This document shows positions 1 through 64,000 of a stretch of DNA of 64,000 nucleotides, in pieces. The notes under the pieces are model-generated. The model was not told the DNA's origin. It made no database searches and saw only the letters and a program-made list of their open reading frames with translations. Location: positions 158,524 to 222,523 of the forward strand of contig CAZUKA010000001.1 of the NCBI GenBank assembly GCA_964620905.1, in the 5' to 3' direction. The translations under genes were made by a program, and so were the position numbers. How positions within the stretch are numbered: position 1 is the first letter of the stretch; every line of letters starts with the position of its first letter. The stretch is from an uncultured Gammaproteobacteria bacterium (GTDB taxonomy: Bacteria; Patescibacteriota; Patescibacteriia; S139-126).

Positions 1-550
1 TAACTACAATGGCAGGATAAACTAGAGCGCCGCGAACTTTTGCAACTAGATGATGATCTTTTTTCATTTGCAAGGTTAGTTGCTTTAATACTTGTTCTAG
101 TTGACCGGCAGCTTCACCAGTTTTTAACATATTAATATATAACTCACCAAATATCTTGACATAAGGTTGTAGACTCTCAGCCAATGATTTGCCCTTTTCT
201 ACTTTAGCTTGTACTTCCAATAAAATTTTTTGCATTTTTTTATTAGTAGTTTGTTTGGCCAAAGTATGTAAGGCTTGGGACATCGATATACCGGCTTTTA
301 CCATAACCATTAAATTTTGGGTAAAAAATATTTTTTCCGATGTAGGTACACCTGAAAGATCAATCAAATAGTTATTAATTTTATTTATCCAATCTTTTAT
401 TGAATTGGTAGTGTCAATTTGATTGTATTCAGTCAATATTAAATCGTGACTGGATAAATATTGTTCCAGTTCTTCGTGATTGGTTTTGTCAATCACGCCT
501 TTTTTGATCTCACCCTCTTTACTGCGGGCGGTGTAAGCAAATGATGGCAT
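1..550 (-). CDS. pilC: Type IV pilus / T2SS platform protein PilC/GspF, N-terminal part (gene runs off the window start)
   Basis: Manual minus-strand translation from the ATG at 548-550: MPSFAYTARSKEGEIKKGVIDKTNHEELEQYL...VKAGISMSQALHTLAK.... This matches the GspF/PilC N-terminal T2SSF domain. The start overlaps the pilB stop by one nucleotide (TAATG), consistent with the usual pilB-pilC operon order. Confidence 0.6.
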   Translation of the reverse strand, partial: MPSFAYTARSKEGEIKKGVIDKTNHEELEQYLSSHDLILTEYNQIDTTNSIKDWINKINNYLIDLSGVPTSEKIFFTQNLMVMVKAGISMSQALHTLAKQTTNKKMQKILLEVQAKVEKGKSLAESLQPYVKIFGELYINMLKTGEAAGQLEQVLKQLTLQMKKDHHLVAKVRGALVYPAIVV

Positions 551-2280
551 TATTCTTTGGTTACCCTAATTATTTCCTCAATGGTAGTAATACCATTTTT
601 GGCTTTAATAATTCCGTCTTCAAATAAGGTTAACATATTTTGTTTTTTGGCCACTTCTGAAAGTTCACGGTCAGTGGCTTTTTGCATGATTAATTTTTGA
701 ATAGCCGGAGTTACTTCTAGAGTTTCATAAATACCAATTCGTCCTTTATAACCATTGTTGTTACACTGCTTACAACCTTTACCGCGGTAAAAGAGCAGTT
801 CGGATAAAGGAATATCAACTGAATCGATTATTTTTTCTTGAACCAAGGTATTAAGTAAAGAATCTAAATTGTAACGTTGTTCAAGTTCCTTGATATTTTC
901 TTTATTTAAGTTAAAAGAATATATACAATTAGGACAAATTTTTCTTACTAAACGTTGGGCAACAATTAAATTGGTAGTAGTGGCAATTAAAAAACTGGCA
1001 ATACCCATGTCTTGTAATCTGGGAAGAGTGGAAACCGCATCATTGGTATGAAGGGTTGATAAAACTAAATGACCGGTCATAGCGGCATGAATAGCAATTT
1101 CAGCAGTTTCTAAATCTCTAATTTCACCAACCATAATTATATCTGGGTCTTGGCGTAAAAGAGAGCGTAAACCAGTGGCAAAGGTAAAACCAATTTTGGT
1201 GTTGATTTGTGATTGATTAACCCTCGGCATACGGTATTCAATTGGGTCTTCGACAGTGGCAATGTTGACTTTGGGGGTATTTAAAATATTTAAAATAGTA
1301 TAGAGCGTAGTAGTTTTACCACTTCCGGTAGGGCCGGTAACTAAGATCATTCCATGAGGTTTAGTTATATTGGTTTTGACAATCTCATAAGCTTTTTTAT
1401 GAAAACCTAGTTGTTCTAGAGTAAGGATCTGACTCGATTCATTAAGTAAACGTAAAACAATTTTTTCACCATCAAAAATTGGTATAATAGAAACACGAAA
1501 GGCGACTTTGTATTGATCAGTAGAAATTTTAAAGCGACCATCTTGTGGTAGCCGATGTTCATCCAATTTTAAGTTAGCCAAAATTTTTATTCTGGCTGTT
1601 ACCCCAGCTTGGGCATTTTTTGGTAAGGTCATAACATCACGTAAAATACCATCAATTCGATAACGAACTAATAAATTTTTTTCCATGGGTTCAATGTGGA
1701 TATCAGAAGCGCCTTCAAAAATAGCATATTCCAGCAGAGTATCAACAATACGAACCACCGGTAAATCAGTGGCTAATTCTTTTAAATCTTGTCCAGTAGA
1801 AGATTCTTGATTATCAGCAGTCGTAGTAATATCTTTAAATTCAGCTTTTAATCCTTTGTGGTATTGTTTGAGGGTATCTTTAATGGCTGCTGGATAAGTA
1901 AGGAATAATTCTAAATTCAAACCGGTTTTTTTCTTTATAAATTCAAAAGTTTGTAGATCGTCTGGATCTAAAGTTGCAATTTTTAAAGAATTTTCAGATA
2001 AATCAAAAGCAATAACCTGATGTGTTTTAGCAATAGGTTCAGGAATCATAAACAAAATGTCTTTGCGAATTACTTTTCCTTTTAAATTTATGAAAGGTAA
2101 ATTCAACTGTTGCGCAGCCATTTCATATAGGGCGTCTTCAGTTATAATTTTTTTTGCCAAAATAACATCAAGGATATTTGTATTTTCAGTCTTAGCTTCG
2201 TGACAGACTTGTTCAAAAATTTTTCGATCAACTAGTTTTTGGCTAAAAAGAACTTTTTTTATAAGATCATTATTGAGCAT
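550..2280 (-). CDS. pilB: Type IV pilus assembly / T2SS ATPase PilB/GspE
   Basis: 576 aa. The N-terminal region resembles a GspE_N domain. Walker A is GPTGSGKTTT, and there is an Asp box plus a C-terminal tetracysteine CPNC...CKQC, all typical of GspE/PilB. Confidence 0.85.
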   Translation of the reverse strand: MLNNDLIKKVLFSQKLVDRKIFEQVCHEAKTENTNILDVILAKKIITEDALYEMAAQQLNLPFINLKGKVIRKDILFMIPEPIAKTHQVIAFDLSENSLKIATLDPDDLQTFEFIKKKTGLNLELFLTYPAAIKDTLKQYHKGLKAEFKDITTTADNQESSTGQDLKELATDLPVVRIVDTLLEYAIFEGASDIHIEPMEKNLLVRYRIDGILRDVMTLPKNAQAGVTARIKILANLKLDEHRLPQDGRFKISTDQYKVAFRVSIIPIFDGEKIVLRLLNESSQILTLEQLGFHKKAYEIVKTNITKPHGMILVTGPTGSGKTTTLYTILNILNTPKVNIATVEDPIEYRMPRVNQSQINTKIGFTFATGLRSLLRQDPDIIMVGEIRDLETAEIAIHAAMTGHLVLSTLHTNDAVSTLPRLQDMGIASFLIATTTNLIVAQRLVRKICPNCIYSFNLNKENIKELEQRYNLDSLLNTLVQEKIIDSVDIPLSELLFYRGKGCKQCNNNGYKGRIGIYETLEVTPAIQKLIMQKATDRELSEVAKKQNMLTLFEDGIIKAKNGITTIEEIIRVTKE

Positions 2281-2357
2281 GGTTTTATTTTACTAAATTA
2301 TACCACAAACTACTTCTTCTGTAAAAATGCTTAAAAGTTGACTTTGATGTATTTTTA

Positions 2358-2732
2358 TTGGATGATATATATATGCTTAAACGTTTTTTCAGTTTAAATA
2401 CGATCTCAGTCGGAAGAATAATTATTTCCACAAATCTTTTAATTTTAATTTTTCACTGGTTTTGGTTGTTTTTTAATATACGTTTCAGTAATGAAGTTAT
2501 ACCTTTGCATTATAATGTTTATTATGGGATTGATTGGTTTGGACCTAAATATTATTTATATCTTTTCCCTTTATTAGGAACTTTATGGTTGTTGGTTGGC
2601 TTCTTGCTGGGTATTAAATGGCGACGTCAACATATTGTTACGTCTTTGTTTTTATTTAGTTATATTTTATTACTAAATTTGTTTTTAATAGCGGGATCCT
2701 TTTTGCTTTTTGTATTTTATTTAAATAATTAA
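2358..2732 (+). CDS. Hypothetical small polytopic membrane protein
   Basis: 124-aa ORF, very hydrophobic with 3-4 predicted TM segments. It sits immediately upstream of mraY and ends 3 nt before the mraY start. No recognisable motif. Confidence 0.35.
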   Translation: MDDIYMLKRFFSLNTISVGRIIISTNLLILIFHWFWLFFNIRFSNEVIPLHYNVYYGIDWFGPKYYLYLFPLLGTLWLLVGFLLGIKWRRQHIVTSLFLFSYILLLNLFLIAGSFLLFVFYLNN

Positions 2733-2734
2733 AT

Positions 2735-3781
2735 ATGGTAGAAACAGCAATTATTAAGATTTTTTTTATTACTGTTTTGTCATTCTCCTTGGCAATATTT
2801 TTAACACCCTTACTCACACATTTTCTCTATAAATATAAATTGGGTAAACGCATTCGGGCAGAAGCTAGTGCACCTATCATGTCTAAGTTGCATCAAGCCA
2901 AATCAGGTACTCCCACTATGGGTGGTATTTTGATTTGGTTTTCGGTTTTAGTCTTGGCTCTAACAATAAATACTTTATGGCATTTTACTGGTTGGCAATT
3001 TTTTTCTGATATTAATTTTTTGACTCGTCCAGAAACCTGGCTTCCTTTAGGGGCTTTGATAATTAGTGCCTTAGTCGGTCTATTTGATGATTTTTTGAAT
3101 ATTCATGGAATTGGTTCAAATGGTGGCGGTTTGAAAGTCAGGCATCGTTTATTAGCTTACACTTTGATTGCCAGTGGTGGTGCCTATTGGTTTTTTTATA
3201 AATTACAATGGGACGTAATTCATGTTCCCTTTCTGGGTAATTATAGTATTGGTATATGGTATATTCCGATTTTTATATTTATTATTGTGGCAACAGCTTT
3301 TTCTGTTAATGAAACTGATGGGCTCGATGGTTTGGCGGGTGGGGGATTATTATCAGCCTTTACTGCTTTTGGCACAATTGCTTTTGTACAAGGCAAGTAC
3401 GATTTAGCAGCATTTTGTGGCGCAATTGTTGGGGCACTTTTGGCTTTTTTATGGTTTAATATTAACCCGGCCAGGTTTTTTATGGGTGATACTGGGGCAA
3501 TGTCATTGGGAGTAACTTTGGGGATAGTTGCTATGTTGACTAATACAGTTTTGATATTACCAATTATAGGTTTTTTATTTATGTTGGAAACCTTATCCGT
3601 TTTAACTCAAATTATTTCTAAAAAAATTAGAGGTAAAAAGGTTTTTTTATCAACTCCAATTCATCACCATTTTGAAGCTATTGGTTGGTCAGAACCTAAG
3701 ATAGTGATGCGTTTTTGGATTATTTCCGGGGTGATGGCCGTTATTGGTTTGATAGTATTTTTGCTTGATTATTTGTATTAA
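2735..3781 (+). CDS. mraY: Phospho-N-acetylmuramoyl-pentapeptide transferase MraY
   Basis: 348 aa. Motifs DDFLNI, NETDGLDGLAGG, FMGDTGAMSLG and the terminal HHHFE are the conserved MraY/polyprenyl-phosphate N-acetylhexosamine-1-P transferase signatures. Confidence 0.9.
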   Translation: MVETAIIKIFFITVLSFSLAIFLTPLLTHFLYKYKLGKRIRAEASAPIMSKLHQAKSGTPTMGGILIWFSVLVLALTINTLWHFTGWQFFSDINFLTRPETWLPLGALIISALVGLFDDFLNIHGIGSNGGGLKVRHRLLAYTLIASGGAYWFFYKLQWDVIHVPFLGNYSIGIWYIPIFIFIIVATAFSVNETDGLDGLAGGGLLSAFTAFGTIAFVQGKYDLAAFCGAIVGALLAFLWFNINPARFFMGDTGAMSLGVTLGIVAMLTNTVLILPIIGFLFMLETLSVLTQIISKKIRGKKVFLSTPIHHHFEAIGWSEPKIVMRFWIISGVMAVIGLIVFLLDYLY

Positions 3782-4094
3782 TTTTATGAAAAAATATTAT
3801 TTACAAAATTGGTTCAAAGCTGTTTATTTAGCCACCGCCATAATTTTTTGGTTGGGGCTTGGTATTATTTGTCATGCTTTGATTGAGTATCCACTACTTT
3901 TTTTTCTAACAAAAAATTTTACTCTTTACTCTATGGGAATTAGTTATGATGCTTGGTTGTCTCTGCATACTATTTTTTCATTTTTGGTTTTATGTTTTTC
4001 CCTTTCGGCGGGAACATATTTTGGTTTGATTTGGTATGACTATATTTACATTCAATATGAAGGCAGAATTGAATACAAATTTTTTAGGAAATAA
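3765..4094 (+). CDS. Hypothetical small membrane protein (questionable)
   Basis: 109-aa hydrophobic ORF filling the mraY-murD gap. It overlaps the predicted murD start, so it may instead be intergenic if murD starts at 4036. Confidence 0.2.
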   Translation: MIICINFMKKYYLQNWFKAVYLATAIIFWLGLGIICHALIEYPLLFFLTKNFTLYSMGISYDAWLSLHTIFSFLVLCFSLSAGTYFGLIWYDYIYIQYEGRIEYKFFRK

Positions 4095-5463
4095 AAAAAT
4101 AATTGTTTTTGGACTGGGTTTACACGGTGGTGGTTTGGCTTTGGCAAATTGGTTAAATCGACAACATGCTGACGTTATTGTGACAGATAAAAAAAGTGCT
4201 ACTGATTTACGTGCCAGTTTAAAAAAATTAAAATTACCACCTAACCATGTTTTTTTGGGACAGGAACCAAAGTTATCTTGGTTAAAAAATACTGATTTAG
4301 TTTTGCAAAATCCAGGTGTACCAAGTGAACATTTTTTTATCAAAGCGGCAAAAAAAAGAAAAATTAAGGTTTTAAACGAAGCAGCTTTGTTTTTTTTGTT
4401 GGTTGATAGGCCAATCATTGGCATCACTGGAAGCAAAGGCAAATCAACTAGTACTCATTTACTCGGTAAAATTCTGGTCGCTTATTTTAAAAACACACTG
4501 GTTGGTGGAAATATCAGAATTAACCCCATGTTTAAAATAATTGATCGAATTAAATCTAACAGTAAGATTGTTTTGGAATTGTCTTCTTGGCAGTTGGAGG
4601 GTCTTAAGGTTATTAAAAAATCACCCCAGGTTAGTTTATTGACAAATATAACACCTGAACATTTAAATCGTTATGCCAGTTTTTCAAGTTATATAGCTGC
4701 AAAATATTTAATTTTTAAATATCAAAACAAAAATGATCTGGCAATTTTAAATTGGGATGACCAGATTTCACGTCAGTTAATAAAAAAAATAAAATCACAA
4801 ATTTATTTTTTTAGTATTAGACGAAAAGTACCTCGTGGTATTTTTGTAAATGGTAAAAAAATATTTTTTACCGACCAGGGTAAATTAGATTTTATAACTT
4901 CTATTGATAAAATTAAACTTCAAGGATTACATAATCTGCAAAATATATTAGGGGCAATTTGTGTGGCTTATAAATTAGGAATACCAAAAAAAATTATTAT
5001 TCAAATAATTCAAAACTATCAAGGTTTGAGTGACCGCTTGGAAGTTGTGCGGACCTATAAACGAATTATTTTTATCAATGATACCACAGCCACGGCGCCG
5101 GTTGCAACAATCGCGGCACTTAATTCCTTTCCGGAGAAACTAATTATAATCGCTGGGGGTAGTTCCAAAAAATTACCAGTTGATAATTTAGCAAAAACTA
5201 TTAAGAGAAAGGCCAAATTTTGTTTATTATTTGCTGGAGATGGTAGTAATGAATTGATCACGGCTTTACAAAAAATAAATTATCCAAAAAATAAATTGTT
5301 GGTCAATTATAACAGTATGTCAAAAATAGTAATTGATGCCTTTGGTTTGGCTAGAGCTGGAGATAAAATTATACTTTCTCCAGGTTTTGCTAGTTTTGGC
5401 AACTTTATAAATGAATTTGATCGAGGGAGACAATTTGTTAGTTGGGTAAAAAGAATAAAATGA
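4036..5463 (+). CDS. murD: UDP-N-acetylmuramoylalanine--D-glutamate ligase MurD
   Basis: 475 aa. N-terminal Rossmann start KKIIVFGLGLHGGG, the Mur ligase P-loop GITGSKGKST and NDTTATAP are all present. Position in the dcw cluster fits. Confidence 0.85.
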   Translation: MTIFTFNMKAELNTNFLGNKKIIVFGLGLHGGGLALANWLNRQHADVIVTDKKSATDLRASLKKLKLPPNHVFLGQEPKLSWLKNTDLVLQNPGVPSEHFFIKAAKKRKIKVLNEAALFFLLVDRPIIGITGSKGKSTSTHLLGKILVAYFKNTLVGGNIRINPMFKIIDRIKSNSKIVLELSSWQLEGLKVIKKSPQVSLLTNITPEHLNRYASFSSYIAAKYLIFKYQNKNDLAILNWDDQISRQLIKKIKSQIYFFSIRRKVPRGIFVNGKKIFFTDQGKLDFITSIDKIKLQGLHNLQNILGAICVAYKLGIPKKIIIQIIQNYQGLSDRLEVVRTYKRIIFINDTTATAPVATIAALNSFPEKLIIIAGGSSKKLPVDNLAKTIKRKAKFCLLFAGDGSNELITALQKINYPKNKLLVNYNSMSKIVIDAFGLARAGDKIILSPGFASFGNFINEFDRGRQFVSWVKRIK

Positions 5464-6632
5464 ATAAAAGGCTAGCTAACAACAAAAAAAATTTTTATAA
5501 ATGGTTATTTTATAAAAATGGTCCACATGATCCCGATTATACTTTATTGGTGGTATTGGGATTGATTTTGATATTCGGTTTAGTTTTTTTGGCTTCAGCT
5601 TCGTGGGTTACTTCATTTGAAGCTCATCAAGATCCATATTTTTTGTTGAAAGAGCAATTTTTTAAAGGTATTTTTTTTGGTTTTATTCTATTTTTTATTT
5701 GCAGCCATATTGATTATAATTTTTGGCGAAAAAACGCTTGGTTAATTTTATTGGTGGGGATTGGGTTATTGTTGTTGGTTTTTATTCCAACTATAGGTAA
5801 GACTGTCAATAATGCCCAACGCTGGATAAACCTATTTGGCTTTTCTTTTCAACCTTCAGAGTTTATTAAATTAGCCCTAATAATTTATTTGTCCGCTTGG
5901 TTTGCAAGTAAAAAAAATGAGATAAAAGATTTTTCTAAAGTTTTTATACCTTTTGTTATTATTGTGGCTTTAATCGCTTTTTTGATAATGCTACAACCCG
6001 ACATGGGTACAACTTTACTAGTGGTGGCCATTTGTTTGTCATTATATTTTTTAGCTGGAGGGCAGATTGGTTTATTAGCAGGACTAAGTTTAGTTGGAGG
6101 CGGGCTTTTTTATTTTTTAATTAAAAAAGCAGCTTATCGTGCTAATCGTTTAATGGTTTATTTGAATCCAGAATTGGATCCATTGGGGATTGGTTATCAT
6201 ATTAATCAGGCAATTTTAGCAGTTGGTTCAGGAGGAATATTTGGTCGAGGCCTTGGACGTTCGCGACAAAAATTCAATTATTTGCCAGAAGTTGCTAGTG
6301 ATTCTATTTTTGCCGTGATTGCTGAAGAACTAGGCTTTATTTTTACTTTTTTATTTTTACTTTTTTATTTTTACTTTTTTTATCTAGTTTTCCGTCTAAG
6401 CAAAAATGCGCCTGATGAGTTTTCTCGACTAATGATTTTAGGGGTATTTGTTTTGCTGGTTTGGCAAAGTTTATTAAATATCATGGCAATGTTAGGTTTG
6501 GTTCCTTTAACCGGTGCACCGTTGCCACTAATTTCTTATGGTTCATCATCGATGGTAATTATATTAGCTGGTTTGGGAATTGTGTTTAATATTTCCCAGT
6601 TTACTAAAAATAATAAAGCAAAATTTTTATGA
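5442..6632 (+). CDS. ftsW: SEDS-family peptidoglycan glycosyltransferase FtsW/RodA
   Basis: 396 aa, about 10 TM segments, with FtsW/RodA family motifs (QPSEF.K, PDMGT). Lies between murD and murG as in canonical dcw clusters. Confidence 0.8.
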   Translation: MGKKNKMNKRLANNKKNFYKWLFYKNGPHDPDYTLLVVLGLILIFGLVFLASASWVTSFEAHQDPYFLLKEQFFKGIFFGFILFFICSHIDYNFWRKNAWLILLVGIGLLLLVFIPTIGKTVNNAQRWINLFGFSFQPSEFIKLALIIYLSAWFASKKNEIKDFSKVFIPFVIIVALIAFLIMLQPDMGTTLLVVAICLSLYFLAGGQIGLLAGLSLVGGGLFYFLIKKAAYRANRLMVYLNPELDPLGIGYHINQAILAVGSGGIFGRGLGRSRQKFNYLPEVASDSIFAVIAEELGFIFTFLFLLFYFYFFYLVFRLSKNAPDEFSRLMILGVFVLLVWQSLLNIMAMLGLVPLTGAPLPLISYGSSSMVIILAGLGIVFNISQFTKNNKAKFL

Positions 6633-7726
6633 AAATTTTATTTGTTGGCGGAGGTACAGGTGGGTCAGTAGCCCCACTACTGGCTTTAGCCCAATATTTA
6701 AAATTACAAAGTTTTGACCAGCCAATAGAATTTATTTGGCTGGGCACTTATCGTGGGCCAGAAAAAAATATGGTTTTAGCTGAGGATATTAATTTTATTT
6801 CAGTTTTTTCTGGTAAATGGCGTCGTTATTTTTCTTGGCAAAATTTCACTGACCTATTATTTATTTTATTCGGTTTTTTACAATCACTTTATTATTTTTA
6901 TCGATTAAAACCAGATATTTTAATCAGCGCTGGTAGTTTTGTTGCTGTGCCTGTTGGATTGGCAGCCTTTTTATTTCGTTGTCCACAAATTATTCATCAG
7001 CAGGATATTGCTAAGGGGTTAGCAAATAAACTGCTGTCTTTTTTTGCCAAAAAAATTACTGTATCTTTTCCAGAACAATTACCAAATTTTTCAGCCAATA
7101 AAACTGTTTTGACTGGAAATCCAGTACGTATACATATTTTGCAAGGAAATCGCGAAAAAGCTACTCAGTTGCTGGGTTTAGAACCAAATCTCCCAACAAT
7201 TTTAGTAGTTGGCGGTGGTACTGGCGCTTTAAGGTTAAATCAAATAATCAGTGGTGCACTGCCCGAACTCGTACAATTTTGCCAAGTAATCCATATTAGT
7301 GGTAAAAATAAAAAAATAAGCGCCCTGGCCTTGAAAGATTTTTCACCTCGTTATCATCAGTTTGATTTTATAATCAATGAAATGCCTGATTTTTTGGCCA
7401 TTGCTGATTTGGTAATTACCAGAGGTGGCATGGGTTTTTTATCTGAATTATCAGCTTTAGGGAAACCAACAATTATAATTCCTATTCCGCAAAGTCACCA
7501 AGAATTTAATGCCAATTATTTTTGTCAACAACAAGCAGCTATTTGTTTACCACAAGATTCATTATCTAGTCAAAGTTTGATTGATGATATAAAACATTTA
7601 TTGAAAGATGAGGAGTCTTTGCGTTTTCTAAGTCGTAATATCAAAAAAAATTTTAATCCGGATGCCGCGCGTTTATTGGCAGTAACAATTTTTAAAGTAT
7701 ATGCAGAAAAAAATTCTCGAATATAA
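6629..7726 (+). CDS. murG: UDP-GlcNAc:undecaprenyl-PP-MurNAc-pentapeptide GlcNAc transferase MurG
   Basis: 365 aa. N-terminal GGGTGG loop, a GT28 fold, and the C-terminal ITRGG/glycine-rich donor-binding region. Confidence 0.85.
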   Translation: MKILFVGGGTGGSVAPLLALAQYLKLQSFDQPIEFIWLGTYRGPEKNMVLAEDINFISVFSGKWRRYFSWQNFTDLLFILFGFLQSLYYFYRLKPDILISAGSFVAVPVGLAAFLFRCPQIIHQQDIAKGLANKLLSFFAKKITVSFPEQLPNFSANKTVLTGNPVRIHILQGNREKATQLLGLEPNLPTILVVGGGTGALRLNQIISGALPELVQFCQVIHISGKNKKISALALKDFSPRYHQFDFIINEMPDFLAIADLVITRGGMGFLSELSALGKPTIIIPIPQSHQEFNANYFCQQQAAICLPQDSLSSQSLIDDIKHLLKDEESLRFLSRNIKKNFNPDAARLLAVTIFKVYAEKNSRI

Positions 7727-9089
7727 AAATTGGCATTTAGTCGGAATTAAAGGTGGGGGGATGACCGCTTTGGCTTTGTTGTTAAAAAGTATGAACAAAA
7801 ATATAACCGGTAGCGATTCGTCAGAAAAATTTTATACAGATAAAGTTTTAAAAAAACATCAAATAAAATTTTTTGAAAATTTTTCACCAGCCAATATTCC
7901 CGTTGAAACTGAAGTAGTAGTCCATTCGACAGCTTATGATCCAAATACAAATACCGAGTGTATTTTTGCCAAAACTGAAAAACTGATTTTACTCACTTAT
8001 CCTGAGGCTTTAGCTGAATTAATAAATTCTAAATTGACTATTGCTATTGCTGGTACTCATGGTAAAACCACCACTACTGCTTGGTTAGCATATGTTTTGG
8101 ATAAGTGTGGTTTTAAACCATCGGCACTGGTCGGGTCCAATGTACCTCAATTTGGTGGTAATACCTTAGCGGGAAAATCTGATTTGTTTTTAGTTGAAAC
8201 TGATGAGTATCAAAATAAATTTAAATATTATAATCCTCAGGCAATAATTTTGAATAATATTGATTGGGACCATCCTGATTATTTTGCTTCAGCTAATGAT
8301 TATTTGTCAGTTTTCAAAGAATATATTGCTAAGATTCCTGCCAAAGGTTTTTTGGTCGCAGGAATAGACAATAAAAATGTTTTTGAATTAAGTAAAAATT
8401 TTTCCAAAAAACTAATTACCTTTGGTTTAGAAAGACAAGCTGATTGGCAAGCAAAAAATATTCAGATTAAAAAAGAAACAATTTTTGATGTTTATTGGCA
8501 ACAACGGCTTTGGCATTCGGCTGTAAAAATTAGTTTATTTGGTGATTTTAATGTTTTAAATGCTTTAGCGGTAATTGCTACGGCAGTTGAGCTTGGCGCC
8601 AATAAAGAGAAAATTTTATCTGCCCTGTATGCTTTTAGTGGTACGGAAAGACGTTTTGAAAAAAAAGGAGCTATCAGTAATTCTGTAATATATGATGATT
8701 TTGCTCATCACCCTGGAGAAATAAAACCAACTCTTAGTATGGTTAAAAAACTTTTTCCAGAAAAAAATATAATTGTAGTATTTCATCCCCATACTTTTAC
8801 TCGGACATTAAAATTACTAACAGATTTTTGTCAGAGTTTTATTGATGCCGATGAAGTTCTTTTATTAGATATATATGGTAGTGCTCGTGAGAAACAAGGT
8901 GGTATTGATGCTGAAACATTAACTGCGGAAATTAATAAAGTAAGCAAGAATGCTAAATATATCAAAAATATTGACAGTGCAGTTGCTTATCTACAAAAAA
9001 AATTAAATGAAAATAATGTTATAATTACCATGGGAGCTGGTGATGTTTGGCGGGTAGGCACAGATTTATTAAATTTAAAACATGACTAA
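7701..9089 (+). CDS. murC: UDP-N-acetylmuramate--L-alanine ligase MurC
   Basis: 462 aa. GIKGGGMTALA N-terminus, Mur ligase P-loop GTHGKTTTTAW, and the C-terminal HPHT motif. Confidence 0.85.
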   Translation: MQKKILEYKNWHLVGIKGGGMTALALLLKSMNKNITGSDSSEKFYTDKVLKKHQIKFFENFSPANIPVETEVVVHSTAYDPNTNTECIFAKTEKLILLTYPEALAELINSKLTIAIAGTHGKTTTTAWLAYVLDKCGFKPSALVGSNVPQFGGNTLAGKSDLFLVETDEYQNKFKYYNPQAIILNNIDWDHPDYFASANDYLSVFKEYIAKIPAKGFLVAGIDNKNVFELSKNFSKKLITFGLERQADWQAKNIQIKKETIFDVYWQQRLWHSAVKISLFGDFNVLNALAVIATAVELGANKEKILSALYAFSGTERRFEKKGAISNSVIYDDFAHHPGEIKPTLSMVKKLFPEKNIIVVFHPHTFTRTLKLLTDFCQSFIDADEVLLLDIYGSAREKQGGIDAETLTAEINKVSKNAKYIKNIDSAVAYLQKKLNENNVIITMGAGDVWRVGTDLLNLKHD

Positions 9090-9651
9090 ATTAGAACAAC
9101 AATTAATCAAACTTTTTGACGACAAGGTTTTGTTTGACGTAAAAATGTCTGATTTTTCAACAAGTGGACTGGGGGGTAGAGTAAAATATTTTTATCAGGC
9201 TAAAGATGTATTAGATTTTAACAAAGCTTGCCAGCTAGCCAAGGATCATAATTTATTTTTTTTTGCTTTTACGAGTAAAGATAATTTTTTAGTAGCCAGT
9301 ACCGGATATGACCAGTTGTTGATTTATTTACCAGATAATTTAAAAAAAGAAAAAAACATCAAACTTTTTAAATCATTATCGTTGGATAAAAACATACAAA
9401 AAATTATTACTCATGAACGATTGGAAGTTTTACCCAATAAAATTTTAACACCAGCTATTTTTTTAAAACATTTAGGTTTAACCGATAAAGTATTTGGTGG
9501 AATTAGACAATTGGCTGATAATCCCAATGTAGCAGAAAATTTTAATCAAGGTTCGTTGGATGATTTAGTAATTATGTCATCTTATTTAAAACAGCAAGTT
9601 AGAGATAAACTGGGCTTGCAGTTTTATGATCATTATCAAATAATAAGTTAA
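9082..9651 (+). CDS. MurB-like protein with large internal deletion (mini-MurB, probably non-catalytic)
   Basis: 189 aa. The N-terminal approx. 75 aa align to the MurB FAD-binding start (TSGLGGRVKYFY..., cf. TKTGGNADFY), but the GxGSN FAD motif is replaced by FTSKDNFL. The C-terminal approx. 60 aa resemble the MurB C-terminal strand region (VFGGIRQL..., LKQQVRDKLGLQF...). The central catalytic half is missing. Sits in the canonical murB position after murC. Confidence 0.4.
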   Translation: MTKLEQQLIKLFDDKVLFDVKMSDFSTSGLGGRVKYFYQAKDVLDFNKACQLAKDHNLFFFAFTSKDNFLVASTGYDQLLIYLPDNLKKEKNIKLFKSLSLDKNIQKIITHERLEVLPNKILTPAIFLKHLGLTDKVFGGIRQLADNPNVAENFNQGSLDDLVIMSSYLKQQVRDKLGLQFYDHYQIIS

Positions 9652-9655
9652 TTTT

Positions 9656-9970
9656 ATGAATATTATCATTAAAGGTACCAATTTTGAATTAGATGGAGAG
9701 ATGAAAAAATTTATAACAGAAAAATTTTTGCGAGTTGATAAATTTAATCATAGTATTCAAGAAGTTAGGATTGAAATTGAACAAGATAAACATCACCAAA
9801 AAGGAAATGTTGTCCGTTGCGAAGCCAATGTTTTAATTGATGGACAATTGCTTAGAGTTGAGAAAAAAGCCGAATCTTTTGTTAAAGTTGTGAACAAAGT
9901 AAAAGATCATCTAAAATTGATAATTATTAGACAGAGAAAAAAAATTATCACTAAGCAAAGAAAAAGATAA
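9656..9970 (+). CDS. hpf: Ribosome hibernation-promoting factor / RaiA (sigma-54 modulation protein family)
   Basis: 104 aa. MNIIIKGTNFELDGEMKKFI... matches the YfiA/HPF short form. It is immediately upstream of secA, an arrangement seen in many bacteria. Confidence 0.75.
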   Translation: MNIIIKGTNFELDGEMKKFITEKFLRVDKFNHSIQEVRIEIEQDKHHQKGNVVRCEANVLIDGQLLRVEKKAESFVKVVNKVKDHLKLIIIRQRKKIITKQRKR

Positions 9971-10012
9971 ATAGTTTTCTAAATCAAAACAGTATGTTAG
10001 AATAATAAAATT

Positions 10013-12775
10013 ATGAAATTATTACAAAAAATATTTGGCGATCCAAATGAAAAATATCTAAAAACTTTGTTACCGAAAGTTAAACAAATTAATGACCTTG
10101 AACAAGATATAAAAAACTTAACTGACGGAGAATTACGCCATAAAACAAACGAATTTAAACAGCGTCTACAAGCAGGAGAGAAAATCGACAATCTCTTGGT
10201 TGAGGCATTTGCAGTAGTGAGAGAAGCGTCTCGTCGTACCACGGGTATGCGTCATTTTGATGTCCAATTGCTTGGAGGAATGGTTTTACACAGTGGGCAA
10301 ATTGCTGAAATGAAAACCGGAGAAGGAAAAACATTGGTGGCAACTTTGCCTCTTTACTTAAATGCTTTAACTAATCAAGGAGTTCATCTAGTTACAGTTA
10401 ATGATTATCTGGCCAGACGTGATACAGTATGGATGGGTCAAATTTATCATTTTCTTGGGTTGACTGTTAGTTGTATTCAACACCAAGGTGTGTCTTATCT
10501 CTATGATCCTACCCACAAAAATATCGACGATCAAGCAGTAGTGGTTGATATGGATAATCTTCGACCCATCACTCGCGCTGAAGCGTATCGTACTGACATA
10601 ACCTATGGTACCAACAATGAATTTGGTTTTGATTATTTACGTGATAATATGGCCATTGAAACCTTACAGATTGTACAACGGCCATTGTCTTATGCTATTG
10701 TCGATGAAATCGATTCGATTTTGATTGATGAAGCTAGAACTCCATTAATTATTTCTGCCCCAGCCGAAGAATCAGGAAGTCAATATCAACAATTTTCTCA
10801 AATTGCTACTCAATTGGTGGAAAACCAAGATTATAATGTTGATGAAAAAATGCGTGCAGTTACTTTGACCGAATCGGGTATCGCGCGGGTAGAAAAAATG
10901 TTGCAAGTAGAAAATATTTATACGGATAAACAATTGGACTTGGTTTATCATATTGAAAATGCTCTTAAAGCCAAAGCACTATTTAACCGCGATCGTGATT
11001 ATATCGTTAAAGAAGGCGAAGTAATTATTGTTGACGAATTTACTGGTCGCTTAATGCCGGGTAGGCGATATTCAGAAGGATTACATCAGGCTATAGAAGC
11101 AAAAGAAGGTGTAAAAGTTCAACAAGAATCTCAAACTCTAGCCTCAATAACTTTCCAAAATTATTTTCGAATGTATGAAAAACTTTCTGGTATGACTGGT
11201 ACTGCTTTTACTGAAGCAGAGGAATTTTATAAAATTTATGCTTTGGAAGTAACAGTAATACCCACCAATAAACAAATAATTAGAAAAGATTTAGAAGATT
11301 CAATTTATAAAACAGAAGAAGGAAAATTTCATGCCCTTATTAAAGAAGTAAAAAAAAGGGTAGAACTTGGTCAACCGGTTCTAATTGGTACGGTTTCTGT
11401 TGAAAAAAATGAACTTTTACATCAATTGCTTGAACGAGCCGGAGTAAAGCATGAAATATTAAATGCTAAAAATCATGCCAGAGAAGCAGAAATTATTGCT
11501 CAAGCCGGACGTCCGGGTGCAGTTACCGTGGCTACCAATATGGCTGGTCGTGGGGTTGATATAATTTTAGGAGGTCAACCTTTTGACCAAAAATTACATG
11601 AGCAAGTTAAAAAGTCGGGTGGACTTCATGTTGTTGGAACAGAAAGACACGAATCCCGGCGTATTGATAATCAGTTACGCGGACGAAGCGGTCGCCAGGG
11701 TGATCCAGGTAGCACCCAGTTTTACATATCTATGGAAGATGATTTGATGCGTATTTTTGGTTCCGACCGGATGAAAGCGATAATGAATACGCTACGAGTC
11801 CCAGCAGACATGCCAATTGAGAATCGTTTAATAAGTAAATCTATTGAAACAGCACAAAAGAAAATTGAAGGTCATAATTTTGATATCCGTAAACATTTAG
11901 TAGAATATGATGATGTTATCAATAAGCATCGCGAAGCTATATATCGCAAACGTCGAGAAATATTATCGTCAGCTGAAGCTGATATAAAAAACAATGTTTC
12001 AGACCAAGATTCTGCTTTGCGTAAATTGATTTTACAAGCTCTTCAAGATGAAATAGAACAGGTTGTTTCTTTTCATACCACCGGCGAGAGAAGTAACGAA
12101 TGGAACACTAAAGAAATTTATGAAACAATCACTACTATTTATCCTGCGGAAAAAGAATTATTGTCAGAGTTGAAAAATTTATTTGAAAAAAGTTTAGATG
12201 GTGCTGCTCAAGCTGGGTATCGTACAGATTTGATTGAAAAAATTTTTCAAGATTTACTCAAAAAGTATGAGCAGTTATCAGATAAAATATTATCAGGACC
12301 CCTGGGAGAAAATAAACAAGTCATGCGCCAGATAGAAAAAGCTGTTTATCTTCGAGCCATTGACATTCATTGGATATCACATATTGATACTTTAGACCGA
12401 ATTAGACAGGGGATTGGACTTCGTGGTTATGGTCAAAGAGATCCTTTGGTAGAGTATAAAAAAGAAGCTTATCGGTTATTCAATGAATTATTACAAGCTA
12501 TTCAAAACCAAGTAGTTTATTCTATTTTTAAAGTTGCCCAGGCTCAGGAAGTTTCTTTGCGTTCGCCCTTACAACGGCGGGGGCTAATTATGTCAGCTCC
12601 TGCTAAAACTATGGATAAAAACCAAAATGCCAAGAATGATTTACCTAATAGTAGTAATTCTCAATTAGCTTCAGTAGAAAATGAATATGCCCGAGTTGCT
12701 GGTAAAAAAGTAGGACGCAACGATCTTTGCCCTTGTGGTTCAGGTAAAAAGTATAAACGCTGTCACGGGGCGTGA
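10013..12775 (+). CDS. secA: Preprotein translocase ATPase SecA
   Basis: 920 aa. SecA DEAD-like motor motifs are present and the C-terminal zinc finger CPCGSGKKYKRCHG is diagnostic. The gene ends with TGA. Confidence 0.95.
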   Translation: MKLLQKIFGDPNEKYLKTLLPKVKQINDLEQDIKNLTDGELRHKTNEFKQRLQAGEKIDNLLVEAFAVVREASRRTTGMRHFDVQLLGGMVLHSGQIAEMKTGEGKTLVATLPLYLNALTNQGVHLVTVNDYLARRDTVWMGQIYHFLGLTVSCIQHQGVSYLYDPTHKNIDDQAVVVDMDNLRPITRAEAYRTDITYGTNNEFGFDYLRDNMAIETLQIVQRPLSYAIVDEIDSILIDEARTPLIISAPAEESGSQYQQFSQIATQLVENQDYNVDEKMRAVTLTESGIARVEKMLQVENIYTDKQLDLVYHIENALKAKALFNRDRDYIVKEGEVIIVDEFTGRLMPGRRYSEGLHQAIEAKEGVKVQQESQTLASITFQNYFRMYEKLSGMTGTAFTEAEEFYKIYALEVTVIPTNKQIIRKDLEDSIYKTEEGKFHALIKEVKKRVELGQPVLIGTVSVEKNELLHQLLERAGVKHEILNAKNHAREAEIIAQAGRPGAVTVATNMAGRGVDIILGGQPFDQKLHEQVKKSGGLHVVGTERHESRRIDNQLRGRSGRQGDPGSTQFYISMEDDLMRIFGSDRMKAIMNTLRVPADMPIENRLISKSIETAQKKIEGHNFDIRKHLVEYDDVINKHREAIYRKRREILSSAEADIKNNVSDQDSALRKLILQALQDEIEQVVSFHTTGERSNEWNTKEIYETITTIYPAEKELLSELKNLFEKSLDGAAQAGYRTDLIEKIFQDLLKKYEQLSDKILSGPLGENKQVMRQIEKAVYLRAIDIHWISHIDTLDRIRQGIGLRGYGQRDPLVEYKKEAYRLFNELLQAIQNQVVYSIFKVAQAQEVSLRSPLQRRGLIMSAPAKTMDKNQNAKNDLPNSSNSQLASVENEYARVAGKKVGRNDLCPCGSGKKYKRCHGA

Positions 12776-12969
12776 CAGATGATAAATTTTAAAAATAAAA
12801 AAATCGCCAGTTTTTATTCAGAGCGATGTAAACAAGGTCTTTCGTTTGCCACTACTTAACCCTCTGATAATCTGGCGATAAGCTTAATCATTATCACTCC
12901 TTTGGGAGAGGAAAAGAGTTGCTTATTTCTCTTTTCTGATAAATAAATATTATTGCTAATGCTAAAATA

Positions 12970-13182
12970 ATGCAAATTAAGCAAGGTAGATACCAACATT
13001 ATAAAGGTGGTTATTATGAAGTCATTGGCGTGGCTAAACACAGTGAGACCAAAGCTGATTTAGTAGTTTATCAAAGTTTATCTGACAAAAAACTTTGGGT
13101 AAGGCCTAAAGAAATGTTTTTACAAGAAATAAAAATAGACAATCAAACGGTACCACGATTTAAATTGTTATTAGAAAAATGA
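12970..13182 (+). CDS. DUF1653-like small protein
   Basis: 70 aa. YQHYKGGYYEVIGVAKHSET...LVVYQSL matches the DUF1653 pattern (YRHYKGG.Y). The stop overlaps the start of the next gene. Confidence 0.45.
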   Translation: MQIKQGRYQHYKGGYYEVIGVAKHSETKADLVVYQSLSDKKLWVRPKEMFLQEIKIDNQTVPRFKLLLEK

Positions 13183-13928
13183 AAAAAATACTAATTATTT
13201 TATTTATTTTATTTTTTATATATCCAAATCTAGTTACCGCCCAAAGTAACCAGCAACTTGATAGTGATAACGATGGTTTATCTGATAGTGAAGAATTAAA
13301 TATATATTTTACTGATCCAATAAATCCTGACACTGATAATGATGGTTTTTCAGATGGAGAAGAGTTAAAAAAACATTTTTCTCCTCACGCACCAGAAAAA
13401 ACATTATCACAGCATGATCTTGATAAAGACGGACTATCTGACTGGTTGGAATTACAATTTAACACCAGTTTGAATAATCCAGACACAGATGGTGATGGTT
13501 TTAGTGATTATGAAGAAATATTGAATAGTTTTGATCCACTTGTTTCCACAGCCAATAAGTTACCCCAAACTATTATTATTGATACCAGCTCGCAAACACT
13601 TTCAGTTTTACTAAAAAATATCCCATTGTCAGTTTTTCCAGTATCAACTGGAAGAAAAGGTTATGAAACACCAAAAGGTGAATACAAAATAAACAATAAA
13701 ATACCTCGAGCTTGGTCTAAAACTTACGGTTTATGGATGCCTTATTGGATGAGTTTTATTGGTTCACAATATGGCATTCACGAACTGCCGGAATGGCCGG
13801 GTGGATTAAAGGAAGGTCAAAATCATTTAGGTGTTCCTGTATCCCATGGTTGTGTAAGACTAGGTATTGGTCCAGCTAAGTGGCTCTATAATTGGGCTAA
13901 TATTGGCACAAAAGTAATCGTACAATAA
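13179..13928 (+). CDS. Secreted L,D-transpeptidase (YkuD family) with N-terminal calcium-binding TSP3-like repeats
   Basis: Signal peptide. Four DxDxDG(L/F)SDxEE repeats of thrombospondin type-3 / OmpA-like calcium-binding type. C-terminal YkuD domain with the catalytic motif SHGCVRL. Confidence 0.7.
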   Translation: MKKILIILFILFFIYPNLVTAQSNQQLDSDNDGLSDSEELNIYFTDPINPDTDNDGFSDGEELKKHFSPHAPEKTLSQHDLDKDGLSDWLELQFNTSLNNPDTDGDGFSDYEEILNSFDPLVSTANKLPQTIIIDTSSQTLSVLLKNIPLSVFPVSTGRKGYETPKGEYKINNKIPRAWSKTYGLWMPYWMSFIGSQYGIHELPEWPGGLKEGQNHLGVPVSHGCVRLGIGPAKWLYNWANIGTKVIVQ

Positions 13929-14009
13929 AACCTAGTTGCAATATTTTTTCAGTCTAGTATAATATATTCGTTAAATATTTGATGGTTTACCCATCTTGTT
14001 TTTATAATC

Positions 14010-15710
14010 ATGACTCAAAAAAATTATCAAATAAGTAAGGTTGATAGTCGTCAAAAATTGTGGTTTAAAGCAGCCGTGATTGTTTTTATTTTTGTTTTTT
14101 TTGGAGCGATCGTTTATCCGGTAATGCCCAACTGGTTTCCAGGAAAAAATTGGTTTGATTCTTTTCAACCAAAATTAGGACTTGATTTACAAGGAGGTGC
14201 TCATTTAGTCTTTGAAACCGATATTTCACAAATTGAGATTGATAATCGATCGTCAGCTGTTGAAGGTGTTAGAGATGTAATTGAAAGAAGGGTAAATACT
14301 TTCGGTATAGCTGAACCATTAGTTCAAACAAATAAACAGGGTGATAAATATAGAGTGATTGTTGAATTGGCGGGGGTATTTGATATTGATGATGCAATAA
14401 AACAAATCGGGGAGACTCCATTATTGGAATTTAAAGAACAGAATCCTTCTTTCACCTCTGAAATTTCCTTAAATGCTGAGCAGCAACAGTCATTAGAAAA
14501 CTATAACAACGAGGCAAAAAATAAAGCTAAAGAGATAATCATTAAATTGAATCAAGGGGGAGATTTTATTACTTTAGCTAAAGAATTTTCCGAAGATCCT
14601 GGTAGTAAAGAAAACGGTGGAAACCTTGGTTATGTAAAAAGGAATGTTTTTGTCCCAGAATTTGAAGAGGCAATATTTAATCAATTAAAAAACAATGAAA
14701 TTACATCTGAACCAATAGAATCACAGTTTGGTTATCATATTATTCAGAAATTAAATGATCGTGGATTTGGTGAGGAACGAGAAGTCGAATCACGTCACAT
14801 TTTAATTGCCAAAATGACGCCGCAAGATTTAATTCCAATTGATAATCAATGGATCAATACCGAACTATCTGGAAAACATTTACAAAAAGCTCAATTGGTC
14901 TTCAATCAAAATACTAATGCCCCAGAAGTATCCTTGCGTTTTAATGATGAAGGCAAGAAATTATTTTCAGAAATTACCAAGAAAAATTTATATAAACCAG
15001 TAGCAATATTTTTAGATGGTCAATCTATCTCCATTCCGACCGTTCAATCTGAAATTACTGAGGGCGAAGCAGTAATCAGTGGTGATTTCACAATTTCTGA
15101 AGCTAAACTTTTAGCCCAAAGATTAAATGCTGGTGCGCTGCCAGTACCGATTACTTTGGTTAGTCAACAAACAATTGGACCAACTTTAGGCGTCAAGAGC
15201 ATCAATCAAAGTATTTTTGCCGGCATAATTGGTGTATTAGCTTTGGCTCTGTTTATGCTACTTTATTACCGTTTACTCGGTTTATTTGCTATTCTTTCGT
15301 TGGCGGTCTATGGTATTGTTGTTTTTGGTTTATTTCAATTTATTCCGGTGACTTTAACTTTAGCAGGTATCGCAGGTTTTATTTTATCTTTAGGAATGGC
15401 TGTTGATGCTAATGTTTTGATATTTGAAAGGGTCAAAGAAGAACTTAGACACGGTCAACCTCTAGATATAGCCATGTTAACTGGCTTCAAGCGCGCTTGG
15501 CCAGCAATTCGTGATTCAAATATTTCTACCTTAATCACAACCGGAATTCTTTTTTGGTTTGGAACTTCGGTTATTAAAGGTTTTGCTTTGACTTTAAGTA
15601 TAGGTGTATTAGTAAGTATGTTTAGTGCTATTTTTGTCACGCGAACACTATTAAATTTATTTGTGGTAAAAAAATTGGAGAGGTTTAAATGGCTGTTTGG
15701 TTTTAAATAA
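14010..15710 (+). CDS. secD: Protein-export membrane protein SecD carrying an inserted parvulin-type PPIase domain
   Basis: 566 aa. SecD start LGLDLQGGAHLVFE, P1-head segments and the C-terminal 6-TM bundle are present. Residues approx. 165-250 (GGDFITLAKEFSEDPGS...GGNLGYV...VPEFEEAIF...SQFGYHIIQ) are an unmistakable PpiC/parvulin rotamase signature. Confidence 0.85.
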   Translation: MTQKNYQISKVDSRQKLWFKAAVIVFIFVFFGAIVYPVMPNWFPGKNWFDSFQPKLGLDLQGGAHLVFETDISQIEIDNRSSAVEGVRDVIERRVNTFGIAEPLVQTNKQGDKYRVIVELAGVFDIDDAIKQIGETPLLEFKEQNPSFTSEISLNAEQQQSLENYNNEAKNKAKEIIIKLNQGGDFITLAKEFSEDPGSKENGGNLGYVKRNVFVPEFEEAIFNQLKNNEITSEPIESQFGYHIIQKLNDRGFGEEREVESRHILIAKMTPQDLIPIDNQWINTELSGKHLQKAQLVFNQNTNAPEVSLRFNDEGKKLFSEITKKNLYKPVAIFLDGQSISIPTVQSEITEGEAVISGDFTISEAKLLAQRLNAGALPVPITLVSQQTIGPTLGVKSINQSIFAGIIGVLALALFMLLYYRLLGLFAILSLAVYGIVVFGLFQFIPVTLTLAGIAGFILSLGMAVDANVLIFERVKEELRHGQPLDIAMLTGFKRAWPAIRDSNISTLITTGILFWFGTSVIKGFALTLSIGVLVSMFSAIFVTRTLLNLFVVKKLERFKWLFGFK

Positions 15711-16623
15711 TATGCATTTTCCCTTTATTAAAAAACGTAAATATTGGTATATTTTTTCCGGTTTATTGATAGCCATGTCTGTCGGGGCATTGTCTGTCTG
15801 GGGACTAAAACCCGGAATTGATTTTACTGGTGGCTCACTCTTAGAAGTTCAATTTACCGGTGAACCCCCAACCAACAGTCAGCTTAATGATGTAATTGGT
15901 GATTTAAATATTGGTAATGTAAGTGTTCAGCCATCAGAAGAAAATATTTTTATTTTACGTTTAAGAGATTTGTCTGAAAACGAACACCAATTATTAATTG
16001 ATTCTCTTAATAATTTTTATCAAACTGAGTTTTCAGGCGAAGTTATTGAACAACGTTTTGAGTCAATTGGTCCCACCATTGGCGTAGAATTAAAGAATAA
16101 GGCAGTAATGGTCACAATTTTGACTTTAATATTTATCATTTTGTTTATTGCTTATGCTTTTCGAAAAGTTTCATATCCGATGGCTTCTTGGAAATATGGC
16201 CTGGCTGCTTTGATCGCTTTATTTCATGATATAATAGTTTTACTCGGTGCATTTGCTTTTTTGGGAAAATTTTTTAACTATGAGATCAACGTCTTGTTTC
16301 TAACTGCTTTGCTCACTACTTTAGGTTATTCAATTAACGATACCATTGTGGTTTTTGATCGTATCAGGGAAAATATATTTAAACAACATGTAGATTTTTC
16401 CACGACTGTTGAAGAATCTATGAATCAAACTTTTGCCCGATCTATTAATACTTCCTTTACGACTCTACTGGTATTATTTGCAGTTTATTTTTTTGGTGGC
16501 GATAGCATTAGACAATTTATTTTGGCTTTACTAATTGGTATTGGAATAGGTACATATTCTTCTATTTTTGTAGCCTCACCTTTAATGGTAGACTGGTTCC
16601 TTATTTCTAATCGAAAAAAATAA
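15697..16623 (+). CDS. secF: Protein-export membrane protein SecF
   Basis: 308 aa. SecF N-terminus FTGGSLLEVQF and the 6-TM SecD/SecF C-terminal domain. Translationally coupled to secD. Confidence 0.85.
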   Translation: MVLNNMHFPFIKKRKYWYIFSGLLIAMSVGALSVWGLKPGIDFTGGSLLEVQFTGEPPTNSQLNDVIGDLNIGNVSVQPSEENIFILRLRDLSENEHQLLIDSLNNFYQTEFSGEVIEQRFESIGPTIGVELKNKAVMVTILTLIFIILFIAYAFRKVSYPMASWKYGLAALIALFHDIIVLLGAFAFLGKFFNYEINVLFLTALLTTLGYSINDTIVVFDRIRENIFKQHVDFSTTVEESMNQTFARSINTSFTTLLVLFAVYFFGGDSIRQFILALLIGIGIGTYSSIFVASPLMVDWFLISNRKK

Positions 16624-16634
16624 ATTTTTAATTT

Positions 16635-17093
16635 ATGAGAAAGTTACTTACTAAACAAGGACACAAAAAAATAATTGATGAATTGGATTTTTTAAAAAAG
16701 ACTAAAATTCCTGAATTAGCCAAAAGAATTGCAGAAGCCAAAGAACTGGGTGATTTATCTGAAAATGCTGAATATCAAGAAGCTAAGGACGAACAAGGTA
16801 TGGTTGCTAAAAAAATAAATGAATTGGAAGAATTACTTCGTGTCGCTACTATCACCGATAGTGACAATATTAATAAGACTGAGGTTGAAATGGGTAATAC
16901 CATCGTAGTTAGTACTGGAGAAAAAAATATCGAATTTAAGATAGTAAGTTCCAATGAAGTCAATCCAGCGGAAGGAAAAATTTCCAATGAATCACCGCTA
17001 GGACAATCATTTTTAGGTCGTAAAAAGGGCGATTTAGTTGAAGTTGATGTGCCAAAAGGAAAAATAAAATATAAAATAATCGATATTAGATAA
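16635..17093 (+). CDS. greA: Transcription elongation factor GreA
   Basis: 152 aa. N-terminal coiled coil with the acidic-tip region (DLSENAEYQEAKDEQ) and a C-terminal FKBP-like domain. Confidence 0.85.
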   Translation: MRKLLTKQGHKKIIDELDFLKKTKIPELAKRIAEAKELGDLSENAEYQEAKDEQGMVAKKINELEELLRVATITDSDNINKTEVEMGNTIVVSTGEKNIEFKIVSSNEVNPAEGKISNESPLGQSFLGRKKGDLVEVDVPKGKIKYKIIDIR

Positions 17094-17115
17094 TATTTTA
17101 GTTAAATATTGCTCT

Positions 17116-17144
17116 TTGCATAAATAACAAAAAATCAATATAAT
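17116..17144 (+). promoter_or_regulatory. Sigma-70-like promoter upstream of lysS
   Basis: TTGCAT -35, 17-nt spacer, perfect TATAAT -10, ending about 25 nt upstream of the lysS ATG. Sequence pattern only. Confidence 0.4.
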
Positions 17145-17168
17145 TGATGTAGATCAATTTATTTTTTT

Positions 17169-19280
17169 ATGAACATTCTTGAAAATAACTCGGAAGAATT
17201 TGAGATTAGAAAGAAAAAAATTTTAGCTTTAAAAAAAGCTGGTTTTAATCCTTATCCTGAAAGATTCAGTAAAGAGCATGATATTCGACAACTGTTTGAT
17301 TATGCTAATGAAAACGAAATTTTTGATGTCAAAGAAATAGATAGAAGTGATCAAATTTTTACCACTGCTGGCCGTTTAATGACCTTACGATCTCATGGCA
17401 AAATTACATTTGCTCACTTGCAAGATCATACTGGTAAAGTCCAGCTAGCTTTTTCTCTTAATATTTTATCGGCTGAAAAATATTGTGTTGTTGATTTATT
17501 TGATTTGGGCGATTGGTTGGGTGTTTCTGGTAAAATTTTCCGTACTCATAAAGGAGAAGTGACCTTGATGGTTTTTTCTTTTATTTTTTTAGGTAAAGCT
17601 TTTCGTCAATTGCCTGAGAAATTTCATGGGTTAAAAGATAAGGAAACACTTTATCGACAACGTTATTTGGATTTGATTGTCAATATAGAAACAAGGGACA
17701 GATTCCAAGCTAGATCAAAAATTGTTGATTTTTTACGTCGTTATTTACAGCAGAATAAGTTTGAAGAAGTAGAAACACCTATTTTATCACCTACGGCTTC
17801 CGGGGCAATTGCTAAACCTTTTATTACTCATCACAATGCCTTAGCAGCAGATTTTTATTTACGGATAGCTCCCGAAACGTATTTAAAACGCCTTATTGTT
17901 GGTGGGTATGAGCGAGTATTTGAATTTGCTAAATGTTTTCGAAATGAAGGTATTGACCCTTCCCATTTACAAGAGTTTACCATGTTGGAATATTATGCTG
18001 CTTATTGGAATTGGGAAGATAATATGGTTTTTACAGAAAAAATGATTAGCCAATTGGTCTTATCATTATTTGGCAAATTGAAAGTTAATTTATTTGGACA
18101 AACAATAGATTTTACTCCTCCTTGGCCGATTTTATCATTACGAGAGGCAATTTTAAAAAACACTAAAATAGATATTAATAAATTTAAAACAGCATCTGAA
18201 TTGCGAGTGGCAATTCATCAAGCAAAAATTTCTTTGGAAGAATCTGAAAATTTAGGCATTGGAAATTTGATTGATTTGCTCTATAAAAAAGTTGCAAGAG
18301 AAAAAATAATTCAACCGACTTTTTTAGTGAAACATCCAATTAGTCTATCGCCACTAGCTAGGGCCAATGATGACGATAAAAGAATTGCTGATCGTTTTCA
18401 ATTGTTGGTAAATGGTTGGGAAATTATTAATGCTTATTCTGAACTTGTTGATCCTTTTGAACAAAGGGAAAGATTAATTACGCAAAATAAACTTAAAGAA
18501 GGTGGTGATGAAGAAGCTATGATGATGGATGAAGACTATATTAAAGCAATGGAATATGGTCTGCCTCCGATATCGGGGTGGGGGATGGGAATTGATCGCC
18601 TTTGTACTTTATTTTTTGAACAAGAAAATTTAAAAGATAGTATTTTATTTCCCTTATTGAAAAGTAAAGATCAAATAGAAAAAAAAATTTATGACTCCGA
18701 GATATTGATTTCTGATCCCGGTATAACTTTTGAACAAGCACTAAAAATATTGAACGAATATATTCCTTCGACTGATCCTTTATATAAACATTCCTTAGCG
18801 GTAGAGGCAATTATGCGTTCTTTTGCACGTCATTTTAAACAAAATGAAACAGTTTGGGCAATTGCTGGGTTGTTGCATGATCTTGATTATTTAGAAACCA
18901 AAAACAATTTACGTCTTCACGGTCTTAAAACAGAAGAAATTTTAATTAAACATGGTTTACATCCGGAAATAATTTATGCGATCAAAGCCCACAATTATTT
19001 ACACGAACTTTCCTTATCTACTTTATTGGCAAAAACTTTGTATTCAGTTGAGGAATTATCTGGTTTAATTATTGCTTGTGCTTTGGTTACACCCGAAAAG
19101 TCATTATTGGCGGTTGATTTGGATTTTTTAAAGAAAAAATTTAAACAAAAATCTTTTGCTGCTGGTGTCAATCGATCAATAATTGCTAAGGCTGAAGAAT
19201 ATTTAAATATGAATTTGGATGAGATTATGTCTCTGGCACTCGCTACTTTACAACAAAAAAAAGATTTATTTGATCTTTAA
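17169..19280 (+). CDS. lysS: Lysyl-tRNA synthetase (class II) fused to a C-terminal YqeK-like HD-domain hydrolase
   Basis: 703 aa. Residues 1 to approx. 510 are a complete class II LysRS (OB anticodon domain, motifs 1-3, GLPPISGWGMGIDRL). Residues approx. 515-703 carry H..H, LLHDLDY and IKAHNY motifs that align with the HD-domain Ap4A hydrolase YqeK (H...HD, IRYHT). Confidence 0.85.
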   Translation: MNILENNSEEFEIRKKKILALKKAGFNPYPERFSKEHDIRQLFDYANENEIFDVKEIDRSDQIFTTAGRLMTLRSHGKITFAHLQDHTGKVQLAFSLNILSAEKYCVVDLFDLGDWLGVSGKIFRTHKGEVTLMVFSFIFLGKAFRQLPEKFHGLKDKETLYRQRYLDLIVNIETRDRFQARSKIVDFLRRYLQQNKFEEVETPILSPTASGAIAKPFITHHNALAADFYLRIAPETYLKRLIVGGYERVFEFAKCFRNEGIDPSHLQEFTMLEYYAAYWNWEDNMVFTEKMISQLVLSLFGKLKVNLFGQTIDFTPPWPILSLREAILKNTKIDINKFKTASELRVAIHQAKISLEESENLGIGNLIDLLYKKVAREKIIQPTFLVKHPISLSPLARANDDDKRIADRFQLLVNGWEIINAYSELVDPFEQRERLITQNKLKEGGDEEAMMMDEDYIKAMEYGLPPISGWGMGIDRLCTLFFEQENLKDSILFPLLKSKDQIEKKIYDSEILISDPGITFEQALKILNEYIPSTDPLYKHSLAVEAIMRSFARHFKQNETVWAIAGLLHDLDYLETKNNLRLHGLKTEEILIKHGLHPEIIYAIKAHNYLHELSLSTLLAKTLYSVEELSGLIIACALVTPEKSLLAVDLDFLKKKFKQKSFAAGVNRSIIAKAEEYLNMNLDEIMSLALATLQQKKDLFDL

Positions 19281-19282
19281 AT

Positions 19283-19885
19283 ATGAATAAGTTACTAATA
19301 GCTACACACAATATAGCAAAATTAAATGATTTTAAAGAATTATTAAAAAACTATCCTTGGCAACTTGTTTCACTTGATGATTTAAATATCAAACAAATAG
19401 CCGAGGAGCAAGCTACAAGTTTTGAAGAAAATTCTTTACATAAAGCCAAATTTTATGCCCATCTTTCCGGATTATTAACACTTGCTGATGATAGTGGATT
19501 GGAAATTCCTTATTTAGGTAATTTTCCTGGAGTTAAGACTCGACGTTGGGAAACGGATGAACCTTTGGATGACAATCAGTTGGTAAATAAAATTCTGGAA
19601 AAAATGTCCGGTTTAACCGGTAAAGATCGTTTAGCAAAATTAAAAACAGTCATAACTGTTTATAATCCGAGTAACCAAAATTATTTACAGGCCGAAGGAG
19701 AAATAGTGGGTGAGATAGCAACCCGATTAGCCAAACAGACATTACCTGGTTATCCGATTCGTTCTATTTTTTTTGTTTCTAAAGTTGGTAAATATTATAT
19801 TGAATTCACTAAAGCTGACAGAACAAAATTCAATCATCGGGGTGAGGCGATTAAAAAACTTATTCCCAAAATTAATACTTTATAA
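19283..19885 (+). CDS. rdgB: Non-canonical purine NTP pyrophosphatase (RdgB/Ham1/ITPase family)
   Basis: 200 aa. LIATHNIAKLNDFKELL (ATxNxxKxxE) and LADDSGLE match Ham1 family motifs. Confidence 0.75.
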   Translation: MNKLLIATHNIAKLNDFKELLKNYPWQLVSLDDLNIKQIAEEQATSFEENSLHKAKFYAHLSGLLTLADDSGLEIPYLGNFPGVKTRRWETDEPLDDNQLVNKILEKMSGLTGKDRLAKLKTVITVYNPSNQNYLQAEGEIVGEIATRLAKQTLPGYPIRSIFFVSKVGKYYIEFTKADRTKFNHRGEAIKKLIPKINTL

Positions 19886-19887
19886 AT

Positions 19888-21177
19888 ATGTTAGATTTAA
19901 AATTTATTAAAGAAAATTTAGAACTAGTTGCTCGCAACAATCAGGAACGTAACATAAAAGTAGATTTAAAAAGATTAATTACCTTAGCTGACAAAAAAAA
20001 TTTATTACTGCAAACAGCAGATAGTTGGCGATCAGAAAGAAATAAACTGTCTCGGACTAAACCAACTTCAGAATTAATTGAAAAGTTGAAATTTTTGGGT
20101 AAAAAAATAGCTGAACATGATTCAGAAATTAGGTTAGTAGAGGAAGAAATTATCAGTTTACTTTATCAAATACCTAATATTAGAACAATTGATACACCCG
20201 TCGGTAGCGATGCCCAAAAAAATAAAGTGTTACGTCGAGTAGGGGAAATTCCAAATTTTGACTTTACTCCCAAAGATCACGTTCATTTGGGTAAAATTCA
20301 TGATTTAATTGACACAGAAACTTCAGCCAAAGTAACTGGCGCTAGGTTTAACTATTTAAAAAATCAAGCGGTTATTTTACAATTAGCTCTTATTCGTTAT
20401 GCTTTTGATATTTTAACCAGTAAAGATAAAGTAGCTGAAATAATTAAAACTAATAATTTAAAGTTAGCTCCCCAAGCTTTTAAGCCGGTAATACCACCTT
20501 ATATGATTAAACCGGAAGTTTACGAAAAAATGGCCAGATTAAAATATGGTGATGAAGATAAATATCATTTACCAAAAGATGATCTTTATTTAATTGGCAG
20601 CGCCGAACATACACTCGGACCTATATTTATAGATCAAATTTTGTCAGCCAATGATTTACCACAAAGATTTATTGGATTATCACCGGCTTTCCGTCGCGAA
20701 GCTGGAAGTTATGGTCGTGACACCAAGGGAATTTTACGAGTACACCAATTTGATAAATTGGAAATTGAAATTTTTAGCTTACCAGAAAATTCATTGTTAG
20801 AGCAAGATCTAATTGTTGCTTGTCAAGAATATTTGTTGCAATCATTAAAATTACCTTATCAAGTTGTTTTAATTTGCACTGGTGATATGGGTCTGCCAGA
20901 TGCTAGACAGATTGATATTGAAACCTGGCTACCAGGTCAAAATTTATATCGGGAAACACATACAGCAGACCTGATGACTGATTATCAAGCCAGACGTTTA
21001 AATACGAGAGTTAAAAGAGAGAACGGACAGATAGAATTTATTCATATGAATGATGGTACTGTTTTTGCTATTGGTAGGATGCTAATTGCTATTTTAGAAA
21101 ATTATCAACAAAAGGACGGTTCGATTTTAATCCCTGAAATATTAAGATCCTATACAAGTTTTGATAAAATCTCTTGA
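19888..21177 (+). CDS. serS: Seryl-tRNA synthetase
   Basis: 429 aa. N-terminal coiled-coil arm plus class II core (FRREAGSYGRDTKGILRVHQFDKLE, motif 3 near the C-terminus). Confidence 0.9.
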   Translation: MLDLKFIKENLELVARNNQERNIKVDLKRLITLADKKNLLLQTADSWRSERNKLSRTKPTSELIEKLKFLGKKIAEHDSEIRLVEEEIISLLYQIPNIRTIDTPVGSDAQKNKVLRRVGEIPNFDFTPKDHVHLGKIHDLIDTETSAKVTGARFNYLKNQAVILQLALIRYAFDILTSKDKVAEIIKTNNLKLAPQAFKPVIPPYMIKPEVYEKMARLKYGDEDKYHLPKDDLYLIGSAEHTLGPIFIDQILSANDLPQRFIGLSPAFRREAGSYGRDTKGILRVHQFDKLEIEIFSLPENSLLEQDLIVACQEYLLQSLKLPYQVVLICTGDMGLPDARQIDIETWLPGQNLYRETHTADLMTDYQARRLNTRVKRENGQIEFIHMNDGTVFAIGRMLIAILENYQQKDGSILIPEILRSYTSFDKIS

Positions 21178-21197
21178 TATTTTACGACACATAAAAA

Positions 21198-22076
21198 ATG
21201 GGGCTTTATCTGGGGGATATGAATAAAATTTATTTTCATTCTAAAACTAAGACACAACTGTTAAAAAGAAGAGATTATCACCAAAAAAAATTGGCCAATC
21301 CTTTTTTTTTAAAGGATAAAAAAAAATCGGTATTTTGGGTTAATTTAATTTTAATTTTTATTATTTTTTTTGGTATTTATTACTTTATTGAACATACATC
21401 AATTTTACAAATTCAAGGTATTAAATTAAACGGAGCTAATAGTTTAACAACAAATTTAGTTGCTGAAATTGCTCAAACCCAACAAAAAAACAAAAGAATC
21501 TTTATTTTTACCCAAGACAAGATTGTTTTTTTTAATATTAAAGAATTAAAAAAAAATATTTCCAAACAAATTTTATTTGAAAAATTTGAAGTCAAAAAAG
21601 ACTATCGCGATCGACTGTTAATCATAAATATACAAGAAAAAATATCTTTTTTTTATTTACACAATCAAGGACATTTTTTTACGCTTGATAATCAGGGTAA
21701 TTTAATTAATATTATTGATAAATTGCCTGAACCGTTAGATTTACCTTTAATTGAGTTCTCCACCTATAATTTGTCAATTGGAGCCAGTTTATCTGAACCA
21801 GTTCTTTTAGCTAAATTAAACGAAATATACAATAAATGGGCAAATTTAATAATCAATAATAATATAAAAAGTTTTGAATTAGAAGAAAATATTTCAAATA
21901 TAGATAAAATAATAATCAATACACAAAAAGGTTTTAAAGTTTACTTGAATAAGAATCAGGATATTGCAAAACAAATCGAAACAACCAGAGATTTATTGAT
22001 TAAATTAGAACAAGAAAATATCAAGATCAGTGAATATCTTGACTTATCGGTTGCTGGCTGGATTTATTATAAATAA
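21198..22076 (+). CDS. Hypothetical bitopic membrane protein, possibly FtsQ/DivIB-like (POTRA)
   Basis: 292 aa. Short basic cytoplasmic N-terminus, a single TM, then a beta-rich extracytoplasmic region (IQGIKLNGANSL...) reminiscent of an FtsQ POTRA domain. Weak. Confidence 0.3.
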   Translation: MGLYLGDMNKIYFHSKTKTQLLKRRDYHQKKLANPFFLKDKKKSVFWVNLILIFIIFFGIYYFIEHTSILQIQGIKLNGANSLTTNLVAEIAQTQQKNKRIFIFTQDKIVFFNIKELKKNISKQILFEKFEVKKDYRDRLLIINIQEKISFFYLHNQGHFFTLDNQGNLINIIDKLPEPLDLPLIEFSTYNLSIGASLSEPVLLAKLNEIYNKWANLIINNNIKSFELEENISNIDKIIINTQKGFKVYLNKNQDIAKQIETTRDLLIKLEQENIKISEYLDLSVAGWIYYK

Positions 22077-22100
22077 TAAAAATTATTAAATTTAATATTA

Positions 22101-22130
22101 AGTGTCGTATAAGGTTTATTGTGCGACACT
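22101..22130. terminator. Hairpin between convergent genes (putative terminator)
   Basis: AGTGTCG...CGACACT 7-bp inverted repeat with A/T-rich flanks, between the 21198..22076 (+) and 22191..23426 (-) genes. Confidence 0.25.
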
Positions 22131-22190
22131 AATATTATAAAAAAATTTTATTTAAAACCATCCCCTGATAATTTGGGTATTTATGTTTTG

Positions 22191-23426
22191 CTAATTTCCT
22201 AAATAGTTAAGAGGGTTAACTGGAATGCCGTTTAAACGAACTTCAAAATGCAAATGTGGCCCTGTAGTTAAACGTCCAGCACCAGCTGTACCTGGTGTAC
22301 CACCAACTAAACCAATCGTTTGTCCCTGAACCACATAAGTCTCCTCTTCTACCAATATTTTTGACACATGACCATAAACAGTAGAGATACCGTTGTCGTG
22401 GATTAGCATTATATAGCTATAGCCTAAACCGGCATCCTTTGCTCTAGCAACATAACCAGAAGCGGCAGCGTTGATCTCCTCCCCTTGTCTAGCACGGATA
22501 TCAATTGCTGGATGTTCAAAGATATTTCGATATGGATAGTCGGGATCATGGAAATAAGCAGTTATATATTGTGAACTTACTGGCCAGATCATACCAGATT
22601 TAGAAATATCTCCCAATTGACCAGAGGAAGACATTTTCTCTCTGACGGTTTTTTCTAAATAAGCTATTTCGTTATTTACTTTTTCATAAAGTTGTCGCTC
22701 TTCTTGGAGAAGTTGTTGATATCTGACCTCGTCTCTTCTAGTTTGTTCAAGTAGGTAGTTTTTGGTATTTTGAGCAGATGCTAGGTCTTGTTTTTTTTCG
22801 TTTAGTTCGTTTTTTATTTCGATTAAACGGTTTTGTTTTGCACTTAAATCAATTTGTTCTGACTGTAATTCATTACGTAAATCTTTTACTTGATCCAAAC
22901 TTAGTTTTAAATCGCCCTCCAAACTCTCTAAATAAGTGATCTCATTGAAAAATTCTGACAATGAACCATATAGCACCATGACTTCTAAATATGATTTATC
23001 ATCTTGACGGTTCATAGTTCTAATAAATTCAGCTATTTGCTGTCTAACCTTTTCAATTTTTAAGTTGGTCAAGTCAATATTTTCTTGATTTAATCTAATT
23101 TCCAAATTAATTTGGTTAATTTGTTCTTGGATTTTTAAGACTTCAAGTTCAGTTTTACTAATTTGATCATCAATTATGTCGATTTGTGTTGATAATGAGC
23201 TTTTTTCTTGTTGTTTATTTCTAATTGCTGTCTGATAACGCGATATTTCTGCTTCGATACTGCTGATTTCATCTTTTTTTACTGAGATATCTTGATGAAG
23301 TTGATTTATTTCTTGACTGATATCGTTTGCAGTTTGTTGACCGAATGCTAAATAAAACGGTATAAAAATTAAACCGCACAAAAATAAAAATATAATTCTA
23401 CTTTTTTTATAATTGGCATGATCCAT
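22191..23426 (-). CDS. M23-family metallopeptidase with long N-terminal coiled coil (EnvC-like murein hydrolase/activator)
   Basis: 411 aa. Signal/TM, about 250 aa of heptad-rich coiled coil, then a C-terminal M23 domain (HxxxD ... HLHFEV). Confidence 0.75.
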   Translation of the reverse strand: MDHANYKKSRIIFLFLCGLIFIPFYLAFGQQTANDISQEINQLHQDISVKKDEISSIEAEISRYQTAIRNKQQEKSSLSTQIDIIDDQISKTELEVLKIQEQINQINLEIRLNQENIDLTNLKIEKVRQQIAEFIRTMNRQDDKSYLEVMVLYGSLSEFFNEITYLESLEGDLKLSLDQVKDLRNELQSEQIDLSAKQNRLIEIKNELNEKKQDLASAQNTKNYLLEQTRRDEVRYQQLLQEERQLYEKVNNEIAYLEKTVREKMSSSGQLGDISKSGMIWPVSSQYITAYFHDPDYPYRNIFEHPAIDIRARQGEEINAAASGYVARAKDAGLGYSYIMLIHDNGISTVYGHVSKILVEEETYVVQGQTIGLVGGTPGTAGAGRLTTGPHLHFEVRLNGIPVNPLNYLGN

Positions 23427-23444
23427 AACTATATTATATCATAT

Positions 23445-24890
23445 TTAAGACAATTTGGCAATAGCAGTTTTAATTCTTTTTAGTGTATCGTTTTTTCCAA
23501 GTACTTCCATTACCAAAAAAGCATCTGGTGAATCTTTCAAACCCGTGACCGCAACCCGTAACGGCCAAAAAGCTTGCCCGCGCTCAAAATTAGCTTCTTG
23601 ACGTGCCTGATCCAAATCTTTTTTTAGCTGTTCGGACAACCAGGGTCTTTTGTAAGTTTCAAAAAAGTCAAGTAAAAAATGTAAAACCTTTTTTGTATTG
23701 GCTAAATCAAAATTTTTGGTAATTAATAAAGATTTTTCATAGTCGGGTAAATTGAAAAGAAAAAATGTTTGTTCAGCCATATCCGATAAATTAGATTGTC
23801 GGTCTTTAAATAAAGCTATTATTTTCTTCAAAGTAAATTTATTTTCAGTAAAAAAATTTTGTTTAATTAAAAATGGTTTGATTTTTTCTATCAACAAATC
23901 ATCGTTTGTTTGTTTTAGATAATGAGCATTATACCAATCTAGTTTTGCTTGATTAAAAACTGCTCCGGCTTTTTGGATTTTAGTTAAAGAAAATTCTTCT
24001 ATCAACTTATCTAATGTAAAAAATTCTTCGTTATTACCCGGATTCCAACCAAGTAAAGCAATAAAATTTATTATCGCTTCGGGTAAGTAGCCCTTTGCTA
24101 AATAGTCCTCCGCCGCAACATCCCCTTGACGTTTGGACAGTTTTGATTTGTCATTATTTAAAAGTAAAGGTAAATGAGCAAATTGAGGAGGCTCCCAACC
24201 AAAAGCTTGGTAAAGTAAAATATGTTTAGGTGTTGAGGGTACCCACTCCTCTCCCCTTATAACATGGGAAATTTTCATTAAGTAATCATCAACCACATTG
24301 GCCAGATGATAAGTGGGAAAGCCATCACTTTTAATTAAAACTGGTTCATCAATATTTTCATTTTTCATTATAATTTCTCCTCTGATTAAATCCTGAAAGT
24401 ATGTTTCGCCTGGTTCTATTTTCAATCTCACAACATAAGGAATAGCCTGAGTTATTTTATTTTTAATTTCATCAGCAGACAAATTTTTACACCAACCATC
24501 ATATTTAGTCGGTGATTTTGTCGCTAATTGTATTTCTCGCAATTTAGTCAAACGCTCTGGCGAACAAAAACACAAATAAGCCTTGTTTTGGCTGACTAGT
24601 TGTTCAACCATTTTACGATAAATAAGCAAACGTTGTGATTGTACGTAGGGACCAAATTTACCAATTTTATCAGGTCCTTCATCATAAAAAAGTTTAAATT
24701 CTTTGATGGTTTGTATAATTTTTTCAGTTGTTCCGGGTACTAGACGTTGTTGATCAGTATCCTCAATACGTAAAATAAATTCACCCTGATTATGGCGGGC
24801 AAATAAAAAATTATATAAAGCCGTTCTTAAACCCCCAATATGTAAAGATCCTGTCGGGCTGGGTGCGAATCTAGTTCTGACCGTTTTCAT
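23445..24890 (-). CDS. gltX: Glutamyl-tRNA synthetase
   Basis: 481 aa. SPTGSLHIGG (HIGH) and KLSKR (KMSKS) motifs with a class I GluRS fold. Confidence 0.9.
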   Translation of the reverse strand: MKTVRTRFAPSPTGSLHIGGLRTALYNFLFARHNQGEFILRIEDTDQQRLVPGTTEKIIQTIKEFKLFYDEGPDKIGKFGPYVQSQRLLIYRKMVEQLVSQNKAYLCFCSPERLTKLREIQLATKSPTKYDGWCKNLSADEIKNKITQAIPYVVRLKIEPGETYFQDLIRGEIIMKNENIDEPVLIKSDGFPTYHLANVVDDYLMKISHVIRGEEWVPSTPKHILLYQAFGWEPPQFAHLPLLLNNDKSKLSKRQGDVAAEDYLAKGYLPEAIINFIALLGWNPGNNEEFFTLDKLIEEFSLTKIQKAGAVFNQAKLDWYNAHYLKQTNDDLLIEKIKPFLIKQNFFTENKFTLKKIIALFKDRQSNLSDMAEQTFFLFNLPDYEKSLLITKNFDLANTKKVLHFLLDFFETYKRPWLSEQLKKDLDQARQEANFERGQAFWPLRVAVTGLKDSPDAFLVMEVLGKNDTLKRIKTAIAKLS

Positions 24891-25629
24891 TGTTATTACT
24901 AAATATTAATAAAAATATAAAAACAAAAGTTGCTTTCAAAATTCTTCGCCATCGCCAAGGCTCTTGATAAAGGCGATATAACCATTCTAAACCAATTTGT
25001 CTTAAAAACAAAGGTGCTCTTTTTTTATGTTTGGCTAAATAATCAAAGCTCCCTCCTATGCCAATACCCAATTTGATAGTAGGTAAAAATTTACTGTGTT
25101 CGTAAAGCCAAATTTCTTGCTTGGGATTGCCTAAGCCTACCAAAATAACCTGTGGAGCAAATTGATTTAGTTCGGCAATAAGATTTTTTGGCTGCTGCCA
25201 AGTGTTTTCTGTTTTTTCAATTTTTCCGCCAGACCAACAAGCAACTTCTAATTTTTTATATTTTAATAATATTTCTTGTTTAGCCTTATTAGCTATTTGG
25301 TCTTTTGCACCCAGCAGAGCAATTTTTAAATTCAGATTTTGACAAAGTGTAAAAATTAGATCCATTAAATCAACTCCTGGTAGACGTGGTGGCCAGTAGT
25401 GATGTTTATAAAAATAAGCATATTGCAAACCAGTTCCGTCAATCAGGTTTAAGGAAGTATGACTTAAAATATTTTTAAAATAATTATTTCTATAAGCTTC
25501 AACCAAAAATTCTGGATTGACTGTAGCAATTTGGTGGAACTTATTAAGATTTAAGAATTTTTCTAAAGTAGATTTTAATTCTTCTTGGTCAAGAATATCA
25601 AGTCTGACGCCTAAGATTTTTTCTGACAT
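24871..25629 (-). CDS. WecB/TagA/CpsF-family glycosyltransferase
   Basis: 252 aa. Conserved GT26-family segments (GVDLMD..., LLGAKD...). The C-terminus overlaps the gltX start. Confidence 0.65.
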   Translation of the reverse strand: MSEKILGVRLDILDQEELKSTLEKFLNLNKFHQIATVNPEFLVEAYRNNYFKNILSHTSLNLIDGTGLQYAYFYKHHYWPPRLPGVDLMDLIFTLCQNLNLKIALLGAKDQIANKAKQEILLKYKKLEVACWSGGKIEKTENTWQQPKNLIAELNQFAPQVILVGLGNPKQEIWLYEHSKFLPTIKLGIGIGGSFDYLAKHKKRAPLFLRQIGLEWLYRLYQEPWRWRRILKATFVFIFLLIFSNNNENGQN

Positions 25630-25704
25630 AACAAATATTTGGTAATTGTTTTATATATTATAAATTGGTAAACAAATAAATATCCGCATATTTAAATTAT
25701 GCCA

Positions 25705-25735
25705 TTTTTTGTTATTTTTTTCAAGTTGCTATAAT
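25705..25735 (+). promoter_or_regulatory. Extended -10 promoter candidate for the 25759 gene
   Basis: TGcTATAAT extended -10 with a T-rich upstream region, about 25 nt before the ATG. Sequence pattern only. Confidence 0.3.
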
Positions 25736-25758
25736 AGAAAAAAATCTTTTTTTATGTT

Positions 25759-27195
25759 ATGATTAAAAATATTATAATTATTAATTATATGTTTAGATTT
25801 AAGTATAAAACCATTTTTTTTGTTATATTTTTTTTGTTTTTTGGAATAGTTTATCCTGTAAAAGCTCAGGAATTTAATCCCAATTATATAATTTCCGATG
25901 AAGAAATTTTTAATAGTCAAGGCATGACTTTGGATCAGGTACGAGGTTTTATTTCAGCAAAAGGTGGCTATTTAAAAGATTACATAGTTGATGTTGATGT
26001 TATCAACGAGCCATTCAGACAGATGCCAGCCGCGGACTTTATTTATGAACGAGCGGTACAAAACAAAATTAATCCCAAGTTTATTTTGGTATTATTACAA
26101 AAAGAACAAAGTTTAATTACTAATCCCTCTCCAACTCAACGTAATTTAGATTTTGCAACTGGCTATGGTTGTCCTGACAGTGGTAGTTGTAGCGAACGAT
26201 GGCGTGGTTTTGCTAAACAAGTGAATTCGGCCACGTTGCAGTTTAGAGATTATATGGAAAATCCACAAAATTATCGCTATCGTGTTGGACAAATCTATAC
26301 TTTTGTTGATAATAAGTTAAATGTTGGACAGGTAACAACACTTGTCACACCTCAGAATCAAGCTACTGCTGCTTTATACAACTATACACCCCATGTTTAT
26401 AATGGTAATTTTAATTTTTGGCGTCTTTGGCGTGAATGGTTCACCTATTCGTATCCGACTGGTAGTTTATTACAGATCAAAAATGATGCCACTATTTATT
26501 TAATTCAAAATAATATTAAAAGACCATTTCAATCTTCAGCTGCTTTTTTGAGTCGTTATTCTCCCAATAAGATTATTCAGGTAGATTCATCAATCTTAGA
26601 CCAATATCCTTTGGGTACTCCAATAAAATATCCTCAATATGCTCTATATCAATCACCGCGTGGCACAGTGTATATGATAATTGACGATGTTAAACATGGT
26701 TTTGCTTCAGCGGCAGTTATGCGTTCTTTGGGAATTAATCCTGAAGAAATTGAAAAAATGTCACAAATATTGCTTGATGAAATACCAGAAGGATCTCCAA
26801 TTACTATGGAAAGTGCCTATCCAAAAGGAGCTTTATTACAAAATAAAGAAACCGGTACCGTTTTTTATGTCAAAGACGGAAAAAAACAACCTATTGTTCA
26901 TCGTGATATTATGATTGTTAATTTTGGAGAAAAACCGCTAATTACTCCAGCTAGTTCTGAACAGTTAAGAGCTTATGTTTCACTCCCACCTTTATATATT
27001 CAAGATGGTGAGTTAGTAACCAGTGATAATCCAGAAAAAAGAGCTGTTTTTGTTATTTCCGATGGAGTAAAAAGACCTATCGTGTCAGGTGAAGTTTTTG
27101 AATCTTTAGGATATAAATGGGAAAATATCAAATATATAAATGATCAAGTACTAGATATACATCCAACTGGACAGCCCGTTGATTTAGCTAAATAA
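25759..27195 (+). CDS. Secreted hypothetical protein
   Basis: 478 aa. N-terminal hydrophobic signal/anchor (FFVIFFLFFGIVYPVKAQ). No recognisable catalytic motif. Coding periodicity and length support a real gene. Confidence 0.5.
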   Translation: MIKNIIIINYMFRFKYKTIFFVIFFLFFGIVYPVKAQEFNPNYIISDEEIFNSQGMTLDQVRGFISAKGGYLKDYIVDVDVINEPFRQMPAADFIYERAVQNKINPKFILVLLQKEQSLITNPSPTQRNLDFATGYGCPDSGSCSERWRGFAKQVNSATLQFRDYMENPQNYRYRVGQIYTFVDNKLNVGQVTTLVTPQNQATAALYNYTPHVYNGNFNFWRLWREWFTYSYPTGSLLQIKNDATIYLIQNNIKRPFQSSAAFLSRYSPNKIIQVDSSILDQYPLGTPIKYPQYALYQSPRGTVYMIIDDVKHGFASAAVMRSLGINPEEIEKMSQILLDEIPEGSPITMESAYPKGALLQNKETGTVFYVKDGKKQPIVHRDIMIVNFGEKPLITPASSEQLRAYVSLPPLYIQDGELVTSDNPEKRAVFVISDGVKRPIVSGEVFESLGYKWENIKYINDQVLDIHPTGQPVDLAK

Positions 27196-27197
27196 GT

Positions 27198-27977
27198 ATG
27201 TCATTGATCGGTGCTGCAATCATTCCACACAATCCCCTATTAGTACCAGGTATTGGCCTACAATATCAAACTGATTTCGCCACTACAATTTTTGGTATAA
27301 ATAAAATCCTTGATTTTATTTCTTCAAAAAGTGTTGACAGTCTAATAATTGTCAACGGACATAATAATTTAATTGTTGATTCATTTATAATAAATCTTTG
27401 TCCAGAATATCAAATAAATTTTGAAAAGTTTGGTGATTTAAATACAAAATTTTCTTTTCCAGGTAACACTGGTTTTTCTTATCGACTCAAAGAATCCACT
27501 GAAACCCAACTGCCATTATCTTTAGTCGGTGAACAATTTTTTGACTATGGTTTAGGCGTTGTTTTAAATTTTTTACAAAGTCGAAATTTACGTTTACCTT
27601 GCACATCTCTTTATACTGCACCACAACTAAATCAACAGATGCATATTGACTTTGGTCAGTCTTTAATGACTTTATTGCATCATGAGACTAAAAAATTTTT
27701 TGTGATCGCTAGTGGAAATTTAACCCACACAATGCTTGACTCAGCAGCCGACAGAGAGAAATCAAAAGAATTTGACAGTTTATTTATTAAAACAGTTAAA
27801 ACTAAAAATGAGATAAAAACATTTGAACAAAATTTACTAACCAGTGTCAAACAATGCATTCATTACCCTTGGTTAGTGTTAGCTGGTATGTTAAAAGAAA
27901 TAAATTACTTTCCGGAGATTTTCTCTTATGAGAATAAACATGGTGTAGGAATGCTTACCGCCTTATTTAAATTATGA
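27198..27977 (+). CDS. MEMO1/LigB-like (class III extradiol dioxygenase fold) protein, possibly AmmeMemoRadiSam system protein B-like
   Basis: 259 aa. N-terminus GAAIIPHNPLLVPGIG resembles the LigB/MEMO 'ivPHaP' start. Size and adjacency to an AMMECR1-like gene fit the MEMO1/AMMECR1 pairing. Weak sequence support. Confidence 0.3.
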   Translation: MSLIGAAIIPHNPLLVPGIGLQYQTDFATTIFGINKILDFISSKSVDSLIIVNGHNNLIVDSFIINLCPEYQINFEKFGDLNTKFSFPGNTGFSYRLKESTETQLPLSLVGEQFFDYGLGVVLNFLQSRNLRLPCTSLYTAPQLNQQMHIDFGQSLMTLLHHETKKFFVIASGNLTHTMLDSAADREKSKEFDSLFIKTVKTKNEIKTFEQNLLTSVKQCIHYPWLVLAGMLKEINYFPEIFSYENKHGVGMLTALFKL

Positions 27978-28492
27978 AAAAAGAAATAATATTAACCTTA
28001 GCCAGAGAAGCATGTCTAACCTATTTACATACTGGAGAACAGATTAACTTATCACCCGATTTTCCTGATTGGCTAAAATTAGATAAAACTGGTTTATATT
28101 TTACTCTATTTGATTATGCTGGAAATATTAGAAGTCAATTTGGTCATTTTTTACCAACTCAAGAATGTTTAGGAAAAGAAATAATTTTTCAAGGTCTCGC
28201 TTGTATAAAGGGCGGAGGTATTTATAAACCAATTTTAAAAACGGAACTTGCTGGTTTGAAAATAAGAATTGATATTATTATTAACCAGGAACCAATTCTA
28301 AATTTAACTCAAATAGAACCACAAAAAGATGGTTTGTTAGTTATAAAAACCAATAAATTTTATGGAATTGCTTTACCCGGTAAGTTTAACACCTCTGATC
28401 TATTTAAAATTGCCTGCCGAAAAGCACGTTTAGATCCAGAAAATGAAACTTATAAACTTTTTTGTTTAAAAATAAATACTTATTTCGAATGA
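27974..28492 (+). CDS. AMMECR1-like protein (divergent)
   Basis: 172 aa. GLYFTLFDYAGNIRSQFG aligns to the AMMECR1 segment G.FVTL....LRGCIG with the Cys replaced. Translationally coupled to the upstream MEMO-like gene. Confidence 0.3.
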   Translation: MKKEIILTLAREACLTYLHTGEQINLSPDFPDWLKLDKTGLYFTLFDYAGNIRSQFGHFLPTQECLGKEIIFQGLACIKGGGIYKPILKTELAGLKIRIDIIINQEPILNLTQIEPQKDGLLVIKTNKFYGIALPGKFNTSDLFKIACRKARLDPENETYKLFCLKINTYFE

Positions 28493-30300
28493 TTGCACAG
28501 GTTTTACCACTTATAAAACTACCTCGTCATTTGACAATATTTGATTATCAAGTACCACCGGATTTAGTAGTAAAAAAATATTCATTAGTAATTGTACCTT
28601 GGCGAAATAAAAAAGTATTCGCTTTAGTTTGGCGGTTGAAAAATAAATCGGTTTTTGCCGAAAATATTAAATTAAAAAAAATTGAACAAGTGCTTTTAGC
28701 TGGTCAGCCGGTTGCTATTGAATCACAGGCAACTTTAATTTCACGATTTTCAGAAAAATTTTTTCTCCCCCAAAATTTTTGGTGGAAGTCAATTTTACCA
28801 AATTTGAAAAAAAATGATAAATTTCTTTTGACTTTAGCTAAATCTGTACAAAATAAATTAGTACCTATCTCCAAAAAAATTAAAATATCTTTACCTCGAG
28901 CCACACCTGAGATGTTAAATGAATTGCTGTTGGATATCGAACAAATAGAAAAACAACTTCTTATTTTAGTGCCAGAAATAGATGATATAGAAAAAATTTA
29001 TAAACTAATACCTAGACAATTATTAGACCAAACTGTACTTTATTACAAAAAGTTATCTCGTCGACAGTTAAATGAAAATTATTTTAAGGTTTTATCCAAT
29101 CAGGCAAAAATAATTATTGGTACAAAGACAGCAGTACTTTTACCTTTCGCCCATTTAAAAAATATTTTTATTTTTAAATCAGAGGCCTATGGTTTTTTTT
29201 CTGGTGATCAAAATCCTCGATATAGTCTAGATAAAATTTTATCTGATTTATTGCAAATTTATCCAGCCAGTTTAAAAATTTTTTCTTTAGCACCGAATCT
29301 TGAAACTTTTGCTTGGGTTAAAAAAAATCAAGGATTGATCAATTTAAAACAAAGGCCCCTGGACTTTAAATTGATTAATATGTCCTTGGAAAATAAAGAA
29401 AATAAAAATAGTCAGATATCGTGGGTTTTAGAACAGGAAATAATTTCTGCTTTGCATTCAGGTAAAAAATGTCTTCTTCTTCTAGATAAAAAGGACGATA
29501 AAAAAAACATTATTTGCCGAGATTGCGGTTGGGTGCCAACTTGTGTTAGTTGTGGACGTATTCTACCTGTTAATAATAATAATTTGTTAATCTGTCCAAC
29601 CTGTGGTTTAAAATCAATTTTACCTAACTTTTGTCCACAGTGTCAGGGTGTTAATATTCAAAATTTTGGGATAAATATTGGTTTATTGAAAAATAATTTA
29701 AATAAAATATTCCCCCAAATAGAGATTTCTATTAATGAAAAAAATAAACCTCTAATTGATCCCCAGGCAAAAATTATAATTGCCACAAAATATATTTTAT
29801 CAAAAATAGATGAAAACTTTGGTCTGATTGCATTTGTTTGTGCTGATCAAGTTTTATTTAATTACCACTATCGTAGTCACGAATTAGCCTGGCAATATTT
29901 CAATAATACTTTTCGCGCAATAATTAATGCTACAAGAATAGTCCAGACTTTTAAAATTGACGATCTATTTTGGCAGAACCTAAGCCAAGAAACTTATCAA
30001 ACTTTTTGGCAAAAAGAAATGAATTGGCGACGTTTAGCTAATTACCCACCATATTTGAGAATTGTTAAACTTATTTATAAACACAAGGAAAAAAAACAAA
30101 TTCAAATATTTCAACAAAAAATCGAAAAAAATTGTACAGACCTAAAAACTTTAAAACTAATTGCTGTTAAAATAAATAAATCAACAGGTAATTTTGTCAT
30201 CCAGTCAGCTATACTTTATAAAAATAACCAGGTTATTTTTGATCTATTGTCAAAATTGCCAGAATCAACTATGATTGAATTTAATCCTTACGAAATCTAA
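28462..30300 (+). CDS. priA: PriA-like primosomal protein N' homolog with ablated helicase motifs
   Basis: 612 aa. N-terminal 3'-DNA-binding domain start (VLPLIKLPRHLTIFDYQVP). Conserved LILVPEI and IIGTKTAVLLPF segments are present. The PriA Cys-rich zinc region is CRDCGWVPTCVSCGR...CPTCG...CPQCQG. Walker A (GSGKT) is absent, and DEEH is replaced by KSEA. Confidence 0.65.
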   Translation: MFKNKYLFRMIAQVLPLIKLPRHLTIFDYQVPPDLVVKKYSLVIVPWRNKKVFALVWRLKNKSVFAENIKLKKIEQVLLAGQPVAIESQATLISRFSEKFFLPQNFWWKSILPNLKKNDKFLLTLAKSVQNKLVPISKKIKISLPRATPEMLNELLLDIEQIEKQLLILVPEIDDIEKIYKLIPRQLLDQTVLYYKKLSRRQLNENYFKVLSNQAKIIIGTKTAVLLPFAHLKNIFIFKSEAYGFFSGDQNPRYSLDKILSDLLQIYPASLKIFSLAPNLETFAWVKKNQGLINLKQRPLDFKLINMSLENKENKNSQISWVLEQEIISALHSGKKCLLLLDKKDDKKNIICRDCGWVPTCVSCGRILPVNNNNLLICPTCGLKSILPNFCPQCQGVNIQNFGINIGLLKNNLNKIFPQIEISINEKNKPLIDPQAKIIIATKYILSKIDENFGLIAFVCADQVLFNYHYRSHELAWQYFNNTFRAIINATRIVQTFKIDDLFWQNLSQETYQTFWQKEMNWRRLANYPPYLRIVKLIYKHKEKKQIQIFQQKIEKNCTDLKTLKLIAVKINKSTGNFVIQSAILYKNNQVIFDLLSKLPESTMIEFNPYEI

Positions 30301-30814
30301 TATGAACGAAATTTTAGGTAAAATAAGACAAATAATTTATCATCCTCATAAAATTTTACGTAATAAAAGCACAGCGGTAAAAACTATCAAATCTGCTGAG
30401 ATACAAACATTAATAGATGATATGATAATGACAATGACAGCAGCCAATGGAATCGGTTTAGCTGCCCCACAGGTTGGACAAAATATGAATTTATTTGTTA
30501 TGAATGATGGTAGTGGTGAAAAAGTTTTTATCAATCCTATTATTATTTACCGCTCACGTACAAAAAATTTGATGGAAGAGGGTTGTTTATCTATCCCTGA
30601 GGTTTTTGGTCTGGTTGAAAGACCGGCAGCAGTATGGGTAATTTATCGTGATCGTCAGGGTAAATTGCAATTTTCACATTCTGATGGTCTTACTGCCCGG
30701 ATTATCCAACATGAATTCGATCATTTACGTGGAATTTTATTTATTGATAAATGTCAAAAAATTACTCAAGGTAAAGATATATTGGAACAATACGAAATTA
30801 ATGCCAAGCCCTAA
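30275..30814 (+). CDS. def: Peptide deformylase
   Basis: 179 aa. GIGLAAPQVG, EGCLSIP and QHEFDHLRG are the three Def motifs. Confidence 0.9.
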   Translation: MNLILTKSNMNEILGKIRQIIYHPHKILRNKSTAVKTIKSAEIQTLIDDMIMTMTAANGIGLAAPQVGQNMNLFVMNDGSGEKVFINPIIIYRSRTKNLMEEGCLSIPEVFGLVERPAAVWVIYRDRQGKLQFSHSDGLTARIIQHEFDHLRGILFIDKCQKITQGKDILEQYEINAKP

Positions 30815-31751
30815 AATTAAATTAATTTTTTTTGGTTCTGCTCCGGTCAGTATTTTTGCACTGTCAAATTTAGTTGAGACTGGTTTTGAAATTGTTGGTG
30901 TAGTTAGTAAACCAGCGAAAAAAAAGGGTCGTCAGCAAAAGTTAACCGATAATGAACTGACTATTGCGTCTGAAAAATTGGGATTAAACATAATTTTACC
31001 TGAAAAATTTGATCAGCGAATTACTGATCAGATAATTAAATTAAAACCTGATATTTTTGTCGTGGTGGCTTATGGTAAAATTATCCCCGCTGAATTATTA
31101 CAAATTCCCAAGTTTGGTACAATTAATCTCCACCCTTCATTATTACCAAAATTTCGTGGTGCATCCCCTATCCAAACAGCAATATTTCAAGGTGAAAAAA
31201 TTACCGGAATCTCAGTTATGCTATTAGATGAGTTGATTGATCACGGCCCAATTTTGAACCAAAAAAAACTTGAGATAGAATCTGACGATACTTATCAATC
31301 CCTGGGTGAAAAATTATTTAAAATTGGTTCTGAGATCTTGCCTACTACAATTTCCGATTATTTAACTAATCAAATCAAACCTACCGCTCAAAATCATAAT
31401 TTAGCTACATTTACTAAATTATTGTCCAAAGGCGATGGTCTGATTGATTGGGAGAAAGAGGCTAACTCTATAAGCCGTCAAATACGCGGTTTTTACCCCT
31501 GGCCGGGAACATATACTTATTTTAAGGGAAAAATGTTTAAAATAATATCAGTTAAAGAAAAAAGTGGTATTTTGCAACCAGGTCAGATAAAATTTGATAA
31601 AATTAACCGTCAAATTTTTGTTGGTTGTAAAAAAAATATTTTGGAAATAAAAAAAATCCAGCCCGCGGGTAAAGCTGTTTTGAGACCTGAACAATTTATA
31701 ACTGGTTATAATTTGGATGGTTTATTTTTTTCCACTAACCCAGAAACCTAA
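30801..31751 (+). CDS. fmt: Methionyl-tRNA formyltransferase
   Basis: Formyltransferase N-terminal domain with HPSLLPKFRGASPIQ (SLLP motif) and a C-terminal Fmt domain. The start is chosen at MPSPKIKLIFFG (ATG about 30801), in frame within the longer ORF 30648..31751, giving the usual def-fmt overlap. Confidence 0.85.
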   Translation: MPSPKIKLIFFGSAPVSIFALSNLVETGFEIVGVVSKPAKKKGRQQKLTDNELTIASEKLGLNIILPEKFDQRITDQIIKLKPDIFVVVAYGKIIPAELLQIPKFGTINLHPSLLPKFRGASPIQTAIFQGEKITGISVMLLDELIDHGPILNQKKLEIESDDTYQSLGEKLFKIGSEILPTTISDYLTNQIKPTAQNHNLATFTKLLSKGDGLIDWEKEANSISRQIRGFYPWPGTYTYFKGKMFKIISVKEKSGILQPGQIKFDKINRQIFVGCKKNILEIKKIQPAGKAVLRPEQFITGYNLDGLFFSTNPET

Positions 31752-33260
31752 GTAACGACCGGTCATCAGTCTAGTTTGAGCATCAGTTGCAGGAATTGAG
31801 CCAAAAATAATCATTCCCAAAGGAAACAAGACCCATTGGAGTAAAACAATTATATAATTTTTTATCTTTTTGTCTTTAACTTTGTGAGGCATAAGAATAG
31901 TCGAAAGAACCGCTGAAAATATTAAACCGACCATAGCAAAATTCATCACAAATTGCAAAATAATCGGTGCAGTTTGTGCAATCACTGATGTTTTATCTAC
32001 ATTTTTACTCACCCATAAAGGTAGATAACCCAAAATGGTGATTAAAATTGGAGCAGTAGCCCAAGAATAAACTCCTTCTAATTGGTTCCATAGATAGTGC
32101 AAACCCTTTTTAAAAGGTAAATTTTTTATTTTTAGATAAAACCAAGCTTGATAAGGAAAATTTTCAACACCCCAAGCCCAACGCCTCATTTGTTTATATT
32201 GATCTTTAAAACCTTGCCACAATGAGCCGGTATAAACAGTATTCATCGAAACAGGAATATACATTGGTTCGACCCGATAATCCCCATTATAGTGACAAAA
32301 ACCCTGTAAAAATATTCTGGAATCCTCAGTGACAATATCTTTTTGCCAAAAACCAACATCTACTAGCATTTGAAAACTCATTGAATGAGAAGAGAAAGTA
32401 AAAAGACGTTCGGGACGAGCTAAATCGGTCAATAACCAAAATGTAGTAGAATAAGCAATTATTCTGATTGGTGCGGGGGTTTCCCAAATATTATTATTGT
32501 ATATTGCCAGAGGCTGATAACTCACTCGGGTGGGATTTACTACCGACAAATATTTGTAGGTTAAATAAGCAAAATACTGTTCATGGGGTCTGGTGTCAAT
32601 ATCAAAGCTAGAAACTATTAGCTGGTCATATTGCCAACCTTTATTTTTGACATAAGCAAGAACCTGCTGACCTGCATAATTTAAATTGGATCCTTTTCCA
32701 GGTATTTCATCGGGTAAATTTTTTGGATGTAAAGTTATGATTAAATCCTTAAAAATCGATTGATATTTGTTTTTGACATTTTCAGCCACCTTAAGAAAAT
32801 TTTCTTTGTCCCTTTCTTCACCGGCTAAAATAACAATTATATTTTTTAAATTGAAATAACAACCGGTTAAAGATGAAAAGGTTTTATCAATAACAGCCCA
32901 GGGTTCTTTGTAAGTTGGCAAAAAAATTAAATGAGTATATTCGGTCCAATATGGTTTTTCTTTTTGTAAAACTGAAAACCAATCAACACTGATACATTCT
33001 TTGTATTTTTTCCATGAAATAGCTAAATAGACCGAAAGATAAAGTACTCTAGTCAACCAATAAAGATCAAAAATTATAATAAAATAAATAGCCCACAGTG
33101 GTTTTAAAAAAGAAATACTGATAGCTAAAATAAAGGTTGTCCAGACTAAAAAACCCGGAATGATTTCTAATACCCGGTATTGCTGCGCTTCGGTTAGTTT
33201 TAAAAATCGCGAACGATAGTTTTCATCAAAAGTAATGTCTTGTGGTTTGGTGGTACGCAT
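31722..33260 (-). CDS. Integral-membrane family-2 glycosyltransferase (processive, cellulose/chitin-synthase-like)
   Basis: 512 aa. N- and C-terminal TM helices flank a GT-A domain with DxD (FDIDT) and a Q.RRWAWG motif (QxxRW). Confidence 0.6.
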   Translation of the reverse strand: MRTTKPQDITFDENYRSRFLKLTEAQQYRVLEIIPGFLVWTTFILAISISFLKPLWAIYFIIIFDLYWLTRVLYLSVYLAISWKKYKECISVDWFSVLQKEKPYWTEYTHLIFLPTYKEPWAVIDKTFSSLTGCYFNLKNIIVILAGEERDKENFLKVAENVKNKYQSIFKDLIITLHPKNLPDEIPGKGSNLNYAGQQVLAYVKNKGWQYDQLIVSSFDIDTRPHEQYFAYLTYKYLSVVNPTRVSYQPLAIYNNNIWETPAPIRIIAYSTTFWLLTDLARPERLFTFSSHSMSFQMLVDVGFWQKDIVTEDSRIFLQGFCHYNGDYRVEPMYIPVSMNTVYTGSLWQGFKDQYKQMRRWAWGVENFPYQAWFYLKIKNLPFKKGLHYLWNQLEGVYSWATAPILITILGYLPLWVSKNVDKTSVIAQTAPIILQFVMNFAMVGLIFSAVLSTILMPHKVKDKKIKNYIIVLLQWVLFPLGMIIFGSIPATDAQTRLMTGRYLGFWVSGKK

Positions 33261-33331
33261 AAAATAATTTTATCAAAAATATAGTTATTTTTCAACCCAA
33301 AAAAATGGCTTAGTGGCCATTTTTTTGTTTT

Positions 33332-34057
33332 CTAAATTTTTTCGGCAATAACCACCAATCGCTGTTGAGAGGTAAATAAAGGTGTACACGAAAATAAAGT
33401 TAAACGATCACTAGCGGTATTATGAAGAATAGTAAGATCATCAGGTTCAATAATTTTAGTATCAGAGACCTTATATTCGTATTTTTCTCCTTCCCAATAT
33501 AAAGTAATTATATCACCAGATTGAAGCTTATCTAATAAATAAAAAGTTTTGGGACTAGGAGGCCGATGTAAATAGCGATGAGCTGTAATTATGGTATTAC
33601 CACCAGTTGATGGAGTTGAGCCAATTGGCATACGCCAAATACCACGCCAAAGCACATCTTCATTATTTCCTTCCAAAATCTCACTATCTACTCCCATTTT
33701 AGGGATAATTATTTTATTGACTGTCTCATTTACGATTAAATCGTTTTTTGCAGATTGATTATAGCTAACACCCAAAACCTTAGTAGTATTTTCTTTTAAT
33801 TGGTCTTCGTCAGGTAGTTGTTGATTTATTGTATTATTAATCGGTAAATGTAAATCTGTTAGTAAGTAATCTTCGGGTGGTAAATTAGCAGGTAATTCAG
33901 TCAGACCATTTAGATTGGTTTTTTTATCATCTGACCAGACTGTATGAATTGGTGAGAAGATTAAGTAAATACCAATCAAAATAAAAATTAAAACAAAAAA
34001 TGACAACAAACGACCAATAAAAAATTTTTTTGATTTTGGATTTAAAAAATCAATCAT
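33332..34057 (-). CDS. Sortase (transpeptidase)
   Basis: 241 aa. N-terminal TM anchor, catalytic His (TIITAHR), Cys (LTLFSCTP) and Arg (RLVVIAE) are in the canonical order. Confidence 0.75.
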   Translation of the reverse strand: MIDFLNPKSKKFFIGRLLSFFVLIFILIGIYLIFSPIHTVWSDDKKTNLNGLTELPANLPPEDYLLTDLHLPINNTINQQLPDEDQLKENTTKVLGVSYNQSAKNDLIVNETVNKIIIPKMGVDSEILEGNNEDVLWRGIWRMPIGSTPSTGGNTIITAHRYLHRPPSPKTFYLLDKLQSGDIITLYWEGEKYEYKVSDTKIIEPDDLTILHNTASDRLTLFSCTPLFTSQQRLVVIAEKI

Positions 34058-34061
34058 GTTT

Positions 34062-36881
34062 TTAGACTAATGAATATTCTTTTCTCAATAGATAAACTAA
34101 ATATGCCGCTGCTAAACTCAAGAATCCAAAAATCATCAATAACTTAGTGGTTAGACTGCCATTGGTGTCTGGTAAACTTAAACCCAGAGCGGTAACTTCT
34201 CTAATTTCCAAAGGAGTCTTGGCTGAAACTTCTGGAGTGTTATCAGCACTGGCTACCGCAATATTTTCATAAATACCTGTTTTGGTACCGGGTTTAACAG
34301 TAACATTATAAGTTATAATTTTTGATTCACCAGGTTGTAAATTTCCTAAACTCCAGGAGTTAACACTGGCATTATTTTCATTAAAGTAGAATTCTTTTGG
34401 TAATCTATCAAGTAAATTTACATTTTCGGCTGTTAAATTTCCAGTATTGGTATTGGTCACAGTAACCGTATAGGTAACCTCACCACCTGGATTGGAAAAC
34501 GCCATATTCACAGTTTTTGTGATAGAGAGAATTGGTTCATATTCTTGAGAAAAAACAGTTGGCACTCTGACTTCAACCGTAGCTGAGTCAGTGACAGTAT
34601 TGCCATTGGTTATTTCTGCTTTGGCGGTATTAGTATAGTTGCCAACACTTATATTATCAGCATATAAAACTTGATAAGTCATAGTCTTGGTTTCATTGAT
34701 GGCAATATTACCAAGATTCCAAATACCATTTGTAGTAGTAGCGTAATAGCTCAAACCGGCCGGTAAAATATCAGTAACTTTCAAATTTAAACCAGTTGAA
34801 TTACCAATATTTTTTATTGTTATGGTGTAATCCACAATACCACCAGGGTTGGTAAATGATTGTAAGGTTGATTTATTGATTTCGATTAATGGATTAGTTG
34901 GTCCTCCTCCACCACCACAATTACTTATACAAACCAATCGACATTGGGCGCTACAACTGTAATTTACTGGAACTCCATCAGTACCATCACACTCTTCTCC
35001 AGTTTCTTTGATGTTATTACCACAAAATGGTTCTTCATTACCTTCTATTTGGTGGTTGGCAAAATTCCAATTACCATAATCCCCAGAAGTAGTGATATTC
35101 AAATCATAAGTGCCACTCGCTGGATAGGTTTGAATCCAGTTATTTTGTTGATTTTCTGACAATTCATATTCACCTAAAGATATTTGGGTAAAAGCATAAC
35201 AACCATCATCTCCGGTTACCGCGGTTAGGGGTTGATCACTATTTTTAGATTGTAATTTTATTGTCCAGCCGACTAAGGTAGGTTCTTCGGAATCTATTGT
35301 ACCATTGTTATTTAGGTCATTGTATTTACAACCAGAAATTGTTGAAAAAGTATTTATCGGAATTTGATAGTTAGCAAAATCTTTATTGATATAGGGAATG
35401 GTTGATTGGATATCTATTTGATAACCTTGATTATTATTAGGGTATGTTTGTTCCCAACCCGGCACGCTATCTTCCGTAACTAGGTATTGTTTATTAAAAG
35501 TTAGATCAGTAAATTCATAACAACCATCGCTATTGGTGGTAGTGGTCTGAATTGGGTTTTCCGTACTTACGACCGGGTCAAACAATAAAATTGGCCAACT
35601 AGATAATTTTGGTTCATCAGTGTCAATTGAGCCATTATTATTTAAATCTTTGTATTTGCAACCGTTAATTTGACCAAACTCCAATTCGCAACTTTCATTA
35701 CAACCGTCATTATTCTGATTGTTGCCATCGTCGCATTGTTCGTTTTGATCTAAATTACCATCGCCACAATAAGGCAATGTCACTAAAGTGCATTGCTCGG
35801 TACAATATTGGTGATTACCTACTCCATCTGTTCCGTCACATTCTTCTTCACCATTTTTTATACCATCGCCACAATATTCCAAATTAATCAAAGTACATTG
35901 TTCGGTGCAAGCTTGATTATCACCTACTCCATCTGTTCCGTCACACTCTTCATAACCATCATTCTGTAGGCCACCCAAACCTACATCATTTGGTGTTTGT
36001 TTAATATTGTCTCCACAATAAGTCAAATCAATCAACAAACACTGATCCGAACAAGTTTGATATTGTCCTACACCAGCTTCACCATCACATTCCTCATTGC
36101 CATTGACGATACCATCGCCACAATAAGGTTGCGGTTGACAACTAATGGGTGTAGTTTCTATAACGAAACTCCCCCAACTTGTCTGATCCGACCAATATTT
36201 AACTTTATTATTGATGATATAATCACAGGCAACATCTGCCTTAACATTGAAATTTAAATTAACAATTTTTTCAACACCCGGAGCAATAGTGCCAAAATTC
36301 CATTCAATGTAGGTTGAATTTATTTCATTGGGTGCGATATTGGCACTAACGTAGTTAGTTTGAACATCAAAATAATCTCTCAATTTAACACCACCACCAG
36401 TACAATTAGCTGTTCCAGTATTTTTCAATTTTACCTGATAAGTTAAATTACCCCCTGGTTCAGTAGTAACTTCAAAATCAGTTTTAGTTAAGGTAAGTTC
36501 ACAAAAAAGAGGCGTATTATTTTTACAAAAAGTCAAATGACTAATATCTTGACTGCTACTAATACTACCACTAAATCCGCCAGAAAAAACAGTTGAACTT
36601 GTTCCTACTTTTCTGATGACCCCATCAATTTTTTGTATTGATGTCCAATTAGCCAATTTACTTGTACCAGTTACATTGGTACCATTACTACTACTATCTG
36701 GCTGATAACTAGTTCCATTCCATTGCCATTTAGCCACACCATAATCAAAACCTTTTGCTTGACATTCAGTATCAATACTTCCCACACCAGTTGCTTTGGA
36801 ATAATGAAGATTTCCCAAAGCAAAAAACAAACTTAAAATAAAAGTAAATAAAACAAACTTAATAATTTTTCTTTTTTGCAT
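34062..36881 (-). CDS. Large secreted surface protein: signal peptide, 4 Cys-rich repeats, 2 SdrD-B/CnaB-like Ca-binding domains, DUF11 repeats, C-terminal LPxTG-like sorting signal
   Basis: 939 aa. Four tandem YCGDG...EECDG...C.EQC repeats. Two GCKY(K/N)DLNNNG(S/T)ID...DGCY(E/A)FT modules. Two DUF11-like segments (NPGG.V.YT.T..N.G). The C-terminus is LPDTNGS followed by a hydrophobic helix and an RKE tail. Immediately downstream of the sortase gene. Confidence 0.75.
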   Translation of the reverse strand: MQKRKIIKFVLFTFILSLFFALGNLHYSKATGVGSIDTECQAKGFDYGVAKWQWNGTSYQPDSSSNGTNVTGTSKLANWTSIQKIDGVIRKVGTSSTVFSGGFSGSISSSQDISHLTFCKNNTPLFCELTLTKTDFEVTTEPGGNLTYQVKLKNTGTANCTGGGVKLRDYFDVQTNYVSANIAPNEINSTYIEWNFGTIAPGVEKIVNLNFNVKADVACDYIINNKVKYWSDQTSWGSFVIETTPISCQPQPYCGDGIVNGNEECDGEAGVGQYQTCSDQCLLIDLTYCGDNIKQTPNDVGLGGLQNDGYEECDGTDGVGDNQACTEQCTLINLEYCGDGIKNGEEECDGTDGVGNHQYCTEQCTLVTLPYCGDGNLDQNEQCDDGNNQNNDGCNESCELEFGQINGCKYKDLNNNGSIDTDEPKLSSWPILLFDPVVSTENPIQTTTTNSDGCYEFTDLTFNKQYLVTEDSVPGWEQTYPNNNQGYQIDIQSTIPYINKDFANYQIPINTFSTISGCKYNDLNNNGTIDSEEPTLVGWTIKLQSKNSDQPLTAVTGDDGCYAFTQISLGEYELSENQQNNWIQTYPASGTYDLNITTSGDYGNWNFANHQIEGNEEPFCGNNIKETGEECDGTDGVPVNYSCSAQCRLVCISNCGGGGGPTNPLIEINKSTLQSFTNPGGIVDYTITIKNIGNSTGLNLKVTDILPAGLSYYATTTNGIWNLGNIAINETKTMTYQVLYADNISVGNYTNTAKAEITNGNTVTDSATVEVRVPTVFSQEYEPILSITKTVNMAFSNPGGEVTYTVTVTNTNTGNLTAENVNLLDRLPKEFYFNENNASVNSWSLGNLQPGESKIITYNVTVKPGTKTGIYENIAVASADNTPEVSAKTPLEIREVTALGLSLPDTNGSLTTKLLMIFGFLSLAAAYLVYLLRKEYSLV
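35682..36125 (-). repeat. Intragenic tandem repeats encoding the Cys-rich YCGDG...ECDG modules
   Basis: About 110-130-nt imperfect direct repeats, e.g. actccatctgttccgtcaca(t/c)tcttc recurring near 35820 and 35930. These are protein-coding repeats, not a CRISPR array. Confidence 0.6.
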
Positions 36882-36984
36882 AAATTTGGATTAATTTAAT
36901 ATTATTATTTAATCAATCACATTATCACAAAGTGATTATTTTGTCAAGCTGATTTAAATTATTAATTTTTTTGCTAGAATTAAA

Positions 36985-37019
36985 TAAAAAAACAACAAGA
37001 AAAAGGTTGTTGTTTTTTT
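36985..37019. terminator. Bidirectional rho-independent terminator hairpin downstream of tRNA-Gln
   Basis: aaaaaaACAACAAgaaaaaggTTGTTGTttttttt: an 8-bp stem flanked by an A-run and a T-run, so it could terminate transcription on either strand. Confidence 0.4.
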
Positions 37020-37020
37020 A

Positions 37021-37094
37021 TGGCTGCGGGACTTGGATTCGAACCAAGATTACCAGGGCCAGAACCTGGCGTCCTACCATTAGACGATCCCGCA
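37021..37094 (-). tRNA. tRNA-Gln (anticodon CUG)
   Basis: Minus-strand sequence TGCGGGATCGTCTAATGGTAGGACGCCAGGTTCTGGCCCTGGTAATCTTGGTTCGAATCCAAGTCCCGCAGCCA folds as a cloverleaf. The 7-bp acceptor stem has a U1:A72 pair and a G73 discriminator, as is typical of bacterial tRNA-Gln. The anticodon loop is TTCTGGC. The T-arm is CTTGG/TTCGAAT/CCAAG, and CCA is encoded. Confidence 0.8.
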
Positions 37095-37235
37095 TTAAAA
37101 ACTACGAATTTAAACCACAATTATGTGGTAAGGATTAAAATTGGATTTAAATAAGAAAAAAATAAGCTAAAATTTTTATAAACTTAGTTTTTCAAAGCAC
37201 TTATAAATCTAATAGTTTAATTTGTATTAGTCAAA

Positions 37236-38792
37236 TTAATCATCTAAAGAACTATCAACCAAAGAGCCACCTAAAATATCAATAAATTTATTTAGTTGTT
37301 GGCTGGAGTTTGTACTTTCTAAAGATGAATTTTTTGTTAGTTGAACTTTTATTTCTTTTAAATCAGAAAAAAAATTTTGAGAACAACTAATTAATTTTTC
37401 CAAGTTTTTCTTTTTTTCTATTAAATTTTTATGTAAATTATGTTCAACTTGAATAAATAAATTTTTGTCGGCAGTAAAATATATTTCAGCAGTTGTAATT
37501 ATTTTGGAAAGACTATAAAAATCTGGTAACAAAGAATCAACCAAATTATTTTTTAACTCTTTATTGATCAGATCTACTGGATTTAAGTTGATTTCGTTTG
37601 CTGAGGAGTTAATACTTTTTCGATCAGTTGTTGTTTTTGAATTATTTTTTGTATTTTCTAGTTCAAGCTCAACAGAGGGATTAACAATATCAAACTTTTG
37701 TATATTACTAGAAGTAATTTCTACTATAGCAAGTTCCAAAGGTAACTGACGAATAAATATGTTTTTAAACTTCGCCTGTTTATCTAACAATATTTCTAAA
37801 TGATTTTTTAGATCTACCAAACTACTCTGTCTAATTTGTTTGGTTAATTCATTGTATTGCTGATCAGTAAATAAATTTTTTAAATTGTCTATTTTTTCGC
37901 TAATTTTATAAAGTAAGGCAAAACGATAAAGTTCTATCAATTTGGTCAAGAAAAAATCGATATCCTCACCATTTTCTAGTATTTCATTAGTTAGGTTTAT
38001 TGCCTCATGAGTCTGACTAGTAAGTAGCAGCCGCCACAATTTAACTAATTGGTTGAGATTGGTGTTGGGTAGAACAAGATCAGCAGTGGTTTGATCAATT
38101 TTTTTATAATCCAAGCTGAGAAGTTGACCTAAAAATCCTTGAGCGTCACGCAGAGAACCAGAGGATAAAAATGCTATTTTTGCTAATACTTCATTATCAA
38201 CTTGATCAACGCCTTCTTGTTGACAAATAAAACGTAGATTATCGACCATCAACTGGTGAGATATTTTTTTAAAATCAAATCGCTGACACCTTGAAACAAT
38301 AGTTTCTGGTATTTTATGGGCAGCGGTGGTACAAAGGATAAAAATTGCATAATCAGGTGGTTCTTCAATTGTCTTAAGTAGTGCATTAAATGAAACATCA
38401 GTTAGCATGTGAACCTCGTCAATTATAAAAACCTTAAAACGAGCAATATTTGGCTGGTACTTAATTAATTCTTTAAAGTCTTTAATCTCTTCGATCTTTC
38501 TTTTGGATGCTGCATCCAATTCTATTAAATCCAAAAAATTATTTTTATTTATGGCTTGGCAAATTTCGCACCGATCACATGGTTCCCCTTGTTCATTTTG
38601 TTTACAATTGACGGCCTTGGCAAATATTCTAGCCGCGGTTGTTTTACCCACACCCCTAGGACCTGTAAATAAATAAGCATGAGAAATTTTTCCACTGGCG
38701 ACTGCCCGCGTCAAAGTAATTTTAACATGATTTTGATCAACCAAATCAGAAAATTTTTTAGGACGGTATTTACGATATAAGGTTTGTGACAT
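37236..38792 (-). CDS. dnaX: DNA polymerase III subunit gamma/tau
   Basis: 518 aa. AAA+ clamp-loader N-terminus with GPRGVGKTT Walker A, a DExx box, a zinc-binding C..C..C..C module, and sensor motifs. Confidence 0.9.
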   Translation of the reverse strand: MSQTLYRKYRPKKFSDLVDQNHVKITLTRAVASGKISHAYLFTGPRGVGKTTAARIFAKAVNCKQNEQGEPCDRCEICQAINKNNFLDLIELDAASKRKIEEIKDFKELIKYQPNIARFKVFIIDEVHMLTDVSFNALLKTIEEPPDYAIFILCTTAAHKIPETIVSRCQRFDFKKISHQLMVDNLRFICQQEGVDQVDNEVLAKIAFLSSGSLRDAQGFLGQLLSLDYKKIDQTTADLVLPNTNLNQLVKLWRLLLTSQTHEAINLTNEILENGEDIDFFLTKLIELYRFALLYKISEKIDNLKNLFTDQQYNELTKQIRQSSLVDLKNHLEILLDKQAKFKNIFIRQLPLELAIVEITSSNIQKFDIVNPSVELELENTKNNSKTTTDRKSINSSANEINLNPVDLINKELKNNLVDSLLPDFYSLSKIITTAEIYFTADKNLFIQVEHNLHKNLIEKKKNLEKLISCSQNFFSDLKEIKVQLTKNSSLESTNSSQQLNKFIDILGGSLVDSSLDD

Positions 38793-39332
38793 CTAACGGT
38801 TTTGTTTAATAATATTCTCTACAGCCGCCCATTGTGATTGGGTATTCTTCGGTACTAACATTATTACTTGATCACCATTTTCACCTTTAAAATAAGTAAC
38901 TGGGGCAGATAATAATTTAAAAGTTGCTTTATCAGTACGACCATAGTGTTGTTTTTTTTCTTCATCCAAGTAAAGTTCTCCAACTAATCGTTCTCTTTCA
39001 ACTGGTCCGATTTGTTTAAAAACAAACGAACCGTTGGGCAAAATTGTAAGCTTCAACATATCACCTTCTACCAATTTTGATTTAGAAGCGTAATTTTGTG
39101 GAATCAAATATTCTTTACCATCGGGACCAACCATTTTATCTCCGGTAAAAACCCCCTCAATAATCTTGACATCTGCTTCAACTTTTTCTTTTCCTTGACT
39201 ACGGGCCAATATAACTGGATCAAGATTATCTTTTTCTATCTGACCGGAAATAACTTTCTTAGCTAGATCTACTTGCAGTTGAATATTGTTTAAGATGTGT
39301 TTTATTTCTTCAATTTTATTTTCGTTTTTCAT
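38793..39332 (-). CDS. Hypothetical protein
   Basis: 179-aa ORF directly abutting dnaX. No recognisable motif. Confidence 0.4.
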   Translation of the reverse strand: MKNENKIEEIKHILNNIQLQVDLAKKVISGQIEKDNLDPVILARSQGKEKVEADVKIIEGVFTGDKMVGPDGKEYLIPQNYASKSKLVEGDMLKLTILPNGSFVFKQIGPVERERLVGELYLDEEKKQHYGRTDKATFKLLSAPVTYFKGENGDQVIMLVPKNTQSQWAAVENIIKQNR

Positions 39333-39363
39333 ATTTTTTGTTTAATATTTTAAATTTATTTTT

Positions 39364-41784
39364 TTAATATTTTTTTTTGGGTTTGCCATAATGCAATCTG
39401 GAAAAAGCAATTGATTTTTCCTTATTAATCTGTTCTCCGACTGGTTCACGTTGCGTATTAATATTAAAAGGTGTAACCGTAGTATTGTCAATAATCATCT
39501 TTAGATAGGCGTTAAACTTAGGAACATTTATGAGATCATATTGATCAAAAACCGGTTCAAACTGTTTTACTACAAAATCAGCATCTTCGGCTCCGATTCT
39601 AAAAGCAACAAATGTACCCACATTACCAAAAATTGCATCTCGAATTGAAGTGTCTCCCTGTTTAGTAAGTTGTCCTAAATATTGATTGGCTAAGATTAAA
39701 TTTAAACGATACTTTCTAGCCTCAGCTAAAATAACAGCTATACTCTCAGTAGTAAAATTTTGAAACTCGTCTATATACATATAAAAATCCTCACGTAATG
39801 ATTCAACTTGATTTGCTCGGCTCAGGGCGGCAATTAAAATTTTTCCTACCACAATCATCCCTAAAAGTTTACTATTAATATCACCAATTTTACCCTTACT
39901 TAGGTTGATAATTAAAATCTTCTTTTCGTCCATTACCTGCCTAAAATCAAAACTGCTTTGTTGGGAAGCTATTATTTGTCTCATTAAATCATTAGCAATA
40001 AATGGTGTTAGTTTACTTGTTATATAAGGTACCATATTAGCGAGTGCTGCTTCCCCACCAGCAGCTTGAGCTTCCTTTTGCCAAAAATCAATAACTGTGG
40101 GATTTTTGCATTTACTTAATTTCAATTTTCTAAATTGTTCATCTGCCAGGACTTTGGGGATTTCTAACAAAGTCATTCCCGAATCTGGGTCATCCATAAC
40201 CAAAAGCATAGCATTTCTCATATATTGCTCAAACATCGGCCCGCCAGTTGCTTTTAAATCATATAACTTATCAAAAATTGCGAGTAACTCGTTTACAACT
40301 AAGGTTTTTTGAAATTCATTAGAATATTCCAACATATTGATCGCCATAGGTCGGTCAGTATCAGCTGGATCAAAATAAATGACATCAGACCAGCGATGCT
40401 TGGGTATATTGCGTAAAATATCAGAAGCTAGTTCGCCATGTGGGTCAATTATACAACAGCCTGATCCTATAGCAATATCCTGAATGATCATGTTTTTCAT
40501 CATAGTTGATTTTCCAGTACCGGTTTGACCAATGATATACATGTGCCGACGGCGATCATCGGTTTTTAAACGAATTAAAACCTTTTCTCCCCGATATTCA
40601 CTCTCACCAATTACTATCCCCTCTGATGGCAAATTCACAGGTGGTGCATATTTTTTTGCTTCTAGCCAAGCAATGTTGGGAATATCGTTGTGACTATGAG
40701 GAAAGTGAAATACTGAGGCCAGTTCTTCAGTATTTAAAATTATTTTTCGTTTATTATCGAACCGTCGATAAATAAAATTTCTAATCAATTTAGAATGCCA
40801 GGTCAAAAAGGCTGATTGAAAACTATTACCATATTCATAAATACTATATTGAGAAAATGCCTGTAATATATCATTTAAATAAGCATTGGTTGTATCCTTA
40901 TCCTCGGTGGAGACAATCACCCGAAGGTTAGCCCCCAAGGCGGCTTTAGATAATTTCAATTCAATTGATTCAATAGTTTTTTGTTGTTGAGGGGTAAGTG
41001 AAACTGGTGTATTTGATTTATCTTTTTTATTTACGTCTTTGCTATATTTAAACCCTGAATATAGTAAAGAAAAAAATGAATTCACTGTTTTACTAAAAAT
41101 ATCATTATTTGCGGTGGTATTGACGTTTTCGTTTTTTTGTAATTTTTGCACCAACAACCTACCTTTCTGTCGCCAAGTACTACTGACTGGAATTAACAAT
41201 AGTTGGACAGCAGCACCCTCATTTTTCTTTAATTTAGACAAAGAATTTAAAATAGAATTTATCGGATCATTCTCCATTTGTGAATAAGTTTTGATGGGGA
41301 AAGCATTCAATTTTTTAAAGACAAAAAACCCGCCTGCTACCTGACTATAAGGTTTAAAAATATTATAATCTTCAACTTCATCAATTTGGGCAGTTGGATA
41401 TTGAGCATGAATTTGTTGAATTACAAACCTTTTAAGCTGTTTAGGAAGTGCAACAAAAAAATCTATTTTCTCATTGGCCGCCACTATTTCAAAACTAACA
41501 AATTTTTTGTGTGTACGAAAAATGATATCAATCCAAGAATTGCTTCTTAGTCCACCAATAGTGGCAAATAAACTTTCGGCTGAACCTAAAAGTTCTTTCC
41601 ATTTGATTTCCCCGCTTTTATTTTTGTCTAATTTAGGTAAACTTATTTTTAAAACTATAGTCTGAAAAACTAAACGGTAATAGTATTTTTTAAAAAAATA
41701 AATATATAAAACCACACCCACAACAATAAAAATTATTGGTAATAAAAATTTTAATAAATTAATAAAAAAATTTGTTGCAAACAT
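39364..41784 (-). CDS. Membrane-anchored P-loop ATPase of the TraG/TraD/VirD4 (type IV coupling protein) / VirB4-like superfamily
   Basis: 806 aa. N-terminal TM helices, Walker A GQTGTGKST followed by IIDPHGE, and Walker B DEFQNF followed by ARKYRLNLILANQ...LGQL...IRDAIFGNVGTF, a pattern characteristic of T4CP/DUF87 ATPases. Confidence 0.55.
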   Translation of the reverse strand: MFATNFFINLLKFLLPIIFIVVGVVLYIYFFKKYYYRLVFQTIVLKISLPKLDKNKSGEIKWKELLGSAESLFATIGGLRSNSWIDIIFRTHKKFVSFEIVAANEKIDFFVALPKQLKRFVIQQIHAQYPTAQIDEVEDYNIFKPYSQVAGGFFVFKKLNAFPIKTYSQMENDPINSILNSLSKLKKNEGAAVQLLLIPVSSTWRQKGRLLVQKLQKNENVNTTANNDIFSKTVNSFFSLLYSGFKYSKDVNKKDKSNTPVSLTPQQQKTIESIELKLSKAALGANLRVIVSTEDKDTTNAYLNDILQAFSQYSIYEYGNSFQSAFLTWHSKLIRNFIYRRFDNKRKIILNTEELASVFHFPHSHNDIPNIAWLEAKKYAPPVNLPSEGIVIGESEYRGEKVLIRLKTDDRRRHMYIIGQTGTGKSTMMKNMIIQDIAIGSGCCIIDPHGELASDILRNIPKHRWSDVIYFDPADTDRPMAINMLEYSNEFQKTLVVNELLAIFDKLYDLKATGGPMFEQYMRNAMLLVMDDPDSGMTLLEIPKVLADEQFRKLKLSKCKNPTVIDFWQKEAQAAGGEAALANMVPYITSKLTPFIANDLMRQIIASQQSSFDFRQVMDEKKILIINLSKGKIGDINSKLLGMIVVGKILIAALSRANQVESLREDFYMYIDEFQNFTTESIAVILAEARKYRLNLILANQYLGQLTKQGDTSIRDAIFGNVGTFVAFRIGAEDADFVVKQFEPVFDQYDLINVPKFNAYLKMIIDNTTVTPFNINTQREPVGEQINKEKSIAFSRLHYGKPKKKY

Positions 41785-41786
41785 GA

Positions 41787-42281
41787 TTAATTATTATCCG
41801 ATTTTTTTTCTAAACTTATGATCTTATCTGTTTTAATTTTTACTTCTTGTTCCAAAAAAAATTTATTTATCCCCGGAACCAGCAACAACCAACCCCTTAT
41901 CAAATCTAAAATTTCATAAATTTTATATTTTACGCTATTAATCATTAGCGCGATTGTTTTTGCGGTTTTTTCACCTGTTGATCTAAACTCTATTTTTTTA
42001 GCAGGTTCTAAATTATTGTATAGATCATCAAGACCTGAGGCTAAAATACTCTCTACCTCTTTCTCCAAATAAGTCAAATGGTCAGTTTGGCTATTGACTG
42101 AATTTGTCAAAGTTGTTGCTAAAGTTTGTACTTTTTCTTCTTTATTTTTGACAGGTTTCTTAAGTATTGATTTTTCTAATAAAACATTTTCTTTAGTATT
42201 TTCTAAATTGGTCAATTTTTCAAATTGACTTACTTTTTCAATTATTTTGGTTGAATCGGGTTTTAGTGGTTTATTTTCCAT
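41787..42281 (-). CDS. Hypothetical coiled-coil protein
   Basis: 164-aa ORF immediately upstream of the ATPase gene on the same strand, probably co-transcribed. No motif. Confidence 0.35.
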   Translation of the reverse strand: MENKPLKPDSTKIIEKVSQFEKLTNLENTKENVLLEKSILKKPVKNKEEKVQTLATTLTNSVNSQTDHLTYLEKEVESILASGLDDLYNNLEPAKKIEFRSTGEKTAKTIALMINSVKYKIYEILDLIRGWLLLVPGINKFFLEQEVKIKTDKIISLEKKSDNN

Positions 42282-42346
42282 AGTCTAATTATATCAATAA
42301 CAACAGCTAATTAAAAGGTTTTATTTTTTGTGATATAATAAGGTAA

Positions 42347-43288
42347 ATGAATCAAATTGCTGAAAAAATTAAAAATGTCAAAAATTCCAACTTTACTTGG
42401 ATAAATATAGTAAACCCAGAAAATGAGGAAATAGACTACCTTAAGCAAACTTTCAATTTTCACCCACTTGATTTACGTGATTCGAATATAACCAAAAAGG
42501 CCCAACGTCCGCAATTGGCCGCCAGAGAAAATTATAGTTTCCTAATATTTCTTTTTCCAGTTTATGATCGTGACTTACGTAAAATATTGCCAGCTGAAGT
42601 TGATTTTTTTATTAGCGACCAATTTATAATAACTTTGCATGACAATAAGTTGTCCCCCTTAAAAGAACTATTTGATCAATGTTCTCAATACGAATATTAT
42701 CGGGATCTTTATATGGGCCTACACCCCTCATATTTTTTTTATATAATACTAGAAAAACTTTTGGAAAATTGTTTTCCTATGCTTGATCATATTGCTGATG
42801 ACAATCAAACTATTGAAGATAATATTTTTAAACATCGTGAAAAAGAAATGGTAAGAGAAATTTTAATTGTTAAACGTAATATTGTTAATTTCCGTTTTAT
42901 TATGCAATCACACCGTACAATAATTAAAAAGTTTATCGATTTAGAGAACAAATATTTACAAATGTCAAAACATTATATTTATTTTGAAAAATTATTAGTC
43001 CAAACTAAAGACATTTGGGAAATTTTAGCAGGACACAAAGAAACTATTGACGCTCTGCAAGAAACCAATGAATCTTCTATTTCATTTAGGATTAATGATG
43101 TAATGAAAACTTTAACTTTAATATCTGTAATTTTTTTACCACTTACTTTGATTAGTAGTATTTTTGGTATGAACTCGGGAAATATCCCTTTTAGCGATCA
43201 ACCGGCTGGTTTCTGGATGATTTTGGGTATTATGTCAATAATTTTTTTATTGATGATTGCTTTTTTCAAAAAAAAGAAATGGTTATGA
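42347..43288 (+). CDS. corA: CorA-family Mg2+/Co2+ transporter
   Basis: 313 aa. C-terminal two TM helices with the GMN signature ([11 protein letters not shown]). Confidence 0.8.
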
Positions 43289-43289
43289 T

Positions 43290-44705
43290 ATGACAGACTT
43301 AAAATTATATAATACACTATCAAGAAAAAAAGAAATATTTCGTCCTCTCAAAAGTCAAGTTGGTTTATATACTTGTGGTTTAACGGTTTATAATTTTGCT
43401 CACATTGGTAACTTACGTACCTATATTTTTGAAGATATTTTAAGAAGAACTTTGTTATTAAACGGTTTTAAAGTTTTACATGTACAAAATATAACTGATG
43501 TTGGTCATTTGACCAGTGACGCTGACGAGGGTGAAGACAAAATGGAAAAATCAGCCAAAGAACACGGTCAAAGTGCCTGGGAAATAGCTGAATTTTATAC
43601 ACGTGCCTTTAAACATGATCTGCAAAATTTAAATATTCTTTTGCCTGATATTTGGTGCAAAGCAACCGATCATATCAGTGAACAAATCACCGTAATAACA
43701 AAAATTGAACAAAATGGTTATACCTATAAAACAAATGATGGTATTTATTTTGATACAAGTAAGCTTAAAAATTATGGCTTATTGACTAAACAAACTGCTT
43801 CGTCGTTAAAAGCAGGACTGCGTGTTGCAATGGGGGAGAAAAAAAATTCCACTGATTTCGCCTTGTGGAAATTTTCATCACCTAATCAAAAAAGGCAAAT
43901 GGAGTGGGATTCACCTTGGGGAAAAGGTTTCCCTGGCTGGCACATAGAGTGTAGTGCCATGGCCAATCATTATTTAGGTGTGCCTTTTGATATTCATTGT
44001 GGTGGCATAGATCATATAGCTATACATCATAACAATGAAATAGCTCAAACTTATGCAGCCGAAAAAAAATTGATGGCTAATTTTTGGTTGCATTCTGAAT
44101 TTTTAAACATCAATCAAACAAAAATGGCTAAAAGCCAAGGAAATTTTTTTACATTAAAATCGATAATTGACCAAGGTTACTATCCCCTAGCTTATCGTTA
44201 TTTGGTTTTAAATACTCATTACCGTCAAAAAATAAACTTTACTTGGGAAGCACTCCAACAAGCCCAAAACGCTTTTTTAAAAATTTTAAATTTTCTTCTC
44301 CCTATTGAAAAAGAAGGTAAAATATTAAAATTATATCAAACAAAACTACTAGAATCCATAAATGACGATCTAAATACCCCTAAAGTTTTGGCATTATTAT
44401 GGGAATTAATAAAAACCAAAATTGACCAAAATGACATTGCGGCGACGATTTATTATTTTGATGGTCTACTGGGACTTAATCTAAAAAATATTTTAAACAA
44501 AATCAGAAAAAGATTACTACTCCCTCCCAATATTAAATTACTTGCCAAAAAAAGGGAGCTAGCGAGAAAACAAAAAGATTTTAAAACTTCTGACAATATC
44601 AGATTAGAAATAAATCAATTGGATTATTTAGTAATTGACACGCCAACCGGGCAAAAAATATATAAAAATATTACGGTTGAAGATTTGTTAAAAAATATTG
44701 ACTAA
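43290..44705 (+). CDS. cysS: Cysteinyl-tRNA synthetase
   Basis: HIGN (HIGH) and KMAKSQGN (KMSKS) motifs, with zinc-binding Cys/His residues. The start is chosen at [10 protein letters not shown], in frame within ORF 43257..44705. Confidence 0.9.
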
Positions 44706-46596
44706 AAATATCAAAAGCTATTGGAACAGCGCTAGTAGAACCCTCAATACCATTTTCTACTAAAATTACTAAAACTAACTCTGGTTCGGCAAAAGGAGCA
44801 AAACCAGCGAACCAAGCATGCGGTTGGTTTGTACCACCTACTTGTGCGGTTCCGGTTTTACCAGCTACTTCTATTGGTAAAAGTGATAAATACCTTGCTG
44901 ATCCAGCCGTAACAGTCGTGCGCAAAGCATTTTTGATTATATTTAAATTTTCTTCACCAATCAAGACTTTTTGCAAAATTTTCGGTTGGTTGATATTAAT
45001 CTCACCATTTGACTCATTTTTGAAACCATAAACAAACTGGGGTTGATAAAGAATACCCTTGTTTATCAAAGCTGTATAGGCATTAGCCAATTGTAATGGG
45101 GTCAATAAAATGTCCCCTTGCCCAATACTTATATTATATGTGTCACCAATATACCATGGCTCATTTTTTACTTTTTGTTTCCATTCGGGATCTGGAAAAA
45201 ATCCTGGTTTTTCAACAGGAAAATCTATTTGTGTTTTGGTGGCAAGACCAAAGTACTGGGCATACTGCTTTAAACGCACAATTCCTAAACCATTGAATTT
45301 ATCAAATCCACCACCAAGATAATAGAAAAATGTATTTACTGATTCGGCAATAGCTTTGTAAATGTTAGTTAAACCATGACCACCGGCTTTCCAATCGGGA
45401 AAAAACCACTGAGCTACCCTAATACCTCCTGTGCTTAATATAGTTGTTTGTCGATCGACAATTTTCTCTTGTAATGCAGCTGCGGCGTAAATTGGTTTGA
45501 TAGTAGAACCAGATGGATATTCGCCTTGAACAACACGAAAAAAAAGTGGATTGTTTTTATCTTGAAATATTTTATTAATTTCCGAAGCATAAAATCGCGG
45601 ATTGGTAAACAAGTTATTATCATAAGCAGGTAAACTTACTGCTGCCCGAATAGCTCCATTTCTAGGATCTAAAGCTACAACTACACCTTTGCTAAAATTA
45701 TTTTTGTCTAAGTTTTTTTGTAAACTATCATAAGCTATTGTTTGAAGTTTATAATCAAGATTTAAAACTAAACTGAGACCAGATATAGGTTTTTGTTCGC
45801 TAATTATTTTAATTTCTTCACCGGTGGCATTTACTTCAATTTTTTTCTGCCCATCAATACCTCGTAATTGTTCTTCATAAAATAATTCTAAACCGCTTTT
45901 ACCTAATTTGTCATTCAATAAATATTGACCGGATTGCACTTTTGACAAATCTTCGTCAGTAATATTACCTAAATAACCAAGTAAATGAGAACTTTTTTCT
46001 TTACTTGGATAAAAACGTTCATTGGTTTCTTGAACATGAAATCCTGACCAATCATTTATTACCACCATCAACTCTAAAGCTGTTTCATAGCTAAGATTAT
46101 CTGAAATGGTAATTGGTTGATCTGATAACTGCTTATATCTTAATAAGCTATCTTTAATAACTGTTTTTTCAAGTTCAACTTTTTTAGCCAATTCAGCAAT
46201 TTGTTCATCCACTAATGTAAAATTTACTTCATTAGGATATAAAACTAAGGCAAAACCTGGAACATTTTTTGCTAATATTTCCCCGGAAAAATCATAAATT
46301 AAACCCCGATTGGCCTTTAAGGTTTGGTTTTTTATCCGATTGCCTTCAGCTAGAGCAGTAAATAAACGACCCTGATAAACTTGTAAAAATGCGACTCTAA
46401 ACAAAATAGCAATAAAAAAAATTAATACAACAATTAAAATTAAAATAGATTTTTTTTGGTTGAAGATTAAACTGATAAACTGACTGTCACTGGTTAATCT
46501 TGACTGTTCACCAACGTAACTGCGACGATAAAAAGTATTAATCTTTTTATCTTTTATATTTTTATTATCTTCTAAAATGATAAAAGGATCATTCAT
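44671..46596 (-). CDS. mrdA: Penicillin-binding protein 2 (class B PBP transpeptidase, elongasome)
   Basis: SGSTIKP (SxxK), SIN (SxN) and KTGT motifs, with an N-terminal TM and a dimerisation domain. Start taken at MNDPF. ORF track: 44671..46656. Confidence 0.85.
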
Positions 46597-47083
46597 ATCT
46601 TCGTAAAGTGAAAAAATTAAGTGACAATAATAAAATAAAAACAATAATAATTTCAATTCCCATGGTAAAAATGACTTTTTGTGCCAAAGACCATAAAGCT
46701 AGCAAACCAATATTAGCAGTTAAATAATAACTAATAATTTCTAAAAATTTAAAAATTACTAAACCTATAAATACTCCCAGGGTCAGCGACCAAAGGGAAC
46801 GGTTGGTAAATAAATAATATAAAGTTAAATAAGTGAAAGCACAGGCCACCGGATAAAAAAATAAGTATAAACCCCAGGGTTGAAAAGCATAAATACTAGC
46901 CAGTAAACCACCAAATAAAATCAAAAACCATAAATTTTTTTCATAAGCCAAAGCAATCCGTAATAAAATATACAAAAGCGGGATATTTAATAAAGCCAGT
47001 GCTGGCAACTGAGTAAAAAAAGTTATGTGACCTAACCAACAAATAATAAATATAAAAAAATCCAAAATCAATGTTTTATTCAT
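46589..47083 (-). CDS. mreD: Rod shape-determining protein MreD-like membrane protein
   Basis: 164 aa, 4-5 TM segments. Lies between mreC and PBP2 in the usual order. Assignment is by context. Confidence 0.45.
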   Translation of the reverse strand: MNKTLILDFFIFIICWLGHITFFTQLPALALLNIPLLYILLRIALAYEKNLWFLILFGGLLASIYAFQPWGLYLFFYPVACAFTYLTLYYLFTNRSLWSLTLGVFIGLVIFKFLEIISYYLTANIGLLALWSLAQKVIFTMGIEIIIVFILLLSLNFFTLRRYE

Positions 47084-47858
47084 ACGAAGGTACTAAAACA
47101 CCGACAAAAAAAACTTTTTGAAAATCTTCAGGAGAAATTATTGTACCTGATTGAAAAAAATCGTTTTCATTTTTATGAATTGCTGATATTTTTCCTATAA
47201 CCAATCCCCGCGGTATGTACTGATCGCGTCCAGAAGTAACTACCAAATCCCCCAGATTAAAATTTTCAGTTTGCCGTAAATAATTGATTCTAATACCCAA
47301 ATTTCTCACCCCAACGACGAGTCCCATAGTTTGTTCATCGTTTTGTATTTGGGCTGTGACTTTAAACAAAGCATTTTCCAAAAAAACAATTTGGCTAGTA
47401 TATTCGTCGCTACGATATACTTTACCAATCAATATACCGTCTGGAGAAATAACCGGCATACCAGGTAAAATACCTTGCTTATTACCTTTATTTATCAAAA
47501 AAATACTTTTATCAAGACCAGGTACAACACTAATTATCTCGGCGGTAATTTTTTTATATTCAGGGCTGATAGAATAATTTAATAAACTTCGTAATTCTTC
47601 GTTTTCTTTAACAAGTGATTGCAACAATGCATAATCAACCGATGTAATTTTTAAATCTTGACGTAAACTTTCCAGCTCAATTTTAAGTTGATCATCACTT
47701 TGAAAAATATCACTGATATAAATTCCAAATTTATACATCGGACTAGAAAGACCACCAACAACCTTCAACCAAAAAGAACGACTTAGAAAAAATACCAAAG
47801 CCAATATAAAAATAATGGCTACCAAATACCAATTTTTTTTACGCTTAATTGGTCTCAT
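47076..47858 (-). CDS. mreC: Rod shape-determining protein MreC
   Basis: 260 aa. N-terminal TM, coiled coil, then a beta-rich MreC domain (GMPVISPDGILIGKV). Follows mreB. Confidence 0.7.
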   Translation of the reverse strand: MRPIKRKKNWYLVAIIFILALVFFLSRSFWLKVVGGLSSPMYKFGIYISDIFQSDDQLKIELESLRQDLKITSVDYALLQSLVKENEELRSLLNYSISPEYKKITAEIISVVPGLDKSIFLINKGNKQGILPGMPVISPDGILIGKVYRSDEYTSQIVFLENALFKVTAQIQNDEQTMGLVVGVRNLGIRINYLRQTENFNLGDLVVTSGRDQYIPRGLVIGKISAIHKNENDFFQSGTIISPEDFQKVFFVGVLVPSYE

Positions 47859-48913
47859 TTATTTATATTTTGACCTTGGGTATCGTTGACTAAAACATCA
47901 CTCATTAATTTTTTATCTTCCAACAAAATACCCGTGCCTCGAACAACACAAGTTAGAGGGTCATCAGCGATAGTTACTGGCACTTGTGTTTCTCTAGCAA
48001 TAACACGATCAAGACCTTTGAGTAAGGCCCCGCCACCGGTCAAGGTTATCCCCCGTTCATAGACATCAGCCACCAGCTCAGGTGGTGTATTTTCAATTAC
48101 GGTTTTAATATTTTCTACCATTACCCGAATAGATCTAGTCAAAGCTTCCCGTACTTGCATATCAGAAATAGTTATTTCTTTAGGTAAGCCGGTGATCAAA
48201 TCTCGCCCTCGCACACGCATGTCTGTATGTTCTTCTAAGGGCATAGCTGAACCAATCTTTATTTTGATATCCTCGGCAGTCTTCTCGCCCAATAATAAAT
48301 TGAAGTTTTCCCGAACATAATTAATAATAGAACGATTTAGTTCATCACCAGCAAGTCTCATAGACTTCCAAGTGACAATGCCAGAAAGCGAAATTACTGC
48401 GATGTTAGTTGAACCACCACCAATATCGACTACTAAATTGGCCACGGATTCATGAACAGGAAGTCTAGCACCAATAGCTGCAGCCATTGGTTCTTCTACC
48501 AAATAAACACGACTAGCACCGGCTGATAAAGCCGCATCCTCAACTGCTTTTCTTTCTACTTCAGTGACTTCCAAAGGAATACCTATTACCACTACCGGCC
48601 TAGCTAAGAGTGAAAAACTTTCTTTATGAACTTTTTCAATAAAGTATTTCAACATTTTTTCAGTTACTTCAAAATCAGAAATCACTCCTTCAACCAGTGG
48701 CCTAATTGCTTGGATATGTTCCGGTGTTTTTCCCACCATTTTTTTTGCATCACCACCAACTGTTAAAATTTGATTGGTTCTCGTATTGACTGCCACGACC
48801 GATGGTTCATTTATTACAATACCTTTATCCTTAACATAAACCAAAGTACTGGAAGTGCCCAAATCAATTCCCATTTCTTTGGAAAATCTGGAAAAAACCT
48901 TGTTGCCGATCAT
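47855..48913 (-). CDS. mreB: Rod shape-determining actin homolog MreB
   Basis: 352 aa. GIDLGTSSTLVYV phosphate-1 and DIGGGST phosphate-2 motifs of an actin-fold ATPase. Confidence 0.9.
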   Translation of the reverse strand: MIGNKVFSRFSKEMGIDLGTSSTLVYVKDKGIVINEPSVVAVNTRTNQILTVGGDAKKMVGKTPEHIQAIRPLVEGVISDFEVTEKMLKYFIEKVHKESFSLLARPVVVIGIPLEVTEVERKAVEDAALSAGASRVYLVEEPMAAAIGARLPVHESVANLVVDIGGGSTNIAVISLSGIVTWKSMRLAGDELNRSIINYVRENFNLLLGEKTAEDIKIKIGSAMPLEEHTDMRVRGRDLITGLPKEITISDMQVREALTRSIRVMVENIKTVIENTPPELVADVYERGITLTGGGALLKGLDRVIARETQVPVTIADDPLTCVVRGTGILLEDKKLMSDVLVNDTQGQNINK

Positions 48914-50145
48914 AAAGTAAAATAATTATTTAAAAATTTCATTAATTCTGTCTCAATCATAACCTCTGATTTTTTCATTTGACGAATCTTAACTTCCATC
49001 TTACTTCCCAATTTATCGCTGATTATAACTCTAATAGGTAAACCAATCAGATCTGAATCTTTAAATTTAACTCCGGCAGATTCTATACGATCATCATATA
49101 AAACTGACCAAAACTTATTTAACTTTTGATATAATTTTTCACCTAATTTTTGCGAAGTTAAATCAACTAAATGTATTTGATAAGGAGCCACTGACTTTGG
49201 CCAAATAATTCCATCCACATCACTAAAAACCTCAACCAAAGTTCCCATAATACGCGACGGTCCTATGCCATAACAACCCATAAATACAGGTTTTTCTGTA
49301 CCATCTTTAGCTGTATAAGTAAAATCAAAACTGTCACTAAAACGAGTATTTAATTTAAATATATTTCCTATTTCAATTGCTTTTTCCTCTTGTAAGTCTT
49401 TATTTCCACAATTAGGACAAGTTGTTTGTTCACCAATTAACTCTTTATTTACTGCCACTAAACATTTGTGACAAGTAAAGATAGTATCTTCACCGGTTTT
49501 AGGTGCAATTGTCTGATATTCATGAGAATATTTGGAAAAAGCCCCGCCCGATGCATAAGTCTCATAAGTAGTTTGGTTTATTTCCAACCTTGTCCAAATC
49601 TTACGATAAGCTTTTTTTACTTCTTCATAATAATCATTTAAGTCATTTTCATCAGTATGAAAAGAGTATAAATCTTTCATCAAAAATTCACGTCCACGTA
49701 GCAGCCCAGATTTGGCTCGGGCTTCATTTCTGAATTTGGTTTGAATCTGATAAACATATATCGGCAAATCTTTGTAGGAAAATACAACTTTCTGAATTAA
49801 AGGTGTCACTAACTCTTCGTGAGTCGGATTTAAAGTAAAATCTTTATTGCCATTACCTTTTAATTTAAATAAAACATCAAACCCTTCCCAACGGCCAGTT
49901 TTTTGCCACAACGAGGCTGGTGATAAAACTGGTAATAAAATTTCCTGTCCACCGATCGCATTCATTTCTTCACGAACAATCTGACTGATGTTATTTAAAA
50001 CTTTTAAACCCAAGGGTAAATAGTTATACACCCCGGCTGTTACTTTATCTATATAACCAGCTCTGATCAAAAGCTGAGCATTTAAACTTTCTTCATCTTT
50101 TGGTATTTCTTTAATTGATTTACCAACTAATTGTGATTGTTTCAT
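48910..50145 (-). CDS. proS: Prolyl-tRNA synthetase, minimal form lacking the INS editing domain (zinc ribbon in its place)
   Basis: 411 aa. ProRS N-terminus (LLIRAGYID...GVYNYLPLG). Motif 2 is FRNE...GLLRGREFLMKDLYSFH and motif 3 is GCYGIGPSR. A class II anticodon-binding C-terminal domain is present. A CHKC...CPNCG insert lies between motifs 2 and 3. Confidence 0.8.
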   Translation of the reverse strand: MKQSQLVGKSIKEIPKDEESLNAQLLIRAGYIDKVTAGVYNYLPLGLKVLNNISQIVREEMNAIGGQEILLPVLSPASLWQKTGRWEGFDVLFKLKGNGNKDFTLNPTHEELVTPLIQKVVFSYKDLPIYVYQIQTKFRNEARAKSGLLRGREFLMKDLYSFHTDENDLNDYYEEVKKAYRKIWTRLEINQTTYETYASGGAFSKYSHEYQTIAPKTGEDTIFTCHKCLVAVNKELIGEQTTCPNCGNKDLQEEKAIEIGNIFKLNTRFSDSFDFTYTAKDGTEKPVFMGCYGIGPSRIMGTLVEVFSDVDGIIWPKSVAPYQIHLVDLTSQKLGEKLYQKLNKFWSVLYDDRIESAGVKFKDSDLIGLPIRVIISDKLGSKMEVKIRQMKKSEVMIETELMKFLNNYFTL

Positions 50146-50153
50146 AATATAAT

Positions 50154-51104
50154 CTATAAAGTTGTGATTGGCCTACTTTGAGTTATATAAAACTTACTCT
50201 TATGATAAGCCCATTCTATATCACACGCAAATTTATAATGTTTTTCAATTTGCCTACAAATTTTAGCAATCTCAACTATTTGTTTTCCGGTTAATTTTTG
50301 TCTAGATTCGTCTTTTTTTGGTACCGGCACCCATTTATTATCACCAGATACTGATTTTTGCACTATTTTTTTTGTTTGTTGAGCAATATTTATATCAATA
50401 ATAGAAAAATCTTGTTTATCAACCACGTAAGCATCAGGGGTGATTTGCCCAGACACTATAGCTTCTCCCAGCCCCCAGCCGGCTTCAATTATCATCTGGT
50501 TTTTGTCCATGGTAACAGGGTGAACAGTAAAGGCAATTCCAGAAATTTCAGATTGTATCATAATTTGAACCACCACAGCCACTGAAACTTTTGCTTTTAA
50601 GAGTTTTTTTTCATTTCGGTAAAATATTGCTCTGGGAGTAAATAAAGATGACCAGCAATTTTTTACGTTTTTAATCAAATTTTTTTCAGAGGTATTCAAA
50701 TAAGTTTCCAATTCTCCAGCCCAACTCGCAACTTTTGAATCCTCGGCTGTGGCTGAAGAACGAACTGCAACATATTTGCTTTTTAATTTTTTAAACTCTT
50801 TGATTATTTCTTTTTTCAAATTTTCAGGAAATTTGGCATCAACAATTAAATCTCGAATAACGTTTGAGGCTCGATCCACTGAATTGGTGTCTTTATAATT
50901 TACTTTAGATAGTTTAGCTAAGATGTCTTGATATAAATCTGTTTCAATTAAAAAGTTGTCAAACGCACTTGCTGAGATTACAAAACCATAAGGAATCGGT
51001 ATTTTAGCTTGCATCATCTCCCCCAAAGATGCTCCTTTACCACCCGCTATATTTACATCATTTTTATCAATTTGAGAAAAAAAGTGTATAAATTTTGTGT
51101 TCAT
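50154..51104 (-). CDS. Stand-alone PEP synthase / PPDK N-terminal ATP-grasp nucleotide-binding domain protein (PPDK_N)
   Basis: 316 aa. NIAGGKGASLGEM, VAVRSSATAEDS, LFTPRAIFYR, GWGLGEAIVSG and a C-terminal DIEWAYHKSKFYITQSRP motif track the PEPS N-terminal domain. The protein ends where the His domain would normally begin. Confidence 0.7.
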   Translation of the reverse strand: MNTKFIHFFSQIDKNDVNIAGGKGASLGEMMQAKIPIPYGFVISASAFDNFLIETDLYQDILAKLSKVNYKDTNSVDRASNVIRDLIVDAKFPENLKKEIIKEFKKLKSKYVAVRSSATAEDSKVASWAGELETYLNTSEKNLIKNVKNCWSSLFTPRAIFYRNEKKLLKAKVSVAVVVQIMIQSEISGIAFTVHPVTMDKNQMIIEAGWGLGEAIVSGQITPDAYVVDKQDFSIIDINIAQQTKKIVQKSVSGDNKWVPVPKKDESRQKLTGKQIVEIAKICRQIEKHYKFACDIEWAYHKSKFYITQSRPITTL

Positions 51105-51154
51105 CCAATCTAAATAAATTTTTTATATCATAATTTTATCACACTTTTATATTA

Positions 51155-51183
51155 TTGACAATTTCTAAAAAATATGCTATACT
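51155..51183 (+). promoter_or_regulatory. Strong sigma-70 promoter plus Shine-Dalgarno for the M20 amidohydrolase gene
   Basis: Perfect TTGACA, 17-nt spacer, then TATACT. An AAGGAGA RBS lies 7 nt upstream of the ATG at 51238. Confidence 0.5.
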
Positions 51184-51237
51184 ACCCTATTCTACATTAA
51201 AAACAATAAATATAAACAAACACAAGGAGAAATCAAA

Positions 51238-52422
51238 ATGATTTCAAATCACAAGATCGCCACGGATCTAAATCAAATATTACTTGCCACCCGAAAAGAA
51301 TTTCACAAAATTCCAGAAATACGTTTTAAAACAGAACAAACAAGAACTCTAATAGAAAAATTTCTAAAAGAAAGGATAGATGATTCTTTATATGATACCA
51401 GTATTTTCACAAGCGAAGGTGGTTACTGGCTCGACGTAGTCACTGATCCAACTCTTCCATTCATTGCTATTAGGGCTGACTTTGATGCTTTAGCAATAAC
51501 CGAAAAGACAAATCTTTCATATTCATCTACCATTCCTGGTTTTATGCACGCCTGTGGTCATGATATACATACTGCCTGGCTCCTCACAACACTTGATGCG
51601 GTCATGAGTTATGACCTGCAACTAAGAAGCAATATTAGATTTATTTTTGAAGACGGTGAAGAAAATCCAATCACTCAACCCGGCGCTGACTTTCTCATTG
51701 CAGATGGTGTACTTGAAAAAGTCACCGAAATCTACGGTCTTCATATCTGGGCAGATCCAAATTGTACTCCTGGTACTTTCTATTCTAGAAGCGGAGCGCT
51801 TTTAGGAAATTCCGGTAGATTAGGTATGAAACTGACCTGTAAAGGCGGTCATGTTGCCAGTCCGAATATGGGCAACAATGCGCTACGTATTTATGCAGAA
51901 ATCAATGAAGCTTTGCAAAATATGAAGGCGGCTTTTAATCCAATAGAGCCCATTGTAATTGAGCCGACCACAGTTCTGTGTGGTAAACCAGATGGAGCTA
52001 GCTCGAATATTATGCCAGCAGAAATGGAAGTCTGGTGGGGCGTTAGGTCAATGCTGCCAAGTAAAGATCATAACGAATTTATAGCAAAAATTGCTGAGAC
52101 AATTAAAATAATCGCTGATAAGTATCAGGCAAAAGTCCAATTTACCCCAATTAGTGGTCATCCGTCAACAATCAACGATCCTAACTCGATTGAATTAGTA
52201 AATTCAAAATTAATAAAAAACGCACTAACCACTGATTTAAATCACCCACCGATTCTTGGTGGAGAGTCTTTCGGAAGATATTTGGAAAAAGTTTCCGGAT
52301 CATTCTGGATGCTTGGCGCTTACAAGATGGGTTGCGGTTTCCATCATGAACCAACTTTTAATCCTGATGAAAAGCAATTCTCAAAAGGAGTAGAATTCTT
52401 CTTGTCTCTTATAACTGTTTAG
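51238..52422 (+). CDS. M20D-family amidohydrolase (N-acyl-amino-acid/hippurate hydrolase-like)
   Basis: 394 aa. Metal-binding ACGHD.H, an Asp/Glu pair (EDGEE), and a dimerisation insert typical of M20D. Confidence 0.75.
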   Translation: MISNHKIATDLNQILLATRKEFHKIPEIRFKTEQTRTLIEKFLKERIDDSLYDTSIFTSEGGYWLDVVTDPTLPFIAIRADFDALAITEKTNLSYSSTIPGFMHACGHDIHTAWLLTTLDAVMSYDLQLRSNIRFIFEDGEENPITQPGADFLIADGVLEKVTEIYGLHIWADPNCTPGTFYSRSGALLGNSGRLGMKLTCKGGHVASPNMGNNALRIYAEINEALQNMKAAFNPIEPIVIEPTTVLCGKPDGASSNIMPAEMEVWWGVRSMLPSKDHNEFIAKIAETIKIIADKYQAKVQFTPISGHPSTINDPNSIELVNSKLIKNALTTDLNHPPILGGESFGRYLEKVSGSFWMLGAYKMGCGFHHEPTFNPDEKQFSKGVEFFLSLITV

Positions 52423-52440
52423 TTATTAGTTATAAGAAAA

Positions 52441-52471
52441 CCCCTGATTATTTTAATCAGGGGTTATTTTT
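52441..52471. terminator. Bidirectional rho-independent terminator
   Basis: CCCCTGATTAttttTAATCAGGGG perfect 10-bp stem followed by a T-run, and preceded by an A-run. Sits between the convergent 51238 (+) and 52470 (-) genes. Confidence 0.55.
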
Positions 52472-53402
52472 ATATATTTATATCTAAATAATAACTCAAT
52501 AGTGCTGCTCCTAAAATATTATATGGCTCTTTTTTAGCATACATAGCCCGAGGATCATCATCAACTTCTTTATCAACTTCGAATATCCTTGGTTTTAACA
52601 TGTATAAAACAGAATCATTTTTCATTCTTTTCATATGTTCTTTGGTAATAGGAATATAACTCTTTAATATTAAATCTTCTTTTTCTTTGGGAAATTTATC
52701 AGTTGGTATAATTCCTTTTTGTAGACCACGAGTCAAAAATAATATGTCAACATCACCAATAAAATTATCTAACTTATCATAATAAATACCTTTGGCACCG
52801 TTTCTTTTTGCCTGTTCCTCAACTTCTTTTGGTAGCGGAAAATGACCAAGATCATCAATAAACAACTCGACGCCATAATATCCTAAGATTGGTACCATTG
52901 ATTTTGTTGCTCGATTTATTTCTGGAGTACCGTAAATACCTATTTTTGTTCCCTGTAAAGGTCTCTTTAAATAATGAAACATATTGCAAATTATCCAGGG
53001 TGTACCGACTGGGTGTTCTTTTGAACCACTACCGCAGTTTAAAAGTGGTACATATGAATACGGTGAACAACGTTCAGCAGAGTCATCATCTTGATGTCTG
53101 AGGGCTATAAGGTCGGAAAAACAACTGTATTCCCTAACTGTATCTTCTAAGCTTTCCCCTTTCTCCATCGAAAGCCCTTGTTCTCCGATTGTACCTATCC
53201 ATCCACCTCCCATACGTAAAATGCTTGATTGAAACATATTCATAGTTCTAGTTGAAGGTTGGAAAAAAAGGGTAGATACGATTTTTCCTCTTGCTAACTC
53301 TGGTGATATTCCATTTTTTTCAAAATACTCAAATCTTTTTAAGATTTCATCATAATCACTTTTTGATAAGTCGTTTGAAGAAATAAGATGTTTTAAAGGC
53401 AT
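52470..53402 (-). CDS. Aspartate/ornithine carbamoyltransferase-fold protein with degenerate catalytic motifs
   Basis: 310 aa. FQPSTRTMNMFQSSILRMGG (STRTR becomes STRTM). DTVREYSCFSDLIALRH matches the ATCase DTARVLS..D.IVIRH segment. NCGSGSKEHPVGT corresponds to NAGDG..HPTQ. The C-terminal YMLKPR replaces HPLPR. Confidence 0.55.
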   Translation of the reverse strand: MPLKHLISSNDLSKSDYDEILKRFEYFEKNGISPELARGKIVSTLFFQPSTRTMNMFQSSILRMGGGWIGTIGEQGLSMEKGESLEDTVREYSCFSDLIALRHQDDDSAERCSPYSYVPLLNCGSGSKEHPVGTPWIICNMFHYLKRPLQGTKIGIYGTPEINRATKSMVPILGYYGVELFIDDLGHFPLPKEVEEQAKRNGAKGIYYDKLDNFIGDVDILFLTRGLQKGIIPTDKFPKEKEDLILKSYIPITKEHMKRMKNDSVLYMLKPRIFEVDKEVDDDPRAMYAKKEPYNILGAALLSYYLDINI

Positions 53403-53421
53403 AAAAATAATTTATAATAAT

Positions 53422-54345
53422 TTATTTTTTATTTATTATATCTTCAATTATTTTAAAGGGTATTTCTTCATTAAATTCAAATAATAAATTTCCTTCTTTA
53501 TCATCCTTTTTATAAATTAACCTTACACGTGATTCGTTTTTACCTTCAATATTATCTATCTCAACCTCAAAACCTTCAGCAAAATCTACACCTTGATTGC
53601 CCAAAGCTTTTACCAATTTATCCCTTTCCTCTTGACCTTTAATCTTCTCTACCACCCGACATAAAAATAAATCCAAAGCCCCAGCGTGACTACCAAGAAA
53701 TCTTTCCAGTTGTTTACCATACTTTTTTTCATTATTTTTGTCTTCAATCAATTTACCAAAATTTTTTGCAATTTTTGTATATTTATCAATTATCTGCGCT
53801 AAATTTCCTGCTGCTCTTAGATAAGTTGTGCTTTTATCATCACCTAATTTTTCAGCAATTTTATCACTTTCCTCAACCATCCATTTTAAACCAGAATTGT
53901 TACTATATGCTTGGTTGCTCTGTGATTCAAATTCATCATTATAAAAAGCAAATCCAAGTCTTTTATCTTCACCCAGTCTTGTTCCATATTCTAATTTTTT
54001 ACCGTCAATAAAATTTAGTTTTTCTTTTAATTCATCTAGTGTTTCTTCACCAGTAATATGATCTCTACCTATAGCCCCAGCCATTTCAAATCCCCCAGCT
54101 TGCTGTGAACGGATGATATTACTTCCCATTGCCAAAGAGGCATCACTTGCTGGATACTCGGATTTACCTTTTTCTAATGCTTGCTCTTTACCTTTACGTG
54201 TTAATTCTTGTTCAAGATTGGTTCTATCTGGTCTTTTTTCTTTCTCTCCGTGTCTAGTAATATGCAGTAAAACACGACTTTTAATATTTTCTTGTGGTTC
54301 TTTATTTTCAAAATTGGTTTTTGAAAAAAACTCCTTAAATTTCAT
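53422..54345 (-). CDS. Hypothetical protein, possibly histidine-phosphatase (PGM branch)-like
   Basis: 307 aa. N-terminal LLHITRHGEK...LT.KG.EQA resembles the RHG phosphohistidine motif of the histidine phosphatase superfamily. Weak. Confidence 0.3.
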   Translation of the reverse strand: MKFKEFFSKTNFENKEPQENIKSRVLLHITRHGEKEKRPDRTNLEQELTRKGKEQALEKGKSEYPASDASLAMGSNIIRSQQAGGFEMAGAIGRDHITGEETLDELKEKLNFIDGKKLEYGTRLGEDKRLGFAFYNDEFESQSNQAYSNNSGLKWMVEESDKIAEKLGDDKSTTYLRAAGNLAQIIDKYTKIAKNFGKLIEDKNNEKKYGKQLERFLGSHAGALDLFLCRVVEKIKGQEERDKLVKALGNQGVDFAEGFEVEIDNIEGKNESRVRLIYKKDDKEGNLLFEFNEEIPFKIIEDIINKK

Positions 54346-54350
54346 ATATA

Positions 54351-55799
54351 TTATTTAATAATCTTTATCTCTCCTGTATTTGCATCTATTTGTATTATAT
54401 CACCATTTTTCAATTTTTTTGTAGCGATTTTAGTGCCAATAATACATATCTTACCAAGCTCACGTGAAACCACAGCAGCATGTGACATCAATCCCCCAAT
54501 ATCAGTGACAACGGCTTTAGCTTGTCGCATTAAGTGGATATAATCAGGTGAAGTCATTGGTGCTACCAAAATTTCACTTGGTTTAATTTTTTTTAATTGA
54601 CGAGGCGAAAATACTACTCTGACAGTTCCGGTAATTTTTTTGTTAGAACGATTCGCAACTACACCAACTATTTTTTTATTATTCTGCTGGCTATCTATTT
54701 GTTTTAATATTGGATTGAAAAACTTTTTTGCTTTTTTACCAAAAATCAATTGGTAATTAGCATTTTTAATTAAAAATATAAAATATCCTTTTCTTTTTTT
54801 TAAATCGATTTGACCAATTTTATTTCCTTTTAAACCCAAATCTAACCATTCTTCAGCTGTATAATATAAAAGATCAGATTTTTTTACATGATAAAATACT
54901 GCTAAGGAATCCAATATTTTATCAAAACTACTGTGTGCCCACCAAGATTTTGCTTTTCTATCATCTTGCCACCATAAAGAAAATGATAAAGCTTGTGAAA
55001 TATTCAAATAATTTTTGGATAAATTATATTTATTTATTATATCTGCTTTATTTTTTATAACTCTATTTTTATAATAACTTAAATTATCATAAATTGATTT
55101 TGCTTTTTTCTTATTATATGATTTTAACCGAGCAAACCATTCACCAGCACCAATATAGTAAATCTGATAATAACTATTATCAACCCAGTTCCATTTTTTT
55201 TCGAAATTTTTTAAGGCAACTGAAGAAGCTTTTATATTTTTTTTGCTAAAATATAATTTAAGAAGTTCAAGTTCATTTTGTTGATGAAAACTTAAATCTT
55301 CTGGTGTTAATAAAACCTCAACTATTTTATCAATTTTTTTTACATCCACGCCATCACGTTTCAATAAATTAGCTAAATATTTTGGTGCGGAAAAGTTGGC
55401 TATTTCATAAATTAATGACAATCGCCAAAATGGTATCAAGTGATTATACCATTCTTTGGTTGTTTGTTTTAATATCTTTTTATTAGTTATATTTGTTTTT
55501 TGAAGCCTTTTTGCAGCAACTGATATATTACTAATTATTTTTTTATATTCGTTCCAAATAATTTTTCTCTTTTTTTCTGGTAATATCCACTTTTCAATCG
55601 CTTCATAACCGTATTTTTCCATTAACTCTTTTTCCCAATAAAAGGTTAGACGATCATGATCATATAAACCAATCAGATGTGGCCATCTTATACCATGAAT
55701 TACCATACCAGTAGGTTTAAACCAAAACGAGGGATATAATATCCTTGCATCTATCGGCCCCCATTGGTCAATAGTATTTTTTTTATAAAAATAAGACAT
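54351..55799 (-). CDS. Paralog 1 of 7: novel N-terminal domain + C-terminal PEP-utilizing-enzyme mobile (phosphohistidine) domain
   Basis: 482 aa. The C-terminus (GTVRVVFSP...ILVAPMTSPDYIHLMRQAKAVVTDIGGLMSHAAVVSRELGKICIIGT) is the PEPS/PPDK swivelling His domain with the catalytic His. The N-domain carries WWQDDRK and W.W.DNSYY motifs. Confidence 0.7.
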   Translation of the reverse strand: MSYFYKKNTIDQWGPIDARILYPSFWFKPTGMVIHGIRWPHLIGLYDHDRLTFYWEKELMEKYGYEAIEKWILPEKKRKIIWNEYKKIISNISVAAKRLQKTNITNKKILKQTTKEWYNHLIPFWRLSLIYEIANFSAPKYLANLLKRDGVDVKKIDKIVEVLLTPEDLSFHQQNELELLKLYFSKKNIKASSVALKNFEKKWNWVDNSYYQIYYIGAGEWFARLKSYNKKKAKSIYDNLSYYKNRVIKNKADIINKYNLSKNYLNISQALSFSLWWQDDRKAKSWWAHSSFDKILDSLAVFYHVKKSDLLYYTAEEWLDLGLKGNKIGQIDLKKRKGYFIFLIKNANYQLIFGKKAKKFFNPILKQIDSQQNNKKIVGVVANRSNKKITGTVRVVFSPRQLKKIKPSEILVAPMTSPDYIHLMRQAKAVVTDIGGLMSHAAVVSRELGKICIIGTKIATKKLKNGDIIQIDANTGEIKIIK

Positions 55800-55800
55800 A

Positions 55801-57189
55801 TTATTTTATTATTGTAACAACTCCATGATTGGCATTTACTTCCACTCTATCGCCGTCTTTAATCACCTTAGTCGCTATTTTTGTACCAACCACGCAGGGT
55901 TTTTTCAGTTCTCGTGCCACAATGGCTGCATGTGAGGCAATACCACCTTCATTAGTCACAAACGCAGCCGCTTTATACATAGCCGGTATATAGTTCGGAT
56001 GTGTTGTGTTGGCTATAAGAATATCACCTTTTTTTACTCGTTTTATATCATGGTAACTTTTTATTATTTTTACTTTGCCTCTAGCTAATCCTGTATAAGC
56101 ACTTAGGCCTTGCAATACTACTATTTTTTTTGTATTTAATTCTATTTTTTTTATTATTTCCAAATATTTTTTTATTTTTTTATCAATCACCCAAGTTTCC
56201 AATGTAAAACTATTTCCTGTTATTATGACCTTGTGTTTTTTTCTATAAGCAATAATATCTGATGGTAACTGATTCTGTACTAAACAATCACTTATTTCTT
56301 TGAAACTTAAGTAACCAAGATCATTACGATCAATATTAAAACGCATAGCTATAGTATCAAACAAAAAAGTCCAATTATAAACATATTGCCTTCTAACATC
56401 GTCACGAAAATCTTTGAAAAATATAATATAAGGCGCCAAATCAATATGATATTTTTCTTGTTTAGTGGGTTTAAGTAGTTTGTATAATTTCTGGTGTGAT
56501 ATATTTTTTATCTCATTCTTACTGATGCTTTTCTTCTTAAACTGCTGTATCCATTTTTTATCAATCGGACGATACCAAATTGCAGACCAACTACGTAAAA
56601 ATTGATATTTATCTATAAGTTTGGATATAGGAAAATTTGACTGTAAATCTTGTTGTAATCTGATAATGGCTGTTGTTCGCCAACTTTTATATATAGACGA
56701 CATAATTTCCTCATACCTATTTTCTAATCCTCTCTTTTTTATCAACTTACTAAGTATGTTTTCTGAATCAATTTGCCACGTTTCTATACCCCACCAAGGC
56801 CAAATACTAAATCGATAATTTATCTTATCAAAACCAGTCAGAAAATCTTCTAGAGCTTTAATTTGCCACTGAAAGGAATCTGTGTATTCAAATTTTTTCC
56901 AATAATTAATTTTTTTATTATATTTTTTTATTATTTCCTTACCCTCTATATAATATTTCTTAGCTTGATCAACACTTTTAAAAAAATGTTTATAAATAAT
57001 TCTACCAACTTCTAATTCATCAACAGAGAGATAATGAGTAAGGATTTTATTTTCAATTATAGTAAAAAATGGTTCTTTTATTTTATTTTCAACCAAACGT
57101 GAACAATCAATAAAAACTTTGTCTAAAACAGATATTGTTGCGATATCAACACCTTCTCGAGTAATTAATTTTTTCCATTTATATTTCAT
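55801..57189 (-). CDS. Paralog 2 of 7: N-terminal variable domain + C-terminal phosphohistidine domain
   Basis: 462 aa. C-terminus ...TTHPNYIPAMYKAAAFVTNEGGIASHAAIVARELKKPCVVGT. Confidence 0.7.
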   Translation of the reverse strand: MKYKWKKLITREGVDIATISVLDKVFIDCSRLVENKIKEPFFTIIENKILTHYLSVDELEVGRIIYKHFFKSVDQAKKYYIEGKEIIKKYNKKINYWKKFEYTDSFQWQIKALEDFLTGFDKINYRFSIWPWWGIETWQIDSENILSKLIKKRGLENRYEEIMSSIYKSWRTTAIIRLQQDLQSNFPISKLIDKYQFLRSWSAIWYRPIDKKWIQQFKKKSISKNEIKNISHQKLYKLLKPTKQEKYHIDLAPYIIFFKDFRDDVRRQYVYNWTFLFDTIAMRFNIDRNDLGYLSFKEISDCLVQNQLPSDIIAYRKKHKVIITGNSFTLETWVIDKKIKKYLEIIKKIELNTKKIVVLQGLSAYTGLARGKVKIIKSYHDIKRVKKGDILIANTTHPNYIPAMYKAAAFVTNEGGIASHAAIVARELKKPCVVGTKIATKVIKDGDRVEVNANHGVVTIIK

Positions 57190-58748
57190 TTTGGTAAATA
57201 AATTTTTCCATTATTGGCATCAACTTCAATCAACTGCCCGGTTTCAACTACCTTAGTGGCAATTCTAGTTCCTATTACACAAGGTTTCTTAAGCTCCCTA
57301 GATACTATAGCCGCGTGGGTGGTTATACCACCTTGTTCGGTAACAATAGCGCCTGCTCGTTTCATTGCTGGGACAAAATCAGGGGTTGTATTATTAGTAA
57401 CTAATATTTCACCTGTTTTTAACTTACTCAAATCTTTAATATTTAAAATTACTCTAGCTTTTCCGATAACTTTCCCTGGACATGCAGTTACACCATTAAT
57501 GACTTTGGTATTTTTATTTACTTTTTCAAATATATTTCTGTCAATTTTATTAAATTCATTATTTTCAAAAAATTTCCAACCTTTTGGACACACATAAAAT
57601 GCACATCCCTTTTGTCTATTTTTTACCTTTATTTTGTTAATCTTACCATGTAAAATTAAATCTTTCATCTCTGGATCATAAGTAAAACAAATATCTTTTT
57701 TATCAATTTTATAACGTCTGGCTAATTCATTTAGAATTGTAAAAATATAATGATTGGTTCTAAAAACACCAGACTTTCTTGTATCTTGCCACTTAGTAAA
57801 AATATCCGTGTATTTAATCAAATTTTTAAAATATAAATTTAATTTTAATTTTTTTATTAATAAATTCTTAGTATACAAATTTTTTGATTTGTTACTTTCT
57901 ACCTTATATTTTTTCAGTATATCTCTTTCAGTTAAAAATAATCTCCTTGCTTTCTCAATAAAATAGAAAGTTTTCAATGGCTCTGAATCATAATAACTAT
58001 TTTCTACCCAATAATATTTTTTTTGATGTTGATCAAATAAGTTTAAAAAATTTTTATTTTCACAAATAAAATTAATAAAATTTTTTTTACTTTTTAAATG
58101 AGTATATATTTTTTTATTTTTTCCAATTTTTAAGCATAGTTGCAAAAGTCCTACTAATTCTTGCTGTGTAAAGGTATCATAAACAGGCAGTGTTAAAATA
58201 TGTAACTTTTTTTCTATATTTTTCTCTTTTAATCTATTTAATTCCTTGGATAAAAGTTCTAAATACCAATCTTTTTCTTTATTTGATAAAAATGAGTCAA
58301 CTAAATATGGTAATGTACTTTCATAAATATACGCTTCTTTTAATTCTTCATATAACTTATATATAGTTTCAGGTTTCGTATTTTTTAGATCAATATTATC
58401 AAATTTTTTATAAATTTTTTTTAGCTGTCGCCAATCTTTTTCCCACTGCTTATACCAGGAATCAATTTTTCTTGGATTATTTTTTATTAATTTGAGGATA
58501 CGACCGCGCACACGTTCTAAATCACGATTATCCCAAAACCAATGCAATCTATTATTCTCAAGATAGCAAAAAGCGGTACGATAAGTGTTTGGCACTCGTT
58601 TATTGATATAGTATACACAGCCGTAACCTACTAAAAATAATGGGTTTAGTACCCCAGACCAACTTTTTTCATACCAATCTCTATTTGAGATATAGTCTTT
58701 AGTAAAAATTTTATACGATTTTGCTAATTCTGGTATTTTCATTATCAT
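57186..58748 (-). CDS. Paralog 3 of 7: N-terminal variable domain + C-terminal phosphohistidine domain
   Basis: 520 aa. C-terminus GGITTHAAIVSRELKKPCVIGT. The N-domain has TKWQDTRK and YYWVENSYY motifs. Confidence 0.7.
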   Translation of the reverse strand: MIMKIPELAKSYKIFTKDYISNRDWYEKSWSGVLNPLFLVGYGCVYYINKRVPNTYRTAFCYLENNRLHWFWDNRDLERVRGRILKLIKNNPRKIDSWYKQWEKDWRQLKKIYKKFDNIDLKNTKPETIYKLYEELKEAYIYESTLPYLVDSFLSNKEKDWYLELLSKELNRLKEKNIEKKLHILTLPVYDTFTQQELVGLLQLCLKIGKNKKIYTHLKSKKNFINFICENKNFLNLFDQHQKKYYWVENSYYDSEPLKTFYFIEKARRLFLTERDILKKYKVESNKSKNLYTKNLLIKKLKLNLYFKNLIKYTDIFTKWQDTRKSGVFRTNHYIFTILNELARRYKIDKKDICFTYDPEMKDLILHGKINKIKVKNRQKGCAFYVCPKGWKFFENNEFNKIDRNIFEKVNKNTKVINGVTACPGKVIGKARVILNIKDLSKLKTGEILVTNNTTPDFVPAMKRAGAIVTEQGGITTHAAIVSRELKKPCVIGTRIATKVVETGQLIEVDANNGKIYLPK

Positions 58749-59905
58749 ATTTTTTTGATGATTCCATTGGTTGCATCAACTTCTACTCTATCCCCGTTTT
58801 TAAAAATTTTTGTTGCCATCTTAACATTAATTATACATGGAATTTTTAACTCCCTGGAGACTATAGCTGCATGAGATAATAATCCCCCTACTTCTGTGAT
58901 AACAGCACCGGCCTTTCTAATCACTGGCATCAAATCAGGTGAAGTACTGACTGATACCAAAATATTACCCTGATTAAAATTAGACATCTCTACCTTTAAA
59001 CTTTTTTCCAATCGGTGAGTTATTATTCTTACTTGACCAATTATTTTTCCTGGAAAAGCTGTTTTACCCTTTATTTCTTTTTTTATATTGTAATTATTTT
59101 TTTCTTTTACTGGTTTTATATCTAATCTATAATTTGATTTTAAATAATATAGACAATAATACTTAATTCTATTATCAATTATTTCTTTGGGTACCTTTCT
59201 TCCTTTTAAAAGAAAATTTTCAAGTTCTTTATATTTTAAATTTTGGGCTTGTAATACAGTAAAATTCATACGATTACCTATCTCTTCATATAGTTTCTTT
59301 ACCTTCAAAAAAGTATTTAAATATACGTCATGCATTTCCAATCTACGTTTACCAATTAACCTAAGGTCATTAATTGTTTCTTTTAATTTAGACGCGATTT
59401 TAAAATCTGATTCATCATATTCACCAACTAACAACTTGTTTAAGCTGTTTTTTTTATTTTGTGGTATTTCCAAAATTATTTTGTCAATTAATTTTTGATA
59501 AACATCTGGTCTCGTAAACCTGTATACGGCCAATAATTTAGTATAGGAGTCAAAAAAATCTTTGAATAACATAAAAAGTCTCCTGTTATTTAAATTAATC
59601 AATCTAAATTTTTTTATATAATTAGCTATTTTAAAAACTTCTTTTTCAATTTTTTTTGTGGTAGCTATGTATTTTATTACATAATTATGATCTTGATATT
59701 TTTTGTAACCTATTATATTTACTTCATTTTCAGTTTTTTTGTTTATATAAAAAGTTAAACTTTGATTTATGTTTCGAAGATAATGCCTACCATAACTATG
59801 ACCTAATATTTTTTTTCTAACTAAAACATCACCATTAAAAAGCATTTCAGAAAATGTAAAAGGAACACTATCTATTGTCCAATCTTTTTTAAATTTACTA
59901 CGCAT
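58745..59905 (-). CDS. Paralog 4 of 7 (short): N-terminal variable domain + C-terminal phosphohistidine domain
   Basis: 386 aa. C-terminus GGLLSHAAIVSRELKIPCIIN. Confidence 0.65.
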   Translation of the reverse strand: MRSKFKKDWTIDSVPFTFSEMLFNGDVLVRKKILGHSYGRHYLRNINQSLTFYINKKTENEVNIIGYKKYQDHNYVIKYIATTKKIEKEVFKIANYIKKFRLINLNNRRLFMLFKDFFDSYTKLLAVYRFTRPDVYQKLIDKIILEIPQNKKNSLNKLLVGEYDESDFKIASKLKETINDLRLIGKRRLEMHDVYLNTFLKVKKLYEEIGNRMNFTVLQAQNLKYKELENFLLKGRKVPKEIIDNRIKYYCLYYLKSNYRLDIKPVKEKNNYNIKKEIKGKTAFPGKIIGQVRIITHRLEKSLKVEMSNFNQGNILVSVSTSPDLMPVIRKAGAVITEVGGLLSHAAIVSRELKIPCIINVKMATKIFKNGDRVEVDATNGIIKKI

Positions 59906-59907
59906 AA

Positions 59908-60918
59908 TTAAAGCTTTCTGATAATCCCTTTATTGGCATCGACTTCCACACTATTGCCATCTCTGAAGATATGAGTCGCTATCTTTGTACCAATAATACA
60001 AGGTTTTTTCAGCTCACGTGACACAATTGCCGCGTGACAGGTAATTCCCCCTTCATTGGTAACAATTGCCGCTGCCTTCTTCATTGCTACTAAATAACGA
60101 GGGTCTGTCATTGAAGCTACAAGGATTTCATTCTTATTAAACTTATTTAAATCATTCATCTTCCTAATTATTTTTACGACCCCCTTTGTCTTACCTGGAT
60201 AAGCGATGCTACCGCGAAGAAACATTTTTTCTTTCACTAGCTTTTTCTTTAATTTAAAGTAAAGTTTTCCACGGCTATAAAAATTAAACTTACGGTCTTT
60301 GATTCGCAATAATAAAAAATCTTTTCTATTACTTAAATTATTAGGTAAAATGGAAGATGATAAGAAGTGTTGCAATTCACTGTCAGTCATATAGATCAAG
60401 CTCCCTTTTTTAATCTGTCTTTGACGTTCGATTATAGCTAATAGTTCAAACTCATAACTAAATGACAATTTATGTACGTTTTCAAATTTTTTTCTTGATC
60501 TCAATAAGAGTTTCTTTTCTGATTCATTCAAGTACTGACAATATACTGGCAAATAAGCTGACAAAAAAATTATTTCAGTGAAGTGAGACATCCATTTATG
60601 TAATTCCACTAAACTTAATAACGAGTTACTTGTTCTAATGGATAAAAACTCATTAAATTCCTTTAACCGCGTGAACTCAAAATCAATGAACTTCTTTAAA
60701 CCTTTAGATCCTTGGCATTTAAACCAACCATTTGTAAATTTTTTTAAATCATTTTCAACAAGATAATAATAAAATATATCTTTCTCTACCAATATATAAA
60801 AAGGATTCCAGTGAAAACCCGAGCGTTTCTCAAGATATTTACTTTGAAGCTGATTAAATACTACGGATGTGCCTAAAACAGAATAATCGCGTTGATGAGA
60901 TTGGTAATTTAATTTCAT
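59908..60918 (-). CDS. Paralog 5 of 7 (short): N-terminal variable domain + C-terminal phosphohistidine domain
   Basis: 336 aa. C-terminus GGITCHAAIVSRELKKPCIIGT (PEPS-type TCHAAI). Confidence 0.65.
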   Translation of the reverse strand: MKLNYQSHQRDYSVLGTSVVFNQLQSKYLEKRSGFHWNPFYILVEKDIFYYYLVENDLKKFTNGWFKCQGSKGLKKFIDFEFTRLKEFNEFLSIRTSNSLLSLVELHKWMSHFTEIIFLSAYLPVYCQYLNESEKKLLLRSRKKFENVHKLSFSYEFELLAIIERQRQIKKGSLIYMTDSELQHFLSSSILPNNLSNRKDFLLLRIKDRKFNFYSRGKLYFKLKKKLVKEKMFLRGSIAYPGKTKGVVKIIRKMNDLNKFNKNEILVASMTDPRYLVAMKKAAAIVTNEGGITCHAAIVSRELKKPCIIGTKIATHIFRDGNSVEVDANKGIIRKL

Positions 60919-62363
60919 AATTTTTTAATTATGCCTTTATTTGCATCAACTTCCACTCTATCGCCATCCATCAATACTTGAGTGGATATTTTTGTTCCTA
61001 TAACACAAGGGATGTCCAACTCACGAGAAATTACTGCCGCGTGACAGGTAATTCCTCCTTCATCAGTGACAATAGCCGCGGCTTTTCTCATCGCTACTAT
61101 ATAATCTGGCAGGGTCATTCCACAAACCAAAATATCATTTTTTTTGACTTTTTTTAGTGCTTCAGCAGCACCGCTACATACCTTTACGGTTCCAATTACT
61201 TTACCTTTTGAAACTGGAATACCGCATATAAAATCTCCTATTTTTTTATTAGTAGTTTCTTTAATAAATTTGTTTTTAATTTTTATTGCATCTTGACCAC
61301 TATAAATAATTTCTTTGTTTTTTGTGATGTAAACAGCCGCTCCTTTTTTTCTTTTACTAATTAATTTATAATTAACTTCATTACCTTTCAATAAATCAAT
61401 AACTTCATTGAAAAATAACCACTCGAGATCATTAAGTTTCAATTTTTTTCGTCTAGATATTTCTTTTAGTAATAGATAAAAAGAATAAACGGATTTGGCT
61501 TGCATTTCTTTTCTTAACTCGTGAATTTCCGCATATTTATCAAAAAAATCAAGCCAGTGAGTTATTTTTTTATTGATTAGAAATTTATTAATAATTTTGT
61601 TTTTTTCTTCTTTTAAATTTTTCAAATAGTTTTTATCTCGAACCAAAATCTTTTTTAAATCAGTCTTTTTCTGATACTGTTTAATTATTTTTCTAAAATC
61701 ATCGTAAACCAATGGCTTCATGTTTTCCCAACCAATTTTTGTCCACCAATACTTATTATATAACTTACTAATCTCATGTTCATATATTTTTTTCTTTAAC
61801 GCCAATCTTATAATACTTATTTCTTCTCGTTTACTAAAAGAAAGATAAACCGGATTGGAAAGAATATTATAAATGTAATTTAAATTATCCATTTTTATTT
61901 TTTTTGAATAATTTTTAATTTTCGATTTTAAAAATATTTCTGACACAAAATCAATCGCGTCAACATCTGTGTTTAATAAACCATGGGCAGGAGAAGTTTG
62001 GTCAATCAAAAAATAAAAAAAATTTAAAATTTCTTTATCAGATAAATTTGTTAAGTCTGTATTTCTGATCTCTTCTGAAGCTTTAAAAGCTTTAGCAATT
62101 AAGTTGTATATTTTATTTAGGTGATAATCTTTATTTTTCTTTATACTACAAAATTTAAGTATTTTTTTTCCTAAATTTTGTAATTCCTTTTTCGACCATC
62201 CCCACCAAAGTTTATCACCAATATTTATATAAAAAGTTGAATAAAATTTGCCAATATTCAGCCTACTGCTATAATTTTTTAAACCATAAAATACAATATC
62301 AGCCCGAAAAGGTTGGATTGTACCACGCGTATACCACACCCAGATTATTCTATCTTTTTTCAT
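60915..62363 (-). CDS. Paralog 6 of 7: N-terminal variable domain + C-terminal phosphohistidine domain
   Basis: 482 aa. C-terminus GGITCHAAVISRELDIPCVIGT. Confidence 0.7.
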   Translation of the reverse strand: MKKDRIIWVWYTRGTIQPFRADIVFYGLKNYSSRLNIGKFYSTFYINIGDKLWWGWSKKELQNLGKKILKFCSIKKNKDYHLNKIYNLIAKAFKASEEIRNTDLTNLSDKEILNFFYFLIDQTSPAHGLLNTDVDAIDFVSEIFLKSKIKNYSKKIKMDNLNYIYNILSNPVYLSFSKREEISIIRLALKKKIYEHEISKLYNKYWWTKIGWENMKPLVYDDFRKIIKQYQKKTDLKKILVRDKNYLKNLKEEKNKIINKFLINKKITHWLDFFDKYAEIHELRKEMQAKSVYSFYLLLKEISRRKKLKLNDLEWLFFNEVIDLLKGNEVNYKLISKRKKGAAVYITKNKEIIYSGQDAIKIKNKFIKETTNKKIGDFICGIPVSKGKVIGTVKVCSGAAEALKKVKKNDILVCGMTLPDYIVAMRKAAAIVTDEGGITCHAAVISRELDIPCVIGTKISTQVLMDGDRVEVDANKGIIKKL

Positions 62364-63843
62364 CTATTTTTATTATGCCTTTATTTGCATCAACTTCTAC
62401 TTTATCCCCATCCTTAATTATATCTAAAATTCCCTGTACTCCAACTACAGCAGGTTTCCCTAGCTCTCTTGAGACAATTGCTGCATGACTGGTAATTCCA
62501 CCTTCTTCTGTAATAACCGCGCCTGCTTTTCTCATAAGAGGAACATATTCTGGTCTAGTATTCGGCGCTACCAATATCTCCCCTTTTTTTAATTTATAAA
62601 AATCACGTTTATCTTTGATAATTTTTGTTCTTCCAACAGCAATACCAGGAGAGATTGGCAAACCAGTAAATATATTTTGGTTGCTAAATTTTTTGTTTAA
62701 AGATTTTAGTAATCTTATCCTTAATTCATCTTTAATAATAATCAAATTGTCTTTTTTTGGAATATAATAAATAATTCCATTAACTCTGCGTTTTTTTATT
62801 TCTAACCATTCTTTTTTTTCAAAATTAAAAGCTTTTGAATATTCACGCCAATCTAAATATTCAATAACAGATAAAGGTATATTACATCTTCTTGATAATT
62901 CTTTAGCAAATCTTTTTAAAATTTTTCCAGCTATCTGATTAGCTGCTTTTCTATCATCTCGCCAGGTAGAAATAATATTTAGAAAATCTGCAATTTTATA
63001 TAATTCTGATTTCTTATTTCTTTTTATTTTTATGTTTTGGTGTTTAATCTTATGTAAACGTTCCTGAATAAGACGTTTATAAAAATATGATAATGGCAAA
63101 CTAACAATTGAGCTGTAATCATTATGTAACCAATCAAACTCATGTTGATGATTTTGTAAAAGTCGATAAAAATGGGGGTATTTATCTTTCAGGTTGTCTA
63201 ACTGAATTCCTTGATTTATGCTCTTATTTAGTGGATATATTTTTTTTGATAAATTGACTAAATTATTAAATTTTGTCTTTTCTTTTATAAAAATAGTTTT
63301 ATAGTCGTGATTAAATAAACTATTTAAATCTGACTTATAGTTAATTAAATTATTTTTTTTAAAAAAAATGTTTAAAAATTGATCACTATAATAATCAAAC
63401 GCATCATGAAAAATTGCATTTTGCCATAACCGAAGATAACATTTAGAAAAACTTTCAAAATTTAATATTAATTTTTTATCAGAATACTTTTTTAAATCTT
63501 GATTTTCTAAATATTTAACTTTTTTTACAAAATTTTTCAAATTATTTATTAACCAAAAATTTCTTGCAGATTTAATAAAATTTTTGTTTGACTTTTGTTT
63601 TTTAATATAAAAATTGGCTACTTTGATAAGATTATTGACACTAAGCCAATCATTCATAAAATCATCTTTTATATCTAAAATAATATCACGGTAATATATG
63701 TTTAAAGGTTTATTTTTTAAATAAAAATTTCCACATGCAGATAAAGGGTAAGATCCATAAAATAATTTTGCAGCTAAACCTTGACGGTACCATTTAATAT
63801 TTTTAAAATGTATTAAATTTATCTTATTATCTTTTTTTGACAT
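62350..63843 (-). CDS. Paralog 7 of 7: N-terminal variable domain + C-terminal phosphohistidine domain
   Basis: 497 aa. C-terminus GGITSHAAIVSRELGKPAVVGV. The N-domain has TWRDDRK and DWLHNDYS motifs. Confidence 0.7.
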   Translation of the reverse strand: MSKKDNKINLIHFKNIKWYRQGLAAKLFYGSYPLSACGNFYLKNKPLNIYYRDIILDIKDDFMNDWLSVNNLIKVANFYIKKQKSNKNFIKSARNFWLINNLKNFVKKVKYLENQDLKKYSDKKLILNFESFSKCYLRLWQNAIFHDAFDYYSDQFLNIFFKKNNLINYKSDLNSLFNHDYKTIFIKEKTKFNNLVNLSKKIYPLNKSINQGIQLDNLKDKYPHFYRLLQNHQHEFDWLHNDYSSIVSLPLSYFYKRLIQERLHKIKHQNIKIKRNKKSELYKIADFLNIISTWRDDRKAANQIAGKILKRFAKELSRRCNIPLSVIEYLDWREYSKAFNFEKKEWLEIKKRRVNGIIYYIPKKDNLIIIKDELRIRLLKSLNKKFSNQNIFTGLPISPGIAVGRTKIIKDKRDFYKLKKGEILVAPNTRPEYVPLMRKAGAVITEEGGITSHAAIVSRELGKPAVVGVQGILDIIKDGDKVEVDANKGIIKIDEKR

Positions 63844-64000
63844 TTTTTTGAAATAATATTACCTCTAATCAAATGGTCTTAAAATGTTTTTTTAAACAAT
63901 TATACCAACTGGTGTTTATAAAAACACCAGTGATATTATTTACTTGATTAATTGTGATGATTAAAATATTTTCTAAAATAAATTTTTCAAACCCTCCCAC

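Follow-up and report, generated by a model that had tools for sequence, protein, structure and literature searches.

Parts of the extracytoplasmic P1 domain of the protein translocase subunit SecD are separated, at the locus described here, by a segment that resembles a parvulin-type peptidyl-prolyl isomerase (PPIase). Is this segment a genuine parvulin, how is it built into SecD, and what could it do there? The question touches on the mechanism of the translocon, because it remains a matter of debate how SecDF assists secretion and how translocated proteins are passed on to folding factors outside the cytoplasm. The window, i.e. the whole stretch of DNA that was analysed, comprises 64,000 nucleotides of a genome of about 717 kb.

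Organisation of the secD locus

The following features are located on the forward strand (window coordinates; AF2, AlphaFold2 model; Tt SecDF, SecDF of Thermus thermophilus).

10013..12775, + strand: secA (Pfam SecA_DEAD, SecA_PP_bind, SecA_SW and SEC-C)
14010..15710, + strand: secD, a single unbroken ORF of 566 amino acids, coordinates including the stop codon
14046..14114, + strand: TM1, residues 13–35 (AF2 helix and 3aqp SecD topology by alignment)
14175..14444, + strand: P1 base, residues 56–145 (Pfam, AF2 secondary structure, alignment with Tt SecDF 21–124)
14445..14819, + strand: inserted module, residues ~146–270, predicted to consist of a linker, a circularly permuted parvulin and a second linker
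14475..14762, + strand: parvulin core, residues 156–251, α1-α2-α3-β2-α4-β3-β4 in canonical order
14781..14810, + strand: β1' (EVESRHILIA), residues 258–267, with H263, putative permuted counterpart of the canonical N-terminal β1 (xxSHILV)
14850..15146, + strand: P1 head, residues 281–379 (Pfam, AF2 strands and helices, Tt SecDF alignment from residue 160)
15153..15659, + strand: C-terminal RND-type TM bundle, residues 382–550 (Pfam SecD_SecF_C)
15697..16623, + strand: secF, partner gene of secD (TIGR00966 match)

The secD product matches TIGR01129 with 386.8 bits (cutoff 244.4) in two stretches with the insert between them, and Pfam assigns Sec_GG to residues 54–71, SecD_1st to residues 85–145, SecDF_P1_head to residues 284–379 (E=4.6e-30) and SecD_SecF_C to residues 382–550. 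The best sequence match in the PDB is Tt SecDF (3aqp, E=1.3e-83). A Foldseek search with the full-length AF2 model, in which the inter-domain geometry is uncertain (pTM 0.55), likewise returned the SecDF structures 5xap and 3aqp at the top (E~1e-25). Pfam, AF2 and Foldseek delineate the complete SecD architecture, with TM1, a large extracytoplasmic P1 domain composed of base and head, and five C-terminal TM helices; the AF2 helices at residues 13–35 and 395–563 represent TM1 and the C-terminal TM region. Due to the position of TM1, SecD up to about residue 390 is situated outside the cytoplasmic membrane.

The P1 base, with a mean pairwise identity of 0.75 within the family, contains the LGLDLQGG motif and is built as β-α-β-β-α-β, ending with the strand LLEFKE (residues 139–144), while the P1 head begins with an invariant W281 and the motif NTxLSGK. 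Within the TM bundle, D466 in GMAVDANVLIFER is invariant in 87 sequences. In the gap-free alignment of residues 286–550 with Tt SecDF 160–424 it falls onto residue 340, and by this alignment D466 is taken to be the equivalent of Asp340, the TM4 aspartate of the proton pathway.

Located 1.2 kb upstream of secD on the same strand, secA contributes to a Sec gene neighbourhood. The secF product matches TIGR00966 (SecF) with 275.2 bits (cutoff 160); with a TTG start at position 15697 the gene overlaps secD by 14 nucleotides, whereas the public gene call starts at the ATG at 15712. The secD gene is best read as coding for a SecD that is functional and operates with the adjacent SecF as the accessory motor by which the PMF drives the Sec translocon.

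A parvulin domain at the connector between P1 base and P1 head

Residues 43–150 of SecD align with Tt SecDF 21–124 and the alignment resumes at residue 286, so that about 100 residues are extra to Tt SecDF between its residues 124 and 160. Since SecD segments continue in frame on both sides of the parvulin, this is a true internal insertion and not a fusion of two genes. The Pfam models and the 3aqp alignment, which define the base/head boundary used here, place the insertion in the connector that leads from the last strand of the P1 base to the first strand of the P1 head, outside the head fold. An earlier note on this DNA had placed the insertion within the P1 head, which is correct with regard to the P1 domain but not with regard to the head interior. 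Similarly, the segment that it had marked (residues 165–250, positions 14502–14760) is located correctly but is too short, as the inserted module of residues ~146–270 (positions 14445–14819) additionally includes a long helix (156–181) on the N-terminal side and a conserved β-strand (258–267) on the C-terminal side.

Both parvulin profiles are matched far above their cutoffs, Rotamase_3 (PF13616) by residues 150–249 (E=1.2e-24, 87.5 bits, cutoff 22.5) and Rotamase (PF00639) by residues 161–246 (E=6.5e-21, 75.6 bits, cutoff 21.7). As the SecD families are also matched well above threshold and the SecF partner is adjacent, the proposal of a parvulin domain in an otherwise canonical SecD was borne out. 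The peptide quoted in the earlier note, GGDFITLAKEFSEDPGSKENGGNLGYVKRNVFVPEFEEAIFNQLKNNEITSEPIESQFGYHIIQKL (residues 183–248), forms part of the parvulin core.

The parvulin fold was likewise predicted with high confidence, as the earlier note had anticipated. The model of the insert alone reaches a pLDDT of 88.8 and a pTM of 0.78, and in the full-length model the pLDDT of the insert is about 90; for the parvulin core, values of about 95 are reached. Using Foldseek, the core superimposes on the PrsA parvulin of Bacillus anthracis (6xd8) with 1.0 Å over 77 columns at 49% identity and on CsPin (2rqs) with 1.5 Å over 80 columns; across 6xd8, 2rqs and 4g2p the values range from 1.0 to 4.2 Å with a TMt of 0.72–0.77. 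The top Foldseek match is a PPIase of Bacteroides fragilis (8hm3/8hm4; 1.8 Å, 105 columns).

In SecD, no Pfam matches to SurA_N, trigger-factor-like or PrsA N/C-domains were found, and the NCBIfam models of PrsA and SurA match only the parvulin part, far under cutoff (PrsA 71.9 bits, cutoff 361). Because the insert lacks an NC chaperone domain of the SurA/PrsA type, its substrate-holding capacity may be limited. No other parvulin was found within the 64-kb window.

Evidence for a circular permutation of the parvulin fold

In contrast to the canonical parvulin connectivity, β1-α1-α2-α3-β2-α4-β3-β4, the insert does not start with β1. The N-termini of both profiles are unmatched (covered positions 19–114 of 116 in Rotamase_3 and 10–94 of 97 in Rotamase), residues 145–155 are modelled by AF2 without a strand, and superposition on the parvulins of PrsA, CsPin and SurA, at 1.0–1.5 Å, is limited to 77–80 of their ~95 residues. 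The term "textbook" parvulin, used in the earlier note, is therefore not appropriate: the missing N-terminal β1 is apparently replaced by a strand after β4. Both AF2 models position this strand, residues 258–267, directly after β4 (residues 241–251) in a hairpin with a pLDDT of ~90–95.

When the C-terminal strand was moved to the front of the insert, the Rotamase profile was matched over positions 1–94 of 97 and the Rotamase_3 profile from position 15, with a gain of 3 to 6 bits, and in a tandem duplicate of the insert the top-scoring parvulin domain crosses the junction. The strand aligns to β1 of SurA parvulin 2 and to β1 of PrsA/Par. Moreover, the insert shares 51% identity over 107 columns with a stretch of the SurA-like protein P0149, which comprises the core of parvulin 1, the junction and β1 of parvulin 2. 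A partner is needed for β2, as this element is assigned as a strand in both AF2 models.

Within the family, β1' appears as a conservation island with an identity of 0.63, compared to 0.24–0.34 in the flanking linkers, and I264 and L265 are found in 87 of 87 sequences. The core reaches 0.58, and the long and variable helix α1 0.34. Judged from these identities, the insert is under purifying selection.

Sequence and models depict an insert with the same fold elements as a parvulin in a circularly permuted order. The four-stranded antiparallel sheet packed by helices is present in the predicted structure, with residues 258–267 as the likely occupant of the β1 slot. In the proposed arrangement, this strand would fold back on β4 and lie between β4 and β2. 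The hairpin would thereby bring H263 beside H243 and complete the tetrad D196-H263-H243-S/T238, a contact suggested by secondary structure, sequence and covariation.

A literature search for a SecD-parvulin fusion or a circular permutation of a parvulin retrieved no description. As far as the literature searched shows, nature's use of such a permuted connectivity in a parvulin would be undescribed.

Active site residues

The parvulin core contains S194, D196, L206, F214, F218, S238 and H243, the latter within the motif FGYHII. D196, H263, H243 and S/T238 are taken to correspond to C113, H59, H157 and T152 of Pin1, and the proline pocket residues L206, F214 and F218 to L122, M130 and F134. Conservation was counted in 87 single-domain sequences. 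The tetrad Asp-His-His-Thr/Ser is conserved (D196, H243 and S/T238 87/87, H263 83/87), and in the proline pocket L206 and F218 are each found in 85 sequences and F214 in 66.

Parvulins of the Pin1 type are characterized by a basic phosphate-binding β1-α1 loop and an active-site Cys. Neither of these phospho-specific features was found in the insert: the active-site position is occupied by an Asp (D196), and the β1-α1 loop is missing due to the predicted breakpoint of the permutation at this site. In vivo, PPIase catalysis is dispensable for SurA, PpiD and PrsA, and the histidines of parvulins have been argued to be structural. The conservation of the tetrad is thus no proof of catalysis.

Homologues and double-parvulin relatives

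Homologue clusters were drawn from NCBI, JGI, ENA and Logan assemblies. All of the best 120 clusters (55–100% identity) combine PF00639/PF13616 with SecD domains, and among the matches listed, GTDB genomes with the same architecture include Komeili-, Buchanan- and Falkowbacteria as well as members of the Parcubacteria/Patescibacteria group. The same insertion therefore recurs in SecD orthologues, as the survey suggested in the earlier note was meant to establish.

A search of representatives with the insert alone gave 28,207 matches at E<=1e-3 and was not discriminative for fusions, since SurA-like proteins with several parvulins rank above the fusions as the scores of their repeats add up. 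It brought up the SurA-like relatives P0132 and P0149.

More divergent relatives carry two parvulins in SecD, always with at least one intact site. In 11 such proteins, degeneration affects the β4 His position of the outer core and the His position of the terminal strand jointly; both histidines are present in the inner, canonical domain in 11/11. Together with these nested double-domain relatives, excision from a tandem parvulin makes permutation by duplication the apparent route. The origin would most likely have been a SurA-like tandem-parvulin chaperone, from which the core of parvulin 1 and β1 of parvulin 2 were excised as one piece.

Possible function of the inserted parvulin

With a probability of roughly 0.65, the permuted parvulin in SecD P1 serves as a translocon-tethered foldase or chaperone of the PrsA/PpiD kind, which acts on emerging secretory proteins. 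The PPIase-type domain, with its apparently permuted topology, is inserted where the P1 base is joined to the mobile head. Given that P1 occupies the outer mouth of SecYEG and that binding of the emerging chain is attributed to it, the domain most likely acts in cis, where it could work as a prolyl isomerase, as a folding chaperone for secretory proteins, or as both. The coupling of translocation to prolyl isomerisation in a PrsA-like manner, which the earlier note had put forward, is favoured by the conservation of the tetrad and by known associations of Sec with PPIases. Catalysis by the domain, an effect on Sec substrates and any coupling to the movement of the head are inferred.

Alternatively, the insert could be a non-catalytic substrate-binding or holdase module, which gives P1 a larger surface for capturing preproteins and helps to prevent back-sliding, isomerisation being irrelevant. 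The dispensability of PPIase activity in SurA, PpiD and PrsA, which is general knowledge, fits this reading, and the long variable helix α1 could serve as a spacer or binding arm. Moreover, the outer domain of the double-parvulin relatives is kept despite the loss of its catalytic histidines, indicating that SecD tolerates, or benefits from, a parvulin fold devoid of its active site. However, D196, H243, H263, S/T238 and the pocket residues are almost invariant among the single-domain sequences, and each double variant retains one complete site, with both histidines in 11/11, as predicted for selection on the active site. A pure holdase is therefore considered rather unlikely.

The insert might also act within SecDF without touching substrates, as a structural or regulatory element that, for example, biases the P1 head in its swing between F and I forms, or docks SecD to the cell wall or another envelope partner. 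It is positioned exactly at the base-head connector, which is the hinge of P1 head movement in the SecDF crystal forms 3aqp, 5xap and 5yhf. Additionally, the N-terminal/P1 part of E. coli-type SecD is much longer (residues 286–287 of the present protein correspond to 316–329 there, compared to 160 in Thermus), which suggests that P1 tolerates lineage-specific additions. A mechanical spacer, however, has no need of a conserved tetrad and proline pocket, nor of the one intact active site retained in all double variants, leaving this reading only a slim chance. An artefact, i.e. a frameshifted or chimeric assembly of a parvulin gene and secD, or a decaying pseudogene, found no support and was rejected as practically negligible: a single frame is flanked by SecD on either side, JGI and an independent Logan assembly each contain an identical protein, the architecture recurs in more than 120 homologue clusters that stem from independent projects, and the insert (core 0.58 and β1' 0.63, linkers 0.24–0.34) is under purifying selection.

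A more far-reaching version of the foldase reading holds that, across the superphylum, the motor of SecDF, which runs on protons, has a catalytically competent permuted parvulin as one of its integral moving parts. Attached at the base-head hinge, the parvulin would have the chain presented to it and withdrawn again by each PMF-driven swing of the P1 head, as an energy-coupled "pull-and-fold" device. This is a speculative and improbable extension. If true, such a device would amount to direct Rosetta-stone evidence that handing substrates to PPIase chaperones belongs to the physiological role of SecDF.

Comparison with known systems

The protein resembles SecDF of T. thermophilus and Deinococcus radiodurans (3aqp, 5xap, 5yhf) in TM1, the P1 base and head, the RND-type TM bundle, the TM4 Asp and the adjacent SecF, but differs by the ~100-residue parvulin between base and head and by having secD and secF as separate genes. 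With PrsA of Bacillus and other Firmicutes, the parvulin shares the Asp-type, non-Pin1 active site, the extracytoplasmic location, the tethering to the membrane, a monoderm-type cell and a presumed action on Sec-exported proteins. Unlike PrsA, it possesses no lipoprotein anchor, NC chaperone domain or known dimerisation element, its strand order is permuted, and SecD itself is the tether. Usually, parvulins of this kind are exported or anchored by a lipoprotein signal peptide (PrsA), a signal peptide (SurA) or a single N-terminal TM helix (PpiD). The SecD parvulin carries no such signal of its own, being internal and held by the TM helices of SecD.

The best sequence matches are SurA-like tandem parvulins (E. 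coli SurA 1m5y, P0132/P0149, 8hm3/8hm4), with which the insert is co-linear over the parvulin-1 core, a short linker and parvulin-2 β1. However, each parvulin of SurA has its own N-terminal β1 and is accompanied by N- and C-terminal chaperone domains that are absent from the insert. As the insert contains a single core and a single following strand, this strand must complete the preceding core.

Physical coupling of Sec and PPIases has been reported in two systems. In the "dome" of Mycoplasma pneumoniae, Mdp436, Mdp444 and Mdp489 associate with SecYEG-SecDF-SecA, and density of a translocating substrate touches Mdp444 at its PPIC domain; the holotranslocon of E. coli binds PpiD-YfgM or SurA. 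In these assemblies, as presumably in SecD, a parvulin/PPIC folding factor is situated at the outer Sec face beside SecDF, and Mycoplasma is likewise a genome-reduced bacterium without an outer membrane. Their folding factors are separate, non-covalently bound proteins, whereas the parvulin described here is part of the SecD polypeptide. The fusion would hence represent the covalent counterpart of the Sec-PpiD/YfgM, Sec-SurA, PrsA and Mdp444-SecDF arrangements. It need not replace a free foldase, since a published survey annotated PrsA in all CPR classes; the remark in the earlier note that a separate lipoprotein would otherwise be needed is thus unproven.

Carriers of the fusion are currently labelled only "protein translocase subunit SecD", and a survey relying on KO or HMM assignments may score their internal parvulin as "PrsA". 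In many Patescibacteria, the conserved covalent joining of a parvulin to the substrate-binding domain of SecD constitutes independent evolutionary evidence for a functional partnership, for which it offers a minimal single-polypeptide test system. In a small-genome bacterium of the Patescibacteria type, the fusion probably places a folding helper directly on the secretion machine.

The secD gene and its surroundings

SecD is encoded by one single open reading frame, which scores 386.8 bits against the NCBIfam secD model TIGR01129 (cutoff 244.4) and passed all tests of SecD membership that were made. Its features, with Pfam domains in residue numbers, are:

14010..15710, + strand: secD, 566 aa
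residues 54-71: Sec_GG
residues 85-145: SecD_1st
residues 150-249: Rotamase_3 (E=1.2e-24)
residues 161-246: Rotamase (E=6.5e-21)
residues 284-379: SecDF_P1_head (E=4.6e-30)
residues 382-550: SecD_SecF_C

The two Rotamase matches bear out the parvulin segment recognised in the earlier note, whose quoted peptide corresponds to residues 183-248. In a search of solved structures, residues 43-150 align to residues 21-124 of Thermus thermophilus SecDF, and residues 286-550 align ungapped to its residues 160-424. These blocks are separated by 35 residues in the Thermus protein versus 135 in this SecD. The parvulin segment is thus real, with overwhelming statistical support, and a true internal insertion. 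The remainder of SecD looks functional; for example, the invariant D466 aligns with Asp340 in TM4 of Thermus SecDF. A frameshifted fusion of two separate genes, the alternative raised in the earlier note, is excluded by the single reading frame and by independent copies: the exact protein was found twice more, in an independent Logan assembly and among JGI data, which also excludes an assembly artefact.

Neighbouring features are:

12970..13182, + strand: small DUF1653 ORF, preceding the transpeptidase gene
13179..13928, + strand: YkuD-type L,D-transpeptidase with three bacterial thrombospondin-type-3 (Ca-binding) repeats, directly upstream of secD
17169..19280, + strand: lysyl-tRNA synthetase (LysRS), 703 aa, with a C-terminal HD-domain extension (Pfam HD, residues 539-615)

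SecA is encoded 1.2 kb upstream of secD, SecF (TIGR00966, 275 bits) by the next ORF, and GreA and LysRS further downstream, in DNA of about 31% G+C. The start of SecF is ambiguous between a TTG at 15697, overlapping secD by 14 nt, and an ATG equivalent to 15712, 2 nt past the secD stop, which the public gene call of the independent contig L001 takes. The order DUF1653 ORF, L,D-transpeptidase, secD recurs in that contig. The HD-domain fusion is unusual for LysRS. On a larger scale, cumulative GC skew reaches its maximum some 20-22 kb into the window. Around this point (approximately 20000..24000) a stretch of mostly + genes meets one of mostly - genes in convergent orientation, and past 44 kb the skew is strongly negative, a pattern compatible with a replication terminus region inside the window.

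Position of the insert within P1

An AlphaFold2 model of SecD was built with an 87-sequence alignment. Its TM1 (residues 13-35) puts P1 outside the membrane. The insert comes after LLEFKE (139-144), the strand that closes the P1 base at the end of SecD_1st. It ends before the invariant W281 and the motif NTxLSGK, where the strands alignable to the Thermus head region begin; the Pfam P1_head model is matched from its position 19. Because it lies between the last base strand and the first head-aligned strand, the insert sits on one of the base-head connectors, outside the head fold. Thus the earlier placement in the P1 head holds for P1 and has to be corrected from the head to the connector. This connector serves as hinge for the head swing, as known from the F, I and super-F crystal forms.

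Relative to T. thermophilus SecDF (3aqp), E. coli-type SecD (NF009545 / 5mg3_D) has about 155-170 extra residues N-terminal to the point matching residue 286-287. The part of P1 that precedes the head may therefore be a place where different lineages commonly add residues of their own.

Probable circular permutation of the parvulin domain

The Pfam profiles are matched only from position 19 of 116 (Rotamase_3) and 10 of 97 (Rotamase), and the canonical N-terminal β1 (xxSHILV), which carries the first active-site histidine, is missing from the insert. A β1-like motif, REVESRHILIAK, follows FGYHIIQKL instead. In HMMER alignments the insert is co-linear with the parvulin-1 core, the linker and parvulin-2 β1 of E. 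coli SurA, and the post-β4 strand taken alone also aligns to β1 in PrsA and in a parvulin from an archaeon. Placing this strand in front extends the Rotamase match from 10-94 (79.5 bits) to 1-94 (82.5 bits), fully restoring the profile N-terminus, and raises Rotamase_3 from 90.5 to 96.6 bits, with its N-terminus not completely restored. In an artificial tandem duplicate of the insert, the best-scoring domain is the junction-spanning one.

In the AlphaFold2 model the insert (pLDDT about 90) consists of helices 156-181 and 186-193, strand 205-209, helix 216-225, short strands 231-232 and 237-238, strand 241-251 (containing FGYHII) and, directly hairpinned to the latter, strand 258-267; residues 145-155 contain no strand. 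Modelled alone, it shows the same elements (pLDDT 88.8, pTM 0.78). The core superposes on the isolated parvulins 6xd8 (PrsA) and 2rqs (CsPin) at 1.0-1.5 Å over only 77-80 of their approximately 95 residues, as expected because an order-dependent aligner misses a β1 supplied from the other end. The parvulin sheet order is generally given as 2-1-4-3. On this order the strand hairpinned to β4 would fall between β4 and β2, in the β1 slot, and would give β2 (205-209; strand by DSSP) its needed partner. In the family H263 is conserved in 83 of 87 members and I264 and L265 in all 87, and the strand forms a conservation island flanked by variable linkers.

Seven independent lines, namely the alignment, the de-permuted profiles, the modelled order, the insert-alone model with its superposition, the conservation of H263-I264-L265, the conservation island and the double-domain relatives, thus indicate with a probability of roughly 85% that the post-β4 strand is the displaced β1 of a circularly permuted parvulin; the strand packing itself we infer. 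The earlier description as a textbook parvulin core is right in HMM match, fold and catalytic residues, and fails in connectivity. The model yields the predicted parvulin fold, with probably permuted β1 order and attached at the connector.

Relatives with two parvulins

More divergent Patescibacteria SecDs, with complete ORFs of 666-725 aa, contain two parvulin cores. This set (n=11) comprises loci L006, L007 (partial, ended by the contig end), L008, L009, L011, L012, L014 (ORF 2596..4725) and L024 and proteins P0098, P0099 and P0118. Core 1 is followed by a strand xxSH[ILV]LICY, core 2 and a terminal strand. Since strand and core 2 match the full Pfam profile (1-96/97), this inner unit is a canonical-order parvulin, and the simplest reading of the double form is nested, a canonical parvulin inserted in the β4-β1' hairpin of a permuted outer one.

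The inner parvulin keeps both histidines in 11/11 double forms. In the outer one, the β4 histidine position of core 1 is D/E/N/S/A in 10/11 and that of the terminal strand R/A in 8/11, the pairs being D/R, E/R, N/R (five times), H/H, E/H, A/H and S/A. With D/E/N paired to R in 7/11, the outer elements degenerate together, and this joint loss supports pairing of β4 with the terminal strand. The pattern also shows that one complete active site is in every case retained by selection. A conserved Cys...Cys pair after inner β1 (H[ILV]LICYxGxxxCE; 10/11) could form a disulfide.

Record titles (L007, L014) and a source name (P0098) label the MAGs 'uncultured Gammaproteobacteria' and 'Candidatus Bipolaricaulota', yet these SecDs, from loci of 36-46% G+C, are clearly Patescibacteria-type; wrong binning or labelling of the contigs, or else horizontal transfer, would account for this.

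Distribution and likely origin

As the earlier note had proposed to survey, the insertion recurs in SecD orthologues: the best 120 homologue clusters (55-100% identity; NCBI, JGI, ENA, Logan) all combine PF00639/PF13616 with SecD domains. The named ones, called 'protein translocase subunit SecD', belong to Komeilibacteria, Parcubacteria or the 'Patescibacteria group'. GTDB species genomes were scanned with P1-base end, insert and head start as query. Among the matches listed, a sample rather than a census, full-length ones come from Komeilibacteria, Buchananbacteria, Falkowbacteria, the Parcubacteria group, unclassified Patescibacteria MAGs and two MAGs labelled Gammaproteobacteria; the remainder are ordinary parvulins matched in the core region alone. 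Because core and post-β4 strand are far more conserved than the flanking linkers, the insert is under purifying selection.

Mean pairwise identity by region among 84 single-domain family members
Parvulin core: 0.58
Post-β4 strand: 0.63
P1 head: 0.67
TM bundle: 0.69
Flanking linkers: 0.24-0.34

Among free-standing proteins, the insert is closest to SurA-like ones that carry a tandem pair of parvulins (51% identity, 107 columns). Their junction between parvulin 1 and parvulin 2, FGFHIIEVLERSGEKVGVRHILI, matches the SecD-family junction FGYHIIKKxxERGEGxxxEVxSxHILI. Three such proteins of about 430 aa with a very short linker (P0132, P0149, P0189) are candidate donors. An origin by classical 'permutation by duplication', in which a tandem repeat loses its two outer ends, would fit. 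The best structural match is a 427-aa Bacteroides PPIase (PDB 8hm3/8hm4; 105-110 columns, 1.8 Å); this alignment exceeds the length of a parvulin core alone, and the enzyme is the target of the BfUbb toxin. A further protein, P0121, has four tandem Cys-type parvulins.

Active site and proposed function

Conservation in the family extends to the tetrad D196-H263-H243-S/T238 and to L206, F214 and F218 of the proline pocket; we take these residues to correspond to C113/H59/H157/T152 and L122/M130/F134 of Pin1. Since the active-site residue is Asp and the Pin1 phosphate loop cannot exist, as the permutation breakpoint lies at that place, the predicted site is non-phospho-specific and of PrsA/Par10 type.

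In E. coli, PpiD-YfgM and SurA are physically coupled to the translocon. In M. pneumoniae, which has a reduced genome and no outer membrane, SecYEG-SecDF is accompanied by a PrsA-like dome, and density shows a substrate in translocation touching the PPIC domain of Mdp444. Because parvulin chaperones couple to the translocon in both organisms, the SecD parvulin most likely would be a translocon-tethered foldase or chaperone working in cis on emerging chains. Two rival explanations are less likely: a non-catalytic holdase, disfavoured by the conserved tetrad, and a structural or regulatory hinge element, suggested by the location on the base-head connector. No other parvulin was found within the 64-kb window. 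A CPR survey lists PrsA annotations in all classes, so that the fusion need not stand in for a free PrsA, although these calls might themselves be triggered by SecD-embedded parvulins.

Unlike members of the PrsA, SurA and PpiD families, the SecD protein has no NC chaperone domain, and its parvulin lacks a separate signal or anchor. It belongs to none of these families and plausibly works like their members. Databases name the fusion proteins simply SecD, and a full-text literature search returned nothing on parvulins fused to SecD or on circular permutation of the parvulin fold. The fusion is widespread, can be recognised with domain databases and is apparently undescribed. As a Rosetta stone it is of value for a link between SecDF and chaperones, and it carries an unusual fold permutation.

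Follow-up and report, generated by a model that had tools for sequence, protein, structure and literature searches.

Sequence comparison identifies one reading frame of the window (the whole 64-kb stretch of DNA analysed here) as the housekeeping lysyl-tRNA synthetase (LysRS) of the organism, a class II enzyme, with the LysRS part intact, joined in frame to a C-terminal HD domain that is predicted to be a catalytically intact phosphohydrolase with a two-metal site. Given that the same join is present in many relatives, the LysRS and hydrolase activities probably work together. The reading that we favour, to which a probability of roughly 40% is assigned, is that the tethered HD domain clears Ap4A/Np4N-type side products of LysRS as a form of metabolite damage control.

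The LysRS-HD reading frame

A 703-aa LysRS-HD ORF had been proposed in the sequence-only reading of this DNA, with the advice to check for a frameshift around position 18690. There is none, and the identical 703-aa protein is encoded on an independent Logan assembly (SRR10807893). The ORF is single and uninterrupted, and its stop codon is included in the coordinates of Table 1. Residues 8-499 reached 547 bits with the NCBIfam model TIGR00499 lysS_bact (cut-off 427.6) and the LysRS part reached 587.8 bits with NF001756 (cut-off 468), which places it among the class II LysRS. The class II motifs 2 and 3 read FRNEG (residues 257-261) and GMGIDR (472-477), with the codons verified, and 25 fused homologues show no variation at residues R258, N259, E260, G261, G472 and R477. 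No LysRS other than the fusion ORF was found within the 64-kb window.

Structure prediction with AF2 gave a pLDDT of 90 for the full-length protein and of 93.3 for the HD domain, which is modelled with ten helices; values fell below 50 at residues 505-510 of the linker, which is some 20 residues long, and the pTM was 0.68 for the whole chain versus 0.89 for the HD domain alone. Among the homologues the linker measures 19-91 residues, or 170-405 where domains have been inserted.

An assembly or sequencing artefact joining lysS to a separate downstream gene would be conceivable in view of the related contig L061, where the separate lysS and HD genes directly adjoin (the stop codon occupies 5989-5991 and the ATG starts at 5992), so that the loss of one stop codon would fuse them. 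However, the protein of the independent assembly is identical, and dozens of JGI, ENA, NCBI and Logan contigs keep the junction at 36-66% identity. The probability of an artefact, or of a frameshift at the junction, is hence regarded as negligible.

Table 1. Features of the fusion locus and of its neighbours in the window
Feature	Coordinates	Strand	Basis
greA, upstream neighbour, conserved	16635..17093	+	tblastn synteny (L061, L034); Pfam GreA_GreB in L086, L087
Site resembling a promoter, TTTGCA-18-TATAAT, 10/12, within the greA-lysS spacer of 75 nt	17115..17144	+	Consensus match only; not enriched over shuffles
LysRS-HD fusion ORF, complete, 703 aa	17169..19280	+	ORF reading, Pfam, NCBIfam, independent assembly
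OB-fold anticodon-binding domain, residues 65-138	17361..17582	+	Pfam PF01336 tRNA_anti-codon, E 1.2e-12
Class II catalytic core, residues 158-496	17640..18656	+	Pfam PF00152 tRNA-synt_2, E 5.9e-81
Linker, about residues 497-520, KSKDQIEKKIYDSEILISDPG	18657..18728	+	Predicted flexible
HD (HDIG-type) phosphohydrolase domain (predicted), residues 521-703, all-helical, 183 residues	18729..19277	+	Pfam, NCBIfam, AF2
His541, metal ligand, counterpart of YqeK H21/H29	18789..18791	+	49/49 fused, 73/74 stand-alone, remaining one gapped
His570-Asp571-Leu-Asp573, HD doublet plus family-specific, nearly invariant Asp	18876..18887	+	Family alignment
His584, second metal site ligand	18918..18920	+	100% conserved
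His608, second metal site ligand, AHN vs YqeK YHT	18990..18992	+	100% conserved
Glu628, carboxylate ligand, aligns with YqeK D127/D135	19050..19052	+	D/E column save two stand-alone exceptions
C-terminal motif F663-A664-x-G-x-x-R669, family-specific, after basic run KKKFKQK	19155..19175	+	Conservation
rdgB/Ham1-type XTP/dITP diphosphatase	19283..19885	+	PRK14822 E 3.4e-39, 134.2 bits, under the curated cut-off of 234
serS, downstream neighbour, conserved	19888..21177	+	Synteny

Recurrence and gene neighbourhood

Relatives, in which the earlier reading had advised looking for the same fusion, do carry it. The in-frame junction was found in L001 (65% identity) and in 49 further database proteins, two of which are extra members of clusters already counted. 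Fused proteins were counted among the 150 best matches of an exhaustive search, and within these matches about 50 distinct protein clusters, defined at 50% identity, have the LysRS-HD fusion. The fused form is thus recorded for the window, L001, L083, L084 and these clusters; one cluster has the reverse order, HD-LysRS (P0157), which is present in two assemblies. In the related Patescibacteria L061, L028 and L034, lysS has a separate HD gene next to it, and fused and unfused HD forms interleave in the tree. The fusion evidently arose from two genes that lie side by side in a gene cluster conserved in Patescibacteria, greA-lysS-HD-rdgB-serS, and formed more than once and in both domain orders. 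This origin, together with the persistence in ~50 diverged clusters and the strict catalytic conservation, argues that being joined to LysRS in particular is under selection.

Some fusions have further domains between LysRS and HD: DUF2000, or a module that combines a PheT-like tRNA-binding part with a B3/4 editing-type part. Inserted Nudix and HAD domains occur in P0146 and P0136. These variants suggest that the LysRS C-terminus collects quality-control modules in minimal genomes. Extensions of ~80 aa at the N-terminus of some family members gave no Pfam match.

The HD domain belongs to a family of widespread stand-alone HDIG proteins of ~184 aa with >2,400 homologues, which occur as separate proteins in Bacillota, Thermotogota, Caldiserica and Patescibacteria and are fused to LysRS in many Patescibacteria. 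An HMM of the stand-alone family matched the fusion ORF with an E-value of 1.9e-79, and with the family HMM no second member was found in the 64-kb window. In Bacillota, family genes stand in an hppA-esterase-HD-rnr-smpB cluster without any aminoacyl-tRNA synthetase (aaRS); over 80 family loci, smpB lies just downstream in 28 and rnr in 20. The closest stand-alone relatives (L086 and L087) keep the greA-HD-serS position without lysS, which indicates that the HD domain can work unjoined to LysRS. The start of rdgB lies 3 nt past the stop codon of the fusion, and the gene has the same position in L001, L028 and L061. Upstream of lysS no regulatory RNA was detected at Rfam gathering thresholds, and neither a terminator nor a clear promoter was found inside the LysRS-HD junction.

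Metal site and family of the HD domain

The presence of a C-terminal HD domain, also part of the earlier reading, was upheld by PF01966, which matched residues 539-615 (E 1.2e-8; 35.6 bits, cut-off 22). With the NCBIfam HDIG model TIGR00277 the domain scored 36-39 bits (cut-off 27.6), which assigns it to the HDIG subfamily, and all 30 aligned family members match this model. The literal HDIG(K) motif with its phosphate-binding Lys is absent; the sequence reads HDLDY, and the family consensus is HD(I/L)D(Y/W). The HD superfamily signature is present (H541, H570-D571, E628), and the predicted structure has the all-alpha HD fold. In a Foldseek search of the PDB this model gave only weak HD-superfamily matches (TM 0.4-0.57, E about 1e-2); nearly all those listed, weak as they are (E at least 1e-2), are HD proteins, and they include small alarmone hydrolases, YpgQ and dNTPases. 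A single-sequence search of PDB sequences with the HD domain returned chance-level matches only.

Conservation was assessed over 123 domains, 49 fused and 74 stand-alone. In the fused set conservation is 100% at H541, H570, D571, H584 and H608, and position 628 holds D or E throughout (D29:E20, compared with D55:E17 in the stand-alone set); F663 and R669 are 100% conserved in 123/123 domains. It had been noted earlier that a conserved Asp of the YqeK motif is replaced by Glu, with the suggestion of a tuned or inactive hydrolase. The replacement is real in the fusion protein (E628), but D and E alternate across the family as ordinary variation, so that inactivation is rejected. The HD domains are acidic (median pI 5.6-5.9, net charge about -5), a feature more in keeping with a small-molecule substrate than with extended binding of RNA.

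A further question is whether this domain is YqeK (COG1713, TIGR00488), the symmetrical Ap4A/Ap4N hydrolase of Gram-positive bacteria, as the label 'YqeK-like, Ap4A hydrolase-type' had implied. The motif pairings on which that label drew (LLHD; AHN with HT; VEEL with ADYI) agree with those obtained when the family profile is aligned by HMM to the solved YqeK chains, and in a profile search the nearest solved structures by sequence are YqeK Ap4A hydrolases (8jja, E 3.4e-7; 8wmy, E 6.3e-7). YqeK is alike in its size of ~185-200 aa and its all-helical HD fold, it too occurs in a fusion with an adenylate-forming enzyme (NadD), and it has the same six two-metal ligands in the same order (H, HD, H, H, D/E): H21, H50, D51, H83, H109 and D127 of GtYqeK correspond to H541, H570, D571, H584, H608 and E628. 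However, the label itself had to be abandoned, as TIGR00488 gave 13.7-13.8 bits (E 0.04) against a cut-off of 70.15. Several other HDIG families match the family members as well as or better than YqeK, with E-values of 7e-12 for TIGR00295, 3.6e-11 for PRK12703 (a fusion of HD with the tRNA methyltransferase aTrm56), 1e-10 for RNase Y and 1.5e-10 for DVU_1551; for YqeK the best value over the 30 members was 1.7e-8.

The substrate contacts differ as well. In YqeK the polyphosphate and second adenosine are held by R18, R133 and F135 (PMC13627108) and by K62 (PMC11857287). In the profile alignment N/D536 and L633 stand in place of the two arginines that contact the polyphosphate, I/V635 takes the place of the stacking phenylalanine, and the Lys of the YqeK motif HDxxK is replaced by Y/W574, so that the family motif HD(L/I)D(Y/W) has no Lys at +3. 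The family profile aligns to YqeK over positions 7-132 of 184 only; hence its C-terminal third, with its own FAxGxxR motif, cannot be placed on YqeK, whose C-terminal adenine pocket is formed by L164, Y172 and T175. The gene context also differs, being lysS or rnr-smpB here and nadD for YqeK. Model score and substrate-contact residues together rule out YqeK membership. The Bacillota that carry the HD family presumably have a true YqeK in addition.

Candidate roles of the tethered domain

LysRS is the classic and main cellular source of Ap4A. At its active site, lysyl-adenylate reacting with a nucleotide instead of tRNA yields Ap4A, Ap3A or Ap4N, and the HD domain may hydrolyse the phosphoanhydride product made there, so that such diadenosine or dinucleoside polyphosphates would be its most likely substrates. 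Through tethering, the side products would be turned back into usable nucleotides at the site of their formation. The chemistry would be similar to that of YqeK, and the specificity may differ because the substrate-binding residues do. YqeK-type HD enzymes cleave Ap4N and Ap4A-capped RNA (PMC13627108). That the maker and the breaker of Ap4A share one chain, as first proposed from a supposed YqeK homology, is a reasonable hypothesis on other grounds, namely the recurrent fusion and the adjacency of the genes.

The best functional analogy is the NadD-YqeK fusion of mycoplasmas (PRK07152), which likewise combines an ATP-using adenylyl-transfer enzyme with an HD diphosphatase in a minimal genome, and for which a proofreading role in the disposal of erroneous synthetase products has been demonstrated (PMC9426524). 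Damage control by LysRS-HD would be comparable to this clearing of NadD errors, although the partner is LysRS rather than NadD and the HD subfamily is another one. Nucleotide-cleaning hydrolases as a neighbour (rdgB) or as co-fused domains (Nudix, HAD) were counted in favour of the side-product proposal. Counted against it were the score below the YqeK model, the loss of the YqeK polyphosphate and adenosine contacts, the equal closeness of other HDIG families, the aaRS-free Bacillota cluster, the true YqeK expected in those Bacillota and the lysS-free greA-HD-serS relatives.

Instead of free nucleotides, the domain could process the ends of RNA or tRNA, with LysRS as a tRNA-binding platform, a serious alternative although it is held to be rather unlikely. 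It could then remove 2',3'-cyclic or 3'-phosphates from damaged 3' ends of tRNA(Lys), tmRNA or mRNA, making them fit for aminoacylation, repair or degradation, or it could remove Np4 caps. The HDIG score is consistent with such a role, this type being found in CCA-adding enzymes. The HD domain in E. coli Cca, a CCA-adding enzyme of class II, has 2',3'-cyclic phosphodiesterase, 2'-nucleotidase and phosphatase activities; it too is of the HDIG type and attached to an enzyme of the tRNA 3' end, but its HDIGK motif is not kept in LysRS-HD and the enzyme partner is another. RNase Y and the HD domain fused to aTrm56 are among the sub-threshold relatives, and YqeK itself cuts Ap4A-capped RNA (PMC13627108). 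The frequent downstream smpB and rnr genes would also agree, but rnr-smpB travels with an unrelated esterase too, which makes the adjacency weak evidence, and the tRNA-binding, editing-type or DUF2000 inserts of some fusions, another point in favour, could serve LysRS and not the HD domain. The top Foldseek TM-scores (0.55-0.57) belong to the HD domain of the GlyRS beta-subunit, which contacts the tRNA acceptor arm (PMC8464048), although every one of these fold matches is weak (E about 1e-2). The acidity of the HD domains argues against a role on RNA ends, which moreover offers no lysine-specific reason.

It is considered unlikely that the domain serves as a hydrolase of the general nucleotide pool or of alarmones (for example of non-canonical NTPs, (p)ppGpp/(p)ppApp or dNTPs) whose chemistry is unrelated to LysRS, the fusion having come about merely as operons were compacted in tiny genomes. 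The rdgB gene immediately downstream, the co-fused Nudix or HAD domains of some relatives, the closest stand-alone relatives without an adjacent lysS, the interleaving of fused and unfused forms and the fold matches to small alarmone hydrolases, YpgQ and dNTPases would all suit it. A mere by-product is, however, at odds with fusions in both orders in ~50 diverged clusters under strict conservation of the catalytic residues, and no fusion to serS, greA or rdgB was seen despite their equal adjacency. Very improbable is a non-catalytic, tRNA-binding or allosteric module like that of bacterial GlyRS beta (PDB 7eiv), even though this subunit, part of an aaRS and with an HD fold in it, is a precedent and gives the best TM-score. 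In E. coli GlyRS-beta the His-Asp doublet is lost (S393/K394; PMC8464048), whereas here every metal ligand is kept and conserved over the 123 domains, with few stand-alone exceptions (a gap at H541, and position 628). A degenerate HD domain of the GlyRS-beta type is rejected on these grounds, the doublet being retained and invariant.

The role of Ap4A, signal or by-product, is still debated, and a recurrent fusion of LysRS with a phosphohydrolase in both orders provides a concrete handle on this debate, as well as a predicted substrate for a large HDIG family. More speculatively, and rather unlikely in our estimate, the ~184-aa family might be a new class of Np4N/Np4-cap scavenger hydrolases distinct from YqeK, ApaH and the Nudix enzymes, which would break down dinucleoside polyphosphates at their site of synthesis when fused to LysRS, and dispose of cap-containing remnants of 3'-to-5' RNA decay when encoded beside rnr-smpB. 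If so, the family beside rnr-smpB would correspond in bacteria to the scavenger decapping enzyme of eukaryotes, and the LysRS fusions would show that their hosts treat Ap4A as a damage product, removed on the spot, rather than as a signal.

A literature search on LysRS-HD fusions, on COG2316/K06951 and on HD genes with rnr/smpB yielded nothing relevant. The only names that such proteins bear in public records are "lysine--tRNA ligase" and "HDIG domain-containing protein", which makes the LysRS-HD link invisible in current annotation. Class II LysRS also serves as a module of the bifunctional LysX (MprF-LysRS, NF002821), but there Lys-tRNA is used to lysinylate lipid, while the module attached in LysRS-HD is a C-terminal, predicted phosphohydrolase. 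With both parts on one polypeptide, synthesis and breakdown would be measurable together and separable by point mutations.

Organization of the fusion protein

The ORF is a single unbroken frame encoding 703 amino acids. Residues 8-499 score 547 bits with the LysS equivalog model of NCBIfam, above its cut-off of 427.6, and the HDIG domain model is also passed (36-39 bits against a cut-off of 27.6). Together with the Pfam matches (see the table), this indicates that the sequence-only reading was correct in describing a LysRS of normal length followed by about 190-200 extra C-terminal residues with an HD signature. When modelled with AlphaFold2, the HD domain alone gave a pLDDT of 93.3 and a pTM of 0.89, and the full chain gave 90.2 and 0.68, with low confidence at linker residues 505-510. 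These scores mean two well-folded modules on a predicted flexible tether, with no confidently predicted fixed interface.

The LysRS motif residues were invariant in 25 full-length fusions. Conservation in the HD domain was counted over 49 fused and 74 stand-alone domains; H541, H570, D571, H584, H608, F663 and R669 were 100% conserved (with one gap at H541), and D573 was nearly invariant. At position 628, the last carboxylate ligand (E in the window), fused and stand-alone domains alike carry D or E, with two stand-alone exceptions. Hence, the D to E replacement noticed earlier is present, but it represents normal variation and provides no evidence of the attenuation proposed with it. This shows a bifunctional polypeptide, in which an intact LysRS is joined by a flexible linker to what is predicted to be an intact two-metal HD hydrolase.

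Features of the window and domains inserted in related fusions
Feature	Position or protein	Strand	Remarks
greA	window 16635-17093		neighbour of the fusion ORF
LysRS-HD fusion ORF	window 17169-19280	+	
OB anticodon-binding domain	residues 65-138		Pfam
Class II D/K/N catalytic core	residues 158-496		Pfam, E 5.9e-81
HD domain	residues 539-615		Pfam, E 1.2e-8, exceeds gathering score
rdgB/Ham1-type gene	window 19283-19885		immediately downstream of the fusion ORF
serS	window 19888-21177		neighbour beyond rdgB
tRNA-Gln(CTG)	window 37021-37094	-	sole RNA gene detected in 64 kb
PheT-like tRNA-binding (tRNA_bind) + B3/4 insert	P0134 (L090:709-3927, L091)		
B3/4 insert	P0154		B3/4 alone
DUF2000 insert	P0143, P0138		P0138 partial, 491 aa
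HAD insert	P0136		
Nudix insert	P0146		

Relationship of the HD domain to YqeK

A profile built from the HD family was compared with solved structures. The best relatives were the YqeK Ap4A hydrolases (8jja, E 3.4e-7; 8wmy, 6.3e-7), followed by 2ogi, 3ccg and 2o08, and the six ligands of the YqeK two-metal site align with those of the family. However, the YqeK equivalog model gives the fusion HD domain only 13.7-13.8 bits, far below its cut-off (70.15), and only profile positions 7-132 of 184 are alignable. Other HDIG families match the members at least equally well: TIGR00295 (7e-12), the aTrm56-HD fusion PRK12703 (3.6e-11), RNase Y (1e-10) and DVU_1551 (1.5e-10), compared with 1.7e-8 for YqeK and 4.8e-8 for the NadD-YqeK fusion. 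In YqeK, R18 and R133 contact the polyphosphate and F135 and F163 surround the second adenosine (PMC13627108); the lysine of the HDxxK motif is a further substrate contact (PMC11857287). R18, R133, F135 and this lysine are replaced by N/D, L, I/V and Y/W, respectively; F163 lies in the C-terminal third, outside the alignable part. These structurally defined contacts are therefore not conserved in the family, which has invariant motifs of its own, HD(L/I)D(Y/W) and FAxGxxR. Foldseek against the PDB returned only weak HD-superfamily matches (E about 1e-2, TM 0.43-0.57), including 2pq7, YqeK, PgpH, YpgQ, small alarmone hydrolases and the GlyRS-beta HD domain, none of them clearly best.

The model score, the rival HDIG families, the short alignment and the substrate contacts led us to reject a YqeK identity. 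The term "YqeK-like" holds for the nearest solved relatives and the metal ligands, but not as a family assignment, and from sequence comparison the domain is best regarded as a distinct HDIG family with a putative YqeK-type metal centre.

Distribution and origin of the fusion

An identical 703-aa product is encoded on the independently assembled Logan contig SRR10807893, and the in-frame junction of LysRS and HD is also present in the syntenic relative L001, at about 65% identity. An exhaustive HMMER search of 1.84 billion cluster representatives, using residues 401-703 as junction query, found LysRS and HD domain on one chain in about 50 distinct clusters among the 150 best matches, many of them full length (about 680-735 aa). 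These three results rule out an assembly artefact, the probability of which is negligible. In many lineages, purifying selection acts on the pairing of the two modules. The named examples, from Patescibacteria, Parcubacteria and Peregrinibacteria MAGs, are all labelled "lysine--tRNA ligase" only, so that the architecture is already in public databases, annotated simply as LysRS; no description of the fusion or of its HD family was found in full-text literature searches.

The lysS of the closest relative, L001 (JGI 3300037810), carries a one-base frameshift at 1000-1030, far upstream of the HD junction, reading 'ENFDI*' and then 'GLGNLIDALYKK' in another frame, to be explained by a sequencing error or by a real disruption. 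Another fusion (L083:5206-7380, JGI 3300023214) is annotated as two genes through an in-frame TGA within the motif 2 region ('FAK*FRNEG'), where the window has Cys. The fusion thus seems to occur also in a lineage where UGA is translated as an amino acid (code 25 or 4, Gracilibacteria/Absconditabacteria-like).

The C-terminal domain alone retrieved 2,458 homologues; among the 120 listed, nearly all are stand-alone, with a length of about 184 aa and the label "HDIG domain-containing protein". Scanning GTDB species genomes revealed members in Bacillota, Thermotogota, Caldiserica, Omnitrophota, Patescibacteria and further phyla. In three Patescibacteria genomes (L061, L028, L034) lysS and HD lie in this order as separate genes, flanked by varying combinations of greA, rdgB or serS (all three in L061 only); in L061 the HD start codon directly abuts the lysS stop codon. 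Since the window shares these neighbours, the fusion arose by joining of two conserved neighbour genes. The protein P0157 has the reverse order, HD (residues 1-179) and then LysRS (263-712), in two separate Logan assemblies (L088:5001-7148, L089:4327-6474), indicating an independent event; fusion has occurred more than once. In a rough NJ tree, fused and unfused domains are interleaved. Among stand-alone relatives, P0006 and P0004 are the closest (51-55% identical), and their N-terminus (MILSREQVGINREQA) is similar to the window linker. They lie in a greA-HD-serS context without intervening lysS (L086:4445-6904, also without rdgB; L087:2973-5276, with an unidentified gene at its downstream end), where the LysRS part could have been secondarily lost or relocated, possibly with another LysRS type instead.

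The region 19280-19888 is tightly packed, with 3 nt between the fusion stop and the rdgB start and 3 nt between the rdgB stop and the serS start. The three genes are probably co-transcribed, because no terminator-like site was found between them on the + strand.

Possible function and genomic context

In Bacillota and related genomes, the stand-alone gene belongs to a conserved cluster, H+-pyrophosphatase (hppA), thioesterase/esterase (4HBT thioesterase or alpha/beta-hydrolase), HD, rnr and smpB, found within L004-L077 (e.g. L004:6001-9217, L010, L054, L057); among 80 loci, smpB was nearby in 28, rnr in 20 and H+-pyrophosphatase in 20. Some fusions (863-1072 aa) carry an inserted domain between the modules, including DUF2000, which presumably has a PTH2-like fold. 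The LysRS C-terminus in these lineages seems to gather accessory hydrolase or editing-like modules. Other variants are a clade of about 250-280 aa (P0221, P0226, P0231, P0242, P0244, P0252, P0253, P0256), whose N-terminal extension of about 80 aa has no Pfam match, and P0227 (555 aa), in which a PQQ/beta-propeller region is joined to the HD domain. The HD domains are acidic (median pI 5.6-5.9).

The LysRS linkage in Patescibacteria (adjacency, plus fusion in both orders), the downstream rdgB, the acidic pI and the partner domains of Nudix and HAD type favour small nucleotides as substrates. By analogy, the HD domain may cleave dinucleoside polyphosphates or related adenylylated by-products made by LysRS, which would go back into the nucleotide pool (probability about 0.4). 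The best analogy is the mycoplasma NadD-YqeK fusion, whose HD domain disposes of the erroneous products that the adenylyltransferase makes and so contributes to sanitising the nucleotide pool (PMC9426524). The rnr-smpB cluster and the tRNA-binding and editing-like inserts indicate RNA or tRNA substrates instead; a phosphoesterase acting on RNA or tRNA 3' ends or caps is a less likely but serious alternative. Slightly less likely still is a general nucleotide or alarmone hydrolase that was joined to LysRS through operon compaction. The metal ligands are conserved, and a non-catalytic tRNA-binding domain is highly improbable. Aminoacyl-tRNA synthetases that carry extra domains are already known, as are fusions between HD hydrolases and adenylate-forming enzymes; the LysRS-HD fusion offers a testable lead on Ap4A handling and on a large orphan HD family.

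No other Rfam family reached the gathering threshold in the 64-kb window. Cumulative GC skew over 1-64000 climbs until about 20-24 kb, where it peaks, then plateaus and declines from about 34 kb. Most genes before about 22 kb lie on the + strand, and most of those beyond about 31 kb on the - strand, so that the two arms converge in the way expected close to a replication terminus.

Follow-up and report, generated by a model that had tools for sequence, protein, structure and literature searches.

The 316-aa protein encoded at positions 50154-51104 of the window (the whole 64,000-nucleotide stretch that was analysed) is, with a probability of roughly 0.78, the nucleotide-binding I-type part, shared by several partner proteins, of a two-component dikinase for small molecules from the rifampin phosphotransferase (RPH) superfamily. 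The domain identities, the fold, the conserved motifs, the conserved gene linkage and a natural fusion are described below; linkage, fusion and characterised precedents agree with the sequence-only reading, which had proposed a split dikinase in which one trans-acting ATP-grasp subunit serves several partners and the partner domains set the specificity. By analogy with the characterised enzymes, we infer charging in trans, the use of all partners, the chemistry and the small-molecule nature of the substrates. The one-to-many layout, an array composition that varies between related genomes, and the spread of the system over Patescibacteria and DPANN archaea are new.

50154-51104, minus strand: stand-alone ATP-grasp (PPDK_N, PF01326) protein of 316 aa, the proposed shared nucleotide-binding I-type component of a split dikinase
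51133-51161, minus strand: promoter-like site TTGTCA-17-TAAAAT with a TG extension, upstream of the ATP-grasp gene (10 of 12 matches, consensus match only)

The reading frame of the ATP-grasp gene is intact and starts with ATG. In a Pfam scan, PPDK_N (PF01326) covered residues 18-315 of the product (E = 1.5e-97, profile positions 2-311 of 328), with no second domain beside it, which bears out the earlier statement that the domain is encoded alone; the N-terminal PPDK_N domain of PEP synthase is present, and the swivel His and PEP-utilizers_C are absent from the same polypeptide. The protein could be aligned over its entire length with the ATP-grasp domain of each of the solved PEP synthases 8a8e and 9dae, of RPH (5fbs, residues 6-316) and of HpeI, a component proven to act in trans (9goj; chain 9goj_A, E = 3.8e-46, residues 4-314), with bit scores of 232 to 8a8e, 190 to RPH and 161 to HpeI. 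All of the nucleotide-site motifs are kept, namely, GGK23G, AVR115SS, ET134YL, DIE297W and Q-S-R311-P; RPH cannot do without the counterparts, Lys22, Arg117 and Thr136 (PMC4844700). The protein had been said to stop at the boundary of the His domain, and its C-terminus (...SRPITTL316) indeed lies within two residues of the boundary at which, in RPH, the ATP-grasp domain meets the RIF-binding one, which is residue 314 (PMC4844700). The NCBIfam PEP synthase models scored below both of their cut-offs on this protein (340 bits vs. 598, and 328 vs. 740, in the TIGR01418/PRK06464 test). Scores also stayed far under the RPH cut-off (273 vs. 999 bits).

A phmmer search of the protein against all window ORFs of at least 60 aa returned only the protein itself, and PEP-utilizers_C was found in none of the 50 window ORFs scanned with Pfam; the earlier statements that the ATP-grasp module is the only one in the neighbourhood and that the window lacks the barrel are borne out. 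The lack of an alternative phosphoryl donor module in the window (one ATP-grasp, no PEP-utilizers_C, no other PPDK_N) counts for the split-dikinase reading. The promoter-like site lies within a 133-bp divergent intergenic region common to the ATP-grasp gene and an M20 gene, and on the same strand proS starts 8 nt after the ATP-grasp gene, followed by mreB, mreC and PBP2 (proS-mreBCD). The location of the ATP-grasp gene outside the array operon, with a promoter-like site of its own, was counted against the split-dikinase reading.

A PF00391 swivel domain with the invariant His is located at the C-terminus of exactly seven window ORFs, which form a tandem array on the minus strand at 54351-63843.

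62350-63843, minus strand: H-type paralog p497, first gene of the array, with an N-terminal RPH-like substrate domain and a C-terminal swivel His (PF00391 E = 4.4e-27, residues 419-489)
60915-62363, minus strand: H-type paralog p482b (PF00391 E = 1.5e-23; family profile A2 E = 2.1e-124; E-x-R-K and His present)
59908-60918, minus strand: short H-type paralog p336, swivel His kept (PF00391 E = 1.6e-24)
58745-59905, minus strand: short H-type paralog p386, swivel His present (PF00391 E = 8.1e-24)
57186-58748, minus strand: H-type paralog p520, the one modelled (structure model)
55801-57189, minus strand: H-type paralog p462 (PF00391 E = 3.8e-25; A2 E = 2.9e-95)
54351-55799, minus strand: H-type paralog p482a, last kinase gene of the array (PF00391 E = 9.4e-24; A2 E = 2.7e-108; D-x-R-K and His present)

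The paralogs consist of a helical substrate-binding domain of the RPH fold located N-terminal to the swivel His domain. In the model of p520 (pLDDT 94.9), RPH was the only full-length structural match. The family profile aligns with residues 491-866 of RPH, and the motif QDxRK falls on R666-E667-x-x-K670; the acidic and Lys positions of the RPH Arg666-Glu667-Lys670 segment align in the paralogs, whereas the Arg is shifted (QDxRK vs. REYPK), and this displacement counts against the split-dikinase reading. The phospho-His is kept in all seven paralogs, D/E-x-R in six and the Lys of the segment in four; p497 is a full-length match to profile A2 (E = 3.5e-117) with D-x-R-K and His present, and p462 keeps D-x-R with Asp in place of Lys. 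Four of the seven His loops fit the PEP-synthase consensus GGxT(S/C)HAA. For the swivel domain of p497, the scores were 83.6-93.3 bits against the PEP synthases 8a8e and 9dae and about 64 bits against RPH. In sequence, the ATP-grasp and the swivel domains alike resemble archaeal-type PEP synthases more than RPH or HpeI, and this, too, counts against the preferred reading.

The number of partners had been given as seven, which holds for the ORFs with a swivel His, although two of these (336 and 386 aa) lack the central subdomain, so that five partners are full-length and two are truncated. In p336, profile positions of about 146-319, including the D-x-R-K motif, are missing, and the protein gave a split match (hmmalign, hmmsearch); most of the same subdomain is gone from p386, with a split profile match at positions 26-141 and 321-506. 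Because p336 lacks the catalytic D/E-x-R-K segment, it may not function as a kinase. The loss of the segment in p336 and of most of the subdomain in p386 were both counted against the preferred reading.

The array had also been placed 3 kb from the ATP-grasp gene; this applies to the first His-domain gene, at 3.2 kb, but the array operon, which runs from 63843 to 52470 and includes a histidine-phosphatase-like and a carbamoyltransferase-like gene, ends only 1.4 kb away.

53422-54345, minus strand: 307-aa divergent protein of the histidine-phosphatase superfamily (His_Phos_1-like) with N-terminal HITRHGEK (motif and homologues; membership in the system inferred)
52470-53402, minus strand: aspartate/ornithine-carbamoyltransferase-like protein, last gene of the operon (OTCace_N E = 2.5e-25; membership in the system uncertain)
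52439-52465, strand unassigned: hairpin with a 12-bp stem and T-runs on both strands, bidirectional terminator-like (consensus match only)

The phosphatase-like gene begins 5 nt past the end of the last kinase gene. Its product had no match in Pfam, NCBIfam or the PDB sequences. Of its 19 homologues, which are 38-43% identical at 95% coverage, 7 have a PF00300 match, and the clusters of loci L001, L005, L006 and L007 contain proteins that show an RH(G/S) motif or match His_Phos_1. The protein is a candidate cognate phosphatase of the system. The carbamoyltransferase-like gene, located 19 nt further downstream, is absent from the related locus L017, and its product, at 148 bits, falls short of the 237 bits that NCBIfam sets for ATCase. 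The hairpin would end both the array operon and the convergent M20 gene. Housekeeping genes are the neighbours of the array in the window; an Rfam scan revealed no riboswitch pointing to a ligand, a single tRNA being the sole match.

Linkage of the two components is conserved beyond the window. At 11 of the 11 other loci examined in Patescibacteria and DPANN archaea, some of which were reached with a paralog and not with the ATP-grasp protein as the query, a single stand-alone ATP-grasp gene has one to nine H-type paralogs within 10 kb, as expected from the proposed co-occurrence with the paralog family. The ratios of ATP-grasp to H genes within this distance were 1:1 (L013), 1:3 (L001, L011 and L012), 1:4 (L006), 1:5 (L005 and L007), 1:6 (L016 and L017) and 1:7 (L014), and 1:9 in the archaeal (Woesearchaeota) locus L015; PEP-utilizers_C was found in none of 12 related loci. 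In the close relative L017, orthologues of p482b (73% identical) and p482a (63% identical) were detected, and none of p462, p386 or p336. Stand-alone homologues of about 309-338 aa, 70-77% identical to the 316-aa protein, formed more than 100 clusters at 90% identity. A natural fusion, P0227 (802 aa), combines the modules in the order ATP-grasp, substrate domain, swivel; its ATP-grasp part is 60% identical to the 316-aa protein and its H-type module is 33% identical to p520 over 480 aa. A few more fused forms occur within the 150 best relatives of the N-domain. A three-domain model of P0227 for comparison with RPH was set aside (four ATP-grasp rows in the alignment, mean pLDDT 71.9, long stretches below 50 in the ATP-grasp half).

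Two-component dikinases are represented by PpsAB, the phenylphosphate synthase of Thauera and Aromatoleum, CreHI of Corynebacterium and HpeHI of Rhodococcus, and since these have already been characterised, the principle of a trans-acting split dikinase is not new. As in these enzymes, the ATP-grasp protein of the window (36 kDa, vs. about 40 kDa for HpeI) is separate from the protein that bears the RPH-like substrate domain and the C-terminal swivel His, and the same net reaction would be expected. In PpsAB, CreHI and HpeHI, both components are needed and mutation of the His abolishes activity; for HpeH, as for p520, no structure other than RPH matched over the full length (PMC12167813). However, these systems are adjacent 1:1 pairs in aromatic-catabolism operons, are about 45% identical to each other and use phenolic substrates, whereas in the window the ratio is 1:7 (1-9 partners elsewhere), the components are 3.2 kb apart in different transcription units and the context is not one of aromatic catabolism. 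The H partners are also shorter in the window (about 340-520 aa vs. about 600-640 aa), and their His loops are mostly PEP-synthase-like, with Thr at position -2, where PpsAB, CreHI and HpeHI have Met. The split may be independent of that in PpsAB, CreHI and HpeHI because, in sequence, PEP synthase and the fused RPH-like PRK06241 are nearer to both parts than are HpeI or the models of the PRK08296 type, which we take to be the PpsA/HpeH family and which matched in the swivel region only.

RPH (5HV1/5FBS) and PRK06241, including the prodigiosin ligases PigC and RedH, have the same module order of ATP-grasp, helical substrate domain and C-terminal swivel His, with conserved acidic and Lys catalytic positions, and P0227 has exactly the RPH architecture. 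In RPH and PRK06241 the modules are fused in one chain, whereas the ATP-grasp of the window is a separate polypeptide, fused only in the rare relative P0227. The substrate domain is about 18% identical to that of RPH, its catalytic Arg is moved by two or three positions, and rifamycin as a substrate has no support in the window system. In sequence, the ATP-grasp and swivel domains match PEP synthase and PPDK best, and the expected dikinase chemistry and swivelling-domain mechanism are shared with these enzymes; the window system differs in the absence of the PEP/pyruvate TIM barrel, in a swivel that is C-terminal and not central, in the split, and in a second active site formed by an RPH-type helical domain. 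The PTS is comparable in logic only, with one general phosphoryl donor for many specificity components and a swivel homologous to the EI His domain; however, the donor in the window system would be ATP via ATP-grasp and not PEP, and no HPr, EII or membrane transport component was identified.

The following mechanism is proposed by analogy with RPH, PpsAB and HpeHI. The ATP-grasp protein would bind MgATP, and the C-terminal swivel of an H-type paralog would dock on it, so that the conserved His could attack the beta-phosphate, giving AMP and pyrophosphoryl-His, from which the gamma-phosphate would leave as Pi. The phospho-His domain would then swing back to its own N-terminal RPH-like helical domain and transfer the phosphate to a hydroxyl of a small molecule held in a paralog-specific cleft, helped by the D/E-x-R-K segment as the putative equivalent of Arg666-Glu667-Lys670 of RPH. 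The net reaction would be ATP + X-OH + H2O -> AMP + Pi + X-O-P. Later removal of the phosphate would probably be performed by the co-operonic histidine-phosphatase-like protein and, in other genomes, by HAD hydrolases. Such a system would be of the hub-and-spoke type, with a single charger common to seven partners, in which turnover and diversification affect the spokes and the hub is conserved. The ATP-grasp proteins are 60-77% identical across genomes, and the seven window paralogs have mean identities of 49% in the swivel domains and 17% in the substrate domains, which is the pattern expected of a shared hub.

It is unlikely that the ATP-grasp protein serves only one or a few of the partners and that the remaining paralogs are independent, acting as ATP-independent transphosphorylases that shuttle phosphate from phosphorylated to unphosphorylated metabolites, or persisting as regulatory or decayed copies. 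Such a division is suggested by HpeH, which on its own catalyses phosphotransfer from 4-phosphoacetophenone to acetovanillone (PMC12167813), by the two short paralogs without the subdomain and by the missing catalytic motif of p336. Some copies appear to be dispensable, since p462, p386 and p336 have no orthologue in L017, and all characterised two-component dikinases are 1:1 pairs. However, the His loop is present in all seven paralogs, the loci examined have one ATP-grasp gene per several H genes and not matched numbers (L013, at 1:1, apart), there is no other donor module nearby, and the contrast between swivels that are about 49% identical and remaining parts at about 17% is expected if all paralogs still dock on the same partner. 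A very unlikely alternative is that the targets are macromolecules or are related to the cell envelope or secretion and are not small metabolites. PrgI, TraC-like and VirB4-like genes directly follow the ATP-grasp gene in L006, L007 and L016, and a VirD4-like gene is located 8 kb away in the window; such T4SS adjacency is nevertheless weak evidence, because gene order is dense in small genomes, and it is missing in L001, L005, L011 and L017. The model, moreover, shows no evident secretion signals or membrane segments, and every characterised member of the fold has small molecules as its substrates (PMC4844700, PMC12167813).

Another alternative is a multi-subunit PEP synthase or PPDK of central carbon metabolism, in which the ATP-grasp protein, a swivel carrier and a barrel encoded elsewhere make PEP and the N-terminal domains are mere scaffolds. 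It would fit the genuine PEP synthases that come out as best matches for both the ATP-grasp and the swivel domains, the PEP-synthase consensus seen in four of the seven His loops, and the source annotations, which read 'pyruvate, water dikinase'. This reading is scarcely probable: PEP-utilizers_C was found neither in the window ORFs scanned nor in the 12 related loci, the NCBIfam scores are far under their cut-offs, the fold and the domain order (substrate domain before swivel) are those of RPH and not of PEP synthase, a conserved motif of catalytic type in the N-domains corresponds to R666/E667/K670 of RPH, and a single reaction needs no seven divergent copies. There is close to no chance that the 316-aa ORF represents the decaying remains of a former full-length PEP synthase or RPH-like gene and lies near the array by accident. 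Its stop exactly at a domain boundary and the reduced genomes of Patescibacteria are compatible with decay; however, the nucleotide-site motifs are all kept, the gene has a strong promoter-like site in front of it, linkage to the array is conserved in bacteria and archaea, and the pseudogene check resolved in favour of an intact gene, with more than 100 clusters of same-length stand-alone proteins (about 312 aa) at 70-77% identity. A pseudogene remnant, a three-piece PEP synthase and chance adjacency were rejected for the reasons given above. The reading as a shared I-type component of an RPH-superfamily dikinase is preferred.

Patescibacteria and DPANN archaea have tiny genomes with very few recognisable metabolic enzymes. 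The organism studied here devotes about 11 kb to eight dikinase genes, and related bacteria and at least one member of Woesearchaeota have similar sets, with up to nine partners per ATP-grasp. No description of such arrays was found in the literature on dikinase or PEP-synthase-type domains in Patescibacteria, CPR and DPANN, and they are not mentioned in the paper on T4SS neighbourhoods of Patescibacteria with its supplements or in the paper on Southlakia genetics. We put forward tentatively, at somewhat less than even odds, that both groups share a previously undescribed hub-and-spoke phosphorylation system, in which a single, strongly conserved general ATP-grasp protein would charge a large, fast-diversifying and often exchanged family of specificity proteins, each phosphorylating a different small molecule from the host or the environment, be it to capture and activate nutrients or to inactivate toxins and antibiotics, with dedicated phosphatases alongside. 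If true, the system would follow PTS-like logic with parts taken from dikinases and would be a major module, metabolic or defensive, of ultra-small symbionts, filling more than 1% of the roughly 0.7-Mb genome of the organism.

Public annotations of these proteins read 'PEP synthase', 'pyruvate, water dikinase' and 'PEP-utilizing enzyme'. Such labels wrongly point to gluconeogenesis, and the reading as a one-to-many split system of the RPH type corrects metabolic reconstructions; in one resistome survey, 'rph' matches from these bacteria count as genes for rifampin resistance (PMC8651080). The system is a testable one, in which one protein could be used to charge any partner in vitro, and it offers a clean model for a shared catalytic subunit that constrains the evolution of a diversifying partner family. 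A single N-domain query yielded at least 674 clusters at 50% identity, which constitute a natural library of substrate-binding domains.

The ORF at 50154-51104 (minus strand) is intact and encodes a 316-aa protein with a single Pfam domain, PPDK_N (E = 1.5e-97, residues 18-315), ending in ...SRPITTL316, which confirms the lone ATP-grasp domain proposed in the sequence-only reading. In rifampin phosphotransferase (RPH), the ATP-grasp domain comprises residues 1-314 (PMC4844700). Comparison with solved structures gave full-length alignments to the ATP-grasp domains of several PEP synthases (8a8e, 9dae, 2ols), to that of RPH-Lm (5fbs, residues 6-316) and to 9goj; the last of these is HpeI, which supplies the ATP-grasp part of a two-component kinase. 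The nucleotide-site residues were in place (K23, R115, T134, E297 and Q309/R311), and their equivalents Lys22, Arg117 and Thr136 are needed for RPH activity (PMC4844700). As had been proposed, this was the sole ATP-grasp protein of its kind nearby, with no second PPDK_N in the window, and the PEP/pyruvate barrel of PEP synthases (PEP-utilizers_C) was found in none of the 50 window ORFs scanned. Identity as a PEP synthase was ruled out because the barrel was missing from the protein and from the ORFs scanned, the domain order was wrong and the scores were far below the curated cut-offs. The possibility that the ORF is a pseudogene remnant was ruled out by more than 100 clusters (90% identity) of stand-alone homologues, approximately 309-338 aa long, 70-77% identical to the window protein and nearly all from Patescibacteria.

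The seven partner proteins with a swivel His were found as tandem genes at 54351-63843 (minus strand), each with a C-terminal PF00391 swivel domain, the invariant His of which lies within a GGxxxHAA loop in all seven. The regions N-terminal to the swivel (~250-420 aa) had no Pfam match and were highly divergent among themselves. Residues 123-517 of the 520-aa paralog p520 aligned with positions 435-817 of the fused RPH-like model PRK06241 (NCBIfam), and the family profile (88 members) aligned with residues 491-866 of RPH-Lm, its near-invariant QDxRK segment falling on R666-E667-x-x-K670 of RPH, which is critical for the second phosphotransfer (PMC4844700). According to hmmalign, the His, E360 and R378 (p520 numbering) were kept in all seven paralogs, D/E-x-R in six and the subsequent Lys in four. 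The AlphaFold2 model of p520, built on the 88-member alignment, was of high confidence (pLDDT 94.9, pTM 0.91); its top six Foldseek matches were the six RPH-Lm entries (E-value 3e-14 to 2e-11). In another structure search, the good matches apart from RPH either spanned just the ~100-residue swivel or were generic helical bundles. The same outcome was published for HpeH, the partner of HpeI, for which RPH was the only full-length structural match, with ~20% identity (PMC12167813). Thus, the paralogs are classed as H-type components, that is, an RPH-like substrate-binding domain followed by a C-terminal phospho-His swivel.

The seven kinase genes are tightly packed into one array unit, which also includes the genes of a 307-aa protein and of a carbamoyltransferase-like protein; the spacing between neighbours ranges from -14 to +19 nt. 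The features around this unit are as follows:
51161-51133, minus strand: strong promoter-like site of its own before the ATP-grasp gene (consensus match only)
52439-52465, T-runs on both strands: terminator-like hairpin at the end of the array unit (consensus match only)
52470-53402, minus strand: carbamoyltransferase-like protein, last gene of the array operon
53422-54345, minus strand: 307-aa histidine-phosphatase-like protein with an N-terminal TRHGEK motif

The proS gene lies 8 nt past the ATP-grasp gene and is followed by mreB, mreC and PBP2; together with the promoter-like site, this suggests, at the level of consensus matches, that in this genome the ATP-grasp gene would be expressed with housekeeping genes and apart from its partners. 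PF00300 (His_Phos_1) was carried by 7 of the 19 homologues of the 307-aa protein, and RH(G/S)-motif or His_Phos_1 proteins, as well as HAD hydrolases, recur within the clusters of other genomes. The pairing here of kinases with a candidate phosphatase in one cluster is reminiscent of the phenol and hydroxyphenylethanone pathways, in which phosphorylation is a transient activation (PMC12167813). The carbamoyltransferase-like protein scored below the ATCase/OTCase cut-offs, had altered signature motifs (STRTM instead of STRTR, and HFPLP), and its gene was absent at the related locus L017. An M20-family amidohydrolase gene (51238-52422, plus strand) is divergent from the ATP-grasp gene; an M20-family gene occupies the same position in the relative with 77% identity (L017, 8681-9871; L018, 750-1940), with no similarity between the two detected by BLASTP at E = 1e-5.

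Co-occurrence with the paralog family, on which the earlier reading depended, was borne out across genomes, with one ATP-grasp gene and 1-9 H-type genes at the 11 tabulated loci.

Numbers of ATP-grasp and H-type genes (ATP-grasp : H-type), counted up to 10 kb from the ATP-grasp gene
L001: 1:3
L005: 1:5
L006: 1:4
L007: 1:5
L011: 1:3
L012: 1:3
L013: 1:1 (contig end)
L014: 1:7
L017: 1:6
L016 (Kerfeldbacteria): 1:6 (reached from a paralog)
L015 (Woesearchaeota): 1:9 (reached from a paralog)

At locus L015 (JAAOYF010000016.1, 3286-18854), nine PEP-utilizers paralogs accompany a single PPDK_N protein of 281 aa; an MBL-fold hydrolase and a PTA_PTB protein are encoded there as well. Since the same layout occurs in this DPANN archaeon, the system is common to ultra-small bacteria and archaea. 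The Patescibacteria-type cluster was also present on contigs recorded as 'Gammaproteobacteria' or 'Margulisiibacteriota' (L012, CAYIOJ010000030.1; P0004/P0123 of L017), and these labels are probably binning or labelling errors. At three loci (L006, 11111-15658; L007, 11036-15768; L016, 13092-17440), the ATP-grasp gene is directly followed by an unannotated gene encoding 443-566 aa, after which come PrgI, TraC-like and VirB4-like type IV secretion genes; in the window, a VirD4/TrwB-like ATPase gene (39364-41784, minus strand) lies 8 kb off. The neighbourhood of dikinase array and T4SS may be recurrent; it is absent from the paper on Patescibacteria T4SS neighbourhoods.

In the 802-aa database protein P0227, the two parts are naturally fused: residues 1-313 share 60% identity with the ATP-grasp protein of the window, and the chain continues through ...SRPITTL straight into an H-type module, 33% identical to p520 over 480 residues. 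With the N-domain alone as the query, 674 clusters were obtained at E <=1e-3 (1.84 billion representatives searched); the best 150 of these were mostly H-type proteins of 450-530 aa, and the domain started at ~330-360, as in the fusion, in only a few. Five further proteins of 750-980 aa (P0200, P0230, P0155, P0196 and P0274) have two swivel domains each but no ATP-grasp domain, and thus represent H-H fusions in tandem. ATP-grasp identity between genomes was 60-77%, and the mean identity among the seven window paralogs was 49% for the swivel and 17% for the substrate domains, a pattern that would fit a shared ATP-grasp subunit. In L017, the ATP-grasp protein of which is 77% identical to that of the window, orthologues of p520 (77%), p482b (73%) and p482a (63%) were found, whereas p462, p386 and p336 had none; therefore, the array has both gained and lost members. 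The p497 orthologue in L017 (384-1912) comes in two pieces, an ORF of 419 aa and a swivel fragment of 58 aa, owing either to a frameshift (pseudogene) or to a sequencing error. Both p336 and p386 lack profile positions ~142-320, a whole subdomain, and in p336 the loss takes the catalytic segment too. Their genes, neither with an L017 orthologue, are mutually adjacent (58745-60918, minus strand); they could stem from a truncated duplication specific to this lineage, serve another function or be decaying.

By homology with RPH, PpsAB, CreHI and HpeHI, we infer that the ATP-grasp protein would bind MgATP, the beta-phosphate of which would be attacked by a partner's swivel His. AMP and His-PP would result, with Pi leaving from the gamma position, and the swivel would return to its own RPH-like domain and pass the phosphate to the hydroxyl of a paralog-specific small molecule. 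HpeI and PRK08296-type models scored lower with both window domains than the PEP synthases and the fused PRK06241 families; PRK08296, which we take to be the PpsA/HpeH family, matched the window proteins in the swivel region only. In PpsAB, CreHI and HpeHI, activity needs both components and the His is essential (PMC12167813). Trans-acting ATP-grasp subunits have been known since phenylphosphate synthase, and the term 'two-component small-molecule dikinases' has lately generalised the principle of the split dikinase (PMC12167813). The architecture of these enzymes is shared by the window system, which differs in stoichiometry (1:7 here, 1:1 to 1:9 at other loci), in partner size, in the sequence affinity described above and in context, its genes lying among housekeeping genes rather than those of aromatic catabolism. 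No description of these arrays in Patescibacteria or DPANN was found in the literature, the nearest mention being a resistome survey that counted 'rph' matches in CPR genomes (PMC8651080). Comparative and structural evidence supports the split-dikinase interpretation; the kind of system is already known, while its one-to-many, diversifying layout, common to Patescibacteria and DPANN, is new.

The window (G+C ~30%) carries housekeeping genes typical of Patescibacteria (CPR), including mur/ftsW, secA/secDF, several aminoacyl-tRNA synthetases and mreBCD-PBP2, together with the VirD4-like ATPase and a sortase with its surface protein. The prolyl-tRNA synthetase (48910-50145, minus strand) has just 411 aa, compared with ~560 aa in bacterial models, and presumably lacks the insertion (editing) domain, because it matches the models in two separate stretches, the first being residues 1-237 on model positions 1-236. 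A 703-aa class II (Asp/Lys/Asn-type) aminoacyl-tRNA synthetase (17169-19280, plus strand) has a C-terminal HD-domain extension, and a SecD-like protein (14010-15710, plus strand) is interrupted at residues 150-249 by a peptidyl-prolyl isomerase (rotamase) domain of the PPIC type. The sortase gene adjoins that of a 939-aa DUF11/SdrD-B-repeat surface protein (33332-36881, minus strand), likely a sortase-anchored adhesin of an episymbiont.

Follow-up and report, generated by a model that had tools for sequence, protein, structure and literature searches.

How can a cell use seven neighbouring genes that each end in the mobile histidine (swivel) domain of PEP-utilizing enzymes, and that each lack the ATP-grasp domain as well as the PEP barrel? 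This question is raised by a tandem array in a 64,000-nt stretch of DNA (hereafter the window), whose host is a tiny-genome bacterium. With a probability of roughly 70%, we regard the locus as a hub-and-spoke version of a two-component water dikinase related to rifampin phosphotransferase (RPH).

The array, its boundaries and its probable operon neighbours

Seven consecutive minus-strand ORFs of 336-520 aa occupy positions 54351-63843, and the ORF list gives exactly the coordinates of the original prediction. These genes, the two that follow them and the bordering repeats are listed below.

63908..63931: inverted repeat, within the 157 nt upstream of W7 (L001 gene order)
62350..63843, minus strand: W7, 497-aa acceptor subunit, first gene of the operon (PF00391 E 4.4e-27)
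60915..62363, minus strand: W6, 482-aa acceptor subunit (PF00391 E 1.5e-23)
59908..60918, minus strand: W5, 336-aa short-form acceptor subunit with a reduced N-domain
58745..59905, minus strand: W4, 386-aa acceptor subunit with an internally shortened N-domain (PF00391 E 8.1e-24)
57186..58748, minus strand: W3, 520-aa full-length acceptor subunit, the reference copy
55801..57189, minus strand: W2, 462-aa acceptor subunit (PF00391 E 3.8e-25)
54351..55799, minus strand: W1, 482-aa acceptor subunit, seventh and last (PF00391 E 9.4e-24)
53422..54345, minus strand: putative divergent histidine-phosphatase-superfamily protein, 307 aa, 5 nt downstream of W1
52470..53402, minus strand: transcarbamylase-fold protein, 310 aa (OTCace_N E 2.5e-25; OTCace E 1.1e-6)
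52439..52465: bidirectional terminator-like hairpin with a 12 bp stem (consensus match only)

Gaps between adjacent array genes range from -14 to +2 nt, a spacing compatible with translational coupling. AT content is higher in the array than in the flanking DNA, as had been claimed (GC 0.245-0.30 vs 0.32-0.36 across 48-54 kb). The suggestion that it runs past the window edge did not hold: on a contig of the same genome (L001), Peptidase_M50, RRF and DNA pol III delta' genes lie directly upstream of the 497-aa W7, so that the array ends there and comprises exactly seven copies. The inverted repeat probably terminates the M50 peptidase gene that lies upstream, and marks the array's upstream boundary. 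At the opposite end the 310-aa gene is the last before the hairpin, which, judging from its sequence, would close a transcription unit reaching from W7 to the transcarbamylase gene.

The gene of the 307-aa protein probably belongs to the same operon as the array. The protein has no Pfam match of its own, and displays RHGE, a conserved second Arg (R79) and a GSH motif in alignment A4, the profile of which matches the PGAM-like structure 3eoz (E 9.3e-7) over the N-terminal 63 positions only. Its ortholog in L054 is recognised by PF00300 (E 5.4e-6; 26.7 vs a cut-off of 21.7 bits), and homologs occur inside or beside arrays in eight loci. The 310-aa protein scores below the NCBIfam cut-off for aspartate carbamoyltransferase (148 vs 237 bits).

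Acceptor subunits: swivel and substrate domains

Every array ORF has one C-terminal PF00391 match (7/7; E 4e-27 to 1.5e-23), with scores of 82.6-93.9 bits against a cut-off of 23.1, and the Pfam search yielded no match to PF01326 or PF02896 in any of the seven. The shared His domain and the missing ATP-grasp and PEP barrel were thus rightly predicted. The catalytic His of GGxxxHAA is invariant in the seven window copies and present in 168 of the 169 modules that make up our comparison set of 56 loci. Conservation is unevenly distributed along the proteins, mean pairwise identity among the seven being 49% in the swivel part vs 20% in the N-domain part, which bears out the claimed divergence of the N-domains. 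A Thr of the PEP synthase (PEPS) type stands two residues before the His in 4/7 window copies and 136/169 family modules. RPH and HpeH carry a Met there, and may differ from the family in regulation or in how partners are used.

The fold of the acceptor N-domain is RPH-like, with a rifampin-binding-domain-like (RIF-BD-like) region followed by the C-terminal swivel. Profile A2 matches RPH residues 491-866 (E 6.5e-33). The RPH match, at 19% sequence identity, extends over 396 residues with the catalytic block aligned, and RPH is the sole full-length structural match for W3. The layout therefore corresponds, as originally proposed, to RPH minus its ATP-grasp. In the profile alignment the family motif Q/R-D-x-R-K falls on R666-E667-Y-P-K670 of RPH, where Arg666 and Glu667 are needed for rifampin phosphorylation and, together with Lys670, form a hydrogen-bond network round the transferred phosphate (PMC4844700). 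Among about 145 aligned modules, 111 have D or E at the Glu667 position and 111 have K at the Lys670 position.

The W[QR]D.RK motif, described earlier as recurring, is canonical in four of the seven copies, altered in two and replaced by a subfamily-specific version in the 336-aa W5. The acid and the Lys are kept in W1 (QDDRK), W3, W6 (HELRK) and W7 (RDDRK), and the Arg666 equivalent in these canonical copies is Q, R or H. The Lys position is lost in W2 (KDFRD) and W4 (NDLRE), and in W5 (FENVHK) Asn takes the place of Asp in the motif of its subfamily (YEDVHK). Catalysis may thus be slow, specialised or absent in some of the seven. The family N-domain HMM covers residues 1-375 of W7 (followed by the swivel HMM at 388-493), 15-365 of W6, 29-343 of W2 and 36-362 of W1, and in W4 only 13-126 and 203-258.

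Array content varies between close relatives at the same locus. W6 has orthologs in L086 and L087 (73-74% identity, dN/dS 0.11-0.13) and W1 has one in L086 (63%, dN/dS 0.24). The W7 ortholog in L087 is 91-95% identical, but broken into two ORFs. Array comparison revealed no counterpart of W4 in L086 and L087; likewise, no W2 ortholog was found in either, the best relative of its N-domain being in L009 (48% identity). Orthologous modules have dN/dS values of 0.11-0.30, similar to that of the ATP-grasp gene (0.12), and are hence under purifying selection.

The ATP-grasp gene and related loci

50154..51104, minus strand: stand-alone ATP-grasp subunit (PPDK_N), 316 aa (PF01326 E 1.5e-97, whole protein)

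We propose this protein as the ATP-binding partner shared by the array. It matches PEPS 8a8e (E 5.6e-68) and RPH 5fbs (E 3.9e-55) among PDB sequences, and full-length homology links it to HpeI (9goj_A; E 3.8e-46, residues 4-314). It is 69% identical to the grasp of L003, which directly follows the array of that locus, and 60% identical to the grasp part of P0107, a natural fusion of a grasp to a W3-like module. The window gene lies 3.2 kb from the array, beyond an oppositely oriented M20 peptidase gene and the terminator-like hairpin, and shares a transcription unit with ProRS and MreB. This placement outside the array operon counts against a shared partner.

The related loci suggest how acceptors and grasp genes are paired elsewhere. 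At least three modules occur in 30 of the 56 loci, with a maximum of 12, and none of the 56 has more than one grasp gene in the DNA fetched. A grasp was present in the fetched DNA of 14 of the 30 multi-module loci and none was seen in the other 16, many of which are cut by contig ends, so that absence is not demonstrated there. The ratio of acceptor to grasp genes, 7:1 in the window and adjoining contigs, is 1:1 in L022, L024, L030 and L035 and reaches 12:1. According to Pfam, some single ORFs combine one PPDK_N with several PEP-utilizers domains: eight in L040 (3761 aa), four in L052 and two in L026. How the one N-terminal grasp of L040 would reach eight swivel domains within a 3761-aa chain is mechanically unexplained. 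The one-to-many layout recurs in ultra-small bacteria and archaea (CPR/DPANN hosts). Natural fusions and the limit of one grasp per fetched locus support the predicted charging in trans by the 50154-51104 protein.

Proposed mechanism, alternatives and known systems

By analogy with PpsAB, HpeHI and RPH, the single ATP-grasp protein would bind ATP, and any of the seven acceptors would dock on it by way of its mobile His domain at the C-terminus, so that one grasp would charge all seven subunits in trans. The His would attack the beta-phosphate to form a pyrophospho-His, the gamma-phosphate would leave as Pi, and AMP would be released. The phospho-His domain would then swing back to its own RIF-BD-like N-domain, where an acidic residue and a Lys (the equivalents of RPH Glu667 and Lys670) would hold the phosphate in place for its transfer onto a hydroxyl group of the bound acceptor. 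With mutual identities of only about 20%, the seven N-domains most likely serve different acceptors. We infer distinct small-molecule specificities from this divergence, and the acceptors would probably be small molecules that the cell imports from its host or surroundings.

The same chemistry might instead provide a resistance or detoxification battery, in which each module phosphorylates its own antibiotic or toxin, in the way that RPH inactivates rifamycins, and which would shield an epibiont living on antibiotic-producing hosts. The sole full-length structural relative is an antibiotic-resistance kinase, and AT-richness and a module content varying among close relatives are typical of accessory, environment-specific genes. 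We nevertheless consider such a battery unlikely, because DPANN archaea (L006, L016, L017, L040), whose targets are unlike bacterial ones, show an equal expansion of the family, and because module-type orthologs of 35-48% identity in distant genomes suggest metabolic substrates that are conserved, and not an arms race. Scores against the RPH models NF041857 and NF000283 (36-76 bits) are far under the cut-offs of 999 and 1700, with no grasp in the same chain, and PADLOC, the library of which comprises phage defence only, gave no matches. A mainly ATP-forming direction (X-phosphate + AMP + Pi -> X + ATP) strikes us as less plausible again. PEPS and PPDK are reversible, and in a glycolytic role like theirs the modules would harvest different energy-rich phosphometabolites such as acyl or enol phosphates, thereby recycling AMP in ATP-poor fermenters. 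It is consistent with this that both swivel and grasp resemble PEP synthase most closely (8a8e; profile E 4e-49, grasp E 5.6e-68), that four loci (L006, L011, L019, L025) have genes of the acyl phosphate enzymes PTA_PTB within or directly next to arrays, that the transcarbamylase-fold gene closing the window operon has homologs adjoining arrays in L009 and L010, and that HpeH alone swaps phosphate between phospho-substrate and substrate (PMC12167813). The case is circumstantial, however: the neighbour enrichments are small (3-4/56 loci, uncorrected for multiple testing), and the characterised RPH-type enzymes yield low-energy phosphomonoesters and are effectively irreversible.

It is very improbable that the array encodes phosphocarrier or regulatory proteins rather than enzymes, with the His domain relaying phosphate as in PTS Enzyme I or a phosphorelay, the helical N-domains acting as protein-interaction scaffolds and the His-phosphatase-family protein as a SixA-like reset. 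The 396-residue RPH match with its aligned catalytic block and the retention of the acid/Arg/Lys motif across most of the 169 modules argue for enzymes, and no PTS or two-component partners were seen among the recurrent array neighbours. That the array is a genuine split PEP synthase (pyruvate, water dikinase) serving gluconeogenesis is effectively refuted. The PF02896 search found no barrel in the seven genes, the grasp or the 40 ORFs of the window that were scanned. PEP synthases are the top NCBIfam and PDB sequence matches of grasp and swivel, and relatives are named 'PEP-utilizing enzyme' or 'phosphoenolpyruvate synthase' in the sources; the PEPS matches of the array, however, cover the swivel only (e.g. 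residues 408-517), reach 82-129 bits against the cut-offs of 598-740 (TIGR01418/NF005057), and stand against an N-domain with an RPH-like fold.

The hub-and-spoke dikinase that we favour shares features with several known systems. PEP synthase and PPDK resemble it in the ATP-grasp and swivel, nearest in sequence to archaeal PEP synthase, in the Thr that precedes the catalytic His by two residues and in the His-mediated dikinase cycle expected in both, whereas the array has no PEP/pyruvate TIM-barrel, its swivel is C-terminal instead of central and the fold of its acceptor domain is unrelated. RPH (5FBS, 5HV1) is an 865-aa single chain with the grasp fused N-terminally, unlike the separate gene here; moreover, its Arg666 position is Q, R or K in the family, and an extra invariant Arg precedes the Lys. 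The prodiginine ligases PigC, RedH and HapC are also members of this RPH-like superfamily, W6 aligning with PigC 621-880, but they are fused three-domain proteins of about 880 aa (window scores 57-79 bits vs a cut-off of 1300) that couple phosphorylation to condensation in a pigment pathway absent here.

The closest relatives are the published two-component RPH-like dikinases HpeHI of Rhodococcus, PpsAB (phenylphosphate synthase) of Thauera and CreHI of Corynebacterium. They likewise pair a stand-alone ATP-grasp (HpeI/PpsB) with a RIF-BD-like substrate domain bearing a C-terminal swivel, have the catalytic His in T/SxxGGxxxH, and operate in split form, the His mutant being dead (PMC12167813). 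RPH is the only full-length structural match of HpeH, as it is of W3. HpeH is, however, a 71-kDa protein, and the PpsA-like PRK08296 models (NCBIfam), which we assume to be PpsA-like and used as a proxy for the PpsA/HpeH-like family, align with swivel and short linker only (~100-135 residues), the window acceptors reaching at best 83-102 bits against cut-offs of 578-730. Copies in DPANN already bear the name 'phenylphosphate synthase' in a study that did not find phenylphosphate carboxylase (PMC8091004), and the hosts here are CPR/DPANN organisms without the aromatic-degradation context. The known systems have one acceptor per grasp, the window seven, and the literature searched yielded no description or test of a one-grasp-to-many-acceptors layout. 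The original view of an undescribed system thus stands in part: the split enzyme type is already known, while what does seem new is the one-to-many array, along with its fused versions.

The array and its catalytic residues

The seven consecutive minus-strand reading frames claimed in the original prediction are present between 54351 and 63843. Named W7 to W1 in order of transcription, they encode proteins of 497, 482, 336, 386, 520, 462 and 482 aa, with neighbouring genes overlapping by no more than 14 nt or standing no more than 2 nt apart. Each protein combines an N-domain with a C-terminal swivel domain, the latter seen in a Pfam search as one PF00391 match per gene in all seven (E 4e-27 to 1.5e-23), and the catalytic His is invariant in the GGxxxHAA of every copy. 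The same search returned neither a PF01326 nor a PF02896 match in any of W1-W7, which bears out the predicted lack of an ATP-grasp and of a PEP/pyruvate barrel. Models of two of the seven copies predict an N-domain fold like that of rifampin phosphotransferase (RPH). The strong divergence of the N-domains was also recovered, their pairwise identity within the window averaging 20% (range 14-26%) vs 49% in the swivel parts, as was the higher AT content of the array (GC 0.245-0.30, vs 0.32-0.36 in the 6 kb before it).

The array had been suspected to continue past the window edge. This is rejected by a contig from the window's own genome, in which non-array genes (Peptidase_M50, RRF, a BNR/sortilin-like protein and DNA pol III delta') stand directly upstream of W7, which fixes the array at exactly seven genes. 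A leader of 157 nt precedes W7 and contains an inverted repeat with a 10-bp stem (63908-63931), which probably serves the M50 peptidase gene upstream as terminator. Rfam gave no match near the array or at this repeat, so there is no known upstream RNA that would name a ligand; the sole Rfam match in the whole window is one tRNA.

In a profile alignment the family motif Q/R-D-x-R-K falls onto Y-R666-E667-Y-P-K670 of RPH, where Arg666 and Glu667 touch both the catalytic His and the phosphate being transferred, Lys670 takes part with them in one hydrogen-bond network, and replacement of either Arg666 or Glu667 by Ala abolishes rifampin phosphorylation (PMC4844700). Among 169 modules (units of one N-domain plus swivel domain) from 56 loci, aligned to the family HMM, the catalytic His is present in 168. 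The acidic residue and the Lys are each found in 111 of the approximately 145 aligned modules, and an adjoining Arg in 128. The W[QR]D[DT]RK-type motif, described earlier as recurring among the paralogs, is canonical in W1 (QDDRK), W3 (QDTRK), W6 (HELRK) and W7 (RDDRK), but not in the remaining three: the Lys is lost from W2 (KDFRD) and W4 (NDLRE), which retain acid and Arg, and W5 has FENVHK vs YEDVHK, the consensus of the W5 subfamily.

Per-position conservation amounts to 2-3.3 bits in the swivel domain vs about 1 bit in the N-domain, and an equivalent pattern has been described for the RPH superfamily (PMC4844700). We interpret the strong conservation of the swivel domains as what would be expected if all of them must dock on one partner. 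In the swivel loop (e.g., W3 residues 470-481), 136 of the 169 modules have Thr two positions ahead of the catalytic His, and no DUF299-type regulator was seen among the recurrent array neighbours of the 56 loci.

The proposed ATP-grasp partner and the genomic neighbourhood

The 316-aa protein encoded at 50154-51104 on the minus strand is a complete, stand-alone PPDK_N ATP-grasp (E 1.5e-97), homologous to PEP synthase (8a8e, E 5.6e-68), RPH (E 3.9e-55) and HpeI (crystal structure 9GOJ, E 3.8e-46). In the window it is not co-transcribed with the array; an M20 peptidase gene of opposite orientation and a terminator-like hairpin (52439-52465) lie in between. Comparison with other loci ties it to the array in three ways, namely by fusions, adjacency and stoichiometry.

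A natural fusion protein of 802 aa (P0107) joins a grasp 60% identical to that of the window to a W3-like module (33% identical). By Pfam, an uninterrupted 3761-aa reading frame of a Woesearchaeota MAG (L040, 6353-17638) has one PPDK_N followed by eight PEP-utilizers domains, and single reading frames of 2019 aa (L052) and 1311 aa (L026) have one PPDK_N followed by four and two such domains, respectively; smaller fused forms occur in L031 (1233 aa) and L045 (1154 aa). Where the grasp is a separate gene, it may directly follow the array (L003, 69% identical to the window grasp), come after nine modules and a PTA gene (L006), or adjoin the array fully or nearly (L008, L011, L018, L020, L022, L023, L024, L030, L035, L054). 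Three or more modules are present in 30 of the 56 non-redundant loci (median 3 over all loci, maximum 12), and the grasp count within the fetched DNA never exceeds one per locus. A grasp lies within the fetched DNA in at least 14 of these 30 loci, a minimum since contig edges cut many loci short.

Two further genes follow W1:

53422-54345, minus strand: 307-aa histidine-phosphatase-like protein, 5 nt after W1, with RHGE, second Arg and GSH motifs
52470-53402, minus strand: transcarbamylase-fold protein (OTCace_N, E 2.5e-25), the next gene after the 307-aa protein

The 307-aa protein has no Pfam match of its own. When it is aligned with seven relatives, the resulting profile matches structures of PGAM-like proteins and phosphatases (3eoz, E 9.3e-7), one ortholog passes PF00300, and members of the family lie inside or adjoining arrays in 8 of the 56 loci. 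The transcarbamylase-fold protein scores under the aspartate carbamoyltransferase cut-off; it has STRTM instead of STRTR and HPVG instead of HPxQ, and its homologs also adjoin arrays in L009 and L010. Phosphate acetyl/butyryl transferase (PTA_PTB) genes inside or abutting arrays at four loci (L006 17042-18016, L011 1917-2891, L019 3-650, L025 8846-9850; three DPANN, one labelled Aminicenantes) are a possible hint of acyl-phosphate chemistry. Other recurrent neighbours are TrmB regulators (7 of 56 loci), CTP_transf_like/FAD_syn (5), and HD-domain proteins, flavokinases and NUDIX proteins (4 each). The neighbours recur too rarely (3-8 of 56 loci) for a pathway to be assigned.

Elsewhere in the window, a 703-aa class II aminoacyl-tRNA synthetase (17169-19280, plus strand; tRNA-synt_2 and OB anticodon domain) carries a C-terminal HD phosphohydrolase domain (E 1.2e-8), an unusual fusion, and SecD is fused with a PPIC-type peptidyl-prolyl isomerase (rotamase) domain (14010-15710, plus strand). 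A minus-strand cluster at 33332-41784 comprises a sortase, a 939-aa DUF11/SdrD-repeat surface protein, a tRNA, a DNA pol III gamma/tau-like ATPase and a VirD4/TrwB-like coupling protein, which we take to be a surface and type IV secretion kit fitting an episymbiotic CPR lifestyle.

Distribution, age and turnover of the modules

The N-domain of W3 alone retrieved 670 cluster representatives (E <= 1e-3) among 1.84 billion. Relatives stem overwhelmingly from metagenome bins of Patescibacteria/CPR and DPANN (Woesearchaeota, Nanoarchaeota, Micrarchaeota, Iainarchaeum), with a few bins otherwise labelled, although the taxon labels of bins may be wrong. In the sources they are called no more than "PEP-utilizing enzyme", "phosphohistidine swiveling domain-containing protein" or "phosphoenolpyruvate synthase"; annotation as PEP synthase or phenylphosphate synthase is misleading. 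CPR and DPANN account for a large part of the diversity of microbes. Their genomes measure about 0.5-1 Mb, and they are believed to subsist on host-derived metabolites. The window's genome gives about 9.5 kb of a 717-kb contig, the longest recorded for its proteins, to seven paralogs of one enzyme half, and the up to 12 copies or giant fusions of its relatives are a large investment for such small genomes.

The paralogs of the array are old. The best N-domain match lies in another locus for 158 of 163 modules, W3 and W5 each belong to an orthologous subfamily of their own (30-45% identity, vs 14-26% between N-domains of paralogs in the window), and purifying selection is evident in the dN/dS of orthologous module pairs (0.11-0.30) and, similarly, of the grasp (0.12). 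On these grounds recent lineage-specific duplication or hypervariation is rejected as the source of the seven copies. Array content, despite this age, turns over fast, and module sets change between close relatives at matching flanks. Of two such relatives at the equivalent locus, L086 and L087, both keep the upstream M50 peptidase and L086 also the downstream M20 peptidase and grasp. In the arrays of L086 (5598-14450) and L087 (7057-13106) the W3 ortholog is 77% and 86% identical, respectively. W5, W4 and W2 are missing from both and different modules are found instead; in L087 W7 is broken into two reading frames, and L086 has a counterpart of W7 with an identity of only 38%. Single-linkage clustering divides 196 module N-domains into 94 clusters, whose order is not conserved; a fixed set of seven module types in set order was accordingly not found.

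Proposed mechanism and relation to known systems

Of the models considered, the one with most support transfers the cycle published for PpsAB, HpeHI and RPH to a hub-and-spoke layout. By analogy, the grasp would bind ATP, and the swivel His of an acceptor subunit would take the beta-phosphate, with release of Pi and AMP. The swivel domain would then return to its own N-domain, where the cluster of acid, Arg and Lys would guide transfer to a bound hydroxyl acceptor. One grasp would be common to all modules, and the acceptors would differ between them. Fold, residues, linkage and selection were established here, and the cycle with its common grasp and differing acceptors is inferred. Readings of the same proteins as a resistance battery or as a non-enzymatic phosphocarrier are less supported, and so is a reverse reaction that regenerates ATP, at which the PTA and transcarbamylase neighbours hint. 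A bona fide split PEP synthase is excluded because the PEP-binding barrel is absent (no PF02896 match in the 40 window reading frames scanned), and the modelled N-domain fold is RPH-like. A reading as an anti-phage defence system is rejected, with no match in PADLOC.

Extending the hub-and-spoke model, we consider it unlikely but worth stating, with a probability of about one in five for the whole reading jointly, that CPR and DPANN possess a combinatorial phosphotransfer system almost confined to ultra-small symbionts. In it, a single ATP-grasp "engine" would power acceptor modules that can be swapped in and out, a dozen at most and in some cases joined in polyproteins as long as 3761 aa. Together these modules would replace a suite of conventional kinases in trapping and salvaging host-derived metabolites or, alternatively, would run backwards from AMP to ATP on phosphorylated metabolites; lineages would trade module sets with one another, and the sets would be adapted to the host.

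As to the main model, if one ATP-grasp does charge many acceptors, this would be a modular multiplication of kinase specificities undocumented before for this enzyme class. The identities of the acceptors would reveal directly what CPR and DPANN symbionts scavenge, and would put right reconstructions of metabolism in which array genes are read as gluconeogenesis or phenol degradation. The system is tractable, given soluble proteins, a straightforward assay of His labelling and the protocol published for HpeHI.

The original prediction did not recognise the arrangement as a described system. The split architecture itself is of an already described kind (Dexter et al.), but a CPR/DPANN clade with arrays was not found in the literature searched, apart from a DPANN metagenome study that labelled such genes phenylphosphate synthase, in KEGG style, and noted the downstream carboxylase as missing (PMC8091004); the MAG set of that study includes the bin carrying L006 and L012. 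Within this literature, arrays of one grasp to many acceptors, the short-form subfamily, multi-module polyproteins and rapid module turnover are not described. The W proteins reach none of the sequence cut-offs set for the named equivalogs (RPH, PEP synthase, PigC/RedH and PRK08296 models). By analogy with the two-component dikinases (PMC12167813), the window acceptors would work like HpeH or PpsA, yet they stand outside both families.
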